This document shows, one piece after another, positions 1 through 59,370 of a DNA stretch of 59,370 nucleotides. The notes below the pieces were generated by a model that saw only the letters and a list, made by a program, of their open reading frames with translations, was not told the origin of the DNA and ran no database searches. Every line of letters starts with the position of its first letter. Positions within the stretch are counted from its first letter, which is position 1. Source of the stretch: a virus (taxonomy: Duplodnaviria > Caudoviricetes); IMG/VR virus record IMGVR_UViG_3300025872_000062, positions 1-59,370 of that record, one strand, 5' to 3'. A program made the position numbers and the translations under genes.

Positions 1-763
1 GACGTACGACATCACGAACAACGCCGGAAACATCGTCAGGATACAGTAAATGGCCACGGTATATTTCGACCCGCCATACGACCCGATGACGCAAGGACCT
101 ACTCAATTGTCGTCGATCGAGGACGCAACAACGGACCTTGTCGGCTTTGCATTCCAAGCCGAGGAGGACGCCACCGTTGTTTCGGTGTTGTTCTATATTG
201 TCACAAAGACCGGAACGCCGGGAACGGTACGCGCCGGGTTCCAAGGAGTCAACGCTTCGACGGGGCTCAACGACGGTGTGTGGCAATCGTATGTCGACGT
301 CGCCGGAACATCCATAACGGCAGGCGGGTACAACACATTCACGCTTTCGACGACTCAAAATGTCACACGCGGGCAATTGTACTGCATCGTAATACAGCCG
401 ATAAGCGGAACGTGGAATTCGACGAATAGCATCGCCGTCTGGTACGGGCGTGGCAACTCATATCCGTGGTCTGGTTTGCCATACGCATTCACCAACACGA
501 CTGGCACAACGGCAAAAGTAACAACCAACCAACATTTGTTCTGGGGATATAGGTCGGCAACGAAATCGTATGGAACCCCGATGTTCTACATCGGAAGCGG
601 CGCTAGAAACGTCAATACGAATCCAAACGAATATGGAAACCGGTTTACGCTGCCGTCTACACGTGGCAAGCAATTCACACTGCTGGGGATCAATGCCAAC
701 TTGCTACTCGATGCTGGAGGTACGTTTTCGCTAAACCTCTATGATTCCAACTCAAACCTAATT
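1..763 (+). repeat. Terminal direct repeat, copy A
   Basis: Gap-free alignment to 58608-59370 (offset 58607); about 42 substitutions by hand count, all between positions 118 and 636. Confidence 0.97.
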
Positions 764-1108
764 ACTACACGCTCTTTTGATTCCGATCAGGCCGTAAATC
801 TGGGGCAGGATGGTACATACCAAATCCTATTTACCGATTCCGCGCTGCCTACGTTGTCTTACGGAACGCAGTATATAGTCGGTCTGAAAGCATTGAGCGT
901 GGCAAACATGAGCATGGCCTTCACGTGCGTGACAATCCTGCAAGACCAGACGGCGTTTTTGCGATCCACTATGAGTATGATTCAGCGGAAAGACTCTGGC
1001 GTGTGGCAGGTTAATGCCAATTTGATCCCGTCGTGGCAATTGATGATACGCGATACGAGTGGCGGCGGTGTCGGGTATCCAGGCATGACCGGCGGCATGA
1101 GAGGTTGA
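50..1108 (+). CDS. Putative virion structural / receptor-binding protein, paralogue 1 (352 aa)
   Basis: T/S/G/N-rich beta-type ORF in the structural operon; clearly homologous to the next gene; ends YPGMTGGMRG. Confidence 0.7.
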   Translation: MATVYFDPPYDPMTQGPTQLSSIEDATTDLVGFAFQAEEDATVVSVLFYIVTKTGTPGTVRAGFQGVNASTGLNDGVWQSYVDVAGTSITAGGYNTFTLSTTQNVTRGQLYCIVIQPISGTWNSTNSIAVWYGRGNSYPWSGLPYAFTNTTGTTAKVTTNQHLFWGYRSATKSYGTPMFYIGSGARNVNTNPNEYGNRFTLPSTRGKQFTLLGINANLLLDAGGTFSLNLYDSNSNLITTRSFDSDQAVNLGQDGTYQILFTDSALPTLSYGTQYIVGLKALSVANMSMAFTCVTILQDQTAFLRSTMSMIQRKDSGVWQVNANLIPSWQLMIRDTSGGGVGYPGMTGGMRG

Positions 1109-1112
1109 CGCG

Positions 1113-2189
1113 ATGCCTCAATCTATGTGGATACCGCCACTGATCGGTATGGGCACGAACGTCACATATGCTACATCGCTCGAGGATTCAACGAGCGATC
1201 TAGTCGGCTGGGCGTTCATGCCGGAGGAGGATGCAACGGTTGTATCCGTTTTGATTTTTCTCTATCAGAAAACTGGATCGCCGGGAATGGCCAGGATCGG
1301 TTTTCAGGGATGCGACGCGACTACCGGTCTCAATGATGGCGTTTGGCAGTCTTACGTCGACACCGATATGTCGACTGTGGGCGCTGGCGGTATACGGACA
1401 TTTACACTCGGGACGACGCAAAACGTATATCGCGGGCAAACGATATGTATCGTGATCCAGCCCCTCAGTGGCACATGGAATGCGTCGAATTCCATCAGCA
1501 TTTCGTGGGGCAGGACAAACGCTTACCCGTACAACAACCTTCCGTACGCTTTTGCGAACACGACCGGCACGACGGCAAAAATCAGTACACGCGGCTACGT
1601 GACGTATGGATATAGGTCGTCCACAAAAACATATGGGACTCCGTTTACCCCGGGTCTTTCTGGCACTTGGAACGTGAATTCCACCAATAACGAACTGGGC
1701 ATACAATTCACTCTTCCAGCGACGTGGGGGAAAACATTTACGTTGGTCGGCATCAACGCGACGCACCGTTTCATTTCGGGTTCAGGAAGCAACGCAACGT
1801 TCAATTTGAACCTCTACGACGCGGCATCGAATTTGCTTGCACAACGATCGTTCAATTCAAACGAAGTAATGATTCCAACAAGCAACCTAGAAACGACGTA
1901 TCAATTTTTTTTCGACGAATCAACGCTGCCTACGTTGTCGTACGGTAGCCGATATATCGTTGCAATGCACGCGACAAATACGGTCGACCAACGGTACGTC
2001 CAAACAGTGGTATTTGCGGCAGGAGACTGGAGTGCGGTGACAGATGCCGAATACGTGCAGGCAAGCCGTGCCAACGGTGGAACATGGGGAACGAATTCGC
2101 TATTGTCGATGAACTGGCAACTGATGATACAGGACACGACATCTGGTGGCGTTACGTACGCCGGTATGACCGGCGGGATGCGAGGTTGA
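1113..2189 (+). CDS. Putative virion structural / receptor-binding protein, paralogue 2 (358 aa)
   Basis: Shares EEDATVVSVL, TGLNDGVWQSYVD, LPTLSYG and the terminal GMTGGMRG with 50-1108. Confidence 0.7.
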   Translation: MPQSMWIPPLIGMGTNVTYATSLEDSTSDLVGWAFMPEEDATVVSVLIFLYQKTGSPGMARIGFQGCDATTGLNDGVWQSYVDTDMSTVGAGGIRTFTLGTTQNVYRGQTICIVIQPLSGTWNASNSISISWGRTNAYPYNNLPYAFANTTGTTAKISTRGYVTYGYRSSTKTYGTPFTPGLSGTWNVNSTNNELGIQFTLPATWGKTFTLVGINATHRFISGSGSNATFNLNLYDAASNLLAQRSFNSNEVMIPTSNLETTYQFFFDESTLPTLSYGSRYIVAMHATNTVDQRYVQTVVFAAGDWSAVTDAEYVQASRANGGTWGTNSLLSMNWQLMIQDTTSGGVTYAGMTGGMRG

Positions 2190-2190
2190 T

Positions 2191-3177
2191 GTGAGCAAAA
2201 TACTCCTACGTCGTGGCGGCACGTCCAACATCATCAGGATGTTTTTGCAGGACGCGACTTCGCCAAGCGGAGCTGGCAAGACTGGCCTTGCCTACAATTC
2301 AGCCGGACTGATCATTTCAACAATTGCGGACGTGGAGGCAACCGCGACAACCTATACAGCCGCCCTCACGACGATTGAAACAGTCGGAACAATCGGCACA
2401 TACGCTGCTCCTACCCCGACCAAATGCCGATTCAGGGAAATTGACGCAACCAACTTCCCGGGCGTGTACGAAATCCAGATTGCCGATGCTCGGTTCAACG
2501 TTGCGAACTCAACCCAATTGATCGTATCCGTGCAGGCTACAGGCGTCGCGACCGTCTATGCGGAGTTTCAATTCACTCTGGCAGACCTCCTCGACGCAGT
2601 CCGGCTAGGCCTTACTGCTCTCCCCAACGTGTCGTCCGGCTCCGCTGGTGCTATCATCACAAGTGGCACCGGCACGGCGCAATTGTCCGTGTCCAGCGGA
2701 GCGGTCACTGTCGGCACCGTCAATTCCGGTGCGGCAACCACAATTGAGAACGCCGTATGGGATGCGACAATGTCCAGCCATACCGGCTCCACAACGTATG
2801 GCGGTCGGATCGTCCGCGCGGCGAACAGCAATGTGACTACGTTCATCACAGGGGCGCAACACATTGCTGCTGATATCCATGAGTTGCAACCCGCTGTGAT
2901 TGATAACACGCACTTTGCGGCTGGAGCAATTGATAGCAATGCATTTGCACTAAGTGCTGCCCAGGAAGTTGCAGATACAGTTCTTGGTAGAAATATTGCT
3001 GGTGGTTCCAGTAGTGGGCGAACAGTTACCGAAGCACTTAGATTTATACGGAATAAATTTACAGTCGTTGGAACTACTCTTACCGTCTACCAAGAAGATG
3101 ACGCAACGGTATCCTGGACTGCAACAGTTGGAACAACTGCTGGAGCAGACCCGATTACGAGTAGCGTTCCTGCGTAA
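2191..3177 (+). CDS. Putative virion structural protein (328 aa)
   Basis: A/T/G/S-rich ORF coupled to its neighbours (GTG start 2 nt after the upstream stop). Confidence 0.65.
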   Translation: MSKILLRRGGTSNIIRMFLQDATSPSGAGKTGLAYNSAGLIISTIADVEATATTYTAALTTIETVGTIGTYAAPTPTKCRFREIDATNFPGVYEIQIADARFNVANSTQLIVSVQATGVATVYAEFQFTLADLLDAVRLGLTALPNVSSGSAGAIITSGTGTAQLSVSSGAVTVGTVNSGAATTIENAVWDATMSSHTGSTTYGGRIVRAANSNVTTFITGAQHIAADIHELQPAVIDNTHFAAGAIDSNAFALSAAQEVADTVLGRNIAGGSSSGRTVTEALRFIRNKFTVVGTTLTVYQEDDATVSWTATVGTTAGADPITSSVPA

Positions 3178-3443
3178 TGGCTATCGGGTTTAGGTCATTC
3201 GCCGCATTCTGGATTGGAGGAATCTCATCCATTGGGCCGGAGCCTTCATGCCCATGCCCAGAATGGCTTCCAGACGGAACGCTTATAAATTCTTTCGTCA
3301 ACTTGAATGAGACTACATGCGTTGGATATGATCAATCCATTACTCTTGTAAATAACTTTGCTCAAGTATCGGAACAGTCTGGTAATTCCTACAAGCAAGG
3401 AATTACATTGACCAACAATTGGGTCAAGAGGAATTGCGAATAA
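3177..3443 (+). CDS. Hypothetical protein (88 aa)
   Basis: TAATG overlaps with both neighbouring genes. Confidence 0.65.
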   Translation: MAIGFRSFAAFWIGGISSIGPEPSCPCPEWLPDGTLINSFVNLNETTCVGYDQSITLVNNFAQVSEQSGNSYKQGITLTNNWVKRNCE

Positions 3444-6400
3444 TGCCACAAAATGTACGATCCTCAGCCCCTACATTCCAAGCACTAACGGTTGGAGATC
3501 GTTTGTGGCTCGGCATGGATACTTATACCGATCCGAATAAAATTGCTGATGGGTATGCCCAGCGAATTACTAACCTAGTTGTTCAAAACGGAAGTCTTGT
3601 TCAGCGAAAAGGATTCCAATGCCAAACAACGAATGCTATTTCTGGATCGTATTGGTCATCGATTCCAGTTCGGGCTGGTAAGAATACTTCGTCTACGGCT
3701 GTTCTTGTTGGAGAATCAAATGGATCCCTTGATACTGGATTCTGGAAATTTGATTCAAATCATTCAGACGCATTGCCTATTCCAATGTCCTCTACTGGGA
3801 CATTGACGTTTTCCAATATCGAGCCTGACAGAGTTCGTATGGCTCAGTTTGGTCGTTATATTTATGTAGCTCCTGGCATTGCTGCAACTGGAACTGATAG
3901 CTATCCACTTCGCATTGATACAAATACAAAAAGCCAAAAACTTCTATCGGTCACACTTGGAACAAATCTTTTCACATATAATAATCATGGATTAGTTGCC
4001 GGAGATCCAATCGTAATAACTGACGTTACGGCTGGAACTCTTCCTGGTGCGCTTGCAACAAATACTGTCTATTTCGTAACTCACGCAACCACTAATACGT
4101 TTTATATTGCAAGTTCACTTCCGACGTCCACTACTACGTCGGTTAGCCATATTACGTTTGCAACGCCATCGCCTACTTGTACGGTCACTGTAGTAACTAC
4201 CCTTAAGGGAGAAACTGTACCTGTTGCGACTGGATTGACAGAACTGTCTCCAATTGCAGAACCGTTTCCTTTTGTCGCGAAGTCAATTCCGACAAGCAAT
4301 GTTTATAACATAGTAACAAATGGAACTGCTATTGGATCATCATCACAGATGCTATCCAATGCAGATTTTACTGGAACGAATAACGTTGCTCCTGCAAGTT
4401 GGACTCAATTTGTTACGTCTGGCAATAGAACGGTCACAATTAAAACTGCATTTCCTCCTAACTCTACTGCTGACTATAAGATCCTTATCGATGATGATTC
4501 AGATGCTGGAATCTTCCCAGGTGTTTATCAGCAAGTAACTCCTGTTACTGAAACAACTACCCTATATAACGGAAGCGTTTCGGCAACATGCTTGATGTAT
4601 AGGTTTAGTGTTCGGGCTATACATTTTGATCAGATTACAACTCCCAGGCGAAGGCCAATAGCCGTTCGTGTACGCGGAACAAAATTGTCTGGAGCCGTTC
4701 AAGTTCCGATTGATGGGTGCATTGTTGAAGAGATTGTCAATCTGAATCCTACTTTGAATCCAGATGGCTATTCGATCATTGATGTAATTGCGGACTTTCG
4801 CGACTTCAAAGATGAACTTACAAGCACTGGAAAGATTCAAGTTGAAATTCAAGCGGCGGCTGATTTTGGCGTAACGAGTGGAAGTTATGCACAATTTGGG
4901 CTGTATGTGGACTATGCATATCTTTATCCACATGCAGCAGTAGCAAAAACATCCAACCTTGATACAACTGTTGATCCAGATAATAAGTTGGTTCGTATTA
5001 GGGCAACGAGTCTAAATACGAATACAGCGGCATACGCAGGGTATGTTCGCGATAGGCATTTTTATTACAATACAACCACTGCCTATACAGTCAATCTAAC
5101 TACGACTGCTACGCATACTGCAACATCTCCTTCGACTGCCCCAGATAACGGTACTCCAGTATCGTTTACAAGTGTAGGCACTATAACTGGCATTGCAACT
5201 AATACGACTTATTACGTTGTGAATAAATCAGGTGCAACATTTGGCCTATCTGCAACATATGATGGGACTGCAATAACGCCTGGCGGGACTGCTGCTTCTG
5301 GATTGACAATGACAGCCGGGGTTTATCTGAAAAAAGCCGATTCGGTTAGTTGTCAGTTCTATCTAAATCCACAATTTCAAAATCAAAATCCTACGTTTAG
5401 TATCGGTATTCAAAGCGGTACATCAACATCGATTACATGGGGTCCACGCGGAGCGTATTCAGAAACCCTTAGGTATCTGACGTTTTCCTTGTCGTCATTT
5501 GCTAAATCGGATCTTGAAAATGTAAAGGCTATTTACATTAGAGTAAATGATGATTACTTTGTAAGTACAGCAGATGATGCAGCGCCAGTCTCACAAAGTT
5601 CTATTTTGTTTTATATTGGGCAACTGGTATACAACGGAGAACTACAGAATCAGGGAATGTACGAGTATGTGTTCTCTCGTTGGAAAAGTGCCCCTGCATA
5701 TAGCACGGATACAAGTTCTGCGACATTTCTTGTAAAAGCACCCTGGACATATCAAAACTCTGTAAGTACTTACTTTGGCGGAGTCGAAAGTCCCCTGTCT
5801 AAAGCAAGTGTTCCTCTTCGCACGAACGAAGCAGAAAGCCGAATTAAACTAACTATTAGTGCCAGCGATTTCAAAGATTCATCTGGCATTGGTTACACGC
5901 ATCTGCTTGTTTACCGTCGGAATAGTTCGACTTTTCCTGATGGAAAATTCAGGTTGATAGCCCAAGTCAATATTGCAGGAGCAACGCCATCTCTTAGCAG
6001 TAGCTCGGCAAATATATTCTTGGATAGCACAACAACAACTGCTACAAGCATCGTATTGATCGACAATATTGGCGATACTGAACTGTTGTTCGATAAGCCA
6101 ATTGGACAGACAGGTTATGTGTACCGGGATGGCAAGGATTTCTTTCCCCAGGGATGCGAGAGCATTGCCATTCATCAACAACGTATTTGGTTTTCAAAAG
6201 CAAATACGTTGTATGCTTCCTGGCTTTTGGATTCTGATAATGAGTATTCGCTGCATACGACCATAGTTCCTATAGCAACTGATCCTTCACTTCCCGTCAA
6301 GGGAGCATCCTTCGATATCAGTAGCAATAATGACTATGAGCCGATTGTCTCGATGGTGTCATTCAGTGGTGAAGGACTAAGCAAGAATAGTTCTTCAACA

Positions 6401-7357
6401 AACGCTTTGCTTGTGCTGCGTAACAATAGCATTCTTCCAGTTCTTGGTACAGATGCATCGAACTTTTCTGTTCTTGGTTTTGTACGAGAAGCAGGATCTG
6501 GCTGTATTGCTCCTTTGTGTGCGCAGACTGTCAATGGGCGTGTATGGTGGCTATCCAACTCTGGCATAAGTCAATACACTGATGGATTGCCAGAGATGAT
6601 GAGTCGCCCCCTGGATAGGTTGATCAATGCAAGAAGCAACAACGCATTGTTCAATCCTACATCTGGCAGTTTGACTATAGACCAGTCGTTGCAAAGGACA
6701 AGCTCCAGCGTATTCTTTGACAAGAAGTTTATTTTTACATCTGCTCAACCTGGCGGTACGGCAGTAACAACACTTTTTGTTTTCGATACCGCAACGAATG
6801 GTTGGTTTGAATGGTCATTCCCGCAGCCGACATCTGGCAGTGCAACGCAGCCGCGTTCTATGTTTGCATTTGACTCAAACTACGATGCTCCTGAGCTTTA
6901 TGTTGCTGCATCAAATGGTCATATTTATAAGTACACTGGAACTCAGGATAAACACACAACCAGCCTTACGTCTTTTGACTGGGCATTGCTTACTCGGCAT
7001 TACGGGCAAACGTATAGCCAGGGACAAGCATACTATGCACAAAATCGAGTGCACCAAATGGATATCCATTTGGATACTTCTTCCTCACTAGCAACCAACT
7101 GGCGCATTTACAATCAAGATCAACCACAACTTGTGTCGCCAATTTTCAATAATCCATCTTTCACGTTCTATGCATCTGGAACATGGACGTTTGGCAGTGG
7201 CAATAAATCTGTTGCGATACGCAACATCAAGAAAGATCTTCGAGGTACTTCTTACTCGGTGCAACTTTCTGGAACATCGCTATCTGGAGATAACTACTTT
7301 AGGATTTATGGAATCCTTTTGCATGTTAATGAGGGCGGTATAAGGAGGGTGAACTAA
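3443..7357 (+). CDS. Tail nozzle / stabilisation-like protein (about 1304 aa) with inserted beta domains
   Basis: N-terminal GMDTYTDP...NLVVQNGSLVQRKGF and propeller-like C-terminal half (GSGCIAP, VWWLS, VFDTATNGW) resemble podovirus nozzle proteins; lies before the ejection-type genes; ATG overlaps the upstream TAA. Confidence 0.65.
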   Translation: MPQNVRSSAPTFQALTVGDRLWLGMDTYTDPNKIADGYAQRITNLVVQNGSLVQRKGFQCQTTNAISGSYWSSIPVRAGKNTSSTAVLVGESNGSLDTGFWKFDSNHSDALPIPMSSTGTLTFSNIEPDRVRMAQFGRYIYVAPGIAATGTDSYPLRIDTNTKSQKLLSVTLGTNLFTYNNHGLVAGDPIVITDVTAGTLPGALATNTVYFVTHATTNTFYIASSLPTSTTTSVSHITFATPSPTCTVTVVTTLKGETVPVATGLTELSPIAEPFPFVAKSIPTSNVYNIVTNGTAIGSSSQMLSNADFTGTNNVAPASWTQFVTSGNRTVTIKTAFPPNSTADYKILIDDDSDAGIFPGVYQQVTPVTETTTLYNGSVSATCLMYRFSVRAIHFDQITTPRRRPIAVRVRGTKLSGAVQVPIDGCIVEEIVNLNPTLNPDGYSIIDVIADFRDFKDELTSTGKIQVEIQAAADFGVTSGSYAQFGLYVDYAYLYPHAAVAKTSNLDTTVDPDNKLVRIRATSLNTNTAAYAGYVRDRHFYYNTTTAYTVNLTTTATHTATSPSTAPDNGTPVSFTSVGTITGIATNTTYYVVNKSGATFGLSATYDGTAITPGGTAASGLTMTAGVYLKKADSVSCQFYLNPQFQNQNPTFSIGIQSGTSTSITWGPRGAYSETLRYLTFSLSSFAKSDLENVKAIYIRVNDDYFVSTADDAAPVSQSSILFYIGQLVYNGELQNQGMYEYVFSRWKSAPAYSTDTSSATFLVKAPWTYQNSVSTYFGGVESPLSKASVPLRTNEAESRIKLTISASDFKDSSGIGYTHLLVYRRNSSTFPDGKFRLIAQVNIAGATPSLSSSSANIFLDSTTTTATSIVLIDNIGDTELLFDKPIGQTGYVYRDGKDFFPQGCESIAIHQQRIWFSKANTLYASWLLDSDNEYSLHTTIVPIATDPSLPVKGASFDISSNNDYEPIVSMVSFSGEGLSKNSSSTNALLVLRNNSILPVLGTDASNFSVLGFVREAGSGCIAPLCAQTVNGRVWWLSNSGISQYTDGLPEMMSRPLDRLINARSNNALFNPTSGSLTIDQSLQRTSSSVFFDKKFIFTSAQPGGTAVTTLFVFDTATNGWFEWSFPQPTSGSATQPRSMFAFDSNYDAPELYVAASNGHIYKYTGTQDKHTTSLTSFDWALLTRHYGQTYSQGQAYYAQNRVHQMDIHLDTSSSLATNWRIYNQDQPQLVSPIFNNPSFTFYASGTWTFGSGNKSVAIRNIKKDLRGTSYSVQLSGTSLSGDNYFRIYGILLHVNEGGIRRVN

Positions 7358-7797
7358 TGCCAACTCTAGGAACCCTTACAACTCCAGAAACATTGACAGG
7401 GCAGCGTCTTGGTGCATCAAGAATCATATATAAGAACGAAGCAACCAATCTAGGCCAGGAATTCATTCCATATACAAACGCTGGATTTGTTATTGTGAAT
7501 CTGACCGCTGCTGCCACGTTGACAGATACATCTCCGTTACTGGTCAGATGCGATACCACATCTGGTGCATTTACAGTGACATTGCCGCCTACGTCTAAAG
7601 CCTACAATGGATTCTTCCATATAGTTAAAGTAGACTCTGCGGCGAATTCAGTAACCATAGCAATAGATTCCACTGACACATGGTATGGGTCAACGACTCC
7701 ACAAACATTGGCTTCCCAGTGGAAGTCGGTTACACTTATTGCAGCTTTTGATGCAATCAGTAGTATTAGCGGATGGCATGTAGTTGCTTCTACTTAA
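7357..7797 (+). CDS. Small structural protein (146 aa)
   Basis: CDTTSGAFTVTLP...IVKVDSAANSVTI motif typical of small phage tail-associated beta domains. Confidence 0.6.
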   Translation: MPTLGTLTTPETLTGQRLGASRIIYKNEATNLGQEFIPYTNAGFVIVNLTAAATLTDTSPLLVRCDTTSGAFTVTLPPTSKAYNGFFHIVKVDSAANSVTIAIDSTDTWYGSTTPQTLASQWKSVTLIAAFDAISSISGWHVVAST

Positions 7798-7818
7798 TAG
7801 GAAGCGATAGGCAATACA

Positions 7819-9639
7819 ATGGCAAAACCACCTTCTTATTATTCTTCCACTGTAAATCCTAGGGTTAGAAATCCGCGAAACCCTTTGTTTCCAGCTAGCA
7901 GTTTTGGAATTTATCCTGGTGCAACAATTGACCCAAGATATATGATTGGGGAATATCCAGTTCCATTTCTTGCATCGAATACATATGGCCTATTTGGCCC
8001 AAAAGAAGGTGGCAGTGGCATGTATATTGTGCCATCTACACCACCTAAGCCTAGAACGATTGCGCCAACAAGTTCAGGGCAAGGATCTATTTCTTTCAAT
8101 CCATTTGAAGTCCCAACTTTCTCTGTTACTCCTGGATCAGGACTATCTCCTGGCGGGAACATTCTTCCTACTTTTGCTAATCCAGCTATTCCTGAATCGA
8201 ACCTAGCTCTATTTGAACCAAGCGGTAAGCGTAGTCTTGGATCGCAATATGCCCAGTTTGTACAAGGTGTTCAATCTTGGGGCAATCCAGATGCTCGTTT
8301 GCAAAAGACAATGGCTCCATACAGTGGCGCATTGCAAACACAATCAGTCAATCGCTTCCTGCAGAAGCCGAGCGCTGAGACAGCTGTTGGTGCTGGCGCA
8401 ACGTATGCATTGAATGCTAATCCCTATTATGCGGGTGTCAATATGATTACCGGTGGTGCACTGGATAAAGGTGTTCAGCGAGGCATCTCTTGGTTTGGGA
8501 ATCAGCTTCGCGGCAATCGTAAGCCACCGCCTGATCCAGCAAAAGTCAGTCAGCAGTTGGCTCTTGCAAATGCTACTGCGGATGCGCGTAATCGCTATTT
8601 GCAGATGTATCAGGAGAGCCGCAAGAATCAACAACAGGCCGATGAGAACATTGGGCTGTATCGGCAACAAGCTGAAAACCTGGCTGCATTTGGATTGTCT
8701 CCCCGTCAAACAGTTGGTCAAGTTGCAAGCGCATTGCCCACTGCCGCAACTGAAGCTGCACTTGCCTCTACGCAAGCTAGTGCGGCACAGCGTGGAATTA
8801 CTGGTGGCGTTCCATCTGGTGCAGAAGCTGCACTTCGTGCTGGCATGGCTCAAGCTGCCGGTCAAGTTGGTACTGCCCTGACTCAAGACGTACTTAATCG
8901 TGCTGACGCAATGCGTGGTCAGCTCTTTCAGTCCGATATGTCTCAGAGACAGCAAGCTGCACAAAATGCACTTGCGTCTCTTGGCGCTGCAACGGAACTA
9001 CCATTTCAACTTCAAGCAGCAAATCTTGCTGAGCAGCGCCAGCGTGAAGCGCGTGATCAGCAAATCTATGAGCGGCGTCAAGCTGAACAAGGACAGATTG
9101 GACAACTTATTGGGCTGCTTGGCCCAAGTATTCTTGAGCGATTCGGGAAAAAAGGCGTTACTCCTACAGATGCAACTGCCACTCAACCTGGCAATGGATT
9201 TGGTGCATTGGGTGGACCAGGTGCATTTGGCATCAATCCGAATACAAACCGTGGTTATTATCTAGATCCATCTGGAGCAGCCAGGGATTTTGATACTAAT
9301 GAGATCATTACAGATCAGTGGGGTCGTCCTGTGCAAGGAGGAGATTTCAATCCTGCTCCAGACTATACGAATCCATTTACTGGTGAAACATATTTCACTG
9401 GATCGGATGGAAAAATGTATAGCACTGCAACAGGTGCTCCACTTTATCCATCTGAAGGCACTGCTGCTGCTGGAGGTGCTGCTAGTTCTGGGAAAGTTGT
9501 TGAGACGCGAACTCAAATTATGCTGGACATGGCTAATCAGAATGCAAAAGTTGGCGATGTTGCATCCGTTGTTCCTGAACAATTGAAAAAGTATGGATCT
9601 TTTGTCAAAGGGCCAGACGGATTGTGGAGGAAACTGTAA
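7819..9639 (+). CDS. Putative internal virion / DNA ejection protein 1 (606 aa)
   Basis: A/Q/G-rich helical low-complexity ORF after the nozzle gene, as in P22/T7-type ejection operons (synteny inference). Confidence 0.55.
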   Translation: MAKPPSYYSSTVNPRVRNPRNPLFPASSFGIYPGATIDPRYMIGEYPVPFLASNTYGLFGPKEGGSGMYIVPSTPPKPRTIAPTSSGQGSISFNPFEVPTFSVTPGSGLSPGGNILPTFANPAIPESNLALFEPSGKRSLGSQYAQFVQGVQSWGNPDARLQKTMAPYSGALQTQSVNRFLQKPSAETAVGAGATYALNANPYYAGVNMITGGALDKGVQRGISWFGNQLRGNRKPPPDPAKVSQQLALANATADARNRYLQMYQESRKNQQQADENIGLYRQQAENLAAFGLSPRQTVGQVASALPTAATEAALASTQASAAQRGITGGVPSGAEAALRAGMAQAAGQVGTALTQDVLNRADAMRGQLFQSDMSQRQQAAQNALASLGAATELPFQLQAANLAEQRQREARDQQIYERRQAEQGQIGQLIGLLGPSILERFGKKGVTPTDATATQPGNGFGALGGPGAFGINPNTNRGYYLDPSGAARDFDTNEIITDQWGRPVQGGDFNPAPDYTNPFTGETYFTGSDGKMYSTATGAPLYPSEGTAAAGGAASSGKVVETRTQIMLDMANQNAKVGDVASVVPEQLKKYGSFVKGPDGLWRKL

Positions 9640-11459
9640 TGGCTTCTGTTGCTGGCTTGCTAAGTGGATTGGCACAAGGATTTACGACTGCGCGTCAACA
9701 GCGCCAACAGGATGAACGCGAACGTCTTGCCGAATTGCGAGCAGAACAATCGCAAGCAAACGCTGTATTCAATCAAGCACAAGAAGCAGCGGCAGCTGCA
9801 CGGCGTTTTGATCTTGATGCATTGACTCGCCTACAATCAGCTGGTCTTAATCCGACTATGCGTAGGGCCATTACGGAACAGGCCAGGGCAAATGCGGCGG
9901 CAACCAGATCAATGATTAGCGGCCTTGCCAAGCAGCCTGGTGTGAAATCTCAATATGGCGATTTTGCCGCTGGGCTAATGGCGCCATCAATGTTTGAACA
10001 GCCTGATTTTGACATCAAGCCGTTCATGCCGGAAGAAGGCTTGCGCGGTATTGCTGAAAAAGCAAAGGCAGAAGCCAGGCTTGCCGCTCCTAATGCCAAG
10101 TCAAATGTCATTGAGCGCGCACGGCAAGACATGCTTCAATATGCACCGCAGGAATATGTTGATGCTGTACTTCCGCGCGTAGGAGCAAATGTAGGTTTCG
10201 ATCAGCCGACCGTTGCAACTCCACTGCAGAACCCTCAGAAGGTTCAAGATTTTGCAAAGTTGATGCCTGACTGGGTTCCTGGAGTTGGCGGAACTCGCGT
10301 TCTTCCTTCTGGTGCAAAACAGCGTGTCTATTTTAAAGATGGAAAACCTGTAGTCGATTATCAAAAAGGTTTTACTGCCGACTATGTAGCCCCAGAAGCA
10401 ACGATCATCAAGAACAAGACGATGGCCGAACAGCTTCGCCAGCTTGTTGGCATGTACGATTACAAACGGCAGAAGGCTGAATCCGATATTGCTTGGCGGA
10501 ATTTGCAAAGCGACTTCCTAAAAGAAAAAATCAAAGCCTTTCCTGCTGAATCGCAAGCTAATATTCGTGCGAAGCTTGGCAAACTTAGCAATGCTGCTTC
10601 GGATACAAATGCCAAACTACGATTGCTTTCTATTCTTTTGAGTGCACAACAACGGCAACAGCAACTGGGTATCAACGAACGTGCGCTTGGCCTTGATGTT
10701 GCCGGAAAGATAATGGGGCTTCAGAAAGAACTTCGCGGCGACTTGATGTCCCTTGAGCGACAGAAGATGGAATTTGCCGCTGCTGCTGGTATTGGCCGAG
10801 ATAAAGGTTTGAGGGGTTCATTCAGCGCAAATAAACAAAATGTTGATGCTATTCAAGCACGCATTGATGAACTTAAAGCTAATGGAACTGCTTTGCTTCA
10901 GGGAAATCTTACTGCTGCTGGATCTATTCTTGGCGGATATGGAGATACTTCGGCTATTGATGCCTCTGCCCTTCTTGCACAGCAAACATCTCGCCCAGAT
11001 GCAATGACTCAAATGCTTATGGCATCATTGATGCGTGGGCAAGCTCCTGCTACATCTGGGCCGCAAATGCCAGTCGTTGTGAATGCCGGCCAACCTGGTA
11101 TGGATCCGAATGCAATGATGGCATTGATTGCTGCTATGGGAGGTCGCGGAATGGTTCCTGGAGCAGCAGGTGGTGGTGCTCCAGGTGCTTCTCCTACTGC
11201 CGATCCAGGAACTTTCCCGCCTGGAACTATTAGTGCAGGACTTAATCCTGCACAACAAGCTGCACGATTGCAAGTATTGCAACGCACATTCCCGAGATAT
11301 GCGGCTACTCCTGCTGGTCGATCTGCATTGGAAGCATTGAAGTATTCTGCCAATATTCCTCCTGCAATTAGGCAATATATTGAACAGCAGGAATCTGGTG
11401 GACGGACTCCACCTAGAACTACATCGCCTGGAACAAGCCCTATTCCTGGTCGACGCTAA
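9639..11459 (+). CDS. Putative internal virion / DNA ejection protein 2 (606 aa)
   Basis: MASVAGLLSGLAQGF followed by a coiled-coil N-terminus; TAATG overlap supports a start at 9639. Confidence 0.55.
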   Translation: MASVAGLLSGLAQGFTTARQQRQQDERERLAELRAEQSQANAVFNQAQEAAAAARRFDLDALTRLQSAGLNPTMRRAITEQARANAAATRSMISGLAKQPGVKSQYGDFAAGLMAPSMFEQPDFDIKPFMPEEGLRGIAEKAKAEARLAAPNAKSNVIERARQDMLQYAPQEYVDAVLPRVGANVGFDQPTVATPLQNPQKVQDFAKLMPDWVPGVGGTRVLPSGAKQRVYFKDGKPVVDYQKGFTADYVAPEATIIKNKTMAEQLRQLVGMYDYKRQKAESDIAWRNLQSDFLKEKIKAFPAESQANIRAKLGKLSNAASDTNAKLRLLSILLSAQQRQQQLGINERALGLDVAGKIMGLQKELRGDLMSLERQKMEFAAAAGIGRDKGLRGSFSANKQNVDAIQARIDELKANGTALLQGNLTAAGSILGGYGDTSAIDASALLAQQTSRPDAMTQMLMASLMRGQAPATSGPQMPVVVNAGQPGMDPNAMMALIAAMGGRGMVPGAAGGGAPGASPTADPGTFPPGTISAGLNPAQQAARLQVLQRTFPRYAATPAGRSALEALKYSANIPPAIRQYIEQQESGGRTPPRTTSPGTSPIPGRR

Positions 11460-11481
11460 ATCTGTGTAATAATAGAAAAAT

Positions 11482-14400
11482 ATGCGACGAAGTAATCCTT
11501 CTACAAATTCGTTTGCTGATTACTTGCAACTTCTGCAAGACGATAATTTGCTGCTTACCAAACCAGGGCAGCAATTATTCTTCAACGTTCTATCAGAAGG
11601 TCGCAAAACTAATAAGATCTCTCAGGATCAGTACGATGCATTGGTTCAAGCTCAGAATCAACGCGTAAATCAGATCCTGAATACTCCACTTATTAATCCG
11701 GCTACTGGGCAACCTGCATATAAAGTTACGCAGCCAAGGCAAACGCAATATAGCAAAGCCACTGGTCAGCCTATGGAACCAACGTTGGTTCCTCAGACTG
11801 GTCGCGATTTGTTTTTTGGCGGAAGTCTTCGTGCTGAATATCCGTCAACTGCAATCATTGGTGCACGTCAGGAAGCTATTCGTCAACTTGGCGTAGAGCA
11901 GCAAAAAGAAGAGGATCGTATCAAGGGAATCCTCAATATCCTCCAGCCTGGCGCTACTGATATTGGTGGACGATTCCGTCTTGCTGCTGAACGCGCCAAG
12001 GGTGCCGTTAAAGGATTTCAAGCATCTGCTGGTATTCAGGGAGTTGCTCCGAAACAAACGCCTGAAGAGTTGGCAGCTCTATTCAACATGCCAGACCTTG
12101 CAGAAGTGCAACCTGAAGATGCTGGCAAATTGCTTCAGCAGGAAGGTGCTGCTTTTGGAGCATCGGTCCAACAAGCAATTGCCCCCACTGTTGGTGGCGG
12201 CATACTTGGTCGTGGTGCCGGTCCTATTTCGTCTGTATTCAATCTTGGAACGAAACGATGGGGACCAGCTGCAACTGCTGGAATCTCTGCTGCATTGTCA
12301 TTTATTGGCGCGTCTGGAACTAATGCGTTGATGGAGCGGCGTATGCGTTCAGTCTATGGTGACGACGTATACGAAAATCAAATCAAGCCAATACTTGGAA
12401 CATCCATGCTTGAAAACCCAGAAGCATATTTTGCTGGGCAGATAGCTACCATTCCATTGCAAGGTGGTTTGAATCTATCTTCTGGTATTGGAACACGGGC
12501 TGGATTTGGTACGCTGTTCAATGCAATTCGGAATCGACCTTCTACCATTATTGGAAGGGCATCAGATCTTGGCGCTAGTGCAAAGAAGCTATCCGATGCA
12601 GCAAATGCTGGTCAAATTTTGCAGAACACGCTAAATGCGCCGAATAAGTTTTCTGAATTTCAGACTGCATTTCTGCAAAAGATTGGGCAAGCATCCAAGG
12701 AATCTATTGATAGTTATGTTCAGTTCAAGCCTACTGGTGGACTTGGCGAACGCATTGGTCAATATTCAGCTCTTAGCCGCACAATGCCTGGCTTCGCTGA
12801 ATTCACTTCAGATATTGTTGGTGAACAAGCATCCAATCTTGGATTGGCTGCTTATGACTATATGGTGGAGTGGCGTAAATTCCAAAACGGAGAAACCGCT
12901 GAAGCACCATCAATCAAAGATGCTCTAGTAAATCTCGCACTTGGATCTTTGTTCATCAAGGATACGAAGTTCCAGAACATGATCTCCAATGTTGGAGGCG
13001 CAATCGGCGGTGCTGGACTAGCAGTAGGCAAGAAGATTCCTGGAGTATCTGCTGGAATTAATGCTCTTGAAAAGCGTTACTACCAAGGCAATGTTGGATT
13101 TGTAAATTCTCTTCTTGAACAACAATTTGAAGACATCAGCAAAGGAGTTATTCCTGCACCTGCCGGTGGCGTACGTTTCAAATCTGGTGGCGTAGCTCCT
13201 GGCGCTGGAGTTGAAGCTCGTGGATTGATTGGCGCGGAAGTTCCTATTTCTGTTGGTGGTGGAAAGATTGCAATCTACAATCCTGAAACCAAAGAAGTTC
13301 GCTATTCTAATTACAGCGACGTCTACAAAACATTTACTGAACCGACTAGCGCAGAAGCAAATCAACAAATTGCAGGTGCCATCTCTTCACTTCCAGTAGA
13401 ACGTATTGGCAAGGGAATTACAGGAAGGCTATCCGCATTTGGCGGAAGGGACGTTGTCAAGGGCGAAGGAGATAGCCGACAACAACTTGTTGGAGTTATC
13501 GGCAATCATGTCGTAGTACGAGAAAATCCTATTGGCGATGATGGAATTCGTTTGTCGCAACCGGAATACAGCGTTCTGCGCGTATCGGATCTTGAAGAAA
13601 ACAATCGATCCATTGCAGAACAAATGTTTGGTGAACTTGGCATAACTGCCTCGGACACTCCGTATAACTATAATCCCTCTAATCCGCGAACTGGTGCTCC
13701 GTCTCTTCAGGATATTAAAGTTGCACAAGACGATATCTTTAGGATTTTCAAGCCAAAAGGCAGCACAAAAGAAGCTTACAAAGCTATCAATGAATACTTT
13801 AAAAGCTATGTGTGGATTGATAGCAATACGCAACTGCGTGGTCGAGTAGTTGGACGCGCTGCAAATAATGACGCTATTGTCCAGCTGCTTGGATATGACA
13901 CTGCAATCATTCGTGTCAATCCCGTAAACCTTGAAAAAGGCGGAAAGCTAAGTGCGACTGCTCCTGGTGATGTTGTAAACCTTTCCAACATTATCTCGGA
14001 AGCAAATCTCTCCGAGGCGCAACGGCAATATCTTCAGGAGTATGACGATATTGCAGATACTCCGAATGCAGTTTTTGCAAGTAAGAATATAGACTCTCAG
14101 AATTTTGCTATTGCACTTACGCCTCAACAAGCCTCTGCGGCAAGGGCATTTTTTCCTGCACTGCAACAAGCGCAGTCCCGTATTGATCAAGCTCAAGATC
14201 CAGTCAAAATTGAACAAGACATCAAACAACTCAAGTCTAAATTCCGAAACAAGATTCTTGGCGTGTTGGCAAAAGCGGATTCCGAATTTGAACTGGGAAC
14301 TGTTATTGTCGCCGATACTGCGCGTGGGCGAGAAAATGGAATCGTTATTGACAATACCGATTTCGGTCCTGTTGTCGCATTTGAATCAACTGGATGGCGT

Positions 14401-17400
14401 GGAGTAATTGTTCAGCCTGGATCGATTGTGTCTGGGCAAAAAGTATCTCCATCTCTTCTTGACCAACAAGAACAACCATCTACCAAACCAAGCAAGCGCA
14501 AAGAGCCTAAGCAAAAGAAGCTGCCTAAGGTTCAAGAAGAACAGACTGTTTCTCAAGAACCTAAACTTGAGGAAGAAAAACCTGTTGTTAAAAAACGCAA
14601 GCAGGGAAAACAAGAACCTGTAATTGAAACTACGGAAGAAGAGACCAAGCCGACTGCTGTTTCAATTGGCGATTACAACGATATCGCAAGTAAGTTTGGA
14701 AATCATGTAACGACTCAAATGTCCGATGACCAACGCCGTGTTGCGTTGAGTCTTTCAGATTTTATTGAGGTTGTAGTCCGTGATCCAAACTCGCCTGATG
14801 AAGAAGCCGCAACGGTTGAGCGTATTCCTGTTTTCTATCAAGGGAAAAACCTCTATCATTCGGCTGTTCGCAAGATTGCGAATAGTCAATACAGTCGCCT
14901 TACCGATAGAGAGAAGGCATTGCTTGCTGCTCTTGGCGTTCCAGATTATAGGAATAAGGCCAATAAACTTTGGTGGAATGGACAATACCAACTTGTTCAA
15001 TTCCTTACCGATCCTCAACTTAAGAATATTGTAAACAAGCTTTTCGATGAGATGTCCGATCCTGGAAATTTGGATTTGGATATGCCCACCGTGCTTGTTG
15101 ATATCAATGAGCCACCAGCAACGGAAGCACCTTCTGTAATCCCGGCACCTCAAGAGAAACCTATTGAGGTTGAATCTCTTGCCCCTATTGTCGAAGAGCC
15201 TGTTGCGGTTCAGCCAGAACCGCTTCTTGATGAAGAAGAAGCGGCTATTGAACAGGACATTACTGCGCCTCCTGTTATTGATGAGACTGTAATTCCTCTC
15301 CCGCAGGAAGAAGAGCCTATTGTTCCGCAGATAGAAGCGCCTACGATTCTAGCATTGCCTACAAAGCCAGAGGTGGCAATCGAGGTAAAGCCTGAAGATA
15401 TACCTGCTCAACCTGATCCGATTATCGTTCCTGAAAATGCTCGGATAGATGAAGATCCGATCATTGATATTTCCGTATTGGAAAATCAGCGACTCGGAAC
15501 GATGCTTGTCAAAGACATCAATGTCGATGCAGGTCGATTCCAGTTCCGTGCACTATCTGGAACAGAGGGTGTTTCTGGAAGTACGGCTGATGCCCAGGCA
15601 TGGAATCGCGATCTTGCTGGTGTAGTTGCTGTATGGCGTGACCCAGCAAATAACAAAGTCTATATTGTCAATGGGCACAATCGGTTTGCCCTTGCCAAAC
15701 GATTTGGCGTCAAGGAACTCGATGTTGTGTTCCTTGATTCTGCGTCAGCGGAAGAGGCACTGTTCACAGGTGCCCTGATCAATATTGCTGGTGGGAATGC
15801 TACTCCCGTAGATGCTGCAAAAATATTCCGCATGCAGCCGCGCTCGAAAGAAACGCTGCGCCAGCTAGGTGTTTCCATGAATAGCAACCTTGTTCAGCAA
15901 GGCTTGTCTATCTCTCGTCTTCCGTATCAGGTATTTCAAGCTGCTATCAATGATTCGTTCGATAGTCCAAAGATGGCACTATACGCAGCCATTGCAGAAA
16001 ACCCAGATATGGACGAGCGTCGCATGGCGCTCCTCTGGGAAAAAGTGCGGACAAAAGAAGATGGAGTTCCGTCGACATTCAAATCTTCTGTCACTATTGA
16101 TGGTATTCGTGAACGAGTTCTTGATCTTATTGGTTCGGAGTTGGAGTTTGAAGAAGGTGCTCTTCCAGGTATGGAAGAGTTTGCCGCCTTTCGTTCTGCA
16201 TCCGATGAGTCAGTAGAACTGCGTGGAGCAATTCGTCGATATCTCACGCAAGAAAAGCAACTGCTGCAACGCCTTATTAAAGATCAAAACAAAGACATAC
16301 TCGATAGGGCTGGCAACAAACTAAATAACGATCAGAACCGCGCCATTGCTGAATCTAATGCGGATATTCTAAATGTCTGGTCTCAAATTGTAAGGCTTGA
16401 TAAGCAGTTCCGAGACTACATTGAAAGTCTTGCCAGCAATCTTCCTAAGGGTCAAATTAGCAAACAAGGGCTGGATGAGTTCGTTCGATCAAATAGTGAA
16501 TCAATCCGAAATCAGGTTCTCACTGCAAGAGAGCGTTTGCTCAATAGGGCTTCTGGAAATGTTGAAATTCCTACTACTCAAGAAGAACCCATTGCGCCTA
16601 CGGAAACAGTAGAAGATATATCGCTATTTGAACAGCCAGAAGAACCTGTTGCCGTTGAAGATGTTGTCGCTGAAGAACCTGTGCGTGAACGAATTGAAAA
16701 CACGCCGGTCATTCCAATATCGTTTGAAAAAGATGGAATAGAAGCGCTTCAATCTTCTAAAGATGGAATAGAAGCTCTTCAATCTGCTCTTGATAATTTG
16801 AACGAGCTTAAGACTCAATACCCATATGGGCTATATAAAGTTGATGAAGATGACACTTCGTATATGCGAAGTGATCTTGCTTGGTTTGATAGCAAATTTC
16901 TCGCAGATGATAGAGAGACCATTGAAAACGAAGGCACTTCTGTATATCTAGAATTTGTAGATACATACAATGAATTCCTAGCTGAAGATAGTGATATTGC
17001 ATCAGAGTATGAAATAGCTGGTGCTGCACTTGCTACTGTTATTCGGAAAACTTTTATCAATGGGTTTCCTGGCGAGGAGCCATTGAATATTGCAGTTCCT
17101 GAATACAACCAACTTGATCCATCTTTTTACAAAGATGATGAATCGTACATGCCGCTTGTTTGGCAACAAAAAGCATTTGCCAAGCGCAAAAATATAAAAA
17201 AGAAATATGAGTCTTTTATCAGAGACTGGGAAATAGAACTTGCAAATAGACTAGCGGATAGGTATTTGCCTGTCTTTGCAGATTCACTTGACATTGATAT
17301 CAGGACTGAACGACCTGCAGCACAAAAGCCAACTGAAATTGCACCAGAAGAGCAAATCTCTGAACCCAGTGTTGCTGTTGAGAATGCTCCTGAAATAGAA

Positions 17401-20400
17401 TCTATTCCGCCATCCAAGATGGAAGAGATTCGTTCATCTGTAGATGGATTTATTTCAGATATAAGGGAATCGCCAACAAATGTTTATACCAATAAGTATG
17501 GTGACCCTGGGCAACCAAAGACCGTTGTTTATGACATAATTAATTATGTTGACAAAACGTCTGTATTTGAATCGATTAAAAATCATTTTGGAATCAATGG
17601 CAAATTTGCCACAAAGGATGAGGTGATCGATGTCCTAAAGGATATTCTTGTTGGGTATCTACCTCGTACAGATTGGCGATCTGATCTTCAGAATACCTAT
17701 AGTAACCTTGACCCAGATTACTTTAGTGATTTCAACTATTGGAATCAAATTGCTGATCAGCCAGAACTGTCTCGAGTATTTGAAAAAGAACGAAGGCTGG
17801 GTGAGCGCAAACAGTTGTTCGATAAATTCAAAAACGAATTTAATTATCGAACACGCCTAGCCCAAGAAGATATTGCAGTTGAATACCTAAAAGAGTTCCC
17901 TGAGCTTCCAGCAATCATTGGGGTTCAAGATGCAGATCCATACGTTGTTTTTGGAAAAGACAAATCTCGCATATTGTCTGAACTTGGATTCTATAAATCT
18001 ACTGATGAGCAAGTAGCGTATAGCATCCTTGGCAACATGTTCCCCTGGACGCAAATTGATAGTGGCGATTATGAAAAAGAGCTTGCCACTATGTCTCGAT
18101 CAGAGATCATCAATTCCATGGCGGCATCCATACGGAATCAATTGCTGTCGCCAGAAAATGATGTAATCTCATCTATCGAGGCAGAAGCATATCCAGATGC
18201 CATCAAATTGATGGTAGATGATATTGTTTCAGATTATTCCCAACTGTTCTTCGACAATATTCCAGTATTGTCTAGCCGCGATGATTTGCAATCTTCTCCT
18301 ACAGAGGAAGAAGGGCAATTAGGTTTGTTCCAGTTCATTATGAACGGAACGGATCAACCTAAAACAAAGATTCACATCAACAATCCGCGCCTAACTCTTA
18401 CAGAAGACGAGAAACAAAAGCTGCGCGAATCTGGTTTTGTAGTCAATAACCGTATCGATGCAGCTGCTGTTGCTTTGTTTGCAAGTCAAGAGTCTCCAGT
18501 TATTGCTCAAGAGATTACGATAACGGAGATGCCATCTTCTGGCATGCTGGCACAGGCATCTGTTGTTAGTCCTCGTATCGATCTCAAGTTCAATAAACTT
18601 AGCATTGAGGCGTACAGGATTACTGACAAGGCAACCCTGAAGGTCAACATTGCCAGGCTTCTTGCCGTGACGCAAGAAGGTCAGAAGATGTCCGAAGATG
18701 AGTTGAACTCAGCAGCCGAGAACATTGCCAACTATATGGATATGCTCGGTCATTCCGTAGTTTCTCGTCGCCTTAGAGCAATGGCCGATGCCGCAATGCT
18801 CAATGTTTTTGGCAGAAGGTACATGGGCGGAGCGCAGATTTTCCAAACTGATCGCGAAGCCGACTTTATGTCCTATGACGAATTCATGGCTCGAGATCTT
18901 GGACCTTTGTATTTCCAGTTCAAGAAGAAATTTAATGCCATTTATGGAGCTGCTACTGGCAAGGCAACATCCAGGCTGTCTTCAAGTCAGATATTTGAAT
19001 CGACTAATCCTGATATTGTTCGCAGCCGTGCTGCTGCTCTGGCTGAACTGGCAGAAGAAGAAACAGAGAAGTTCCTACGCGATAAATTTCCTGCAATTGG
19101 ACACATATTGAATGTTTCCAAGCCAAAAGACATGCTTGGAACAAAGGGGATGCATACAACTGCTATCGATCCTGATACAGGTCGTGCCGTTCGATTTATT
19201 ACTGCATTCCATAATTCTAATATCGAAACCGTTTTGCATGAGATTGCGCATGGCTGGCTTGAAGGATTGCCATACTATGCTGCCCATGAACTTGCAACGG
19301 CAATGGGTAAGACGCTTCGTATTCCTAGCCCGACCAATACGTCAATCATTCCTTATGAAATGCATGAGGAATTTGCGTATGGCATGATGTTGTCTTTCGC
19401 CAATATGGATCTCGGAACATTTGGCGAAAGCAAGGGTTGGATTGGAACAACTTCTGGAAGGAAGATGAATGAATCCAATCCTATCTATCAGCAGCTTCTA
19501 GGCATTAGTAAATACGCGCGTGAAATGTATCAGAACATGCAGCTCACGCCCAATATTTTCAATAGCGTATATCATTTGCGATTCCGGCCAGAAGGTGAAG
19601 GAGAAGCAGGTACGTTCTCTGGAACATGGCGCGTGTTTTATCAAACAGAGAAAAAAGTAAAATCCAAAATCAGTTCCAACGGGAAGCAGCAATACAGGAC
19701 CATTAAAGTTCCAAACAACAAGCTGTATCTATGGCGCGGCGCTCCTATTGTTTGGACTGATTACTCAACCGGAAAGCCTGTTTCATATGAAGCCGACATT
19801 CTAAATGATGTTGGGCGTACTAGTAATCCTAGTCATTACGTTCAAGTTCGGACTTATTTGACTCAAGACAGGCTTGAATCTGAAAGTAGAATTCAAACTA
19901 TTCAGGCTGGCAGTATCCAATATATTGGAGGAACGATTTCTGGTATTCCTCCTGCTGTTCAGTTCACAATGTCTAAGTGGCTTGCTTTTAATCGCGGCCT
20001 TCTTGGTGTTGAAAGTTCCGTACCAGAACAACGCAAAATTGCTCGCGAGCGCATTGAAGAAGCTGCTCAAGGACGAATCTCCGAAGAAGCTCAAGAGGCA
20101 TTCAAGTCTCGTGGAGTCGGAGAGTTCTATACTAAAAATCAAAAGATCAATGTCATTGCCAGGAACTTTGGTCTTCCATATTTGAAATCGACTGCATTGA
20201 CGGCAATCTCCAAAAACATTTCAGATCAGTCCGTCAACAAGTTGTGGGCAAACAGAACGACATTGATGCGGCAATATGCTGACGATCCCATTGCCACACT
20301 GCAAAAGAATCCAGAGCTTTGGTCTTTGCATCAAGCGGCAATTTCCGAACGCATCAAATATCGATTGAATCAAAATGCCAAAGAGAAACCTGGTTTGCGC

Positions 20401-23400
20401 CAGCAAGCCTTGAAGACTTTGGCGGACCCTAAGCGTTTGCAGCGATTGACGAAATCAATTCTGCGCGCACATCTTGGAAGCATTGCTTCCAAGGCTAGTG
20501 TTTTTCAGGATATGCGTAGGATTTTTAATCCGCCTACGTCTGGATACCCTCCTCAGTTTGAAATAATGACTGATGGATTTGGTGCTCCGACATATTCCAG
20601 GAAGCGAAAAATTCTTGGCATCAACGATCTTCGAGCAAACAAGAAACCATTCTTCGTTAATCTTGACGACGGATCTGTCGTTGGATATCCATACATTCCA
20701 CCTAAATCCAACCTGTGGAAAGAATTGGACGCAGAAGCCGACTCGTTCATTGAAGATATTGAAAATGCAAAATATTCCAGCCGATGGTCTGAGAATAGTT
20801 TGAATTTCAATATCCCATCCATACAGCTGGAATTCAATGGAGAGATGGTTGAGTTTGGCAATACAAACATCCAGCAATTGAATACGCTGATTTATAAGCA
20901 GCTTCAGAATTCAGGGATTACTTTTGATCCGCAAAGCTCTGACATAAGCTACTATGTAAATCATCCTTATTACTATATTGCTGGAACTCTTGTCAGTGCT
21001 AGGCCGCATCAGTTTGCCAGGTTGAAACAAGAACAGTTCTACGACTTCCAACCTAATCTTCAATCTAATTCTGATTCTGATGTGACGAGCCAGGTGGAAC
21101 AGATTGGAAATATCGATGAGGCTATCCCTGCCGATTTGATTGACGAGTCAAACGATTTTGATGGAAGTGAGCCACTTAGGAATGCAATCATTGCCGACTC
21201 TGGCAGGTCTGTTCCAGATTATGGCTATCAGCAATTCACTACCGAGCGTTATGCCAATGAGACTCAACGATCAAATGTTGTGTCGGAGCAAGTCTTTGTC
21301 GAAACAGCGCAGCGTGGCGTAGATGGTGTCTATCAATCTGCCGTTAGATCGCTTGCAAATGGCGAGCCTTCTGAATACAAGCGGAAGATCAACTGGATCA
21401 CAAACTATGCTGCTGACGTGATTAATGGGGCTTTCCATTCAAATGAAGCAGCTATTGATGGATCGTTCTATGGCTCTGCTGTTGTCAATGAATCCAAGGC
21501 TCACTGGGTTGGAAGCATAAAAGTTGGCAACACAAACATGTTGTCTGCCATTGCAAAGGCAGCTCATGTCGGTAGGCAACTTGGTCAACCAAATACGTTC
21601 ATAACTGCAGACGGTTCCAACCTTGAATATGGATTCTCAAACGAAGGACATGCCGTTGTGCCGGCAATGGATATTCGTTTTACATCTCCTGTTGACAGCA
21701 TTGCTGCAAAACAATTTGCCAATCAGTATTCTGATGTTGTTAATGGGTTGGAGATTTCCGATGCTGGGATGTCAATGAAGATATTCATGGTCCCAGATCA
21801 ACAGATTGGAAGGTCTGAATCCAATGCGTGGACAAGCAGTGCAAAGACAGCAGTCTCCGAATTTTTCTCCCCTGGACAAGAAGCGCGAGCAGGTACGACC
21901 GTATCGCAAGTCAATCCAATCCGTCTTAAGCTCTGGAACCTGGGCAGTTCCGAACTTGGAGGAATCGGACGTTTTACCGAATACGAGCGAGTTCTCGATA
22001 TCGTTCAAACCAACGGAATCGACGAAGCCATTCCGTCCAAAGAAGTAGAGCAGCAAATCAGGTCGAAGCGAATGCGAGATGCATTCAATAAAACCTTCTC
22101 GAATGTATTTGGAAAGCAATTCCAAATCTCCGAGAATGTAATGTTTAGGCGATCTAATGCAAGCTTCAATGTCAAATCCATAATTGCTGAACATAGGCAA
22201 GAGCAGCCTGTTGATGGAACGGATGTCGACAAGAATGTTCTGTTCGCCTATCAAAAACTTATCGACCAACTAAAAAAACAACACAAGTCCATTGGCATTA
22301 CATTCGAGTTTTCCAAGCAGCGAACTGAAAATGGAGAACCAATTCGTAATGCATCTGGTGTTTTGCAGTTTGCAGATATGTATGATGGGCGACAAGAAGT
22401 TGCCGCTTATGACATTCGGCAGAATCGCCATTTGTTTATTCATCCAGTGACCGAAGAGTCATTTGGTATTGGCGTGGAAGAAATGCAAAAGCATCCATTG
22501 TGGGCAATGTCCACTATCAAAGATGCAAATGGCGAATCCATGCGCTGGATTGATGTTTTGAATGGCATCCAGCAAGCATTCAATGTTTCGATGCATGATG
22601 CTAATTATCAAGGAGAAGGAGAGAGCCTTGGATATATTGCCCATGCAATGATTACTGAAGATCCCTGGGCGATCTGGGCACTTGCCAATGAAACAATAGT
22701 TACGGATGCATATGTCACAAGCAACATAGATCGCATTGGTCTCAATGGTGAAATCAACTTTGCAACCAATGTAACTGGAGATTTCCAGTTGCATAAACTA
22801 TCTCTTCCCCCGCTGGAAGATATCCTTTGTGGATGCAATGCTGTTGACGATGTCATTCGCGGATTCGCAAAAACCTTGCGGTCTGATTTTGATAACTACT
22901 ATGGAACTAGCCCTATTCTTGATCCTGGTATGACTGGATCTGGTAATGCCATTGAAAGTGCCAATGGGCATATTCTTGGATTCCATTCTCCGAATGCGGA
23001 AAAGGCTATCATTGATCCTAAGTTTGGAACCGTAACTGCAGATTTCGCAGAAGAGGATTTTGGGTTGATCAGGAACATGACGTTTGTCAATGTTCCAAAT
23101 CCAACACCTTCTTCAGTGCGCAATGCAGTAATCAATCCTGCGCCTCCTGCTCCTAATCCAAATAGGACTCAGACTGCACTCAAGGCTGCGCGCAACTCCG
23201 CTTTGTTTACGAATGAGATATTTAAGGCTGGGGCTGCTGGTGACGCATCTCCAATCTTGATGCAGAATTACATTCTGACTGTTGACAACCCTGCTGCCTT
23301 GGCAAAGCAGATTAAATCTTTGAAGCGTGTGTTTATGAATCCAAACCTTGGATTTGAATTCAAGGGAAAGGTTTATAACGCCGATGGAATGTACGGAAAG

Positions 23401-24942
23401 AAAGTATTCCATCAATCGATGGATGAGATGGTTCGCAGCCGACCTACATATCAATATGCAAAGTACCTAGGTCTTACACTTGCAGCTGCCAATCTTGATA
23501 ACGATCTTGATGAGCTTAGGCAGACGAATCCTTCTGCGACACTTCAGGATATTGATGAACTTGCTCCGTCCATCAATCAAGAGATCAACATCAAGTGGAT
23601 GCGTCATCTTCCTGGGCATGGGCAATCGCAAAGGATGTATTCCCTTGCCAAAGATGTAACCAAGATGACGGCATTCGATGCATTCGCAAGGCATCTTGTT
23701 GATTGCGGCTACAATCCGACTCCTATTTTTGAGACGGATAGCAACGGCGATGTCGTGATTGATGACAACGGAAGGCCAAAGATTCTAAATACTGCATGGA
23801 ATAGGGCCTTGCGCGATGTATCGTCGCTTATGAATGTTGCATCTGGAGACGTTCGGTTCTCGGATGATGCGGAACGAGATCGTCTTATGAACGAGGCTTA
23901 TAGTTATGCCTTGTTCAGCCCTCGATGGTGGGCAAGCCGAATGATGTTGGATAGGACAGGCCGAACTATCTTTGAGAACGTTTCCAATCTTGCTGGAGCA
24001 GTTGTTGGAAAGTCGGACTACGGCACAAACATCCTTAGGATGAACCGCCTGGATGAACGATCCATTCTTCGGCGGGATCCGCACGTAGGCGCTTACCACT
24101 GGAAGTTGATGTCTCAGGCATGGGGTCTACTTGCTGGCCTGTTCGCTCTTATCTATGGATCGCAAGCCCTGTATCCGCATACGATGGAAGTATCCGCTGA
24201 TAAATCTGGTACGCGTGTTCGTATTGGAGACTATACATTCCGCTCACCTGGTGCTATCAGTACACAGCTTGAATGGATGAATGCGGTATTCAATGGATTT
24301 ACCGAGTGGTCCGCGCGCAAGGGAACCGAAGGAGAACGCCCTCTGATCTCACTCGTGTGGGATAAGGTTGCTGGAAATCTTATGTCCCGATCCAGTCCAA
24401 TCGTTGGCTTTGTTAGTGAAGCTGTTACTGGTCGAGATGCTTTTGGTCAACCAGCTTTTATTCCTGACGAAGCTTTGAAGACTTTCGGAAATGAAGTCGT
24501 TGCTCCCGTGCTAAAGGGATTCGGAGTCAAGGGATTCTCTACACCAGATATGAATAGCGCGTTTACAAAGCGCTTTATGTGGTGGTGGCTGCATGACATC
24601 ATGGACTCCTACAAGATGATGCGAGATACAAATGTGGGTACTGCAGAAGCCCTTCTGAAATCTTCGCTCATGGGCGGATTCTCCTTCCTTGGAGGTCGTG
24701 TCCTATATGACCCGAAGGAACTCAGGGCTGCGCGCGAAGGGCAGGAGCGAATGGAAGGGCCAAGTCTATTGACCACCCTTCAGGGGAAGACATCGGGAAT
24801 GGATCTTCTATCTGGACGCCTGGAACTTGGCGGAGAAGATTGGAATGCTCCAGTACCTGCGTCTGACGAAGAACTGTGGCGGTCTGCACCGAGGCCGTAC
24901 ATGATTGGGTCGCCTCCAGAAGACTGGAGGGCTTGGTACTAA
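11482..24942 (+). CDS. Giant polyvalent internal virion protein (4486 aa) with ParB-like and zincin HExxH domains
   Basis: Uninterrupted 13.4-kb ORF; VAVWRD...YIVNGHNRF (ParB/Srx-like, about 15500-15850); TVLHEIAH...HEEFA (19237-19377); last gene of the virion operon. Confidence 0.8.
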   Translation: MRRSNPSTNSFADYLQLLQDDNLLLTKPGQQLFFNVLSEGRKTNKISQDQYDALVQAQNQRVNQILNTPLINPATGQPAYKVTQPRQTQYSKATGQPMEPTLVPQTGRDLFFGGSLRAEYPSTAIIGARQEAIRQLGVEQQKEEDRIKGILNILQPGATDIGGRFRLAAERAKGAVKGFQASAGIQGVAPKQTPEELAALFNMPDLAEVQPEDAGKLLQQEGAAFGASVQQAIAPTVGGGILGRGAGPISSVFNLGTKRWGPAATAGISAALSFIGASGTNALMERRMRSVYGDDVYENQIKPILGTSMLENPEAYFAGQIATIPLQGGLNLSSGIGTRAGFGTLFNAIRNRPSTIIGRASDLGASAKKLSDAANAGQILQNTLNAPNKFSEFQTAFLQKIGQASKESIDSYVQFKPTGGLGERIGQYSALSRTMPGFAEFTSDIVGEQASNLGLAAYDYMVEWRKFQNGETAEAPSIKDALVNLALGSLFIKDTKFQNMISNVGGAIGGAGLAVGKKIPGVSAGINALEKRYYQGNVGFVNSLLEQQFEDISKGVIPAPAGGVRFKSGGVAPGAGVEARGLIGAEVPISVGGGKIAIYNPETKEVRYSNYSDVYKTFTEPTSAEANQQIAGAISSLPVERIGKGITGRLSAFGGRDVVKGEGDSRQQLVGVIGNHVVVRENPIGDDGIRLSQPEYSVLRVSDLEENNRSIAEQMFGELGITASDTPYNYNPSNPRTGAPSLQDIKVAQDDIFRIFKPKGSTKEAYKAINEYFKSYVWIDSNTQLRGRVVGRAANNDAIVQLLGYDTAIIRVNPVNLEKGGKLSATAPGDVVNLSNIISEANLSEAQRQYLQEYDDIADTPNAVFASKNIDSQNFAIALTPQQASAARAFFPALQQAQSRIDQAQDPVKIEQDIKQLKSKFRNKILGVLAKADSEFELGTVIVADTARGRENGIVIDNTDFGPVVAFESTGWRGVIVQPGSIVSGQKVSPSLLDQQEQPSTKPSKRKEPKQKKLPKVQEEQTVSQEPKLEEEKPVVKKRKQGKQEPVIETTEEETKPTAVSIGDYNDIASKFGNHVTTQMSDDQRRVALSLSDFIEVVVRDPNSPDEEAATVERIPVFYQGKNLYHSAVRKIANSQYSRLTDREKALLAALGVPDYRNKANKLWWNGQYQLVQFLTDPQLKNIVNKLFDEMSDPGNLDLDMPTVLVDINEPPATEAPSVIPAPQEKPIEVESLAPIVEEPVAVQPEPLLDEEEAAIEQDITAPPVIDETVIPLPQEEEPIVPQIEAPTILALPTKPEVAIEVKPEDIPAQPDPIIVPENARIDEDPIIDISVLENQRLGTMLVKDINVDAGRFQFRALSGTEGVSGSTADAQAWNRDLAGVVAVWRDPANNKVYIVNGHNRFALAKRFGVKELDVVFLDSASAEEALFTGALINIAGGNATPVDAAKIFRMQPRSKETLRQLGVSMNSNLVQQGLSISRLPYQVFQAAINDSFDSPKMALYAAIAENPDMDERRMALLWEKVRTKEDGVPSTFKSSVTIDGIRERVLDLIGSELEFEEGALPGMEEFAAFRSASDESVELRGAIRRYLTQEKQLLQRLIKDQNKDILDRAGNKLNNDQNRAIAESNADILNVWSQIVRLDKQFRDYIESLASNLPKGQISKQGLDEFVRSNSESIRNQVLTARERLLNRASGNVEIPTTQEEPIAPTETVEDISLFEQPEEPVAVEDVVAEEPVRERIENTPVIPISFEKDGIEALQSSKDGIEALQSALDNLNELKTQYPYGLYKVDEDDTSYMRSDLAWFDSKFLADDRETIENEGTSVYLEFVDTYNEFLAEDSDIASEYEIAGAALATVIRKTFINGFPGEEPLNIAVPEYNQLDPSFYKDDESYMPLVWQQKAFAKRKNIKKKYESFIRDWEIELANRLADRYLPVFADSLDIDIRTERPAAQKPTEIAPEEQISEPSVAVENAPEIESIPPSKMEEIRSSVDGFISDIRESPTNVYTNKYGDPGQPKTVVYDIINYVDKTSVFESIKNHFGINGKFATKDEVIDVLKDILVGYLPRTDWRSDLQNTYSNLDPDYFSDFNYWNQIADQPELSRVFEKERRLGERKQLFDKFKNEFNYRTRLAQEDIAVEYLKEFPELPAIIGVQDADPYVVFGKDKSRILSELGFYKSTDEQVAYSILGNMFPWTQIDSGDYEKELATMSRSEIINSMAASIRNQLLSPENDVISSIEAEAYPDAIKLMVDDIVSDYSQLFFDNIPVLSSRDDLQSSPTEEEGQLGLFQFIMNGTDQPKTKIHINNPRLTLTEDEKQKLRESGFVVNNRIDAAAVALFASQESPVIAQEITITEMPSSGMLAQASVVSPRIDLKFNKLSIEAYRITDKATLKVNIARLLAVTQEGQKMSEDELNSAAENIANYMDMLGHSVVSRRLRAMADAAMLNVFGRRYMGGAQIFQTDREADFMSYDEFMARDLGPLYFQFKKKFNAIYGAATGKATSRLSSSQIFESTNPDIVRSRAAALAELAEEETEKFLRDKFPAIGHILNVSKPKDMLGTKGMHTTAIDPDTGRAVRFITAFHNSNIETVLHEIAHGWLEGLPYYAAHELATAMGKTLRIPSPTNTSIIPYEMHEEFAYGMMLSFANMDLGTFGESKGWIGTTSGRKMNESNPIYQQLLGISKYAREMYQNMQLTPNIFNSVYHLRFRPEGEGEAGTFSGTWRVFYQTEKKVKSKISSNGKQQYRTIKVPNNKLYLWRGAPIVWTDYSTGKPVSYEADILNDVGRTSNPSHYVQVRTYLTQDRLESESRIQTIQAGSIQYIGGTISGIPPAVQFTMSKWLAFNRGLLGVESSVPEQRKIARERIEEAAQGRISEEAQEAFKSRGVGEFYTKNQKINVIARNFGLPYLKSTALTAISKNISDQSVNKLWANRTTLMRQYADDPIATLQKNPELWSLHQAAISERIKYRLNQNAKEKPGLRQQALKTLADPKRLQRLTKSILRAHLGSIASKASVFQDMRRIFNPPTSGYPPQFEIMTDGFGAPTYSRKRKILGINDLRANKKPFFVNLDDGSVVGYPYIPPKSNLWKELDAEADSFIEDIENAKYSSRWSENSLNFNIPSIQLEFNGEMVEFGNTNIQQLNTLIYKQLQNSGITFDPQSSDISYYVNHPYYYIAGTLVSARPHQFARLKQEQFYDFQPNLQSNSDSDVTSQVEQIGNIDEAIPADLIDESNDFDGSEPLRNAIIADSGRSVPDYGYQQFTTERYANETQRSNVVSEQVFVETAQRGVDGVYQSAVRSLANGEPSEYKRKINWITNYAADVINGAFHSNEAAIDGSFYGSAVVNESKAHWVGSIKVGNTNMLSAIAKAAHVGRQLGQPNTFITADGSNLEYGFSNEGHAVVPAMDIRFTSPVDSIAAKQFANQYSDVVNGLEISDAGMSMKIFMVPDQQIGRSESNAWTSSAKTAVSEFFSPGQEARAGTTVSQVNPIRLKLWNLGSSELGGIGRFTEYERVLDIVQTNGIDEAIPSKEVEQQIRSKRMRDAFNKTFSNVFGKQFQISENVMFRRSNASFNVKSIIAEHRQEQPVDGTDVDKNVLFAYQKLIDQLKKQHKSIGITFEFSKQRTENGEPIRNASGVLQFADMYDGRQEVAAYDIRQNRHLFIHPVTEESFGIGVEEMQKHPLWAMSTIKDANGESMRWIDVLNGIQQAFNVSMHDANYQGEGESLGYIAHAMITEDPWAIWALANETIVTDAYVTSNIDRIGLNGEINFATNVTGDFQLHKLSLPPLEDILCGCNAVDDVIRGFAKTLRSDFDNYYGTSPILDPGMTGSGNAIESANGHILGFHSPNAEKAIIDPKFGTVTADFAEEDFGLIRNMTFVNVPNPTPSSVRNAVINPAPPAPNPNRTQTALKAARNSALFTNEIFKAGAAGDASPILMQNYILTVDNPAALAKQIKSLKRVFMNPNLGFEFKGKVYNADGMYGKKVFHQSMDEMVRSRPTYQYAKYLGLTLAAANLDNDLDELRQTNPSATLQDIDELAPSINQEINIKWMRHLPGHGQSQRMYSLAKDVTKMTAFDAFARHLVDCGYNPTPIFETDSNGDVVIDDNGRPKILNTAWNRALRDVSSLMNVASGDVRFSDDAERDRLMNEAYSYALFSPRWWASRMMLDRTGRTIFENVSNLAGAVVGKSDYGTNILRMNRLDERSILRRDPHVGAYHWKLMSQAWGLLAGLFALIYGSQALYPHTMEVSADKSGTRVRIGDYTFRSPGAISTQLEWMNAVFNGFTEWSARKGTEGERPLISLVWDKVAGNLMSRSSPIVGFVSEAVTGRDAFGQPAFIPDEALKTFGNEVVAPVLKGFGVKGFSTPDMNSAFTKRFMWWWLHDIMDSYKMMRDTNVGTAEALLKSSLMGGFSFLGGRVLYDPKELRAAREGQERMEGPSLLTTLQGKTSGMDLLSGRLELGGEDWNAPVPASDEELWRSAPRPYMIGSPPEDWRAWY
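16729..16788 (+). repeat. 30-bp in-frame tandem duplication (KDGIEALQSS/KDGIEALQSA)
   Basis: aaagatggaatagaagcgcttcaatcttct followed by aaagatggaatagaagctcttcaatctgct. Confidence 0.9.
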
Positions 24943-25004
24943 AAATAAAAGCCTCTTGCTTTTGGCAAGAGGCTTTTATCCGAAAGGACAACCCGGTAGG
25001 TTGG
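24941..25004 (-). ncRNA. Candidate anti-RBS small RNA (or 3'UTR-derived RNA)
   Basis: Possible extended -10 (TGgTAGTGT, 25011-25019, minus strand), then seed GGUUGUCCUUUCGG (24980-24993), then the terminator; the seed is complementary to early-gene RBSs. Confidence 0.4.
24945..24979. terminator. Bidirectional rho-independent terminator
   Basis: 15-bp perfect stem ATAAAAGCCTCTTGC/GCAAGAGGCTTTTAT with T-tracts on both strands, between convergent operons. Confidence 0.9.
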
Positions 25005-25030
25005 ATTAGTACACTACCAGATTGATCATA

Positions 25031-25276
25031 CTACTCCTGATCTTCTCCCGCATCTCCCTCTCTAAAAAATACGTTGTTATTTATGAGGAAGTAAGCATCC
25101 GTTATGTTGCTTACCTTCAGCGCTCGAAACGCCCTATACAACGCATCTTCCAGTGTCCTGGGCTTGATGCCAAGTGACTCTGCCGCAGATGATCTTGACC
25201 CGCACTCGATGACCGCCTTGATCAGAATGCGCTGGTAGTTTGATACACGGTTGCATCCACGTTGCATCTTAGGCAC
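25031..25276 (-). CDS. LuxR/sigma-region-4-type HTH protein
   Basis: SRSSAAESLGIKPRTLEDALYRAFRALKVSN. Confidence 0.75.
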   Translation of the reverse strand: MPKMQRGCNRVSNYQRILIKAVIECGSRSSAAESLGIKPRTLEDALYRAFRALKVSNITDAYFLINNNVFFREGDAGEDQE

Positions 25277-25787
25277 CTATCATCTTTGCATCCTTGGCCT
25301 CGCCCAAGGCAGGAATCGGGATCTGTAGTTCATTCTCAATGGATGGATCATCCAGAGCTTCTTCCATGACACCCTGTACTGCACGTTCTAACTTGTCGTC
25401 AGTCAGTTCTCCGACTCGTTCCCACCCGCCAAGGTATTTCACGATGGATTGCACCATTGGCGCAACCCTACCCTCGGAGATCAGTTTATCGGCAGCGCTT
25501 CGCCGATCCTTTGATGGGTAATGCAGAACAATATGCCTAATCTGTTCCTGGGCTTGCGGGGCTGGAACAACAACACGTTTGATCTGCAGTGCAATCTCAC
25601 GCAGTTCGCATGGAGTGGGACGCCACTTGCGAGTCATCAACGCCTTCATTACAGCACGTTCGGTAAGTTTGTCATCCCATGTCTTCATGGCGATTGCGTA
25701 CATCATGCTTACGCGATCATCCCATGCCTGTGAGGACGGCATGGCAGACAGGATGTTGGACACGACGGCGAATGTCTTCTCGGTCAT
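25269..25787 (-). CDS. Putative replicative helicase loader/inhibitor (G39P-like) (172 aa)
   Basis: AVMKALMTRKWRPTPCELRE motif; downstream of the initiator; ATGA overlap gives a start at 25787. Confidence 0.55.
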   Translation of the reverse strand: MTEKTFAVVSNILSAMPSSQAWDDRVSMMYAIAMKTWDDKLTERAVMKALMTRKWRPTPCELREIALQIKRVVVPAPQAQEQIRHIVLHYPSKDRRSAADKLISEGRVAPMVQSIVKYLGGWERVGELTDDKLERAVQGVMEEALDDPSIENELQIPIPALGEAKDAKMIGA

Positions 25788-26062
25788 TCGATGAATCCTT
25801 TCCCAGAGCAGACAGGATCGACGATACTGCCACGCCCATCGCACTTACGGCATTCCTTCCAGTCGATCCATCCAGCCCCAAAGCATTTCCTGCATTGGAG
25901 CCTCCCGCCAGCATCGCAGTTGGAACAACGGCCATGCGTAGCAGAGACTCCATTGCCTGTCGGAAGGTTCTCCCCAGTTTCGTTCACAAAGAGAAGGGCG
26001 ATGAGTGGGGAGCAGAAGAATATGACTACTCCGATTTGGTAGATGGCAAGCAGCAGTTTCAT
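25784..26062 (-). CDS. Membrane-anchored DnaJ-type zinc-finger protein (92 aa)
   Basis: Hydrophobic N-terminus plus CSNC, CRKCFGAG, CRKCDGRG, PVCSGKG repeats. Confidence 0.65.
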   Translation of the reverse strand: MKLLLAIYQIGVVIFFCSPLIALLFVNETGENLPTGNGVSATHGRCSNCDAGGRLQCRKCFGAGWIDWKECRKCDGRGSIVDPVCSGKGFIE

Positions 26063-26910
26063 AGATCAGAGCCAGACACCTTTCGGAATACGTCAATGGC
26101 GCTGGTTGCAATGTCCTCCATGCTTCGTGATGGCTTGCCTTGCTGCTTGACAACCGGTGTTCCAGTCGTTGCGGCAGACCAGTGCTTCCACAATGCATGC
26201 ATGGTTACGATGTCTCGCTTTCCATTCCACTTTGTGACTAGGTTCCTTGCGGCATTCTCGACCGTCAGTGCGTCGATGCCCTTTGCATGCATCTGGTAGA
26301 CGATGTGCCTGACTCCAGTCCACTCTCCAATGGTGAAGTCAGATGGGTACAACTCTGGGTAGATCACAGACCGGTAAGCCTCGTAAATGGCACGGCCTGG
26401 GTCACCTTCCAGCGGCAGTTTTGGCAGAGTCCTTGGTCGTCCAACTACCGTTCTTTGTGGTTCTTGTTCAATATGACTCTTATTCAATGTAATGGGGGTG
26501 CTGTTTTTGACACCCTCGACAGTATCAGTTTTTGCACCCTCCTCCCCATCAGATTTTGTAGTGTCTGCGTCTGGGAACAGGATGTATCCATTGCTCGTCT
26601 GGCGACCGTTCTTGTCGTATCGATACTTCATCGATAGCACCTTCATGCCGTTGACTTCTGCGGAATCCAGCCCGTCAAGAGCACGACGAACTGTTGGTAC
26701 AGACAGCCCTGTTATCGTTGCGATAGCACCTATGCTGGGGAAGCAGTAACCATTTGAGTCCATGTGCATCGCAAGCGCAGTGAAGACCATCCACTCAGAG
26801 CTGGTGAACGTCTTCAAGTACGGCAAGATTGCGTGATGGAACTGGACATAGGTCGTCTGCCCTGCGTTCTTGTCAAGAGAGCGCATGCTCCCGTTGAAAA
26901 TTGAGATCAT
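26059..26910 (-). CDS. Phage replication initiator (N-terminal winged HTH, lambda O-like layout) (283 aa)
   Basis: GYCFPSIGAIATITGLSVPTVRRALDGL...GRQTSNGYIL; internal DNA repeats after the HTH; ATGA overlap with the upstream gene. Confidence 0.8.
   Translation of the reverse strand: MISIFNGSMRSLDKNAGQTTYVQFHHAILPYLKTFTSSEWMVFTALAMHMDSNGYCFPSIGAIATITGLSVPTVRRALDGLDSAEVNGMKVLSMKYRYDKNGRQTSNGYILFPDADTTKSDGEEGAKTDTVEGVKNSTPITLNKSHIEQEPQRTVVGRPRTLPKLPLEGDPGRAIYEAYRSVIYPELYPSDFTIGEWTGVRHIVYQMHAKGIDALTVENAARNLVTKWNGKRDIVTMHALWKHWSAATTGTPVVKQQGKPSRSMEDIATSAIDVFRKVSGSDL
26496..26539. other. Iteron-like pair inside the initiator gene (probable origin)
   Basis: Two quasi-palindromic 20-mers GGGTGCTGTTTTTGACACCC and CAGTATCAGTTTTTGCACCC at a 24-bp period, next to an AT-richer tract. 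Confidence 0.6.
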
Positions 26911-27518
26911 TGGAGTTCCTCTCGGTCGGTGCGGTACGGGCAAGTCTTGCAAAGCACGCACTGAAGTGCAGTGGCTTGATCTATGGAATGCACTGGATCT
27001 GGCTCAGATCCCTTTGATTCCCGAATGGCTTCTGCGTATGCCTGCAAGACCGCCACAGCCTCGTTCTCTGTGATGCCGGGTGGAAGTGCCACACGGTCTA
27101 CTTTCTGAGGCTGCTTGCCAGAAATATGGGACTGCAAGTCAACTGCAGACAAGCCCTTGTCCCTTGCCCATTCAAGCATTGCCTTCTGGTCTTGCTGATC
27201 GATGGATGCAACAACTCGGTGATGCGTCCAACTAACATCCTGGACACGGTTGGCAATAGGAACGTGCTTGCTAACCCAGACCATGTTGGCAAGAGACTGG
27301 TATGACAAGCCAGTTGCGTCCATTGCCTGACTATATTTTTCTCCGTACTGTGCCTCGCCGTAGATCAATGCATCTCCGATTGCGAACTGGAACGCCGTCT
27401 CAAGTCGTACAAGCGTCTTCATCAAGTCGACCCATTCGTCGTATGAGAGCGAATGGATGACAGTCAATCCAACAGGCGTCAGGTTTACGTTGTTCGTCCT
27501 AATCAAGGAATCTTCCAA
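26907..27518 (-). CDS. LmbU-family DNA-binding protein (203 aa)
   Basis: FAIGDALIYGEAQYGEKYSQAMDATGLSYQSLANMVWVS...VSWTHH matches the LmbU-family pattern; GGAGG RBS with TTG start. Confidence 0.75.
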   Translation of the reverse strand: MEDSLIRTNNVNLTPVGLTVIHSLSYDEWVDLMKTLVRLETAFQFAIGDALIYGEAQYGEKYSQAMDATGLSYQSLANMVWVSKHVPIANRVQDVSWTHHRVVASIDQQDQKAMLEWARDKGLSAVDLQSHISGKQPQKVDRVALPPGITENEAVAVLQAYAEAIRESKGSEPDPVHSIDQATALQCVLCKTCPYRTDREELQ

Positions 27519-27569
27519 TGGTTATCCTCCAGACGGAATGGCCCCGTTGGTTAGACGGGGCCTTCGTGT

Positions 27570-28133
27570 TCAGATAGTCGTGAACGTGACAGACTCTCCG
27601 CCCTCGACGATGGAGAACCCATCGATCTGCTCGGAGTTTTCACCCGTCATCTTCTCAACCATCCACTGTGGCAGTTTGCTTACATGAACTGCCTCTGAAA
27701 CAACTACAGCCTCGGGTGCATTCGACTTGCACCAATCAAGCGCAAGATCCTTGTCCCAGATCGCAACCTTCGTAGGCGTTGTGCGGAAAGAAACCTTGCC
27801 CCAAGGGCACTGGTACGTCTTGCTGCGCAGGTCGCCGTTTGATTTCCTCGGAAGCAGCGTTTGGGCAAGTACTGACGCCTCTGCCTCATACCGTCCCTTC
27901 AACCAGTTGAGACGGGCTTCCTGGTCCTTCACGATCTTTCGGCAGTTATCGATCACCGCATCGAGTTCACGCTGACGTGCTTGCAGCGCAGACTGATACT
28001 GCATCAGACGACGCATGTACCAGAGGAGATCGTCCTCAGACTCTATCGAGTCACGCAGATCGTTGTCTGCTGGGCCAGCGTACTCTCCAGTCTCTTCGTC
28101 TATAAAGTCGTCACCAACCTTGATGATTGCCAC
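27570..28133 (-). CDS. Mu Gam-like / Gp157-like DNA-end protection protein (187 aa)
   Basis: Coiled coil followed by KTYQCPWGKVSFRTTP...ALDWCK; adjacent to the SSAP gene. Confidence 0.7.
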   Translation of the reverse strand: MAIIKVGDDFIDEETGEYAGPADNDLRDSIESEDDLLWYMRRLMQYQSALQARQRELDAVIDNCRKIVKDQEARLNWLKGRYEAEASVLAQTLLPRKSNGDLRSKTYQCPWGKVSFRTTPTKVAIWDKDLALDWCKSNAPEAVVVSEAVHVSKLPQWMVEKMTGENSEQIDGFSIVEGGESVTFTTI

Positions 28134-28142
28134 GTTGTCCTC

Positions 28143-28766
28143 CTAAAACGGTGCATCCGAACCTTTGCCAAGACGGGCAATCAGTGTCTGCCATTCCTCT
28201 GGAATGTTGCATGCAAGCACCATGTCCGTGGCTTCGCCAAGGGACTCGATGGTTCGCTCCTTGTCACCGGAAAGTATCCTGAAGACCTGCTTGAGCCTAT
28301 CGACGGAAATACCTGGCTCAAAGTAGGCAACGGCTTCTTTGAACTGCTTGCCAGCAGTAGCGATATCCATCTGCTGGTCTGGTTTCTTCGGTGCCGCATC
28401 CTGCTTTGGCGATGCCTTGACAGTTACAGGTGCATCGGCTAGGCGTTCGCCCTCATCGAAATCTTGAAGAGCGTAGATGGTTCCGAATCCGGCAATCGCC
28501 AACGCCCTTCCAATTGCGCCGGTCTCTGCCTTCTCCACGAAGTCAGCAAAATCGCGCTTGCTTTCTTGCTTGGTGCCCATCCCAAGCAAGATGCCGTCCA
28601 GCCAAACCTCGGCCTGGAATACGGCGAAGCCGCTCTCCATGTCGATCTGGAGCGGCGTGGTCTTTATCGAGTATGGTTGCTTCTCGTTGCGGATAATCGC
28701 AATCCGACCTGCAACGGGAAGGTAAGGCTTCCCCTTCAGGTTGATCAAGTAGTCTGCTGGATTCAT
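28143..28766 (-). CDS. Single-strand annealing protein (Rad52/Sak-like) (207 aa)
   Basis: LKGKPYLPVAGRI...FVEKAETGAIGRALAIAGFG; AGGAGG RBS before the ATG at 28766; C-terminal DAPF. Confidence 0.65.
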   Translation of the reverse strand: MNPADYLINLKGKPYLPVAGRIAIIRNEKQPYSIKTTPLQIDMESGFAVFQAEVWLDGILLGMGTKQESKRDFADFVEKAETGAIGRALAIAGFGTIYALQDFDEGERLADAPVTVKASPKQDAAPKKPDQQMDIATAGKQFKEAVAYFEPGISVDRLKQVFRILSGDKERTIESLGEATDMVLACNIPEEWQTLIARLGKGSDAPF

Positions 28767-28836
28767 AGTTCCTCCTCTACCAAAAGCAACATGCAAGGAC
28801 CATGAATGGCCCTTGCATGCGTACCCGTGGTAGTCA

Positions 28837-28870
28837 AGTATACCATCTACTGAACAAGCATGCTTGTTCA
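28837..28870 (-). promoter_or_regulatory. Extended -10 promoter overlapped by a 20-bp perfect palindrome (operator-like)
   Basis: TGgTATACT on the minus strand (28837-28845); TGAACAAGCATGCTTGTTCA at 28851-28870. Confidence 0.55.
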
Positions 28871-28876
28871 TCTTGT

Positions 28877-29575
28877 TCAGTAATGGTCGAGCATGTATTC
28901 CTCTGGATCGTTGGGGTTGTGGTTGGGATTGATCTGCATGATGTCATGCAACGGGAACACCTTGCCGTTCCATAGGATGATGGGGTGCTCCATGCTTGCC
29001 GTTATCAGGTTGCTTGCAACGATCATGTGCTCGATCAGCACATCCTCCGTGCTGATTTGCGGGTACTTGTCGCACACAAGGCTGATGATCTCGCTGATGC
29101 TGTTTGCGGCAAGCGGAATGACATCGTCTCCTACGCTCTGCCCAAGCGGCTTGCCTGTCTTGCGGTTGTAGCACAAGTACAAGAAGCCATTGCGTGTCGG
29201 GCAGACCGGGCCTGAAGGGAATGCTTGCGCAATCACAACGCTCTCGTCATTCGTTTCAAAGGCGCATACGTTGCGGCCCTCGTAACGAATGAAACGCCAT
29301 GCCGACAAGATCTCGATCAGGGAAACCTGTTCAAACTCTATCTTCGACATCACGTCTTCGGCGTTTCCGGCATCGAGCGCCGCGCTCACCTGGCTGCGGA
29401 TGCTTTCCTCGGTGTCTGCGACGAGAAGGTAGCGCCACATGCCACCAACGTTGTAGGTGATGGCTTGGTTCTTGTCGTGCTTTGGACGTGCAATCCATAG
29501 GCGGTCGACGCCGTTCTGCTGGAAGACGTAGTCCCAGCAATCCATCTCTGGATCTGCAATCTTTTCCTTGATCAT
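28877..29575 (-). CDS. Hypothetical protein (232 aa)
   Basis: ORF with ATGA overlap to the upstream gene; no recognised motif. Confidence 0.7.
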   Translation of the reverse strand: MIKEKIADPEMDCWDYVFQQNGVDRLWIARPKHDKNQAITYNVGGMWRYLLVADTEESIRSQVSAALDAGNAEDVMSKIEFEQVSLIEILSAWRFIRYEGRNVCAFETNDESVVIAQAFPSGPVCPTRNGFLYLCYNRKTGKPLGQSVGDDVIPLAANSISEIISLVCDKYPQISTEDVLIEHMIVASNLITASMEHPIILWNGKVFPLHDIMQINPNHNPNDPEEYMLDHY

Positions 29576-29964
29576 AGTTGCTGCATAACTCCGGCGATGC
29601 GCGCTACTTGCGCCTCATCGCCAATACGGGATTCGATGGTCGACAATGTATCGAGCGCCTGTTTTGTCGAACGCACTATCACGGTTACTCCACGCTCGGC
29701 TAGGTTCTTCTGTGCTTCGCTAGGCTTTCCCTTCTCGGCTTTTAGTTCCAGCGCAACTGCAAGCGGACCCCACCCATCACGGTGCACATACAAGTCTGGC
29801 AATCCCGGCGTATTGCCTTGCCATCCTGTTGCGTATGCACGGTTCCCGCACCTGGCGCATACGTTCCTGCTCCTGCTTTTGCCTGTCTCCATTACGGTGT
29901 ACCCAAGCAAGACAAGCATGGAACGAATGTCGCGTTGCAGCTGGGCTTCTGGTTTCATAGTCAT
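29572..29964 (-). CDS. VRR-NUC domain nuclease (putative resolvase)
   Basis: EAQLQ...PGLPDL...LELKAEKGKPSEAQK PD-(D/E)xK motif; small CxxC insert. Confidence 0.85.
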   Translation of the reverse strand: MTMKPEAQLQRDIRSMLVLLGYTVMETGKSRSRNVCARCGNRAYATGWQGNTPGLPDLYVHRDGWGPLAVALELKAEKGKPSEAQKNLAERGVTVIVRSTKQALDTLSTIESRIGDEAQVARIAGVMQQL

Positions 29965-30119
29965 CGACCAAGCAGATAGAACTCAAGCGCGCGGATCAAA
30001 TCGATGCCCTTGAGTCCAGACTCTTCGGCCATGCGTTGACACTTCGCGATCTTGCCTTCATCGATCCCGCTCTTCCTTGCGTTCTCGATGACGATGTTCA
30101 AACGGCTGGTGTTGCTCAC
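29961..30119 (-). CDS. Hypothetical protein (52 aa)
   Basis: GTGA overlap with the upstream stop and AAGGAG RBS favour a start at 30119. Confidence 0.5.
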   Translation of the reverse strand: MSNTSRLNIVIENARKSGIDEGKIAKCQRMAEESGLKGIDLIRALEFYLLGR

Positions 30120-30670
30120 TTCTTGACTCCTTCGTGACGTATGTATCGATAAACCCAAAGCAGTACGGACTTCTTGCGCGACCATCCAGACCGATTCGCG
30201 CAGGTTATCCACGCTGATGCGTTTGGGCTGCGCGCACACAATGCGTATAGTGCCGGGTTGTGCAGGATCTCCTTGTATGCCAGTGCTTGCTCCTCGTCAA
30301 GTCCTGCAGGTGGATCAAGCGGAACACGGAACAACTCGCGCTCCCGATGCTCGTCCGTCCTGGTGTACTCCACAATCTCGCCAGAGTCGAACGTGATTGC
30401 CACTATCGGGGAACTCGGCCATGTGTTGTTCATCATTTCGCACACGGCCTTCGGTCCACGGGTACACGTCCTATCGGTGAAGTAGTACACGCGCTGCTCC
30501 ACCTTGACGATGGAGTTGTGACGCTGCGATATGCGTTCGGCGTCCTGCGAGAACTGCGTCATGGTTGCATCGCAGTCTCGACGAAGCCAATCCCACCAGA
30601 CGGATGTCTGGTGGGATGACTCCAGCATGGTGCGGTAGACGCATGAAACGCCACCGCTCCGTTCCTTCAA
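30116..30670 (-). CDS. Hypothetical protein (184 aa)
   Basis: TTGA overlap and AAGGAG RBS; start uncertain. Confidence 0.55.
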   Translation of the reverse strand: MKERSGGVSCVYRTMLESSHQTSVWWDWLRRDCDATMTQFSQDAERISQRHNSIVKVEQRVYYFTDRTCTRGPKAVCEMMNNTWPSSPIVAITFDSGEIVEYTRTDEHRERELFRVPLDPPAGLDEEQALAYKEILHNPALYALCARSPNASAWITCANRSGWSRKKSVLLWVYRYIRHEGVKK

Positions 30671-30927
30671 CAGGCTGTCTCCTTGATGCCGCCAAGAGGC
30701 CCGAACTCGATCACCTTGTCGGGGTACGGATCGCGCTCCTCACGGGGATCGCGCAACCAGATCTGCATGCATGCCCGGTTGTCCGTGCACGGGTAGCGCA
30801 GATCGCGAAGCGTACGATACTCGAAAACGCGCTTCGCCTCCTTGATGCTGCTGAAAAACTCGGTGTCATCGCGCACGATAGGTTGCGAGTAATTTCCACC
30901 TCCCCAGTACATTCCCCAGCACTTCAT
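30667..30927 (-). CDS. Hypothetical protein (86 aa)
   Basis: ATGA overlap, GGAGG RBS; ends DPYPDKVIEFGPLGGIKE. Confidence 0.65.
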   Translation of the reverse strand: MKCWGMYWGGGNYSQPIVRDDTEFFSSIKEAKRVFEYRTLRDLRYPCTDNRACMQIWLRDPREERDPYPDKVIEFGPLGGIKETAC

Positions 30928-31457
30928 TCCATATCCTCCCGATTGTCGCAAAGCATCTTGTGAAGGCTTTTCTTGTAGTCGCAGTACGACATCTCCGAGG
31001 AGAACAAAAGCGCGAACGTGTAGCCGCTCGCGCCGGGCGCATGCGATTCGTTGTACGTTCCGCAGATGATGAGCCATCGCTGGTCGTCGTACCAGCGCCA
31101 CTCGCCACTGCTTGTCCCGTCTCGATTCTCCTCCGCATCAAACCATTCGATCTCCTCGGAGATGTCTTCGTAGTTGGGCAAGCGCAGCGCTTCCCACTCA
31201 GCATGCCGATCCATGTACACCGTCTCCCACTTCTTTGAAGTGTGGATCGCCAGAGGCGGGAGGAGCGGCTCCCACTCGCCAAAGATGTCACGGGTAACCG
31301 ACGTGAGGTGCGCGCGGTCGGTCGACCCGTGCTTGATATGCACCAGTCCGCTCGGGTGAACGTAGTACGCAGATCCATTGCAACGCCAACTGATTGGCCG
31401 CACAAGGTATTTTCCTTTCGACTCGCTCGCCAACTTGAGGGCATCCAACATGTTCAT
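30924..31457 (-). CDS. Hypothetical protein (177 aa)
   Basis: Preceded by a hairpin (31481-31504) and GAAAGGACAG RBS. Confidence 0.7.
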   Translation of the reverse strand: MNMLDALKLASESKGKYLVRPISWRCNGSAYYVHPSGLVHIKHGSTDRAHLTSVTRDIFGEWEPLLPPLAIHTSKKWETVYMDRHAEWEALRLPNYEDISEEIEWFDAEENRDGTSSGEWRWYDDQRWLIICGTYNESHAPGASGYTFALLFSSEMSYCDYKKSLHKMLCDNREDME

Positions 31458-31510
31458 CCAGATCTGTCCTTTCAGGTAGAGGGGGAACCGTGACCGGCTC
31501 CCCCGTTAAA

Positions 31511-31834
31511 TCAGCGCGCGACCAGCTGCAAGCGCTCGGCTTGCCCGTGCTCGTTGATGATGTAGCGCGCGTCGTTGAAGATGTAATCGCTCACGGACCC
31601 CTTGTATCCAAAAACACCGGGAACATAGTTGAAGATCAAGCGCGTGATCTCCTTCAACGTACTGGCGTTGCGCATATCGGCCCTGGACACGGCCATACGA
31701 AGGTCGTTGTCCAGCACGGACTCGAGGAATCCGCCAACCGGTACGCCGTGCTCCAGCAACCGGGAGAGATCGGCGATGATGTCGTGCGACACCATCGAGT
31801 ATTCGTCGGGCAGTTCAAACTTGCAGAGTTTCAT
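31511..31834 (-). CDS. Conserved phage hypothetical protein (107 aa)
   Basis: EHGVPVGGFLESVLDNDLRMAVSRAD resembles a common small phage helical domain; GAAGGACAACC RBS. Confidence 0.75.
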   Translation of the reverse strand: MKLCKFELPDEYSMVSHDIIADLSRLLEHGVPVGGFLESVLDNDLRMAVSRADMRNASTLKEITRLIFNYVPGVFGYKGSVSDYIFNDARYIINEHGQAERLQLVAR

Positions 31835-31888
31835 GGTTGTCCTTCCAGAAAACAGATGGCCCCCGGCCAGAAACCGGAGGCCAATACT

Positions 31889-31917
31889 ATTCTAAACCAC
31901 GCGCACCGTGAGGTCAA
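31889..31917 (-). promoter_or_regulatory. Sigma70-type promoter
   Basis: TTGACC-17 bp-TAGAAT in an intergenic gap, followed by a 5' hairpin and RBS. Confidence 0.8.
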
Positions 31918-31920
31918 GTG

Positions 31921-32619
31921 TTACTTGAGTTCACCGCACCAATCAACGAACCCGGTCTCGGTGCGGAGTTCCTTCGGGCAGTTGGCATCGATGTACTCGA
32001 TGATGTCTGCCAGATCGCGGCGCGCTTCCGTATTGAGCAGGGCCACCTTCGGAGAGCCGAGTATCAGCCATTGAAACGAGGTGCCCGGGTGCACCCGGTC
32101 CTTGATATACCCGTCGATTGCGTCCTGCCACCACGGTTCTGGGTGGCAATTGGTGCACTTCCCCCGGCTGTTGTATGGGTTGCGGCAGATCTTGCAGCGA
32201 AGTCCTTTGAGTTGTCCGATGAGGCGCTCCATCGCCACGTCGTCGTAGTACCAAGATGTGATGCGCGGGTCTACCGCGCCTTCGTGCCGCATGACGGGCG
32301 TGAGGATGGTTTCAGAGACAAGGCTGTACCACACCATATGTGTGCCGAACTCTTCGACGATCACCGCCGCGTCTTGCTGCGCGTCCGCAGGGAATCCGAT
32401 GGGTGTCCGTCCCTGCGAGAACGCATCGAAGAGCGATTCCAGCAGAAGTCCGATCTGGGAATACTTCAGCGCAACGACCGCGCCGGTGATCGGCGTGATT
32501 GGGTGATTGATGATGCGCGTACCGGAGATACCGGAATACTTGCCTTCGCGCAGCCAGATCTGCCTCAGCGCACCGAGGAATCCGACTGCCATCTCGTTGT
32601 TCGGGTAGTTCGTCTTCAT
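31921..32619 (-). CDS. Hypothetical protein (232 aa) with a central CxxC...CxxC and a C-terminal domain similar to 31511-31834
   Basis: Start placed after hairpin R1 and GAAGGACAGAC RBS. Confidence 0.7.
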   Translation of the reverse strand: MKTNYPNNEMAVGFLGALRQIWLREGKYSGISGTRIINHPITPITGAVVALKYSQIGLLLESLFDAFSQGRTPIGFPADAQQDAAVIVEEFGTHMVWYSLVSETILTPVMRHEGAVDPRITSWYYDDVAMERLIGQLKGLRCKICRNPYNSRGKCTNCHPEPWWQDAIDGYIKDRVHPGTSFQWLILGSPKVALLNTEARRDLADIIEYIDANCPKELRTETGFVDWCGELK

Positions 32620-32640
32620 GTCTGTCCTTCCATGTTCGCT

Positions 32641-32667
32641 GGGGCCGGGTTTGCACCCGGCCCCGAT
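32641..32667. repeat. Intergenic hairpin repeat R1 (family A)
   Basis: GGGGCCGGGTTTGCACCCGGCCCCGAT. Confidence 0.9.
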
Positions 32668-32672
32668 CTGTT

Positions 32673-33029
32673 TCAATCCGATTCCAGTTGCCGATCCCGC
32701 TCCAGATCGATCCGCATCGCCTCGTCCATGCCGGCATCGACGTACCGCTCCACGCTGAGGCTGTAATCGGCGATCACGTCCGTGTCATTGCCCCAGACGA
32801 GCATGATCTGGCCGATTTCGCGCTCGGTCTGCGGGCCGTCGAAGATTACGACCCACTCCTCATCGCACTGGAACAAGTGCGGCTCCAACGTCGCCCAGTC
32901 CGTGGCGATGACCTCGGGATTGTCGCCGGGTTCGTACATGACGGCGACCGCGCGTCCGTCGGCGAATGCCGCCTCGGCCACTGCTTTCACAACGCGCATC
33001 TCCGCGCGCTTCCGATCCTGGATGTCCAT
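32673..33029 (-). CDS. Acidic hypothetical protein (118 aa)
   Basis: GAAAGGAG RBS; IGQIMLVWGNDTDVIADYS. Confidence 0.75.
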   Translation of the reverse strand: MDIQDRKRAEMRVVKAVAEAAFADGRAVAVMYEPGDNPEVIATDWATLEPHLFQCDEEWVVIFDGPQTEREIGQIMLVWGNDTDVIADYSLSVERYVDAGMDEAMRIDLERDRQLESD

Positions 33030-33056
33030 ACTTTCTCCTTTCGGGGGAACCTTGGG

Positions 33057-33497
33057 CTAATCGACGATCAGCGGCTGGCCGCTGACCGTCATCCACATTG
33101 CTCCATCATGGAGCACGTGCTCCACTCTCACGTTGTCCTGATCGTGCCAGTACTGCTCGATGGTGTAGTCGTCGAGCACGTTGGCGACGCGCTCAAGTAG
33201 ATCGCGCAGGTATTCGGCGAGCATTCGGTTGGCCTCCTCCCGCGTCTCCACAAGGTCCACTTCGCCGTCAATGTACAACGCGATCTCGTCCCCTATCATG
33301 GACGAGCGGACCAGTGTCCACCCATTGGACACGGTTTTGTCGACGGCGTTGTCGTCCTGCTTGATCAGTTGCATCTGGCTGACATCCACGGCGCGCAGGG
33401 CGGCCTCCGTCATGTCGTCGATTTCATCCATCGGCCCCCGTAGCGTTATTACATGGCTGTAGAGCCGTTGCAGATAGATGGTCCGCTTCGTGATCAT
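33057..33497 (-). CDS. Hypothetical protein (146 aa)
   Basis: Start after hairpin R2 and AAGGACAACC RBS. Confidence 0.7.
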   Translation of the reverse strand: MITKRTIYLQRLYSHVITLRGPMDEIDDMTEAALRAVDVSQMQLIKQDDNAVDKTVSNGWTLVRSSMIGDEIALYIDGEVDLVETREEANRMLAEYLRDLLERVANVLDDYTIEQYWHDQDNVRVEHVLHDGAMWMTVSGQPLIVD

Positions 33498-33524
33498 GGT
33501 TGTCCTTGTCCTTTCGAGATAGGT

Positions 33525-33545
33525 GGGCCGGGTTTGCACCCGGCC
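33525..33545. repeat. Intergenic hairpin repeat R2 (family A)
   Basis: GGGCCGGGTTTGCACCCGGCC. Confidence 0.9.
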
Positions 33546-33549
33546 TCGG

Positions 33550-33891
33550 TCAGTTGCGCTCGGTATCGGCCGCCTCAAGCGCCTCCGCGATTGCTTGGGC
33601 CGTTGCGGCTGCGCGCGCCTCTCTGTCCCACGCGACCCGTTGCAGGGCGAGACGGGCGCGGGATCGCCCCGCCTCCGTCCTCGCCTTGCCGATGCGGTCA
33701 TGCGCCGCATCCACCGCGTCGAGGTCGAGCCGCGCCGCAAGCGATGCGGCTGCCGGGTGCTCCCCGGCGAGGTCGACAACAGCAGCGCGCAGCAACGCAA
33801 TGCCGTGCTCCGAAGATGAATCGGAGTTTGCCCAGTCCCCCACGCGCCCAAGGGCGCGTGCGACTGCAAGATAATGTTGTGATATGTCCAT
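33550..33891 (-). CDS. Ala-rich hypothetical protein (113 aa)
   Basis: Fills the gap between the acidic peptide gene and R2; weak RBS. Confidence 0.55.
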   Translation of the reverse strand: MDISQHYLAVARALGRVGDWANSDSSSEHGIALLRAAVVDLAGEHPAAASLAARLDLDAVDAAHDRIGKARTEAGRSRARLALQRVAWDREARAAATAQAIAEALEAADTERN

Positions 33892-33937
33892 TTGTTGGTG
33901 CCTTTGCCGGTGTATCGCCCCGCCGGCAGGGCATCGG

Positions 33938-34123
33938 TCACTCGCGCTCCCGGTCGTCGGCGTCGTCGCCGAATTCCTCGGCGAACGCCTCTTCGGCCTC
34001 GGCCTCGGGATCATCGATCCACGAAAGGCCGTCGGTCTCGTCCTCGAGCGCGCCGTATCGATCCTCGTAGGCGATCTCGGCAGTGTCGATCCACACGGCC
34101 AGGCGGTCGAGTATTGTGCTCAC
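33938..34123 (-). CDS. Hyper-acidic micropeptide A (61 aa)
   Basis: 23 of 61 residues D/E; GTGA overlap with the upstream gene and GGAGG RBS. Confidence 0.7.
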   Translation of the reverse strand: MSTILDRLAVWIDTAEIAYEDRYGALEDETDGLSWIDDPEAEAEEAFAEEFGDDADDRERE

Positions 34124-34434
34124 GCCAATCCCCTCCGCTTGGCTTCCCTGTCAAGCATGTCGAGCGCCTTCAGGCCGTGGCCGTCGCCGCGCGCGATCAT
34201 GGTTGGTCTGTCCCAACCAAACGGCTGGTATCCGTCGTGGTAGGTCATCGCATCCCAGATGCGATTGTAGACGTGCGCCAACTCCTTATCGGTCATGAGG
34301 CGGAGGATTGCCTCGGTCGCGCTGGGGGCCTGCGTGTAGCGGCCCCATCGCATGTATCGGCGCTCCGCCGGGGTCATGCATGCATCCGGCATGTGCGCGT
34401 GCGCTTCGCGCGCACGCTTTTCTCGTTTCGGCAT
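34120..34434 (-). CDS. Hypothetical protein (104 aa)
   Basis: GAAGGGACAAACC RBS-like motif; DGYQPFGWDRPTM. Confidence 0.6.
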   Translation of the reverse strand: MPKREKRAREAHAHMPDACMTPAERRYMRWGRYTQAPSATEAILRLMTDKELAHVYNRIWDAMTYHDGYQPFGWDRPTMIARGDGHGLKALDMLDREAKRRGLA

Positions 34435-34496
34435 CGATGGTTTGTCCCTTCGGGGCGCTGGGTGCACCCGCTCACACTATACCGTCAAGTGCGCGC

Positions 34497-34529
34497 AAAA
34501 GAAAAGGGCCGGGGGTTTTCCCCCGGCCC
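34497..34529 (-). terminator. Rho-independent terminator
   Basis: Minus strand GGGCCGGGGG-AAAA-CCCCCGGCCC-TTTTCTTTT. Confidence 0.85.
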
Positions 34530-34547
34530 GTGTTGTCCGTGTCTGGC

Positions 34548-34751
34548 TTACTGCTTTGCGGCGATGTATCCGTCGAGCCATGCTCCGGCTCGAGCTAGGC
34601 CCAGTTCGCGCCCGATAGGGTTGCCGGTGCCGTCTTCGATGCGCTCGAACCAATACCGGGTCACTCCGTCGCCCGGGCGACCGAGGATGACGCGCAACCC
34701 CATTGCCTCCGCGCGCGCCTCGATCTCCTTACGGGTCCACTTACCGGCCAT
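34548..34751 (-). CDS. Hypothetical protein (67 aa)
   Basis: GAGGAG RBS; PGDGVTRY...AWLDGY. Confidence 0.7.
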   Translation of the reverse strand: MAGKWTRKEIEARAEAMGLRVILGRPGDGVTRYWFERIEDGTGNPIGRELGLARAGAWLDGYIAAKQ

Positions 34752-34983
34752 TGTCTGTCTCCTCCTCATGCGTGCACCCGTGCGCGTGGCACCGGTCTGC
34801 GTAGATCATGCGCGCGGCGTCCGTCTCCGGCCCGCGCGCGATCCGCCCGGGGCGGTATCCCATCTGCTCGATGCGGCCAATGGTGCGGTACTCATCCGAC
34901 CATTGACCTGCGTGGTGGTGCGCGGCCCACCAATACCGGGCATCGAGCACGTCCCACCGCGTGTAATCGTGTCCTGCGGTCAC
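34741..34983 (-). CDS. Hypothetical protein (80 aa)
   Basis: GAAAGGA RBS after R3; YWWAAHHHAGQWSDEY. Confidence 0.7.
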   Translation of the reverse strand: MTAGHDYTRWDVLDARYWWAAHHHAGQWSDEYRTIGRIEQMGYRPGRIARGPETDAARMIYADRCHAHGCTHEEETDNGR

Positions 34984-35008
34984 TGTCTGCTATCCTTTCG
35001 TGGTCGTT

Positions 35009-35037
35009 GGGGCCGGGATTGCACCCGGCCCCGATGG
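35009..35037. repeat. Intergenic hairpin repeat R3 (family A)
   Basis: GGGGCCGGGATTGCACCCGGCCCCGATGG, identical to R4 over 29 bp. Confidence 0.95.
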
Positions 35038-35039
35038 TC

Positions 35040-35291
35040 TCAGCGCTGGGCGATGATGATGTCATCGCCCTCGGCGCGCGCGATCCAGTCGCCGCCCTCG
35101 CCAAGTAGCGCCATTATACCGGAAGCCGGGATGGTGGGCGCCAGCGCGCACGCGAGCCGGAACGCGGCGCGCGCATCTTGGGCGCGCGCGGTCTGCCATC
35201 GTTCGCGGATCACGGGGAGGATTGCCGCCGGTACGATCCACGCGGGTTTGTCGGCGGTGCCCGCCGTGATTCGGTAGGTGGTTGGTTGCAT
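35040..35291 (-). CDS. Hypothetical protein (83 aa)
   Basis: Exactly fills the R4-R3 interval; GAAAGGACAG RBS. Confidence 0.7.
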   Translation of the reverse strand: MQPTTYRITAGTADKPAWIVPAAILPVIRERWQTARAQDARAAFRLACALAPTIPASGIMALLGEGGDWIARAEGDDIIIAQR

Positions 35292-35315
35292 TGGGTCTGT
35301 CCTTTCATGGTTGCC

Positions 35316-35344
35316 GGGGCCGGGATTGCACCCGGCCCCGATGG
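35316..35344. repeat. Intergenic hairpin repeat R4 (family A)
   Basis: Identical to R3 over 29 bp. Confidence 0.95.
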
Positions 35345-35347
35345 GGT

Positions 35348-35896
35348 CTAGAGGATGCCGCGCTCGCGCATCGAGGAGACTTCGGGAATGAAACCTTCGC
35401 GTCGCGCTCCGATGATGACATGGTCGAGCACCGGGATACCGATGATGTCGCCGCACTCGCGCAGGCGCTTGGTGACTTGGATGTCTTCGGGCGACGGCGC
35501 GGGGTCGCCGCTGGGGTGATTGTGCGCGACCACAATGGCCGCCGCGTTGGCAGCGATGGCCGGCCGGAACACGCTCCGTGGGTGGATGATTGCGCTGTTG
35601 AGGTCGCCCCTCGAGACGATCTCCGCGCGCAACAGTCTGTTGCGCGTGTCGACCGAGAGCACTGCGAACTGCTCGCACGGGTCGCCGGCCATGCCGGCCA
35701 GATAGGTGGCAACGTCCTGCGGCGCGCGCAACACGGGCGCGGATGCCGGGGCCGCGCACCATGTCGGCAGGAAGGTCGCCTCCACGCGCGCGCGCTCTGC
35801 GCGGAGCGCTCGCGCGACCAATGCCGATATGCTCGGCCGGATGCGGCGCGCGCCCTTGCGCGCGTTGGTCTGCGGGGTCTGCGTGGGTGTCTGCAT
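35348..35896 (-). CDS. radC: RadC-like JAB domain protein (182 aa)
   Basis: EQFAVL...IHPRSVFRPAI...AHNHPSGDPAPSPEDI...VLDHVII. Confidence 0.93.
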   Translation of the reverse strand: MQTPTQTPQTNARKGARRIRPSISALVARALRAERARVEATFLPTWCAAPASAPVLRAPQDVATYLAGMAGDPCEQFAVLSVDTRNRLLRAEIVSRGDLNSAIIHPRSVFRPAIAANAAAIVVAHNHPSGDPAPSPEDIQVTKRLRECGDIIGIPVLDHVIIGARREGFIPEVSSMRERGIL

Positions 35897-35912
35897 GGTT
35901 GTCTCCGTTCCT

Positions 35913-35946
35913 GGGGTCGGGGCCGGGGCGGGTGCGCCGCCCCGGC
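35913..35946. repeat. Intergenic hairpin / G-tract repeat R5 (family B)
   Basis: GGGGTCGGGGCCGGGGCGGGTGCGCCGCCCCGGC. Confidence 0.85.
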
Positions 35947-35954
35947 GGTGGGTG

Positions 35955-36119
35955 CTACTCGGCGTCGCCGTCGCCGTCGCCGTCGCGCGCGTCGTCGTCG
36001 TCGAGGTCGTCGGCGTCGTCTTCGCGCGGGTCGAGGTCGTCGTACCAGTCGTCGAGCGGGTCGAGGTCGACGTAACCGCTGATGCGGTCTTCAAAAGCCA
36101 TATCTACCGGGTCGCCCAT
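35955..36119 (-). CDS. Hyper-acidic micropeptide B (54 aa; absent from the ORF track)
   Basis: MGDPVDMAFEDRISGYVDLDPLDDWYDDLDPREDDADDLDDDDARDGDGDGDAE; AGGAGG RBS; exactly fills the R6-R5 interval. Confidence 0.75.
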   Translation of the reverse strand: MGDPVDMAFEDRISGYVDLDPLDDWYDDLDPREDDADDLDDDDARDGDGDGDAE

Positions 36120-36134
36120 GTCGGGCCTCCTGTC

Positions 36135-36187
36135 TTCGGGGGTCGGGGCCGGGGCGGGGGAGCGCCCCGGCTGGGGGTTACGGGCGG
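36135..36187. repeat. Intergenic repeat R6 (family B)
   Basis: 52/53 identical to 36583-36635. Confidence 0.95.
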
Positions 36188-36573
36188 AACAGGCGCTTGG
36201 TCAAACGGTCGGCGAACCTGTCCGCCAAACGGTCCGCCAGTGCGTCGAGGTCGAGCGCCGCCGCCACCGCGTCGAGGTCGAGCGCCGCCGCGAGTTGGTC
36301 GAGGTCGAGCGCTCCGCTGAGGTCCTGCATGTCGACATGCTCCGCTACGGTTTCGATGCTGAGCAGGTCGGCGATTTCGGCGGCAACGCGTTCGCGCTCC
36401 CGGACGGTCGCAACGTATCCCTGAGTCGCGAGACTCAGCCACAGGCTGCGGAGGTCGACGGGGGCAAGGGCGCCGACAATTGCCGGCGCTATCTCGGGGG
36501 CCATTCGGGTCGCAGCTGCGGCTACCAGTAGGTCGGTCGCCCGTGCGACCTGCTCATCGTTCTGTGTCTGCAT
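36178..36573 (-). CDS. Hypothetical protein with ALDLDxxAA repeats (131 aa)
   Basis: GAAAGGACAACC RBS; three 9-aa repeats followed by ADRL/F repeats. Confidence 0.75.
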   Translation of the reverse strand: MQTQNDEQVARATDLLVAAAATRMAPEIAPAIVGALAPVDLRSLWLSLATQGYVATVRERERVAAEIADLLSIETVAEHVDMQDLSGALDLDQLAAALDLDAVAAALDLDALADRLADRFADRLTKRLFRP

Positions 36574-36582
36574 GGTTGTCCT

Positions 36583-36635
36583 TTCGGGGGTCGGGGCCGG
36601 GGCGGGGGAGCGCCCCGGCGGGGGGTTACGGGCGG
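36583..36635. repeat. Intergenic repeat R7 (family B)
   Basis: 52/53 identical to 36135-36187. Confidence 0.95.
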
Positions 36636-36895
36636 GTCGTCGAGGAGCGGCGCAGGTTGGCCGCATCGAGTCGGGCAAGGCGCAACTGGCGCTCAGTTCC
36701 GTCGAGTCGGGCCGACATTGCGGCGGCGGAGCGCCGATAGGCATCGGCGCAGGTTTCGGCGTGTTCGGCGCGGCGCTCGGCGCGGCGCTGGGCGCGGTGG
36801 GCGTTGCGGAGGGCGTGGCACGCCACTCCGGCGACAAGGATGGACAGAGCGCTGAGGGCCGTCAAGGCGGCCGGGACGGCGGTCACTAGGGTCAT
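36626..36895 (-). CDS. Membrane-anchored coiled-coil protein (89 aa), first gene of the early array
   Basis: Hydrophobic N-terminus; GGAG RBS. Confidence 0.6.
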   Translation of the reverse strand: MTLVTAVPAALTALSALSILVAGVACHALRNAHRAQRRAERRAEHAETCADAYRRSAAAMSARLDGTERQLRLARLDAANLRRSSTTRP

Positions 36896-37412
36896 GATTG
36901 GTTGCTCCACAGGAGGGTCAAGCGGTCGCCCGATTGCGACCGTTGCTAGGTTCGCCCGCCCGCGCGGGGATACCTGCAAGGGCGGGGGATTATTTTCGGG
37001 GGCGGGGTCGGGGTCGAGGTCGGGCACTTTGTCGCCCCATGGGGGGCGGAGGAGCATGTACCTGGGATTCGTCGGGCGGGGGATTCGCCGGGTCGCGGGC
37101 GTTGCCCAGTCCCTGGCGCTTTTGCCTCCCAGTGCGGAGCGCCGGGCGGAGCGTCGAGCACGTCGAGCACGTCGAGCGGCTGAGCATGCCGCCACACCGG
37201 GCGTCGGGGCGGAGCGGCGACCGGGCCGCCAAGTCGAGCAAACCAGCGGCGCCGCTACGGGCCCTTGGGGCCCCTTCCAAGTCATGATTCTTGTCCAGCG
37301 GAGGCTGTGCCCCACACCCCTATGGCAATCCCCAGCCCCTCCAGCGGAGGCTGGCTTGTCCCCGAAGCGCATCCTCACAACCTAATCATCATTTTCTCCC
37401 GAAGAAGAAACC
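36896..37412. other. GC-rich, repeat-dense, probably non-coding region (possible genome end or control region)
   Basis: GTCGAGCAC tandem (37153-37177), TCCAGCGGAGGCTG twice (37294, 37340), GGGCGGGGGATT twice, G-tracts; abrupt GC drop near 37380. Confidence 0.5.
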
Positions 37413-38222
37413 CTAATCAGTACAGTTGCATTCTTCCAAATCGTCTTCATCGAACATAAGTGATTGCTGATTGACTGCCATATCCAGGAGTTGCCTATAG
37501 GGTGGCGTATCCTTGCGGAATCGTGCTCCTATCTTGTCTTCCATCCTTACCCACCAGTCTGCGTAGGTAGGCTCATCTCGGAAGACATTCATGCGCTTTG
37601 CATTGCCTTTGAGAAAGCAGCCAACGCAGTTTCCAAATGCAGTGTTGTCCGCAGGCAATTTCAGATCAAAGTCGTTATTTCTCCAAAAATGGAGTACGTC
37701 TTGTAGACCATGTCCTGCGCTGTACATTGGGCATACAACATCTCTATTGAGTTGATCTGTTCGTATTCTATGTACGCGTCTAGGCTCGTCGTATCTGAGT
37801 CCTACTGCTTCAGTCCATGAATCCCATTCGTATCTATCTTTGACATAGCGAGCTATAGTCCTGATCTTGCACTCTATGGTGCAGAATCGTTTTGCTGGAT
37901 TGGGTAGATAATTGCAGGAATCTATGAGCGATTCCATTGGTTCGCCATTACGACTAGCTGTGTCGTAACCGACCACCTTGTACGAGTTGGTGTTTTCGAT
38001 GCGTTCATATTCGAGCCATGTCACTGGTGCTACTCGTTCAGATACCTGTTGAACGAACTCGTAAGTAGCCTCATGCTCAAGCCCTGTATTTGCAAACAGG
38101 ACGACTACATTGCTTGGTAGGCATCCACCATGTGCCTCCACAATTTTGCAAAGCATATATCCGCTGGTTCTTCCACCCGAGAAAGATATGACTGCAGGAC
38201 CAGCTATTTTGTATGGATTCAT
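37413..38222 (-). CDS. PAPS-reductase-family (PP-loop) protein (269 aa)
   Basis: ISFSGGRTSGYML, FANTGLE, RFCTIECKI, GLRYDE, GNCVGCFLKG, terminal CNC. Confidence 0.88.
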   Translation of the reverse strand: MNPYKIAGPAVISFSGGRTSGYMLCKIVEAHGGCLPSNVVVLFANTGLEHEATYEFVQQVSERVAPVTWLEYERIENTNSYKVVGYDTASRNGEPMESLIDSCNYLPNPAKRFCTIECKIRTIARYVKDRYEWDSWTEAVGLRYDEPRRVHRIRTDQLNRDVVCPMYSAGHGLQDVLHFWRNNDFDLKLPADNTAFGNCVGCFLKGNAKRMNVFRDEPTYADWWVRMEDKIGARFRKDTPPYRQLLDMAVNQQSLMFDEDDLEECNCTD

Positions 38223-38315
38223 CAATGCATTTCTCCAAGTTTTGACTACCTGCGCTATCCTATATATTGTCAATATTACTGTCAACCGATACACTAGATA
38301 TCAGGAGGTTGGATT

Positions 38316-38627
38316 ATGCAGGAGGACTTGATCTCCATATTGCGTGAGCGCAACAAGGACATTTTTATCTGGGATGATTTCAATAATGCGCTTGTTGGTT
38401 ATGCGTCGATCATGCGTGGTGGGAAGATGGTTGATGTGGCGCTCTATGACAAGGAGCGTTGCATCGACATCATAATCTCTCAATCGGAAAGTTTGGGTAC
38501 GGAAGATCCAACTTCAGACGCTTATTCCGACGCATTGGAGTATGTCGAGTACAACCTTGAAGGTTCGTATATTGGTCCTGGCACTCCGATACTGCTTGAT
38601 CGGCATCAATCCAAGTTAGACGTGTGA
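38316..38627 (+). CDS. Conserved phage hypothetical protein (103 aa)
   Basis: AGGAGG RBS; ALEYVEYNLEGSYIGPGTP. Confidence 0.8.
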   Translation: MQEDLISILRERNKDIFIWDDFNNALVGYASIMRGGKMVDVALYDKERCIDIIISQSESLGTEDPTSDAYSDALEYVEYNLEGSYIGPGTPILLDRHQSKLDV

Positions 38628-38628
38628 C

Positions 38629-39741
38629 GTGAACTACCTATCGGTATTCAGTGGGATCGAGGCTGCATCGGTTGCGTGGCAGCCACTTGGTTGGAATCCT
38701 ATTGGATTTTCAGAGATTGACCGATTTGCATGTCGCGTGTTGTCGTATCGCTTTCCAGATGTGAAAAATTATGGCGACGCAAAGGAATTCAAAAGCTGGG
38801 GAATCGAACGCGGTTCAGTTGACGTTCTTGTCGGAGGACCACCATGCCAATCGTGGAGCATCGCTGGTCTTCGGAGAGGTCTTGACGATGAGCGTGGACG
38901 ACTCGTCATGGTCTTTCTCCAGATGGTGGAAGCGTTTCGACCCGTATGGTTTGCCTTCGAGAACGTACCTAACATCGTGTCATCGGACGGAGGAAGGGCT
39001 TTGGGCTTCCTCCTCGGGCAACTTACAGACCTCGGGTATGGGTGGGCCTATAGGTGCCTGGACGCTTCGGGGTGGGGGGTTCCCCAGAGGCGCAAGAGAT
39101 TCTTCCTTGTCGGACATTCTTCAGGAGATTTCCGACGTGCCGCCCATGTACTATTTGAGTCCCAACGCATGTCGTGGGATATTGACCCGCGCGAAGGAAA
39201 CCAATTTCACGCTGCCGGAACAACTGGAGAAAGCACTGATGCTGCGCGTGCAAGGGGAATCTGCTGGGACGGATTGAATACATCCAGGGCATTGACGAGG
39301 AAGGGTTGCAACGGACGTATAAATCAACCTGAAAAACAGAATTTCAATGCAGTGCTTCAGCCTATGTCGTTCAATTGGCAGAGCCGAGGAGACATGCGCG
39401 GGCAAACACTATCTGGAACTGCAAGCATATGCACGCAACAAGTTCCTGCAGTGCTCCACTCAGAGGATATGATCGTCAGGCGATTCACTCCGCTTGAATG
39501 CGAACGCTTGATGGGATTCCCTGACGACTTCACCAATGTGCGGTGGTACAAGTGCTGCAACACGGAATACGTCTGGCATCTTGGAGATAGGGCTTGCATG
39601 CATTGCGGTGGAGCAAAACAAGCCACCGTCATGCGTTCAACGGATAAGCGCCGTTATGAACTGCTGGGCAACTCCATAGTTGTTCCGCAATTGCGCTGGA
39701 TTGGAGAAAGGATCCAGCTTGTCTCATCGAATATGGATTAA
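38629..39741 (+). CDS. DNA (cytosine-5) methyltransferase (370 aa)
   Basis: Motif I FSGI, IV GPPCQ, VI ENV, VIII PQRRKR, IX RRFTPLECERLMGFPD, X LGNSIVVP. Confidence 0.95.
   Translation: MNYLSVFSGIEAASVAWQPLGWNPIGFSEIDRFACRVLSYRFPDVKNYGDAKEFKSWGIERGSVDVLVGGPPCQSWSIAGLRRGLDDERGRLVMVFLQMVEAFRPVWFAFENVPNIVSSDGGRALGFLLGQLTDLGYGWAYRCLDASGWGVPQRRKRFFLVGHSSGDFRRAAHVLFESQRMSWDIDPREGNQFHAAGTTGESTDAARARGICWDGLNTSRALTRKGCNGRINQPEKQNFNAVLQPMSFNWQSRGDMRGQTLSGTASICTQQVPAVLHSEDMIVRRFTPLECERLMGFPDDFTNVRWYKCCNTEYVWHLGDRACMHCGGAKQATVMRSTDKRRYELLGNSIVVPQLRWIGERIQLVSSNMD
38771..39277 (+). CDS. Nested alternative-frame ORF in the methyltransferase gene (M.EcoHK31I beta-like) (up to 168 aa)
   Basis: Stop-free +1 frame ending SLSDILQ...VPPMYYLSPNACRGILTRA...LPEQLEKAL. 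Confidence 0.55.
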   Translation: MATQRNSKAGESNAVQLTFLSEDHHANRGASLVFGEVLTMSVDDSSWSFSRWWKRFDPYGLPSRTYLTSCHRTEEGLWASSSGNLQTSGMGGPIGAWTLRGGGFPRGARDSSLSDILQEISDVPPMYYLSPNACRGILTRAKETNFTLPEQLEKALMLRVQGESAGTD

Positions 39742-39778
39742 TTGCATCCATGCTCAAACTTCACCTTTTGTAAAAACA

Positions 39779-40234
39779 ATGCAACTACTGATCAAGCCTT
39801 TGGAACTTAAACAGGCAAACGATTTTGTTTTGCTGCATCACCGACATCACAAACCAGTAGTTGGGCATCGGTTTAGTATTGGTTGCATTGATGAAGATGG
39901 TGTTTTGCGTGGGGCTTGCATTGTTGGGAGGCCCGTAGCTCGCCTGGTCGATCATACCGAAGTACTTGAAGTTACTCGCTTGGTAACAGATGGGACGAGA
40001 AATGCATGCTCAATTTTGTATGGAGCAGCTGCTAGAGCGGGAAAAGCAATGGGATATCGCAAGATTCAAACCTACATACTGGAAGATGAAATCGGAACAT
40101 CATTGCTAGCATCAGGATGGTGCTGTATGGGCTGGTCTTCTGGCGGACAATGGAAACATACAGATGGAAAACCTCGAAGAATAGATCAACCGATATGCCG
40201 TAAAGGTAGATGGGAGAAGATACTGAATCAATGA
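39779..40234 (+). CDS. XF1762/Mom-like GNAT-fold protein (151 aa)
   Basis: ANDFVLLHHRHH...IVGRPVAR...LEVTRL...NACSILY...TYIL..E.GTSLLASGW. Confidence 0.8.
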   Translation: MQLLIKPLELKQANDFVLLHHRHHKPVVGHRFSIGCIDEDGVLRGACIVGRPVARLVDHTEVLEVTRLVTDGTRNACSILYGAAARAGKAMGYRKIQTYILEDEIGTSLLASGWCCMGWSSGGQWKHTDGKPRRIDQPICRKGRWEKILNQ

Positions 40235-40265
40235 ATAACCACTGGATTAGGAATATGAGTTAGTT

Positions 40266-40472
40266 ATGTCGACACCTAAACTTCCATTTCTTGAAAAAGA
40301 TGCCATGCGCTGGAAAGATCACACCTCTTTGGTGATGAACGAACTACGAGGAGTCATTCACGCAACCGCATCTCCATCCGTCACCACTCGCCTTGAGGCT
40401 CTCTACTGGCAAGTGGAGAACATTATCAAGGATATTGACAAGACTATTTCCGATAGGCGGATTCAGAAGTAG
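40266..40472 (+). CDS. Hypothetical protein (68 aa)
   Basis: ORF filling the gap; stop 2 nt before the thyX ATG. Confidence 0.55.
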   Translation: MSTPKLPFLEKDAMRWKDHTSLVMNELRGVIHATASPSVTTRLEALYWQVENIIKDIDKTISDRRIQK

Positions 40473-40473
40473 C

Positions 40474-41124
40474 ATGAGCGTCAAACTTGTATGGGTAACG
40501 CCGTCTCCAGAGACGCAGATCATGTATTGCGCTCGTGTTTCCAGCCCGCACAGGCAGGATAGCGAGGACAAGAGACTTCTTGCGTACTGCATCAAGCACA
40601 AACATTGGAGTCCATTTGAAATGGCGTCCATGTGTCTTGAAATCCAGACTACAAGGGCTATATCCGCGCAAATCTTGCGGCATAGGTCGTTTCATTTTCA
40701 GGAATTCAGTCAGCGATATTCGCCTGTTGCCAACAAACCTGTTGTTCCAAAGATGCGCATTGCGGGAAAGACCAACCGCCAAGGTAGCCAGGAGGCCGAA
40801 TTAAGCGTTGCACAGATGGCAATAACCCAGAAGGCCACCACGCTTGTTTCGCTTCTGTGGCAGGCTTACAACGAGCTTGTCGAGAGCGGTGTGGCTACGG
40901 AGTCTGCGCGCAATATCTTGCCTCTTTGCACGGATACGATGATGTATATGTCTGGAACGATGCGGGATTGGCTTCACTACTGCCTTGTACGCTCTTCCGA
41001 AGATACCCAGAAGGAACATCGCGATATTGCGCTTGGCGTACAGGAGATCCTAAAGAAGGAAATTCCTGCCACATGGGAGGCGTTCACCAAATATCATATG
41101 GCGCAAGGTGAACAATCGGGATAG
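40474..41124 (+). CDS. thyX: FAD-dependent thymidylate synthase (216 aa)
   Basis: ARVS, HWSPFEM, QILRHRSFHFQEFSQRY, ESARNILP, TQKEHR. Confidence 0.96.
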   Translation: MSVKLVWVTPSPETQIMYCARVSSPHRQDSEDKRLLAYCIKHKHWSPFEMASMCLEIQTTRAISAQILRHRSFHFQEFSQRYSPVANKPVVPKMRIAGKTNRQGSQEAELSVAQMAITQKATTLVSLLWQAYNELVESGVATESARNILPLCTDTMMYMSGTMRDWLHYCLVRSSEDTQKEHRDIALGVQEILKKEIPATWEAFTKYHMAQGEQSG

Positions 41125-41170
41125 TATGCTTATGCATGTTGTGTCTTTCTGCGGTATGAATGCTCATGTG

Positions 41171-41197
41171 ATGCCGGCATTTTGCCGGCATTTTTTT
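41171..41197 (+). terminator. Rho-independent terminator after thyX
   Basis: ATGCCGGCA-TTT-TGCCGGCAT-TTTTTT. Confidence 0.85.
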
Positions 41198-41200
41198 GTC

Positions 41201-41230
41201 TTGCATTTTTAGCAGAAAAAGACGTATATT
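41201..41230 (+). promoter_or_regulatory. Sigma70-type promoter
   Basis: TTGCAT-18 bp-TATATT directly after the terminator. Confidence 0.55.
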
Positions 41231-41236
41231 GTCGTT

Positions 41237-41325
41237 GCGGATGGGTGGTGCCAATAACTCATTCGCGAAATAGGTTCTCCACTCGGAAATATGCCCCATG
41301 TAAATGCACATGGGGCATATTTTTT
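41237..41325 (+). ncRNA. Candidate stand-alone small RNA (about 89 nt)
   Basis: Predicted start coincides with a 10-bp stem (41237-41266), then a single-stranded linker, then a 15-bp terminator stem (41287-41322) with U-tail; no convincing ORF. Confidence 0.55.
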
Positions 41326-41388
41326 GGTTTCCTCCATAGTTCGCGCCTCATTGCGCGATGATGGTGCTTTCGATACGGCGTCGTATCG

Positions 41389-41943
41389 TTAGAAATCCAC
41401 CAGAAGAATACCGCCAAATTCTCCAAGCTCCGACCATCGACGGTCTTTCTCAAACACGCCATCGCCATCGCGCTCTACTTCACCTTCGTCTTCTGGTTCC
41501 GGGCTTGTATTTCCTTCTATCGTAATGACTCCGTACTTCATCACTTTGACAATGATGCCAATATGCGCGATACGACCGAGTGCAGGGAAATAAAACAACG
41601 CCAAATCACCTGGGAGAACTTGCTTGTATCCATCGCCTGTCCTCAATCCTTTTGCGGAAATCCACTTGTTGTTTTGTTTTGCCCATCGGCTCCAATCAGG
41701 CGTGTATCCAGTACGCGGGAAGGTTGGATCGTAAACCATGTTCAACTTGTTGGCAGCAGCCTTCATGCGATAACGCACGAAAGCGGCACACCAAGGAGAG
41801 CCTGGAGGAATCGGAGGAACACAACTGGATTGGTACAGTTCAATGTACGTTCCACGGTTCTCACCCTCTTCCTGAACTCCAATATTCGCAATGGCACCAA
41901 ACGCAGTTGCCTCTGCTATTGGACGATACGAAGCACGACTCAT
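41389..41943 (-). CDS. CHAP-domain endolysin (184 aa)
   Basis: PWCAAFV, PGDLALF, HIGII, TIEGNT. Confidence 0.9.
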   Translation of the reverse strand: MSRASYRPIAEATAFGAIANIGVQEEGENRGTYIELYQSSCVPPIPPGSPWCAAFVRYRMKAAANKLNMVYDPTFPRTGYTPDWSRWAKQNNKWISAKGLRTGDGYKQVLPGDLALFYFPALGRIAHIGIIVKVMKYGVITIEGNTSPEPEDEGEVERDGDGVFEKDRRWSELGEFGGILLVDF

Positions 41944-42338
41944 TTTGTACCTTTCCTAAACTTCGCAGTCTTCTCGGCAATGGATTTCGGTTGTGCGACA
42001 AACTGTTTGCCAGCCGCATTTCCCTTGGCTTTCGCAGCGTTGGTTGCAGCCTTCTCTGCTGAGGAAAGGGAAGACCATGCTTTGTCTGGCAAATAACGCT
42101 TCTTCCCCTCGCTGGGAGAATTATCGCTTGTGCGCCATTTCTCCTTTGTCCACTTGGCAAGGCTGTTGTCAGATTGCTTCGGCCCTTCGTAGCCACCACC
42201 ACGCTTCTTGTATTCCGCTACGGCCATCTGCGCCTTTCGCGCCGACCATTCGCCTGGATCGCCACCCTTGCTGCTTGCCTTTGCTTCGGACACAACCTTG
42301 TCCCACAACTTTGGGTTGGAACGCTTTGCACTACTCAT
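41940..42338 (-). CDS. Basic conserved phage protein, DUF5872-like (132 aa)
   Basis: KGGDPGEWSARKAQ...YKKRGGGY...SLAKWTKEKW...RYLPDKAW. Confidence 0.75.
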   Translation of the reverse strand: MSSAKRSNPKLWDKVVSEAKASSKGGDPGEWSARKAQMAVAEYKKRGGGYEGPKQSDNSLAKWTKEKWRTSDNSPSEGKKRYLPDKAWSSLSSAEKAATNAAKAKGNAAGKQFVAQPKSIAEKTAKFRKGTK

Positions 42339-42492
42339 GGGATAATCTCCAGTCTTTCAAGGGTATCAAGATGTGCATGTGGAGGCTGTCATTGTACGTT
42401 CCACAGTTATCGGCTTCTTCCTGTACTCCAATGTTTGCAATAACACCAGGTACGGTTGATTCCGCTATTGGCCGATGCGACGCACGGCTCAT
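42331..42492 (-). pseudogene. Truncated duplicate of the endolysin 5' end (53-aa ORF)
   Basis: 42393-42492 aligns gap-free with 41844-41943 at 78/100 nt; keeps a GGAGG RBS. Confidence 0.75.
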
Positions 42493-42508
42493 ATTTACCT
42501 CCATCAAG

Positions 42509-42949
42509 CTATACACCAGTGCTTCCAAGTCCACCGATCCGTTGTGCACTGGTTGACCCAGATGTTTTCACGCGTGGGGCAAACACAATCTGAGCAATGC
42601 GATCTCCTTTTGCAATCATAAACGGTTCTGGATCGTCGACAACCTTGGTAAGCAAGACTTTGATTGTGTCCTTGTAATCAGCATCGATGATCCCAGGAGC
42701 GTTGACAACCATGACTCCATGCCTTGCAGCAAGACCAGAACGGGAACAAATCATTCCATAGAAGTTGGGTGGCATATTGACGTATACGCCCGTGTCCACA
42801 ATGGTCACATGGCCGAATGCGACAACGGCGAAAGCAGCTGCAGGTAGATCGATACCGGCGCTATGCTCCGTGGACGGAACAAGCATCTCGCACGAATTTT
42901 TGACAAGAAGAACGATGTCTTCACTGGTTCCGATAGGCTCTTCGCTCAC
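42509..42949 (-). CDS. dut: Trimeric dUTPase (146 aa)
   Basis: AGIDL, SRSGLA, GIIDADY, GDRIAQ, RIGGLGSTG. Confidence 0.96.
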   Translation of the reverse strand: MSEEPIGTSEDIVLLVKNSCEMLVPSTEHSAGIDLPAAAFAVVAFGHVTIVDTGVYVNMPPNFYGMICSRSGLAARHGVMVVNAPGIIDADYKDTIKVLLTKVVDDPEPFMIAKGDRIAQIVFAPRVKTSGSTSAQRIGGLGSTGV

Positions 42950-42965
42950 TCGTAGTCTCCTGTAG

Positions 42966-43061
42966 GAGTATCAATTTATGCACCCTGGAGGGTGTCATTT
43001 TGTATACCCCTATTAACTAGAATCAAAATCAACTATAAATACCAATCCTTCGGATTGGTAT
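42966..43061. promoter_or_regulatory. Second iteron-like pair, AT-rich tract and hairpin in a divergent intergenic region
   Basis: GAGTATCAATTTATGCACCC (42966-42985) and GGGTGTCATTTTGTATACCC (42990-43009) resemble the sites at 26496-26539. Confidence 0.55.
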
Positions 43062-43149
43062 ATGCCGACCGACCAAGTTGAAAATATTGATACCATGCGG
43101 TTGCATAAGCTGCAAAGGTTGCTGTACACTTTGACAAGGAGCGGGAGGT

Positions 43150-43440
43150 ATGTCCGAGTTGTTCACTTTCCTCATAGGCGTATTTGCAACGGCAATCGCC
43201 ATGACAATGTTCAGTGGCAAGGATATGCATCGCAAGAACTCATGCGTTGCCTATATTGCCGAATCTGGAAAGTACGAACTGGGCTGGTTGGCCCAAGACT
43301 TTTATGAGTCAGATGCCTTTGTGGTAGTGGTGAACGACCATAGGAAACTACATGCGCCGCTTGTGGTGGATGCGCGCAAAGTGCGTTTCTTTACCGACGA
43401 TGGGCTTCGTATCAACGAGGCAAACTGGAAGACCCTATGA
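43150..43440 (+). CDS. Hypothetical protein with N-terminal hydrophobic segment (96 aa)
   Basis: AAGGAG RBS; ATGA overlap with ssb. Confidence 0.7.
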   Translation: MSELFTFLIGVFATAIAMTMFSGKDMHRKNSCVAYIAESGKYELGWLAQDFYESDAFVVVVNDHRKLHAPLVVDARKVRFFTDDGLRINEANWKTL

Positions 43441-43874
43441 ACAAGATTTGTATCGTGGGTCGGCTTGTGGCCGATCCTGAAACCAAAAATATTGGCGCTG
43501 ACAAGTTGTCCGTATGTGAGTTTTGCGTTGCCGTTGACAAGGCGCGGAAGAAGGACGAAACGGATTTCTTCAATGTGAAAGCGTGGGGAAAGACTGGGGA
43601 ATTCGTACAGTCCTACTTGTCAAAGGGCCGTCTTGTATCGGTTGCTGGACGTATGGATAGCCGCAAGACGGAACGCGATGGAATCAAGGTCACTTATTGG
43701 GATCTTGTTGCTGATGACGTGAATGCGTTGGATAAGCGACCTGAAGGCACCGGACAGACAACCACATCTGGTTCGTCGAACAGCAGAGGGCAATGGAGTG
43801 GTCGTCGCAATATTGAACCTGCTCCTCCACCTCCGCTTCCTGGAGAGTTGGATATCGAAGATCCTTTTGCGTAG
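43437..43874 (+). CDS. ssb: Single-stranded DNA-binding protein (145 aa)
   Basis: MNKICIVGRLVADPE, TDFFNVKAWGK, YLSKGRLVSVAGR, acidic tail DIEDPFA. Confidence 0.96.
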   Translation: MNKICIVGRLVADPETKNIGADKLSVCEFCVAVDKARKKDETDFFNVKAWGKTGEFVQSYLSKGRLVSVAGRMDSRKTERDGIKVTYWDLVADDVNALDKRPEGTGQTTTSGSSNSRGQWSGRRNIEPAPPPPLPGELDIEDPFA

Positions 43875-43889
43875 AAACAAGGAGAACAA

Positions 43890-44111
43890 ATGGCTAAGCG
43901 TATTGAGTTCCTGAAGGAACGTGGATTGACTTCCGTCATGCTTGCGGAACGATTGCAATTGACGCAACCCCAGGTTTCGATGTGGCTATCTGGAAGGCTA
44001 TGGCCTACCAAGCGCAACTTCTTCAAGCTCGTGAATGCACTTGAAGTCACACCGGAAGAACTTGGTCACTATTTGATTGATCGTTGGATTCATTCAAATA
44101 GGAAGAAGTAG
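43890..44111 (+). CDS. XRE-family HTH regulator (73 aa)
   Basis: RGLTSVMLAERLQLTQPQVSMWLSGRLWP...LVNALEVTPEEL. Confidence 0.9.
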   Translation: MAKRIEFLKERGLTSVMLAERLQLTQPQVSMWLSGRLWPTKRNFFKLVNALEVTPEELGHYLIDRWIHSNRKK

Positions 44112-44113
44112 TG

Positions 44114-44140
44114 AAATGGCCTCCAAATGGAGGCCGTTTT
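44114..44140. terminator. Probable bidirectional terminator
   Basis: AAATGGCCTCC-AAAT-GGAGGCCGTTTT between convergent genes. Confidence 0.7.
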
Positions 44141-44342
44141 ACATTGACGTGGAGATATGCCCCAAACGTCCCAATAACTTAATGTTCCTATTTTTGCCTG
44201 GAGGTATGTCGTATTTGGAATAAATGATCTGCAAATGGAAGTTGACTGTCCTTGATGTGGTTCCAATTGCTGCTGCAATTTCGGATACAGTCATGCCTTT
44301 TGCAAGATGAGTTACGATGTCATTCTCTTGTTCAATAGTCAT
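44139..44342 (-). CDS. LuxR-type HTH protein (67 aa)
   Basis: LAKGMTVSEIAAAIGTTSRTVNFHLQIIYSKYDI. Confidence 0.88.
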   Translation of the reverse strand: MTIEQENDIVTHLAKGMTVSEIAAAIGTTSRTVNFHLQIIYSKYDIPPGKNRNIKLLGRLGHISTSM

Positions 44343-44419
44343 TTTTGACCTCTTGTGTCATCAATGACACCAATCATATCACTTGCAACATTGATTGAGT
44401 TATACTCATACTGGCTATC

Positions 44420-44668
44420 ATGGGTGTCGTCAAAAAATACCAAGATCCAAAAGGCGGATTGAATGCCGCTGGTCGAGCGCACTTCAAGGCTAAAGAGGGC
44501 GCTAATTTGAAACCTCCTGCTCCAAATCCAAAAACAAAGGCAGACGCTGGTCGTCGTGCCTCTTTTTGTGCAAGGATGGGCGGCATGAAGAAAAAGTTGA
44601 CGTCCTCCCAGACTGCGAATGACCCCGATTCGCGCATCAACAAAGCGCTTCGCGCATGGAACTGCTGA
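44420..44668 (+). CDS. Small basic conserved phage protein, DUF6321-like (82 aa)
   Basis: PKGGLNAAGRA...RRASFCARMGG...DSRINKALRAWNC. Confidence 0.8.
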   Translation: MGVVKKYQDPKGGLNAAGRAHFKAKEGANLKPPAPNPKTKADAGRRASFCARMGGMKKKLTSSQTANDPDSRINKALRAWNC

Positions 44669-44670
44669 CT

Positions 44671-44847
44671 ATGCTTAGTAAATTGCTCGGTATCAAAAAT
44701 AACAAAGTTCAGAAAGTCATGCACGAATACAAGCATGGAACTCTGAAGTCGTCTTCTGGCAGCAAGGTTGTAAATCGAAAGCAAGCCGTTGCTATTGCTC
44801 TTTCCGAGGCTGATCGCGCTGCAAAAATGCGGAAGAAAGGAAAGTAG
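44671..44847 (+). CDS. Small basic protein, DUF6496-like (58 aa)
   Basis: KVMHEYKHGTLKSSSGSKVVNRKQAVAIALSEA. Confidence 0.8.
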   Translation: MLSKLLGIKNNKVQKVMHEYKHGTLKSSSGSKVVNRKQAVAIALSEADRAAKMRKKGK

Positions 44848-44852
44848 TAATT

Positions 44853-46112
44853 ATGCCTGGTGGATCTGATAATCAATTCCGTGCTATTGTTGACCGTATT
44901 CGTAGAGGCGTTACGCCAGAAGAAAAGCGTAGGCTTATTGCGCAACTCCGGCAATTGCAGGCAGAAGGTTCTAGTGCAGGACGTATTCCACTTGATATTC
45001 TTGGTGGTGGTGGACGTGCTCCTGTTTCTGACGCACTAGTGCCTGTTCCCAAAGAGCCAAGCCCTGTTCGCCTTACTAATCCAAATGCTCCTCCGCAGTA
45101 TACGGGAACTGCCAGGCCTCGAGGAACCAGGGCTATTCCCGCACGCGATGCTGGCGCACTAGTTCCTATTCCGCGTAGTGGCGGAGGTGGCGCAGTTATT
45201 CCTGGTGGTGGTGGAGGTGGTGGCGCTATTCCTAGTGGTGGTGCTCGACCTGCTCCGCGATTTGGAATGCAGCCTGGAAATGCTGGTCCATATACGAGGC
45301 TTGGAGATGCTCCGACTGGTATGCGAACTCCTCCTGCTCCTGCTTCTGGTGGCGGCGCTCTTGCTCGCGTTGGTCCTACTTCGCTAGACCGCATACCTGC
45401 ACCTATGGGTGGTGGCGGTGGCGGTGGTGGTGTTGGTAGTGCAATTGCTCGTTATGGTGATGACGTTGCTAAAACTGTTGGACGAAAGGGTCTTTCTCCG
45501 AACTGGAAAAAGGCTCTTGCTGGGGCAGGGCTTGTTGCTGGTGCAGTTGCACTTAATGCGCTTAAGGATAATCGCCAAGGCGAAGATCTTAGCGAATTTG
45601 AAGGTTCCGCTGTTCCCCCTAGCCAGCGAGATCAAAAGCCTCCCACTCAAGTTATGAAGTCGAAACCTGCAGAAGCTGATATGCCAGCCTATAAGGGACA
45701 AGGACCAATGTCCAAGGCTATGGGCGTGACGCGTAATGATGATGGCAAGGTTGATGCCAATAAGGTGAAACTCGGCCAAGGCTGGATGTTTGATATGACT
45801 CGTCGTATTGGTCAAAAGGGATTTGATCAGCCTGGCATGGAACGGCGTGGGCAGAAGCTTGGATCTTCTGGTCGAGATGACATTGCACAAATGTTCCGAA
45901 CCAGCGATTATGCCAACAAGGAACTGAATCTTAGCGAACGAGAAATCAATGCTGCAGTAGAAGCCTTCAAGCGTGATTTCAATAAGCAGCAATTCAAGGG
46001 CCAGAGCTATGCGGCTGATCGACTTCCTCGCGGAACGTCTGCTCCTGCTGGCACTGTTGTTCCGCGAAAGGTTTTGTCCACTCCTGAGTATCGTGCTCGT
46101 TATGGTCGGTAA
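44853..46112 (+). CDS. G/P/R-rich low-complexity protein (419 aa)
   Basis: Long ORF with poly-Gly tracts and one hydrophobic segment (ALAGAGLVAGAVAL). Confidence 0.7.
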   Translation: MPGGSDNQFRAIVDRIRRGVTPEEKRRLIAQLRQLQAEGSSAGRIPLDILGGGGRAPVSDALVPVPKEPSPVRLTNPNAPPQYTGTARPRGTRAIPARDAGALVPIPRSGGGGAVIPGGGGGGGAIPSGGARPAPRFGMQPGNAGPYTRLGDAPTGMRTPPAPASGGGALARVGPTSLDRIPAPMGGGGGGGGVGSAIARYGDDVAKTVGRKGLSPNWKKALAGAGLVAGAVALNALKDNRQGEDLSEFEGSAVPPSQRDQKPPTQVMKSKPAEADMPAYKGQGPMSKAMGVTRNDDGKVDANKVKLGQGWMFDMTRRIGQKGFDQPGMERRGQKLGSSGRDDIAQMFRTSDYANKELNLSEREINAAVEAFKRDFNKQQFKGQSYAADRLPRGTSAPAGTVVPRKVLSTPEYRARYGR

Positions 46113-46129
46113 AAAGAAAGGTTATTGAT

Positions 46130-46297
46130 ATGCCGATGGGAATGCCCTATCCCAAGGGTGAAATGGGAATGCATAAGGCGAAGTCCATGTCCGAATTGAT
46201 GGGTGTTGAAAAGAAGGAACATGGTATGGCCGAAAAGATGATGAAGAAACCCGTCAAGAAGGCCAAGCCGAAGGCGATGCCTTTCAAGAAGAAGTAA
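46130..46297 (+). CDS. Met/Lys-rich micropeptide (55 aa; absent from the ORF track)
   Basis: MPMGMPYPKGEMGMHKAKSMSELMGVEKKEHGMAEKMMKKPVKKAKPKAMPFKKK; GAAAGG RBS; hairpin at 46301-46328 follows. Confidence 0.7.
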   Translation: MPMGMPYPKGEMGMHKAKSMSELMGVEKKEHGMAEKMMKKPVKKAKPKAMPFKKK

Positions 46298-46338
46298 GTA
46301 TAAGCCGCATGGTAAAACATGCGGCTTAGGACTGAATT

Positions 46339-46971
46339 ATGCCAAACGGAAATACCAAAAGTAAGTCGCCCGTAGTATCTAAGGCTCTGAAGGCCTGGGG
46401 TCAAGCTCAAGCTAAATACGCAAGCTTGCCTCCGTGGTTTAGAAAAGGAGTTAGGGCTACTCAAGGAATTCCATTTATGGCAGCGTCCGAACTAATCGGA
46501 GAAGAAGGAAATATCCTGCCAGGACAACTTGAAGATGAACTTCTGAATGAAGCGCGGTTCAAAGAATCCGCACAGCGTTATTGGGGTGGAACGGAAGATG
46601 AACTTGTGCGGCAAATTGCTGGTAAAGATATCCCAAGGATGCGCACTCTAAATGGAATGCCTTTTGAAAGTGTTCGCAGGAAGCAAATTCTACATAGCGC
46701 GCAAGGCGGCAGGGATGTAAACGAATTGCTTCTTCCGCAAGGTGGCGGTCTTTATAAATGGTATAGCGGTGGCAGGAATCCGCTTGATCTTACAACGGAA
46801 GAGACTGGTCCTTATATTTCATCAATCGCAGGGATGCGTGGTGATGCAAATCCAAATGATCCTCGATATGAGGAACAATTTGGGCCACTTGATCCAGGAT
46901 ATGGAAATATGGCACGCGATAGGGCCTGGCTCATCCGCAAGGCACTCGCTCAGAATTACAGAATACGATAA
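46339..46971 (+). CDS. Hypothetical protein (210 aa)
   Basis: ORF in the late operon; no motif recognised. Confidence 0.65.
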   Translation: MPNGNTKSKSPVVSKALKAWGQAQAKYASLPPWFRKGVRATQGIPFMAASELIGEEGNILPGQLEDELLNEARFKESAQRYWGGTEDELVRQIAGKDIPRMRTLNGMPFESVRRKQILHSAQGGRDVNELLLPQGGGLYKWYSGGRNPLDLTTEETGPYISSIAGMRGDANPNDPRYEEQFGPLDPGYGNMARDRAWLIRKALAQNYRIR

Positions 46972-47180
46972 TGCCTAGACCACCAAAAACACAATTGCCT
47001 CAGCAGCCCGTGCAGCAAGTGCATATGAAATTTAATCGGATGGGTCAGATCAAATATGCTAACCGGGTGTTGGAATCTCTTGGGAGTCCGACCCGCATTG
47101 GGAATTTGATGAATCCTGCTCTGCGTCAGTCGACGTATGACACTCGTAATCTCGACAGGATTGACTCAGATACTGAATAA
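46971..47180 (+). CDS. Hypothetical protein (69 aa)
   Basis: TAATG overlap with the upstream gene. Confidence 0.5.
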   Translation: MPRPPKTQLPQQPVQQVHMKFNRMGQIKYANRVLESLGSPTRIGNLMNPALRQSTYDTRNLDRIDSDTE

Positions 47181-47427
47181 GTTCGTCCGACAATATGACT
47201 GCAACGTCATGCGGCATAACTTTCGAGGCAGTCTCGTATATCAAATACCAGACTGCCTTTAGCATATCTGCCTCAAAGCTATTGCCTGATTTCTTTCCAG
47301 CGCGCTGGATGTATTTGGTTGCTGAAAACAAAGCTGGGGAAAGATTCCATACTTTAGATACCAGCAATGCATCAATTGTGGAATTACGATAGTGACTGTA
47401 TAGTTTGCTCGTAATGTTGTCGGCCAT
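47059..47427 (-). CDS. DUF3310-like protein (T7 gp1.7-related family)
   Basis: SHY...ATKYIQRAGKK...DMLKAVWYL. Confidence 0.7.
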   Translation of the reverse strand: MADNITSKLYSHYRNSTIDALLVSKVWNLSPALFSATKYIQRAGKKSGNSFEADMLKAVWYLIYETASKVMPHDVAVILSDELIQYLSQSCRDYECHTSTDAEQDSSNSQCGSDSQEIPTPG

Positions 47428-47444
47428 AATTACAGTATACAGCA

Positions 47445-48194
47445 ATGGAACAAAGCGCTGAACTTGAACAAACACTAACTACCCATAATGGTGGTACTGG
47501 TGTTAGGTGTCATGGAATTGTGAACGGTGCACAGTGCCGTCAGTTTGCCGTCCGTGGCCGAAAGTTCTGCAACTATCATGGTGGAAAAGCGCTTGCTGGT
47601 GTTGAAAGTCCATCGTTCAGAACAGGATTGAGATCGATGGAAAGCAAGCGGTTCCGAAGCATAGGCAAGGAATTGCTTGAAAAGATCGATGCTCTTAGGG
47701 AAGATCCAGATCTTTTCAATCTGCGTGATGATGCGGCATATATGACGGCGCTAATTGATAGGCGTGCTGAGGCTGCTTCAGAAGGTTTTGGTGTTCATGT
47801 TCTACGCAATTTGCAGCAACAATACGCAACTGCAAACAGGGCGTATAGGTCTTCCAACATTGAGGAATTTGAAGAAGCATTCAAAAACCTAGGAGAGACA
47901 TTGAATGCTGGTGGCGATGAGGCCAAATCATCGGATGAAGTAATTGAACTAATTGGTCGGCGTGTTCAACTTGTTGAAGCAGAACAAAGGGTAGCTCAAT
48001 CAAAAGCTTATGTTCTTGAGGTTGATCAAGCATACTCGCTTATCATGCAAGTCGTTGGTGTTGTAAAGCAATGCGTTCGCAATGCGGATGAATTGACAGC
48101 AATTAAGAACGGAATCAACCGTCTTCTGAAAGTCTATAAAGAAGAATCTGAATCAGAGGACGATGATGTGGTTGATGCGGAGGTTGTTGAATGA
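47445..48194 (+). CDS. Probable terminase small subunit (249 aa)
   Basis: N-terminal C...C...FCNYHGG zinc/HGG motif; ends DVVDAEVVE; directly upstream of TerL. Confidence 0.7.
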   Translation: MEQSAELEQTLTTHNGGTGVRCHGIVNGAQCRQFAVRGRKFCNYHGGKALAGVESPSFRTGLRSMESKRFRSIGKELLEKIDALREDPDLFNLRDDAAYMTALIDRRAEAASEGFGVHVLRNLQQQYATANRAYRSSNIEEFEEAFKNLGETLNAGGDEAKSSDEVIELIGRRVQLVEAEQRVAQSKAYVLEVDQAYSLIMQVVGVVKQCVRNADELTAIKNGINRLLKVYKEESESEDDDVVDAEVVE

Positions 48195-49924
48195 GGCGTA
48201 ACTCAACAACTACCAGGCAAACGCCAAGGGCATTCAAGAAGTTTGTAAGGCCAGACAAGCCGTTGAGTCTTGCACTTCTTGAAGCTCTCGATAGCGAATT
48301 GGATACCATTATCCGCACTGGTGACTTCGATACGGGTAGGGCTTATCCAATCCAAGGATCGGAGCTTGATTTTAGATCATGGCTTCGTACTTATGCTCCT
48401 CATGCTGCTTCTTCTCCCTTGGGGGAACATCATATTCGTGCATGGGAATGGGCGGAAAATATAGAGCCTGGGAATCCGCCACCTGCATTGATTGAATGCT
48501 GGTTCCGTGGTGGTGGCAAATCCACTACGATGGAACTGATTTCCAGTCGTATTGCTGTAAAAGCAACAAAGAGATTCCTGCTTTATGTTTGTGCTACACA
48601 AGATATGGCAGACCGTCACGTTCAAGATATTGCCACAACCATGGAGCGCTGTGGTATTGAACGTGCTGTCAATAAATATGGATTCAGCAAGGGCTGGAAT
48701 GCAAGTAAGTTGAGAACTGAAAATGGATTCAACGTGCTTGCGTTCGGTCTTGATACTGGTGCACGCGGTGTAAAGTTGGATTACCTCCGGCCTGACTTCA
48801 TTGTATTCGACGACATTGATGAGTTGGATGATTCTGTATCGAGGGTTGATAAGAAGGTTGCAACCATCACGCAAACCATTCTTCCAGCAAAGTCAACCGA
48901 CTGCGCCATTGTATTTGTTCAGAATAGAATTCATGCAAATAGCGTCATGTCGAAAGTCCTCAGCGGCGAAGTCGACATGTTGCAGAATCGTGTCCAAGCA
49001 CCAATTGTTCCTGCCATCAAAAACCTAACTTATACAAATGAGGAAAAGGAAGATGGCCGCATGGGATATCGCATCACTGGTGGTATTCCAACATGGGCAC
49101 ATAAAGGCATCGAAGTATGCCAAAGGGAGATCGATGACTTTGGGTTGATCTCGTTCCTTCGTGAATGCCAGCACGAGGTTGGTGTTGGTGGTTTGTTCTT
49201 CCCAGACTTTAAAGAATTCGGCCAGGATGGAAGTGCTTGGCATGTTGTGGACAATATATATATACAGCCTTGGTGGCGTGTGTGGGCAAGTCACGACTTT
49301 GGTACGGGTGCACCATGTTGTTTTCTTCTATATGCATCTGACGAAAAAGAGAATATCTACGTTATTGGCGAGGTTTATGAGAAAGGACATGTGTCATCTT
49401 CTCAGGCACAACTTGCATTGAATCTGCTTGAGTCGCGCGGAATGGCCGAGCCGACTGATAGGCGTAACAGGGATGGTAAATGGAATACCAGGCTTGAGGC
49501 AATTGCTTTCGACTGGGCAAACACATTTCCTCCTGAAAATGTACAGCAGCGTATTGGTGAATATCCTGTCGAGGTCTGGTGGGAAAGAGGTCTTCCTGCT
49601 GTTCGTGCCGTAAAGGACAGGAAGGCTGGATGGCGTCGAGTAAAAGAATGGTTTGCAAGTTCTGAGATGGTCGATGGTAAACATGTTCCTAAGATTCGCA
49701 TTGCTCGCCATTGCCAAAATCTTATTCGTGAACTTTCCAAATGTATGGCCGACCCAAAAGATCCAGAAGAAATTGACCGTGGAACAAAGAACGATCACGC
49801 TCTTGACTCATTTAGGTATGGATTGATGTGGCGCGAATATCCAGTTGCTTGCCCAGAGATTGATCAGAAAAAAACCGATAGGCCAACATGGCTCAATGAA
49901 GATCGGAAGCGTGAATGGCTATAA
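48191..49924 (+). CDS. Terminase large subunit (577 aa)
   Basis: Walker A FRGGGKST, Walker B IVFDDID, nuclease SHDFG...DHALDSFRYGL. Confidence 0.95.
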   Translation: MRRNSTTTRQTPRAFKKFVRPDKPLSLALLEALDSELDTIIRTGDFDTGRAYPIQGSELDFRSWLRTYAPHAASSPLGEHHIRAWEWAENIEPGNPPPALIECWFRGGGKSTTMELISSRIAVKATKRFLLYVCATQDMADRHVQDIATTMERCGIERAVNKYGFSKGWNASKLRTENGFNVLAFGLDTGARGVKLDYLRPDFIVFDDIDELDDSVSRVDKKVATITQTILPAKSTDCAIVFVQNRIHANSVMSKVLSGEVDMLQNRVQAPIVPAIKNLTYTNEEKEDGRMGYRITGGIPTWAHKGIEVCQREIDDFGLISFLRECQHEVGVGGLFFPDFKEFGQDGSAWHVVDNIYIQPWWRVWASHDFGTGAPCCFLLYASDEKENIYVIGEVYEKGHVSSSQAQLALNLLESRGMAEPTDRRNRDGKWNTRLEAIAFDWANTFPPENVQQRIGEYPVEVWWERGLPAVRAVKDRKAGWRRVKEWFASSEMVDGKHVPKIRIARHCQNLIRELSKCMADPKDPEEIDRGTKNDHALDSFRYGLMWREYPVACPEIDQKKTDRPTWLNEDRKREWL

Positions 49925-50061
49925 CAACTGTTGTTTTCAGTGCTTTATCGGCAATGGCATGTATTGCCATTGCTTGGATAGAATATTGCAATTTCTGCAT
50001 CATTCGTGAAATTGCGGGTAAGCAAAAAACAAAGCGATCTAAGGATCGGGAGTATATCTGA
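49915..50061 (+). CDS. Small membrane protein (48 aa; absent from the ORF track)
   Basis: MAITTVVFSALSAMACIAIAWIEY...; overlaps the TerL end and its TGA overlaps the portal ATG. Confidence 0.55.
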   Translation: MAITTVVFSALSAMACIAIAWIEYCNFCIIREIAGKQKTKRSKDREYI

Positions 50062-52259
50062 TGGCAATCCAAGACATGATCAGCCAGTTGATGAAACAGC
50101 AGATCAAAAGCAAGAACAGGATGACTGCCCTTAGTCAGCCGTCTCCTATGGGCATGCCTGGATCTATTCCTTCAGAAGATCTGAATCTTATCGATCCAGA
50201 AGATCTTGGCATTGATCACAACTCGCAAGATTGGATTAACCAGCCAGAGATCGATGAAGAAGAAGAACGCAGGATTACCACCTATGTTCGCCAATCTTTT
50301 GATGAAGCATATAGGGCCAGGCAGGAAATGGAGTTGGAATGGGCCTTGGCTACTGCTTTTTTCGAGGGAAGGCAATGGCTGCGAATCTCTAGCACAACGC
50401 GTAATTTGATTCAACTGCAAAATCCAAGTGAACCTAATCGGTATATGATTGTGCAGAAAATGCGTCCGCTAATTGACGGCGTGGTCGGTAAGCTTACGCA
50501 AGTTTCACCAGACGCATATGCAATTCCTCTATCGGATACTGAGCGTGACAGGAATGCTTCGGACGAAGCAAATATCATTTGTCAGCATTTCAATAGGAAG
50601 TTTGGTCGAGAAACACAGTTGAAAGAACGGGTGCGATGGGCATGCGTCTGCGGCACCAGTTATTTGAAAATCTATTGGGATTCAAAAGGCATTCAGACAG
50701 TTCCGTTTTTTGATATGGAAACTGGTGAAGTTGGTGGCTTCAAGCAGATGTCGGTTGGCGATGTCCGCGAAGAAATTCTTCCTGCCTTTGATGTGTTTGT
50801 TGATCCCACTGCCAAACGCGATGAAGATATCCGCTGGTTGATTCATGCATCTGTGCGCCCTTTGTCCTGGTTTGTGGACTCTTATGGCGATAGGGGTAAG
50901 TCTGTTAGCGCAGATGCATTGTCAGGACAAAGCAGTAGCTACATTGATGCTTACCTTGAAGGTGGAAATGGCAGTGGCAATGGCTGGGTTCCGCCATCCA
51001 CTTCCAGAATGGGCCAGATAGAAAGTCGTAAAAAAGCAGCAGTTGTTTACGAATATTGGGAAAAGCCAAATGAGCAATATCCCAAAGGCCGCTACATCGT
51101 TTCTACCAACACTGCCCTTCTCTATGCTGGAAATTGGCCGTATGAGAAGAAGGATAAGTTTCCGTTTGTTCCTTTGCGATGGCAACCTAGGGCAGGAACT
51201 GTCTATGGGTATTCCCTAGGATATGATCTCTGCCCACTGCAGCAAACGTATAACCGGATTTATAGTCGGCTTCTTGAACAGTTTGAGAGCCAAAAAGACT
51301 ATGTGATGATCCAGAAACTATCTGGCGTTGGGGCAGATGCATTCAATAATCAATCAGATGACGTTGTTGATAGCAATCGTATCTATCGTAAAATTTATTA
51401 TAATCAAGCAACTGCACCTCCTACGATTGTTCGTGCTCCTGGCGTTGGTGGAGATCTTTTCCCAATGCTCCAGTTGCTTGAAAAAGACATGATGGATATT
51501 GCTGGCTTGCATGATGTAAGCCAGGGAATGGCTCAAGCTGGAACTCCCGCAGAAAGCGTGAGGCTACTTCAACGTGCAGATAACACGCAACATTCGTTCA
51601 TTAGGGCAGATATTGAAATTTCAAATGCCGAAATCAAAGAATGGGAAGTTGCACTTGTTGCCCAGTATGGCGTTGCTCCGTTCGTTGGTCAAATGCAAGA
51701 GCCGCAAGACCCTGCCAATGAAATGAGGAGTGGCGTAATTACCTTCGACCATATTCGCGATGGAGGTCAATATCGAATCGAATATGTTCCTGGCTCTGCT
51801 CAAGAAGATAGCCCAGATCAGAAATTGCAAAAACTAATGGCGTTCAGGCAAATGGGATTGTTCGGAGATCCTGCTGATCCAGCCACAAATATGCTTGTAA
51901 TCAAAATGCTGAAACTTCCTGATACGACGTTGATTATGGAGCATTTGGAACAGCAGCAACAAAAATTCCAAATGATGCAGCAAATGGCTATGGAACAAGC
52001 TCAGGCGCAAAATGCTCCCAAGAATGGATTTGATCCAGAAGCGGAGCAAATGAAAGCCCAGCTTGATATTGAAAAAATTCAAGCTCAAGTCGGCGCAAAA
52101 ATGAATGCCGATTTGGAAAAACTTCGAGAAAAATCACGCCTTGCCCAGGAAAATGATGCTTCCAAGGCAATGGTGAATCTTTCTCAGGAGACTCTTCGGA
52201 AAAATATTTTTCCTGAAGAGGTTGACCGGGGTGGCGAAAACACCAATAGGAAACAATAA
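50061..52259 (+). CDS. Portal protein (732 aa)
   Basis: Follows TerL; AFFEGRQW, VFVDPTA, LCPLQQTYNR, DIAGLHDVSQG, Q-rich C-terminal barrel as in P22-like portals. Confidence 0.88.
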   Translation: MAIQDMISQLMKQQIKSKNRMTALSQPSPMGMPGSIPSEDLNLIDPEDLGIDHNSQDWINQPEIDEEEERRITTYVRQSFDEAYRARQEMELEWALATAFFEGRQWLRISSTTRNLIQLQNPSEPNRYMIVQKMRPLIDGVVGKLTQVSPDAYAIPLSDTERDRNASDEANIICQHFNRKFGRETQLKERVRWACVCGTSYLKIYWDSKGIQTVPFFDMETGEVGGFKQMSVGDVREEILPAFDVFVDPTAKRDEDIRWLIHASVRPLSWFVDSYGDRGKSVSADALSGQSSSYIDAYLEGGNGSGNGWVPPSTSRMGQIESRKKAAVVYEYWEKPNEQYPKGRYIVSTNTALLYAGNWPYEKKDKFPFVPLRWQPRAGTVYGYSLGYDLCPLQQTYNRIYSRLLEQFESQKDYVMIQKLSGVGADAFNNQSDDVVDSNRIYRKIYYNQATAPPTIVRAPGVGGDLFPMLQLLEKDMMDIAGLHDVSQGMAQAGTPAESVRLLQRADNTQHSFIRADIEISNAEIKEWEVALVAQYGVAPFVGQMQEPQDPANEMRSGVITFDHIRDGGQYRIEYVPGSAQEDSPDQKLQKLMAFRQMGLFGDPADPATNMLVIKMLKLPDTTLIMEHLEQQQQKFQMMQQMAMEQAQAQNAPKNGFDPEAEQMKAQLDIEKIQAQVGAKMNADLEKLREKSRLAQENDASKAMVNLSQETLRKNIFPEEVDRGGENTNRKQ

Positions 52260-52264
52260 TTACA

Positions 52265-53125
52265 ATGTCTGAAGAGATGGTGATGCATACACCCGATTCA
52301 CCAGCGGGTGCTTCTGACGATTATGGCGTTGGTAATGCCATATTGGACATGGTTCAGGATACCGTCGGTCCTGAATCTTTTGCCGAAGACGTAAATGATA
52401 CGGCTGTCCAGGATGGGTCATATTCTGAGGATCAGTACGATCCGTATGACCTGCTAGGTGTTGAGCAACCTAACACCGCGTATTCGGAATTCAATGATCC
52501 GAATCCTGTTCCTTACGAACGCTTTCGCGAAGTAAATGAACGAGCGAAGGCAGCAAACGAACAACTATCTCGTTGGGGCCAGGTCATTCAAGAATTTGAG
52601 CGACAGGGTTTCAATAGTGCCGATGATGTAAATCTTGCTCTTGCGCGACAGCAACAGGCCGCGCAGGAACAAGCGATTGTAAATCGGTATCGAGATCTGG
52701 AACAGCAGGAACTCATTGATCCCGAAACTGGCAAGCTTCAAATGGAAGCTGAATTGGAACGATTCCGATATCAGCAAGCCATGCAGGAAGTAAGTCAGTA
52801 CATGATTGAGCAACAAAAATCTCAAGCGTTGAGCCAATATCCTCTTGCTCAACGCAACCAGGCTTCTGTTGATCAATTGGTTAGTCGCGGACTTGATCCT
52901 GTCGATGCTGCGCGCATTGTGCATGACCAGGTTGAGCAGCTCACCAAAGCATTGGTTCCAGAACTCGTCCAGCGCCTGAATCAAGGACGGCAAGCGCCAA
53001 CCCCAACTAGTACCAGGCAAACGGTACGAGCCACTGTTTCCAATGGAGGACAGCAACAGGCGCAAGGTGGTCGATCCACTTTGAGTCAGTTGCTTGGTAT
53101 TTCACGCAACAGACAATCCATCTGA
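52265..53125 (+). CDS. Capsid scaffolding protein (286 aa)
   Basis: Acidic N-terminus, VPYERFREVN motif, coiled coil; lies between portal and capsid. Confidence 0.75.
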   Translation: MSEEMVMHTPDSPAGASDDYGVGNAILDMVQDTVGPESFAEDVNDTAVQDGSYSEDQYDPYDLLGVEQPNTAYSEFNDPNPVPYERFREVNERAKAANEQLSRWGQVIQEFERQGFNSADDVNLALARQQQAAQEQAIVNRYRDLEQQELIDPETGKLQMEAELERFRYQQAMQEVSQYMIEQQKSQALSQYPLAQRNQASVDQLVSRGLDPVDAARIVHDQVEQLTKALVPELVQRLNQGRQAPTPTSTRQTVRATVSNGGQQQAQGGRSTLSQLLGISRNRQSI

Positions 53126-53136
53126 GGTAGAAAACA

Positions 53137-54162
53137 ATGGCTATTGACTTCAATGGTGCTTTGACGCTTGCGGACCATGCGTCTCTCAGCAACGATCCGC
53201 TCGTCAAGGAAATCACCAAATCTCTTCACAAGACCTGGAATGCCCTTAAGGACATTCCGTTGTTTACGTCCCCGACTCTTAAGCAGGTCGGTATGCGTTA
53301 TCTCAACAGCAATATCCCGCAGCCCAACTGGACCGGTGTCAATTCCGAGCCTGTTGCTGTCAAGGGCAAGCCGAAGAGCTATGAAGAATCCATGTATCTT
53401 GTTCGTAACAAGATTCTTGTGGATCACATTTTGCTCGATCAGCCGACCAATATTATTGATCCTATTGAAGCGCAGGTGCAGATCTTCCTTGAAGGTTTTG
53501 CCTATGACTTCAACGACAAGTTCATCAACAACAATCCGGCCTCTCCTGCTGCTGGAAACTCTGCTGATTGTTTCCCTGGACTTGCATATCGCATGGACAA
53601 TTTTGCGGACTACGATATCCCCTCTGAAATGGATATTGCCGCCACTGGTGGTTCCGCTGACTTGTTCACGAACACGTCCACTTCGGCCAACAACTTTATC
53701 TTCAAGCTCCAGGAACTTCTTGACAACATGAATGCTCCTGATGGCGATGGTGTTGTCCTGTATATGAACGAAGCCACGAAGCGACGCATTGAACTCAACA
53801 TCCGTGTCATGGGCATTGGTGCTGGTTTCGATATGACGCAGGATTCGTTTGATCGGCCTGTGGAAAAGTACAAGAATGCGACTGTTCGTACTGTTGGGCG
53901 CAAGGCTGATGGCGTCACGTCCGTTATTGCGGACAACCTGAACAACGGCGTTGCCGGTGATGCTGGCAAGTGTACGCATATCTATGCCGTCCGATATGGC
54001 ACTGGTTATGTTCAGGGTTGGCAGAGCGGCCCGTTCAAGCCGACTTATCTTGGGCTGTCCAAGGAAAATGGCATTATGCACAATGTCGTTTTCGACTGGG
54101 GCGTGGGACTCTGGGTTCCCCATACCCGAGCCATTGGGCGTCTTAAGGTTCGCGTTTCGTAA
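53137..54162 (+). CDS. Major capsid protein (341 aa)
   Basis: Size, position, strong codon bias; ALTLAD...WTGVNS...FPGL...IYAVRYG...AIGRL pattern of HK97-fold capsid proteins. Confidence 0.85.
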   Translation: MAIDFNGALTLADHASLSNDPLVKEITKSLHKTWNALKDIPLFTSPTLKQVGMRYLNSNIPQPNWTGVNSEPVAVKGKPKSYEESMYLVRNKILVDHILLDQPTNIIDPIEAQVQIFLEGFAYDFNDKFINNNPASPAAGNSADCFPGLAYRMDNFADYDIPSEMDIAATGGSADLFTNTSTSANNFIFKLQELLDNMNAPDGDGVVLYMNEATKRRIELNIRVMGIGAGFDMTQDSFDRPVEKYKNATVRTVGRKADGVTSVIADNLNNGVAGDAGKCTHIYAVRYGTGYVQGWQSGPFKPTYLGLSKENGIMHNVVFDWGVGLWVPHTRAIGRLKVRVS

Positions 54163-54180
54163 CCTTAAAGGAGATCAATT

Positions 54181-55062
54181 ATGGCAAGGGATGGAAAACT
54201 TGTTTTCCGATTTGTCCAGACTGCTGCTGGTAACAACCAGTTGGCTATTGTCAATTACGGCAATAGCTCGACTGCCAGCACGGGGGCATTTATCGGTTCT
54301 GTAACTGCGGCGTCTACTGCGTCCCAATGGGTTCGCGGAACCAGTAACTCCCTTAACCGATCTGGTTTTCGCAATACGAGTGCTGATCAATCGATTATTG
54401 TCTCCGGTGAAACGTCGGCAATTACGAGTGATCCTGCAATTGCTGGCGATACGTCCTATGCGTATGAATACGTTCGTATTCGTTACGCTCCTGTTGGGCC
54501 GTTGAATACTACGAACAATACGTTTGAATTGTATTTGGAAGCGGCTTCTGACAGTGGTACTGGCACTGCTGGTTCCGACTGGACGATTGCTGGATCGGCT
54601 GTGCCGATTAGTCCAATTGCCTCGTATGCCACCACGGTTTCGACTGCTGCTGGTGTTGTGGCAGGAGTTGTCAATACGGCTACTGCCCACGGCCTGGCTG
54701 CTGGGCAAGTGCTGTTTGCACAAGCTGCTGGTACTGGTTACGGCGCGAGTGAACCTTTGTTTGTTATTACTCAGCCGAGCAACGCTACCTTCAGCAGCCC
54801 GAGCACGCAGTTTGGGCTTACCAAGGTGCCTGGAAGCAATGCCGTCGACACGTCGTTGTCCTCTGCTGCTTCTGCGCAAACGTTTGACCGCTCTGGGGCA
54901 TCGCGAATCATCACGTTGCCCTTGATGATGACTACCAAGCCTTGGGTCCGCATTGCTTATCGGGTTCTTCCGTCCAGCACTGCAACCAATGCTCGGTACT
55001 CTGGAGTCTGGTTGGACAACTGCTTCCTCACTCGCGGTCGAGACAACTCGGCTACCTTCTAA
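54181..55062 (+). CDS. Putative capsid decoration / cement protein 1 (293 aa)
   Basis: Directly after the capsid gene; strong AAGGAG RBS; paralogous to the next gene. Confidence 0.6.
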   Translation: MARDGKLVFRFVQTAAGNNQLAIVNYGNSSTASTGAFIGSVTAASTASQWVRGTSNSLNRSGFRNTSADQSIIVSGETSAITSDPAIAGDTSYAYEYVRIRYAPVGPLNTTNNTFELYLEAASDSGTGTAGSDWTIAGSAVPISPIASYATTVSTAAGVVAGVVNTATAHGLAAGQVLFAQAAGTGYGASEPLFVITQPSNATFSSPSTQFGLTKVPGSNAVDTSLSSAASAQTFDRSGASRIITLPLMMTTKPWVRIAYRVLPSSTATNARYSGVWLDNCFLTRGRDNSATF

Positions 55063-55115
55063 TAGGTGACAGGGGCAAGGTGTAATGCATCTTGCCCCTG
55101 CAAGGAAAATACAAA

Positions 55116-56432
55116 ATGGCGCGAGATAATGAACTGAGGCTGACGTTTTCCGATGTTAGCGCAACGACAAACGTTGCCGGCGTTGATCGAGATGTTACGT
55201 CCTCTCCGTATCGAGGTGGCCTTGTCACCTTGGTTACCACTGCTAATCAGTGGGCAGTCGGTTATTCCGATGCTCTTAACTTTACTCATTGGCGAAATCA
55301 AGTTGCTGATATTAGCAACTTGACTACCAGTACTCCCACTACAGCGATTGCGGGAGATCCTATTCTTTCTAACGGAACTGCACTTTCTGAATATTATATT
55401 CGGACTGCGGTTGCTCCGGTTGGATTGATGGGTCCGTCTGATGTTCAGATTATTGCCCAGGCGGCAAATGATACTGGAGCTGGAACTGCTGGAACTGCTT
55501 TTGCAGCTATTTCCAATCCTGTGAACATTCCAGCAAATGCCAGTGCAATTACCGCTAACTTCAGTCTTGCTAGCCCGACTGTTGTTACTCCGACTGCTGG
55601 TAGTGTTCCTGCATCTGGAAGCATTGTCATTTTCACCGCACTTGGTGGTGGCGTTGGTCCTGTTGTGCGTATTCCATATATTGTCCTGCAACAGTCGGCT
55701 ACGACGTTTACGATGGTATCCACTCTTGGTGGAACTACGGGAATTAACGCAAGTACCGGTGGAACTAGTGCTACCCTTCTTGCAGGAAACAATGCTACTG
55801 GGATTACCCCAACTAGTGTTGCTAGCGACAGGATTGTCTTTACTGAAACGCTTGCAGTCGGAGATACAATTATCTTTGGTAATGTTGGTAGCATTGTAGG
55901 AATTACTGCTGGAACGCTTTACTATGTGGTTGCAGTTACTTCAACTGGAGTTCAAATTGCAACCTCTTCCGGTGGCTCGGCAATTACTGGCCTTGGAACT
56001 ACGCTCGGCACTCCGTTTGCTGGGAAGGTCAACATTGCAAATACTGCTGCAACGTTTGTTTCCAGCGTTGCGAGCAATGTGATTACCACTACTGCTCCCC
56101 ACGGCTTGTCCGTTGGACAGATGGTTGTTGCCACTACTACTGCGGGTTCCCTTGCTGCTGGTCAGGGTTACTATGTGAATACGGTGCCTTCTGCAACTAC
56201 ATTCACTGTTTCCGCTACGGTTGGTGGATCTACTGCAACGGTAACTGCAACTCCTGGGAATCTGTTTGTTGGACGTCCTCCGCGTTTGGTTATGACGCAA
56301 GTTGGGATGACTACTCGTCCTTGGCTGCGTGTTGCTGTTCAGCAGCTCAACAGTTCTGCTGTTCAGGATGGCTATGTGATGTTCTATAATGCGGACATCT
56401 CTGTTGGCCGTGATGGATCGATGGCAGGCTAA
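55116..56432 (+). CDS. Putative capsid decoration / cement protein 2 (438 aa)
   Basis: Shares MARD, AIAGD, EY.IR..PVG, TT.PW.R and GRD with 54181-55062; carries three inserted beta modules. Confidence 0.6.
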   Translation: MARDNELRLTFSDVSATTNVAGVDRDVTSSPYRGGLVTLVTTANQWAVGYSDALNFTHWRNQVADISNLTTSTPTTAIAGDPILSNGTALSEYYIRTAVAPVGLMGPSDVQIIAQAANDTGAGTAGTAFAAISNPVNIPANASAITANFSLASPTVVTPTAGSVPASGSIVIFTALGGGVGPVVRIPYIVLQQSATTFTMVSTLGGTTGINASTGGTSATLLAGNNATGITPTSVASDRIVFTETLAVGDTIIFGNVGSIVGITAGTLYYVVAVTSTGVQIATSSGGSAITGLGTTLGTPFAGKVNIANTAATFVSSVASNVITTTAPHGLSVGQMVVATTTAGSLAAGQGYYVNTVPSATTFTVSATVGGSTATVTATPGNLFVGRPPRLVMTQVGMTTRPWLRVAVQQLNSSAVQDGYVMFYNADISVGRDGSMAG

Positions 56433-57082
56433 TGACAAGGGCGCAACTCAAACAACGAATTAGGGTTCTTGGTTCAAACCTATTCAATACAGGTGCGGAC
56501 CAAGACCCATTCGGGCTTGACTTGCTCCTTATCGAACAGGCCAACCAAATAGCCCGTCAAACGGACTGCTTGGTTGGCCGTCGATATCTAGATCTTGTAG
56601 CTGGAGAAGACGAATACTGCTCTCCAGATATTTATAAGATTCGTGGCATCTTCTATTTGGATGGAACCGACTACACTCGTTTGAGGCAGGTCACCTTTTC
56701 ATCCAAACAGTTTGATGATAATCGCAACGATACAACAGCTTCAACTCCCGATGTCTGCGCTGTCTACGGAATGAACCGTATTCGTCTTAAGCCAGCTCCT
56801 AGTGAAGCAGTTACAAGCGGATTGATGATTGAAGGGTATTGCCAGCCTGGAAATATATGGCAATACAATTCCAGTGGAACTATAGATACTGGCGTTCCTA
56901 CAGAAGACCATGAGTGCCCGTTGCCAGACGTAGCGCAAGATTGCCTTGTGTATGCAGTGCTACATGCCCGTTCTGTGCAATTGCGTGATCAGGCTGGGAT
57001 TGCACTCTACATGCAGGAATACCGACAGCGACTTGGTGATGTCGAGGCTTTTGCTGCGATTTACCATACAAGGATGGCATAA
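56432..57082 (+). CDS. Putative head-tail adaptor (216 aa)
   Basis: MTRAQLKQRIR...IRLKPAP...LPDVAQDCLVYAV pattern of podovirus adaptors. Confidence 0.65.
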   Translation: MTRAQLKQRIRVLGSNLFNTGADQDPFGLDLLLIEQANQIARQTDCLVGRRYLDLVAGEDEYCSPDIYKIRGIFYLDGTDYTRLRQVTFSSKQFDDNRNDTTASTPDVCAVYGMNRIRLKPAPSEAVTSGLMIEGYCQPGNIWQYNSSGTIDTGVPTEDHECPLPDVAQDCLVYAVLHARSVQLRDQAGIALYMQEYRQRLGDVEAFAAIYHTRMA

Positions 57083-57790
57083 ATGGCTACGCTTGCTGAA
57101 CTGGAGAACGATACACTCATCCTCCTAAACGAAGCAACTGGCAGCGTCCTTGGCGATCTACCCAATGGTACTGGTGGCACTACAATTGCCACGCTGACCA
57201 CCATTGATCAGTACCTGAACGAAGCACAGTACGAGATGGCGCGTTCTTGCGTCTACATTCCCGGCACACAGACGTTCACGGGATTCACTGGAACTGACCT
57301 TACTCTGACTTCAGTGTGGCATCCAATGTCGGTAGCCATTGCTGGATCGGCATTGCAACATACCAGTGATGCAAGGCTTCGTGCATGGCAACCAAACTTT
57401 GAAGTCTTTACCGGTACATTCACCCTTCCGAATGGTGGAACAACAACCGATCCTTACTACTGGTATAGGAAAGACCCGTTGGTTGTACGGGTATTCCCTT
57501 CTGCCACAAACAAAACCATTGTCGTAAACGGAGTTTCTATTCCTACGGCAATTACAACGTCCTGCACCTTCGCACCAGACGATGTGCTGCGTAATACGCT
57601 CCCCGTATACGCCGCAATGAAACTGGCTATGAAGAATCTGGACGATCCTAGCCTCGCACCGCGAATTCAGCTTTGGCGCGAATGGTGGTTCGATTCGTGC
57701 ATGAGGCTATGGAATAATCTTGACTCGTCGTTGAAGATGGAAGGTAGCCCTTACCAGCAACCACCAGTGGCTCCTCCCGCTGCTAAGTGA
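57083..57790 (+). CDS. Putative second adaptor / tail tubular protein (235 aa)
   Basis: MATLAEL...IDQYLNEAQYE...VRVFP...LPVYAAMKL; same pattern as the previous gene. Confidence 0.6.
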   Translation: MATLAELENDTLILLNEATGSVLGDLPNGTGGTTIATLTTIDQYLNEAQYEMARSCVYIPGTQTFTGFTGTDLTLTSVWHPMSVAIAGSALQHTSDARLRAWQPNFEVFTGTFTLPNGGTTTDPYYWYRKDPLVVRVFPSATNKTIVVNGVSIPTAITTSCTFAPDDVLRNTLPVYAAMKLAMKNLDDPSLAPRIQLWREWWFDSCMRLWNNLDSSLKMEGSPYQQPPVAPPAAK

Positions 57791-57798
57791 GGTTACTG

Positions 57799-58026
57799 AT
57801 GCATATTGATTCTGGTTGGGCTGCTGTATTTATGATGGCCCTTATCGCCATCATTGGCGGCATAGGCAAGTTGATCCACATGATGTATCGCATGGAGAGC
57901 GAACTCGGTGGTACTTCCGCTGTCATCAAGGACCATAGCCGACGTCTCGAGATCGTCGAGAAGGAAATCAATTCTCTCCTGGCAGTCGTGACTAGGCTCT
58001 ATGCGGATGTTGGAAAAAAACCGTGA
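57799..58026 (+). CDS. Small membrane + coiled-coil protein (holin-like) (75 aa)
   Basis: One hydrophobic segment then DHSRRLEIVE; GAGGT RBS. Confidence 0.55.
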   Translation: MHIDSGWAAVFMMALIAIIGGIGKLIHMMYRMESELGGTSAVIKDHSRRLEIVEKEINSLLAVVTRLYADVGKKP

Positions 58027-58121
58027 AGCAACTCATCTCCAATGTCGTCTGGGCCATATGCGTAGTAGGGTGTATCTTCACCGCATATACATTCATCATG
58101 GCCTTCCTTCAGTGGGAATAG
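58023..58121 (+). CDS. 32-aa hydrophobic peptide (absent from the ORF track)
   Basis: MKQLISNVVWAICVVGCIFTAYTFIMAFLQWE; GTGA overlap; fills the gap between genes. Confidence 0.45.
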   Translation: MKQLISNVVWAICVVGCIFTAYTFIMAFLQWE

Positions 58122-58128
58122 ACTATCC

Positions 58129-58392
58129 ATGAAGAACATATCCATCAAAAGGCTAATCACGGTTATCGTGGCAACTATTATTGCTGTCTCTGCTCCTGCC
58201 ATGCAGAGTGCCTTCGCAAAGCCTGTGCCAGAAACCGCAGGTGTGGAGGAACTCACAGTGCGGTTCAAGCTTGGCATCATGATGGCTATGAATAATCTAA
58301 TCCCGGCATTGATCGGAACGCTGATGGCGTTTTTTACACGCGCAGATAAGAACGAGCCTGTGTTTGCGCTATCCCAGAAGGCTGGCGAATAA
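58129..58392 (+). CDS. Putative holin (two hydrophobic segments) (87 aa)
   Basis: LITVIVATIIAVSA and LIPALIGTLMAFF. Confidence 0.5.
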   Translation: MKNISIKRLITVIVATIIAVSAPAMQSAFAKPVPETAGVEELTVRFKLGIMMAMNNLIPALIGTLMAFFTRADKNEPVFALSQKAGE

Positions 58393-58656
58393 ATGGCGTC
58401 CTCGATTACGCTTGTGCAACGGATTGATGCTCCAGACGGTAGCATCACGTTCAAATTCAGCGACAAAAGCGGTATCGGTTTCCAAAGCGAGGCTGATCTG
58501 ATTAGTTATCAGGCCAATGCGGAATCGAATGTCGTGTCAATTGACGATTTGAAGCGGTACTTGATCTGCTGGTCTGGCCGCAATGGCCGGAAGGTAAACA
58601 AGACGGCGACGTACGACATCACGAACAACGCCGGAAACATCGTCAGGATACAGTAA
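58393..58656 (+). CDS. Hypothetical protein (87 aa)
   Basis: Abuts both neighbours; its last 49 nt are repeated at positions 1-49. Confidence 0.7.
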   Translation: MASSITLVQRIDAPDGSITFKFSDKSGIGFQSEADLISYQANAESNVVSIDDLKRYLICWSGRNGRKVNKTATYDITNNAGNIVRIQ

Positions 58657-59370
58657 ATGGCCACGGTATATTTCGACCCGCCATACGACCCGATGACGCA
58701 AGGACCTACTCAATTGTCGTCGATTGAAGACGCAACAACGGACCTTGTCGGATTTGCATTCCAAGCCGAGGAAGACGCCGCAGTCGTCTCGGTTTTGTTC
58801 TACATCGTGACAAAGACCGGAACGCCGGGAACGGTACGCGCTGGGTTCCAAGGAGTCAATGCCGCGACCGGACTCAACGACGGCGTATGGCAATCGTATG
58901 TGGACGTTGCCGGAACGTCCATAACGGCAGGCGGGTACAACACATTCACGCTTTCGACGACTCAAAATGTCACACGCGGGCAATTGTACTGCATCGTAAT
59001 ACAGCCGATAAGCGGAACGTGGAATGCGACGAATAGCATCGCCGTCTGGTACGGACGTGGCAACTCATACCCGTGGTCTGGCTTGCCGTACGCATTTACA
59101 AACACGGCTGGAACAACGGCTAAGATAACAACCAACCAACATTTGTTCTGGGGATATAGGTCGGCAACGAAATCGTATGGAACTCCAATGTTCTATATCG
59201 GTAGCGGCCTTAGAAACGTCAATACGAATCCAAACGAATATGCAAACCGGTTTACGCTGCCGTCTACACGTGGCAAGCAATTCACACTGCTGGGGATCAA
59301 TGCCAACTTGCTACTCGATGCTGGAGGTACGTTTTCGCTAAACCTCTATGATTCCAACTCAAACCTAATT
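58608..59370 (+). repeat. Terminal direct repeat, copy B
   Basis: See 1-763; first 117 nt and last 127 nt identical to copy A. Confidence 0.97.
58657..59370 (+). CDS. Allelic copy of 50-1108, truncated by the window end
   Basis: Same frame, open to the end; 7 amino-acid differences from copy A by hand count. Confidence 0.85.
   Translation, partial: MATVYFDPPYDPMTQGPTQLSSIEDATTDLVGFAFQAEEDAAVVSVLFYIVTKTGTPGTVRAGFQGVNAATGLNDGVWQSYVDVAGTSITAGGYNTFTLSTTQNVTRGQLYCIVIQPISGTWNATNSIAVWYGRGNSYPWSGLPYAFTNTAGTTAKITTNQHLFWGYRSATKSYGTPMFYIGSGLRNVNTNPNEYANRFTLPSTRGKQFTLLGINANLLLDAGGTFSLNLYDSNSNLI

Follow-up and report, generated by a model that had tools for sequence, protein, structure and literature searches.

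An mRNA tail complementary to the ribosome-binding module of some early genes in an uncultured freshwater phage, and its possible role in switching them off

In phage T7, the 3' end of the gene 1.1/1.2 mRNA pairs with a ribosome-binding site (RBS) and lowers translation until RNase III removes that 3' end, an effect that is exerted in cis and relieved by processing; its likeness to the locus described here lies in a phage mRNA 3' end that is complementary to an RBS. Related mechanisms have been described elsewhere. In the icaR mRNA of Staphylococcus aureus, an anti-Shine-Dalgarno (anti-SD) motif in the 3'UTR pairs with the Shine-Dalgarno (SD) region, blocks initiation and creates a substrate for RNase III (PMC3868564). 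The c4 antisense RNA of phages P1 and P7, a product of the operon family that also holds its target, stops translation by pairing around the RBS, and is described as having one target operon (icd-ant) and two complementary segments borne in loops (PMC12197685). Early-gene shut-off in phage T4 also acts on translation-initiation regions, where RegB cuts GGAG in the SD sequences of early mRNAs and RegA occludes the start regions of about 30 mRNAs (PMC3014915). [quoted passage not shown]

In the phage genome analysed here, the mRNA tail includes, beside its terminator, an exact complement of the RBS module CCGAAAGGACAACC of some early genes, and may switch those genes off. The locus resembles icaR in that a short anti-SD motif lies in a 3'UTR, and T4 in that shut-off of early genes through their initiation regions is proposed. 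Whereas icaR is a cellular system that targets its own mRNA, the phage tail pairs poorly with the RBS of its own gene, and its best-pairing sites belong to other genes at kilobase distances. In contrast to c4, the tag is common to several genes and its complement is placed between a hairpin and the terminator. The T4 agents are proteins, while the agent proposed here is an RNA that would owe its selectivity to base-pairing with an extended RBS tag. Set against both icaR and the PAK_P3 RNAs, the present RNA is a prediction from sequence.

The window, that is, the whole 59,370-nt stretch of DNA that was analysed, contains at 24943-25030 an 88-nt convergent spacer between a plus-strand gene encoding a 4486-aa protein and the last gene of the minus-strand early/replication operon, which encodes a small helix-turn-helix (HTH) protein (Table 1). 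This convergent synteny was kept in all relatives examined (L003, L007, L017, L004 and L015). The giant gene product had no Pfam match, and its relatives ranged from 4249 to 5586 aa. The protein search returned 49 homologues of the small HTH protein, whose Sigma70_r4_2 and HTH_8 matches were weak and below the Pfam cut-offs; its syntenic orthologues from L003, L004 and L015 were 49-57% identical (L003, 56%). The HTH gene ends with a stop codon at 25031-25033, and the anti-RBS seed sits between it and the terminator. By this layout, the early/replication operon has the spacer as its 3' untranslated tail.

Table 1. Positions of the features discussed, with calculated duplex energies for the target sites of the seed.
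Feature	Positions	Strand	Details
4486-aa late (virion-type) gene	11482..24942	+	From the ORF list; stop abuts the shared terminator
Intrinsic terminator	24943..24981	-	17-pair stem, 5-nt loop, then U run; inverted repeat 15/15
Anti-RBS seed GGUUGUCCUUUCGG	24980..24993	-	Exact reverse complement of 36574-36587
5' hairpin of the 3'UTR	24987..25027	-	11 continuous pairs and 4 more; GGGUUGUC part of the seed in its 3' arm; MFE and centroid fold
Small HTH protein gene, last of the early/replication operon	25031..25276	-	Start GTG 25276 or ATG 25267
Target RBS CUGGAAGGACAACC	31835..31848	-	Before ATG 31834; 14 pairs, two G-U; duplex -23.4 kcal/mol
Target RBS UCGAAAGGACAAGGACAACC	33498..33517	-	Before ATG 33497; two overlapping matches of 10-11 nt; duplex -18.1 kcal/mol
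Target RBS CCGAAGGGACAA	34442..34453	-	Before ATG 34434; 12 pairs, one G-U; duplex -22.2 kcal/mol
Best target, RBS module CCGAAAGGACAACC	36574..36587	-	Directly before ATG 36573 (131-aa ORFan); duplex -26.3 kcal/mol

In the predicted minus-strand RNA of the spacer, a 5' hairpin and an intrinsic terminator are linked by a short open joint (CCUUUC). A 96-nt fold of it reached -39.8 kcal/mol versus -17.4 +/- 3.3 kcal/mol for shuffled sequences (z = -6.85), and none of 200 shuffles equalled it. The seed and the strong terminator beside it were as the initial annotation had described them, and the 17-pair stem and U run were confirmed. The minus-strand stem-loop and its U run were found in the fold and by a custom scan of both strands, whereas the standard terminator scan missed them, probably because the stem runs into the U run. 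The terminator also reads on the plus strand, for the giant gene; in L003 a terminator was called on the early strand only. Because the element is located upstream of the early strand's terminator, it is part of that strand's transcript. Two G-U pairs in the 5' hairpin are A-C mismatches on the other strand, and the hairpin did not form in the plus-strand fold. The assignment of the element to the minus-strand RNA is therefore supported in the folding model by both its position and its strand-specific G-U pairs.

Two origins had been proposed for this RNA: a promoter of its own, or cutting from the 3' end of the replication operon. An independent small-RNA gene running from about 25004 to the terminator would have the merit that so short an RNA leaves UCCUUUC fully open (opening cost 0.36 kcal/mol). 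The suggested extended -10 element, TGgTAGTGT, is indeed present, but it matches the -10 consensus at only 3/6 positions, has no -35, and forms part of the 5' arm of the strong upstream hairpin. The promoter scans, which cover sigma-70-type promoters and not phage-specific types, called none for the RNA in the window or in L003. In the lineage of L003, L007 and L017 the corresponding stretch is coding and nothing comparable is kept, and we consider an independent gene most improbable. With no promoter of its own in evidence, the RNA is left with one of the two proposed origins, namely the 3' end of the replication operon, and the locus has the sequence-level marks of a 3'UTR-derived small RNA in sharing the operon terminator and having no promoter called. 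Rfam covariance models, c4 included, gave no match at the gathering score anywhere in the window; the best sub-threshold match in 24850-25150 belonged to an unrelated family (26.3 bits against a gathering score of 54).

All ten pairings put forward by the initial annotation proved correct letter by letter, down to the G-U pairs (two at 31835-31848, one at 34442-34453), and every listed target lies 0-10 nt ahead of an in-frame start codon. The window contains just two exact copies of the plus-strand 14-mer, at 24980 (+) and 36574 (-). With up to three mismatches, nine matches were observed window-wide against 4.4 +/- 2.2 expected, a weak excess that 4/100 shuffles reached; five of the nine are on the minus strand within 31.8-36.6 kb, all at gene starts. 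Antisense 11-mers to the 27 early/middle start regions occur at five other places on the early strand, which is about the chance number.

Two strong hairpins at an operon end could simply serve termination and 3'-end stability, in which case the RBS likeness would be chance or a by-product of stems formed from a purine-rich stop-codon context. Although we place this explanation on the unlikely side, several results from the relatives favour it, as set out below. Against it, the early strand has no antisense match of at least 12 nt to an early/middle start region (n = 27) other than this 14/14 match. When the core was kept and the flanks were randomised, only 1/1000 seeds paired as well, which bears out for the window the claim of complementarity beyond a generic anti-SD core. 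The real flanks also ranked 1/21 among arrangements of the same composition, with or without gene 36573. A caveat to the anti-RBS reading is that the window case was picked post hoc, with a calculated chance expectation of about 0.05 antisense 14-mer matches to these start regions over the whole genome.

A further check proposed in the initial annotation was whether early genes outrank structural genes and shuffled controls as pairing partners. The mean duplex energy was -14.3 kcal/mol for the early/middle start regions (n = 27) versus -8.25 kcal/mol for the others (n = 36; Mann-Whitney p = 8e-7), in hand-curated sets where the others are longest-ORF starts, which may understate their SD pairing, and where the early start regions, being high in G+C, favour a G-rich seed. 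Shuffled targets gave -9.3 +/- 0.5.

The reach of the element would be limited by its own predicted structure. The core UCCUUUC at 24982-24988 is open in the folds, with per-base accessibility of 0.36-0.97, whereas GGUUG, the complement of ACAACC, is always base-paired (P(unpaired) 0.00-0.07 in the three RNA lengths folded), and opening all 14 nt of the seed costs 11.3 kcal/mol. At 36574-36587 the full 14-pair duplex stays favourable (-24.3 + 11.3 + 2.7, net about -10 kcal/mol). Plain SD matches of 7-9 nt, however, net only about -3 to -5 kcal/mol because GGUUG is paired and costly to open. For these reasons the original suggestion that the whole early gene set is silenced was too wide, and about 3-5 genes are credible targets. 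In this model, the genes starting at 36573 (whose 131-aa product had no family match), 31834 and 34434 are likely targets and that at 33497 is less certain, while genes with the 7-9 nt core alone would hardly be affected.

We tentatively read the element as an anti-RBS borne on a 3'UTR, most likely pairing with a few extended-match early genes and not with the whole early set. The agent would be the whole mRNA tail, or a stable 3' fragment guarded by the two hairpins. Its open UCCUUUC would nucleate on the SD core of early mRNAs and, at targets with CC...ACAACC flanks, the duplex could zip into the hairpin arm to give 12-14 pairs. Such a duplex would hide the RBS and probably expose the mRNA to a double-strand nuclease. 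With the replication operon as its source, this RNA would accumulate later than the early genes and dampen their expression, in a delayed negative loop.

The tail could alternatively act in cis in the manner of icaR, pairing with SD or SD-like sites of its own mRNA and so tuning the HTH gene or folding the 3' end, without being diffusible. Beyond the published icaR precedent (PMC3868564), this idea draws on the L003/L007/L017 lineage, in which the anti-SD is complementary over 7 nt (AGGAGGA) to the RBS of the HTH gene itself, 250 nt upstream, and also to AUAGG(A)GG at the stop codon. In the window, same-gene pairing of the icaR type was considered and rejected, the HTH start region being among the worst partners (-7.7 kcal/mol, rank 24/27). 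The strongest pairings involve sites 6.8-11.6 kb upstream, on the far side of strong internal terminators (31857-31883 and 34506-34529). Action in cis thus appears improbable.

The initial annotation held that relatives of the phage should keep the seed. One distant lineage (three sequences: L003, L007 and L017) has the same spacer design at the same place, with an anti-RBS of a different flavour; two of the four lineages lack the element. In the distant lineage the 86-nt spacer holds CUCCUAU, complementary to ATAGGAG, which is the RBS flavour of the lineage itself. For a spacer of this length, the calculated probability that a given strand contains a given 7-mer is about 0.005. In G001, ATAGGAG has 15 copies, comprising 13 RBSs, one inside the giant gene and the antisense copy in the spacer, and in L017 it occurs at eight RBSs, at one other site and in the spacer. 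Between L003 and L017, identity was higher in the spacer (74/85, 87%) than in the HTH gene (149/214, 70%) or the end of the giant gene (90/134, 67%), this above-background conservation having been measured within that lineage. Across the 35-nt block that spans hairpin and anti-RBS, the single change falls in the loop, and the terminator stem has one compensatory change (C-G to U-A).

These sequences bear in both directions on the explanation by plain 3'-end structure. In its favour, the terminator stem carries the sole compensatory change seen, and the anti-SD of L003, L007 and L017 forms an outer stem with UAGG(N)GG at the stop codon, so that most of it is paired with that region (in L007, P(unpaired) <=0.02 for most bases). 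The energy test beyond the generic core was not significant in this lineage, where 115 and 208 of 1000 random-flank seeds were as good, and by match length its antisense 10-mer is unexceptional, being one of about 13 such places in G001. The two lineages that do without the element point the same way. On the other hand, a second lineage has its own RBS flavour at the same spot, and its anti-RBS arm is invariant whereas the intramolecular partner, UAGGNGG, varies without compensation. Over the two element-bearing lineages compared, the own-flavour element at the same site speaks for the covariation of seed and RBS, while the energy test in the second lineage does not.

As for the lineages without the element, the spacer of L004 is 35 nt long and holds just a terminator, with no anti-RBS, and that of L015 is 4 nt long with no element. 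L015 shares the GAAAGGA(C) flavour, which occurs at seven of its RBSs with no antisense copy in the 32.6 kb of its sequence that the analysis covered, and G002 has a near-identical RBS module (TGACCCCCAAGGAGACAACC) and a spacer without an anti-RBS. As L015 and G002 keep the module without the anti-RBS, the module is conserved for reasons other than the tail RNA.

The element might also be a leftover at the DNA level, namely an inverted or orphaned hairpin-RBS cassette from gene loss or recombination after the giant gene. Read on the plus strand, its hairpin and RBS module follow the layout of the early-region cassettes, which are repeated at least seven times within 32.6-36.6 kb, and the plus-strand motif of L003 and L007 is followed by a frame of 4 codons (GTG...TAA); in L017 the GTG of this mini-frame is lost. 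In the window, as had been noted, the motif leads into no plus-strand start: after it stands CGG TAG, the closest TTG (25001) begins a frame of 2 codons, and the motif lies beyond the plus-strand terminator. At none of the five relatives' loci (L003, L007, L017, L004 and L015) does a gene separate the giant gene from the HTH gene, so the idea of a relic RBS gains no support; any loss would be old and the relic should have decayed. Instead, the match is perfect in the window, and in the L003/L007/L017 lineage the spacer is more conserved than the flanking genes. A leftover is accordingly quite improbable.

An anti-RBS acting on a few early genes would allow a broader proposal, which we think unlikely on balance: that this family of freshwater phages times its early genes by an RNA 'anti-tag'. 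The tail of the replication-operon mRNA would accumulate and pair with a private RBS extension of selected early genes, and tag and anti-tag would change together (GAAAGGAC with GUCCUUUC; AUAGGAGG with CCUCCUAU). If so, a gene would be added to the shut-off set, or dropped from it, through gain or loss of the RBS module on hairpin-plus-RBS cassettes. The shorter motif GAAAGGA is present in 12 copies in the window, six of them at early-gene RBSs.

The element sits in the 88-nt convergent spacer between the HTH gene, which closes the minus-strand early/replication operon, and the giant plus-strand gene. Read as a minus-strand RNA, this spacer begins with a hairpin (25027..24987), which an open CUUUC joint links to a terminator of 17 pairs followed by a U run; the strong terminator claimed for this site is indeed present. 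The predicted fold has an energy of -39.8 kcal/mol, which was equalled by none of 200 shuffles, and its first hairpin is specific to the minus strand by virtue of two G-U pairs, being absent from the plus-strand fold. The spacer element matches no Rfam family.

Coordinates and strands of the features discussed (G002, a relative genome)
Feature	Position	Strand	Remarks
Terminase, portal, major head protein		+	late genes
Giant gene	11482-24942	+	4486 aa
Minus-strand block	38.3-25.0 kb	-	small ORFan genes and one RadC-like gene
Mu Gam-like protein, then replication initiator		-	in the minus-strand block, after the small ORFans
Small HTH protein	25276/25267-25031	-	end of the block
RBS module with flanks, window	36583-36587 + flanks		CGACCCCCGAAAGGACAACC-ATG
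RBS module with flanks, G002	about 26385-26410	-	TGACCCCCAAGGAGACAACCATC-ATG

The initial annotation viewed the spacer as encoding one RNA, either with its own promoter, to which a possible extended -10 (TGgTAGTGT) would belong, or cut from the 3' end of the replication operon. No promoter is detectable here and the proposed -10 forms one arm of the hairpin, making the own-promoter version very improbable. Our own reading, tentative but the likeliest of those considered, is of a putative regulatory 3'UTR that carries an anti-RBS at the end of the replication-operon mRNA. The spacer RNA would be made as the tail of that mRNA, and this tail would occlude the RBS of a small number of early genes that have the extended module. 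On the opposite strand, no gene can begin after the motif at 24980, in keeping with the earlier statement that no plus-strand start codon follows it. A 51-aa plus-strand ORF (TTG 25022), which would use the motif as an RBS split across the hairpin, was rejected, as its start lies within the stem, it would be read antisense to the HTH gene, and the related locus L003 has no counterpart. A plus-strand mini-ORF was also discarded, there being none in the window and its GTG being lost in the related locus L017. The same applies to an alternative hairpin with the anti-SD in its loop (CCAAG...CUUGG in the distant G1 lineage, which comprises L003, L007 and L017), of which the window has a 3-pair version only. 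On the minus strand, a 7-codon mini-frame (25006-25029, AUG...UAA) begins one base past the HTH stop and 4 nt after AGGAG; it runs across the spacer hairpin's 5' arm, and its translation would free the seed-bearing arm.

The early genes do share an RBS family, GAAAGGA(C)A: GAAAGGA occurs 12 times in the window, six of them as early RBSs, and these form part of repeated hairpin-plus-RBS cassettes. All ten pairings originally listed between the seed and these RBSs are correct, each lying just 5' of an in-frame start. The 14-mer seed has exactly two copies in the window, 24980 (+) and 36574 (-); it was picked post hoc, with about 0.05 such antisense 14-mers expected genome-wide. An orphaned inverted cassette would also leave an RBS-like motif in this orientation, an explanation that we consider quite improbable. 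The spacer is the sole site on the early strand, genome-wide, with an antisense match of at least 12 nt to any of 27 early/middle starts, while 11-mer matches occur at five other early-strand places, approximately the number expected by chance.

That pairing extends beyond the generic anti-SD core was borne out in the window by match length, duplex energies and flank randomisation. The mean duplex energy was -14.3 kcal/mol for the 27 early/middle starts versus -8.25 kcal/mol for 36 other starts (p = 8e-7), both lists being curated by hand and the early region being G+C-rich, which calls for caution with these pairing statistics. Composition-preserving shuffles of the targets gave -9.3 ± 0.5. 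Just one of 1000 random-flank seeds that kept UCCUUUC equalled the real value, and the real flank arrangement ranked first of 21 built from the same letters, also when gene 36573 (named, like those below, by its ATG position) was omitted.

The proposal that one RNA silences the whole early gene set has to be narrowed once accessibility is considered. The GGUUG that complements the ACAACC spacer was paired in all folds tried, leaving UCCUUUC alone open, and opening all 14 nt would cost 11.3 kcal/mol. Even so, pairing over all 14 positions with 36573 would net about -10 kcal/mol, as against about -5 for 9-nt and about -3 for 7-nt matches. Because of these opening costs and net energies, only the few genes with the extended module are credible targets: what stands of the proposal is silencing of a few candidates, namely 36573, 31834, 34434 and perhaps 33497.

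The giant protein has relatives, and alignment-based scans led to the DNA of five related loci (L007 from a metagenome scan, L015 from a genome scan), all of which keep the convergent synteny of giant gene and small HTH gene at 49-57% identity. The nearest relative, P0002/P0023, is 84% and 72% identical and lies on a contig of 59,679 nt. For the HTH protein, 49 homologues were found; IMG/VR scans with single proteins gave no relatives, and broader HTH alignments against IMG/VR returned the same three contigs and no others. The G1 lineage has an 86-nt spacer of the same design as in the window, running from a hairpin at the stop codon through GUCCUCCUAUC and a linker to a terminator, which in L003 was called on the early strand only. 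Its RBS flavour, ATAGGAG, is unlike that of the window. Genome G001 of this lineage has 15 copies of ATAGGAG (13 RBSs, one within the giant gene and one antisense spacer copy), and L017 has eight RBSs, one other copy and one spacer copy.

Between L003 and L017 the spacer is 87% identical and the coding flanks 70% and 67%. The hairpin/anti-RBS block differs by a single change, in the loop, and the terminator has a single compensatory pair. No substitution touches the anti-RBS arm; the stop-codon segment with which it pairs in the same molecule does vary, with no compensating change. In the HTH gene, the last 41 nt (L003 15922-15962 (-), same in L007 and L017) are 85-100% identical versus 70% elsewhere in the gene, and contain GGAG..CUCC..GGAG, three segments with two possible pairings. 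A conserved FSRKEMQ protein tail accounts in part for this 3'-end conservation. As a rival to our reading of the spacer, cis pairing of the icaR kind is improbable.

Tests of pairing in the G1 lineage were weaker. The anti-SD is mostly base-paired in folds, the flanks were not better than random by energy (115/1000 and 208/1000 random seeds were as good), and about 13 loci, its own included, have a match as long as its 10-mer. Independent replication is therefore carried mainly by conservation and by the occurrence of a named 7-mer at a named place, for which the chance is about 0.005, with one success in three lineages tested. In the other two, the L004 spacer (35 nt) has a terminator only and the L015 spacer is just 4 nt, neither with an anti-RBS, even though L015 uses GAAAGGA(C) RBSs. 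G002 has a near-identical CCCC-SD-ACAACC module and a spacer without an anti-RBS. Its module and flanks are nearly alike to those of the window although the giant proteins are only ~40% identical; the module is thus conserved even without any spacer anti-RBS, and with its flanks might be a promoter or leader element as well. A plain terminator or stability structure, whose likeness to an RBS is incidental, is in our estimation unlikely, with the window pairing statistics on one side and these spacers on the other. At another 3' end in G002, about 34040-34110 (L013 14040-14110 (-)), UUCUCCUG lies 8 nt 5' of a 12-pair terminator, directly after a gene ending CUCCUCCU...CCUAUCUUAG; it resembles the G1-lineage spacer motif and is not significant alone.

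Single-target antisense RNAs, namely c4, sar and OOP, take part in phage early-gene shut-off. Of the systems compared, the icaR 3'UTR/SD interaction (PMC3868564) is the closest in design overall, and c4 RNA (PMC12197685) the closest among phages. 3'UTR-derived phage ncRNAs are known in PAK_P3 (PMC10914365). Early-gene shut-off in T4 uses the proteins RegB and RegA (PMC3014915); here an RNA would do the equivalent job. Within the part of its results that was read, a full-text literature search gave no description of a phage RNA directed at an RBS that the phage's early genes have in common. If our reading is true, an mRNA tail that silences early genes as a set via their common RBS tag would be the RNA counterpart of the protein switch. 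A simple rule could then predict the temporal classes of uncultured-phage genes from sequence alone, and there would be a reason for the unusually long, uniform ribosome-binding modules of some phage gene sets.

The 59,370-nt record is rated complete in IMG/VR, and the phage is present in many freshwater metagenomes, with no RNA run among the holders listed; DNA and protein searches of GenBank phages found no close relative. Four metagenome runs contained the same strain at low depth, with no spacer differences where covered (X8, X13, X15; X18 lacked spacer coverage). Among 400 other genomes of L015's phylum, only three weak HTH matches were found (E-values 1.3e-6 to 9.3e-4), in genomes without a match to the C-terminal part of the giant protein. 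L015 itself, a 61-kb contig with both giant and HTH genes, is binned with a MAG that bears the label uncultured Armatimonadia, which may hint at the host of the phage family.

The region 32000-38000 is a G+C island (62-67%, in a genome of 40-52%) in which the small early ORFans lie together with the hairpin-plus-RBS cassettes, whose families measure 31-53 nt and reach 98% identity; its appearance suggests either a separate origin or gene conversion. The left end (1-3177) carries three paralogues in tandem, of 352, 358 and 328 aa, and an open frame related to them lies at the right end (58608-59370). Positions 1-300 match 58608-58907 at 93% identity, which points to a probable circular permutation of the record or to a paralogue family that spans its ends. 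A second unit of like design occurs at 41237-41326 (+), preceded by a further terminator and a TTGCAT/TATATT pair; its open linker, with UCUCC, joins a hairpin to a terminator of 12 pairs and a U run.
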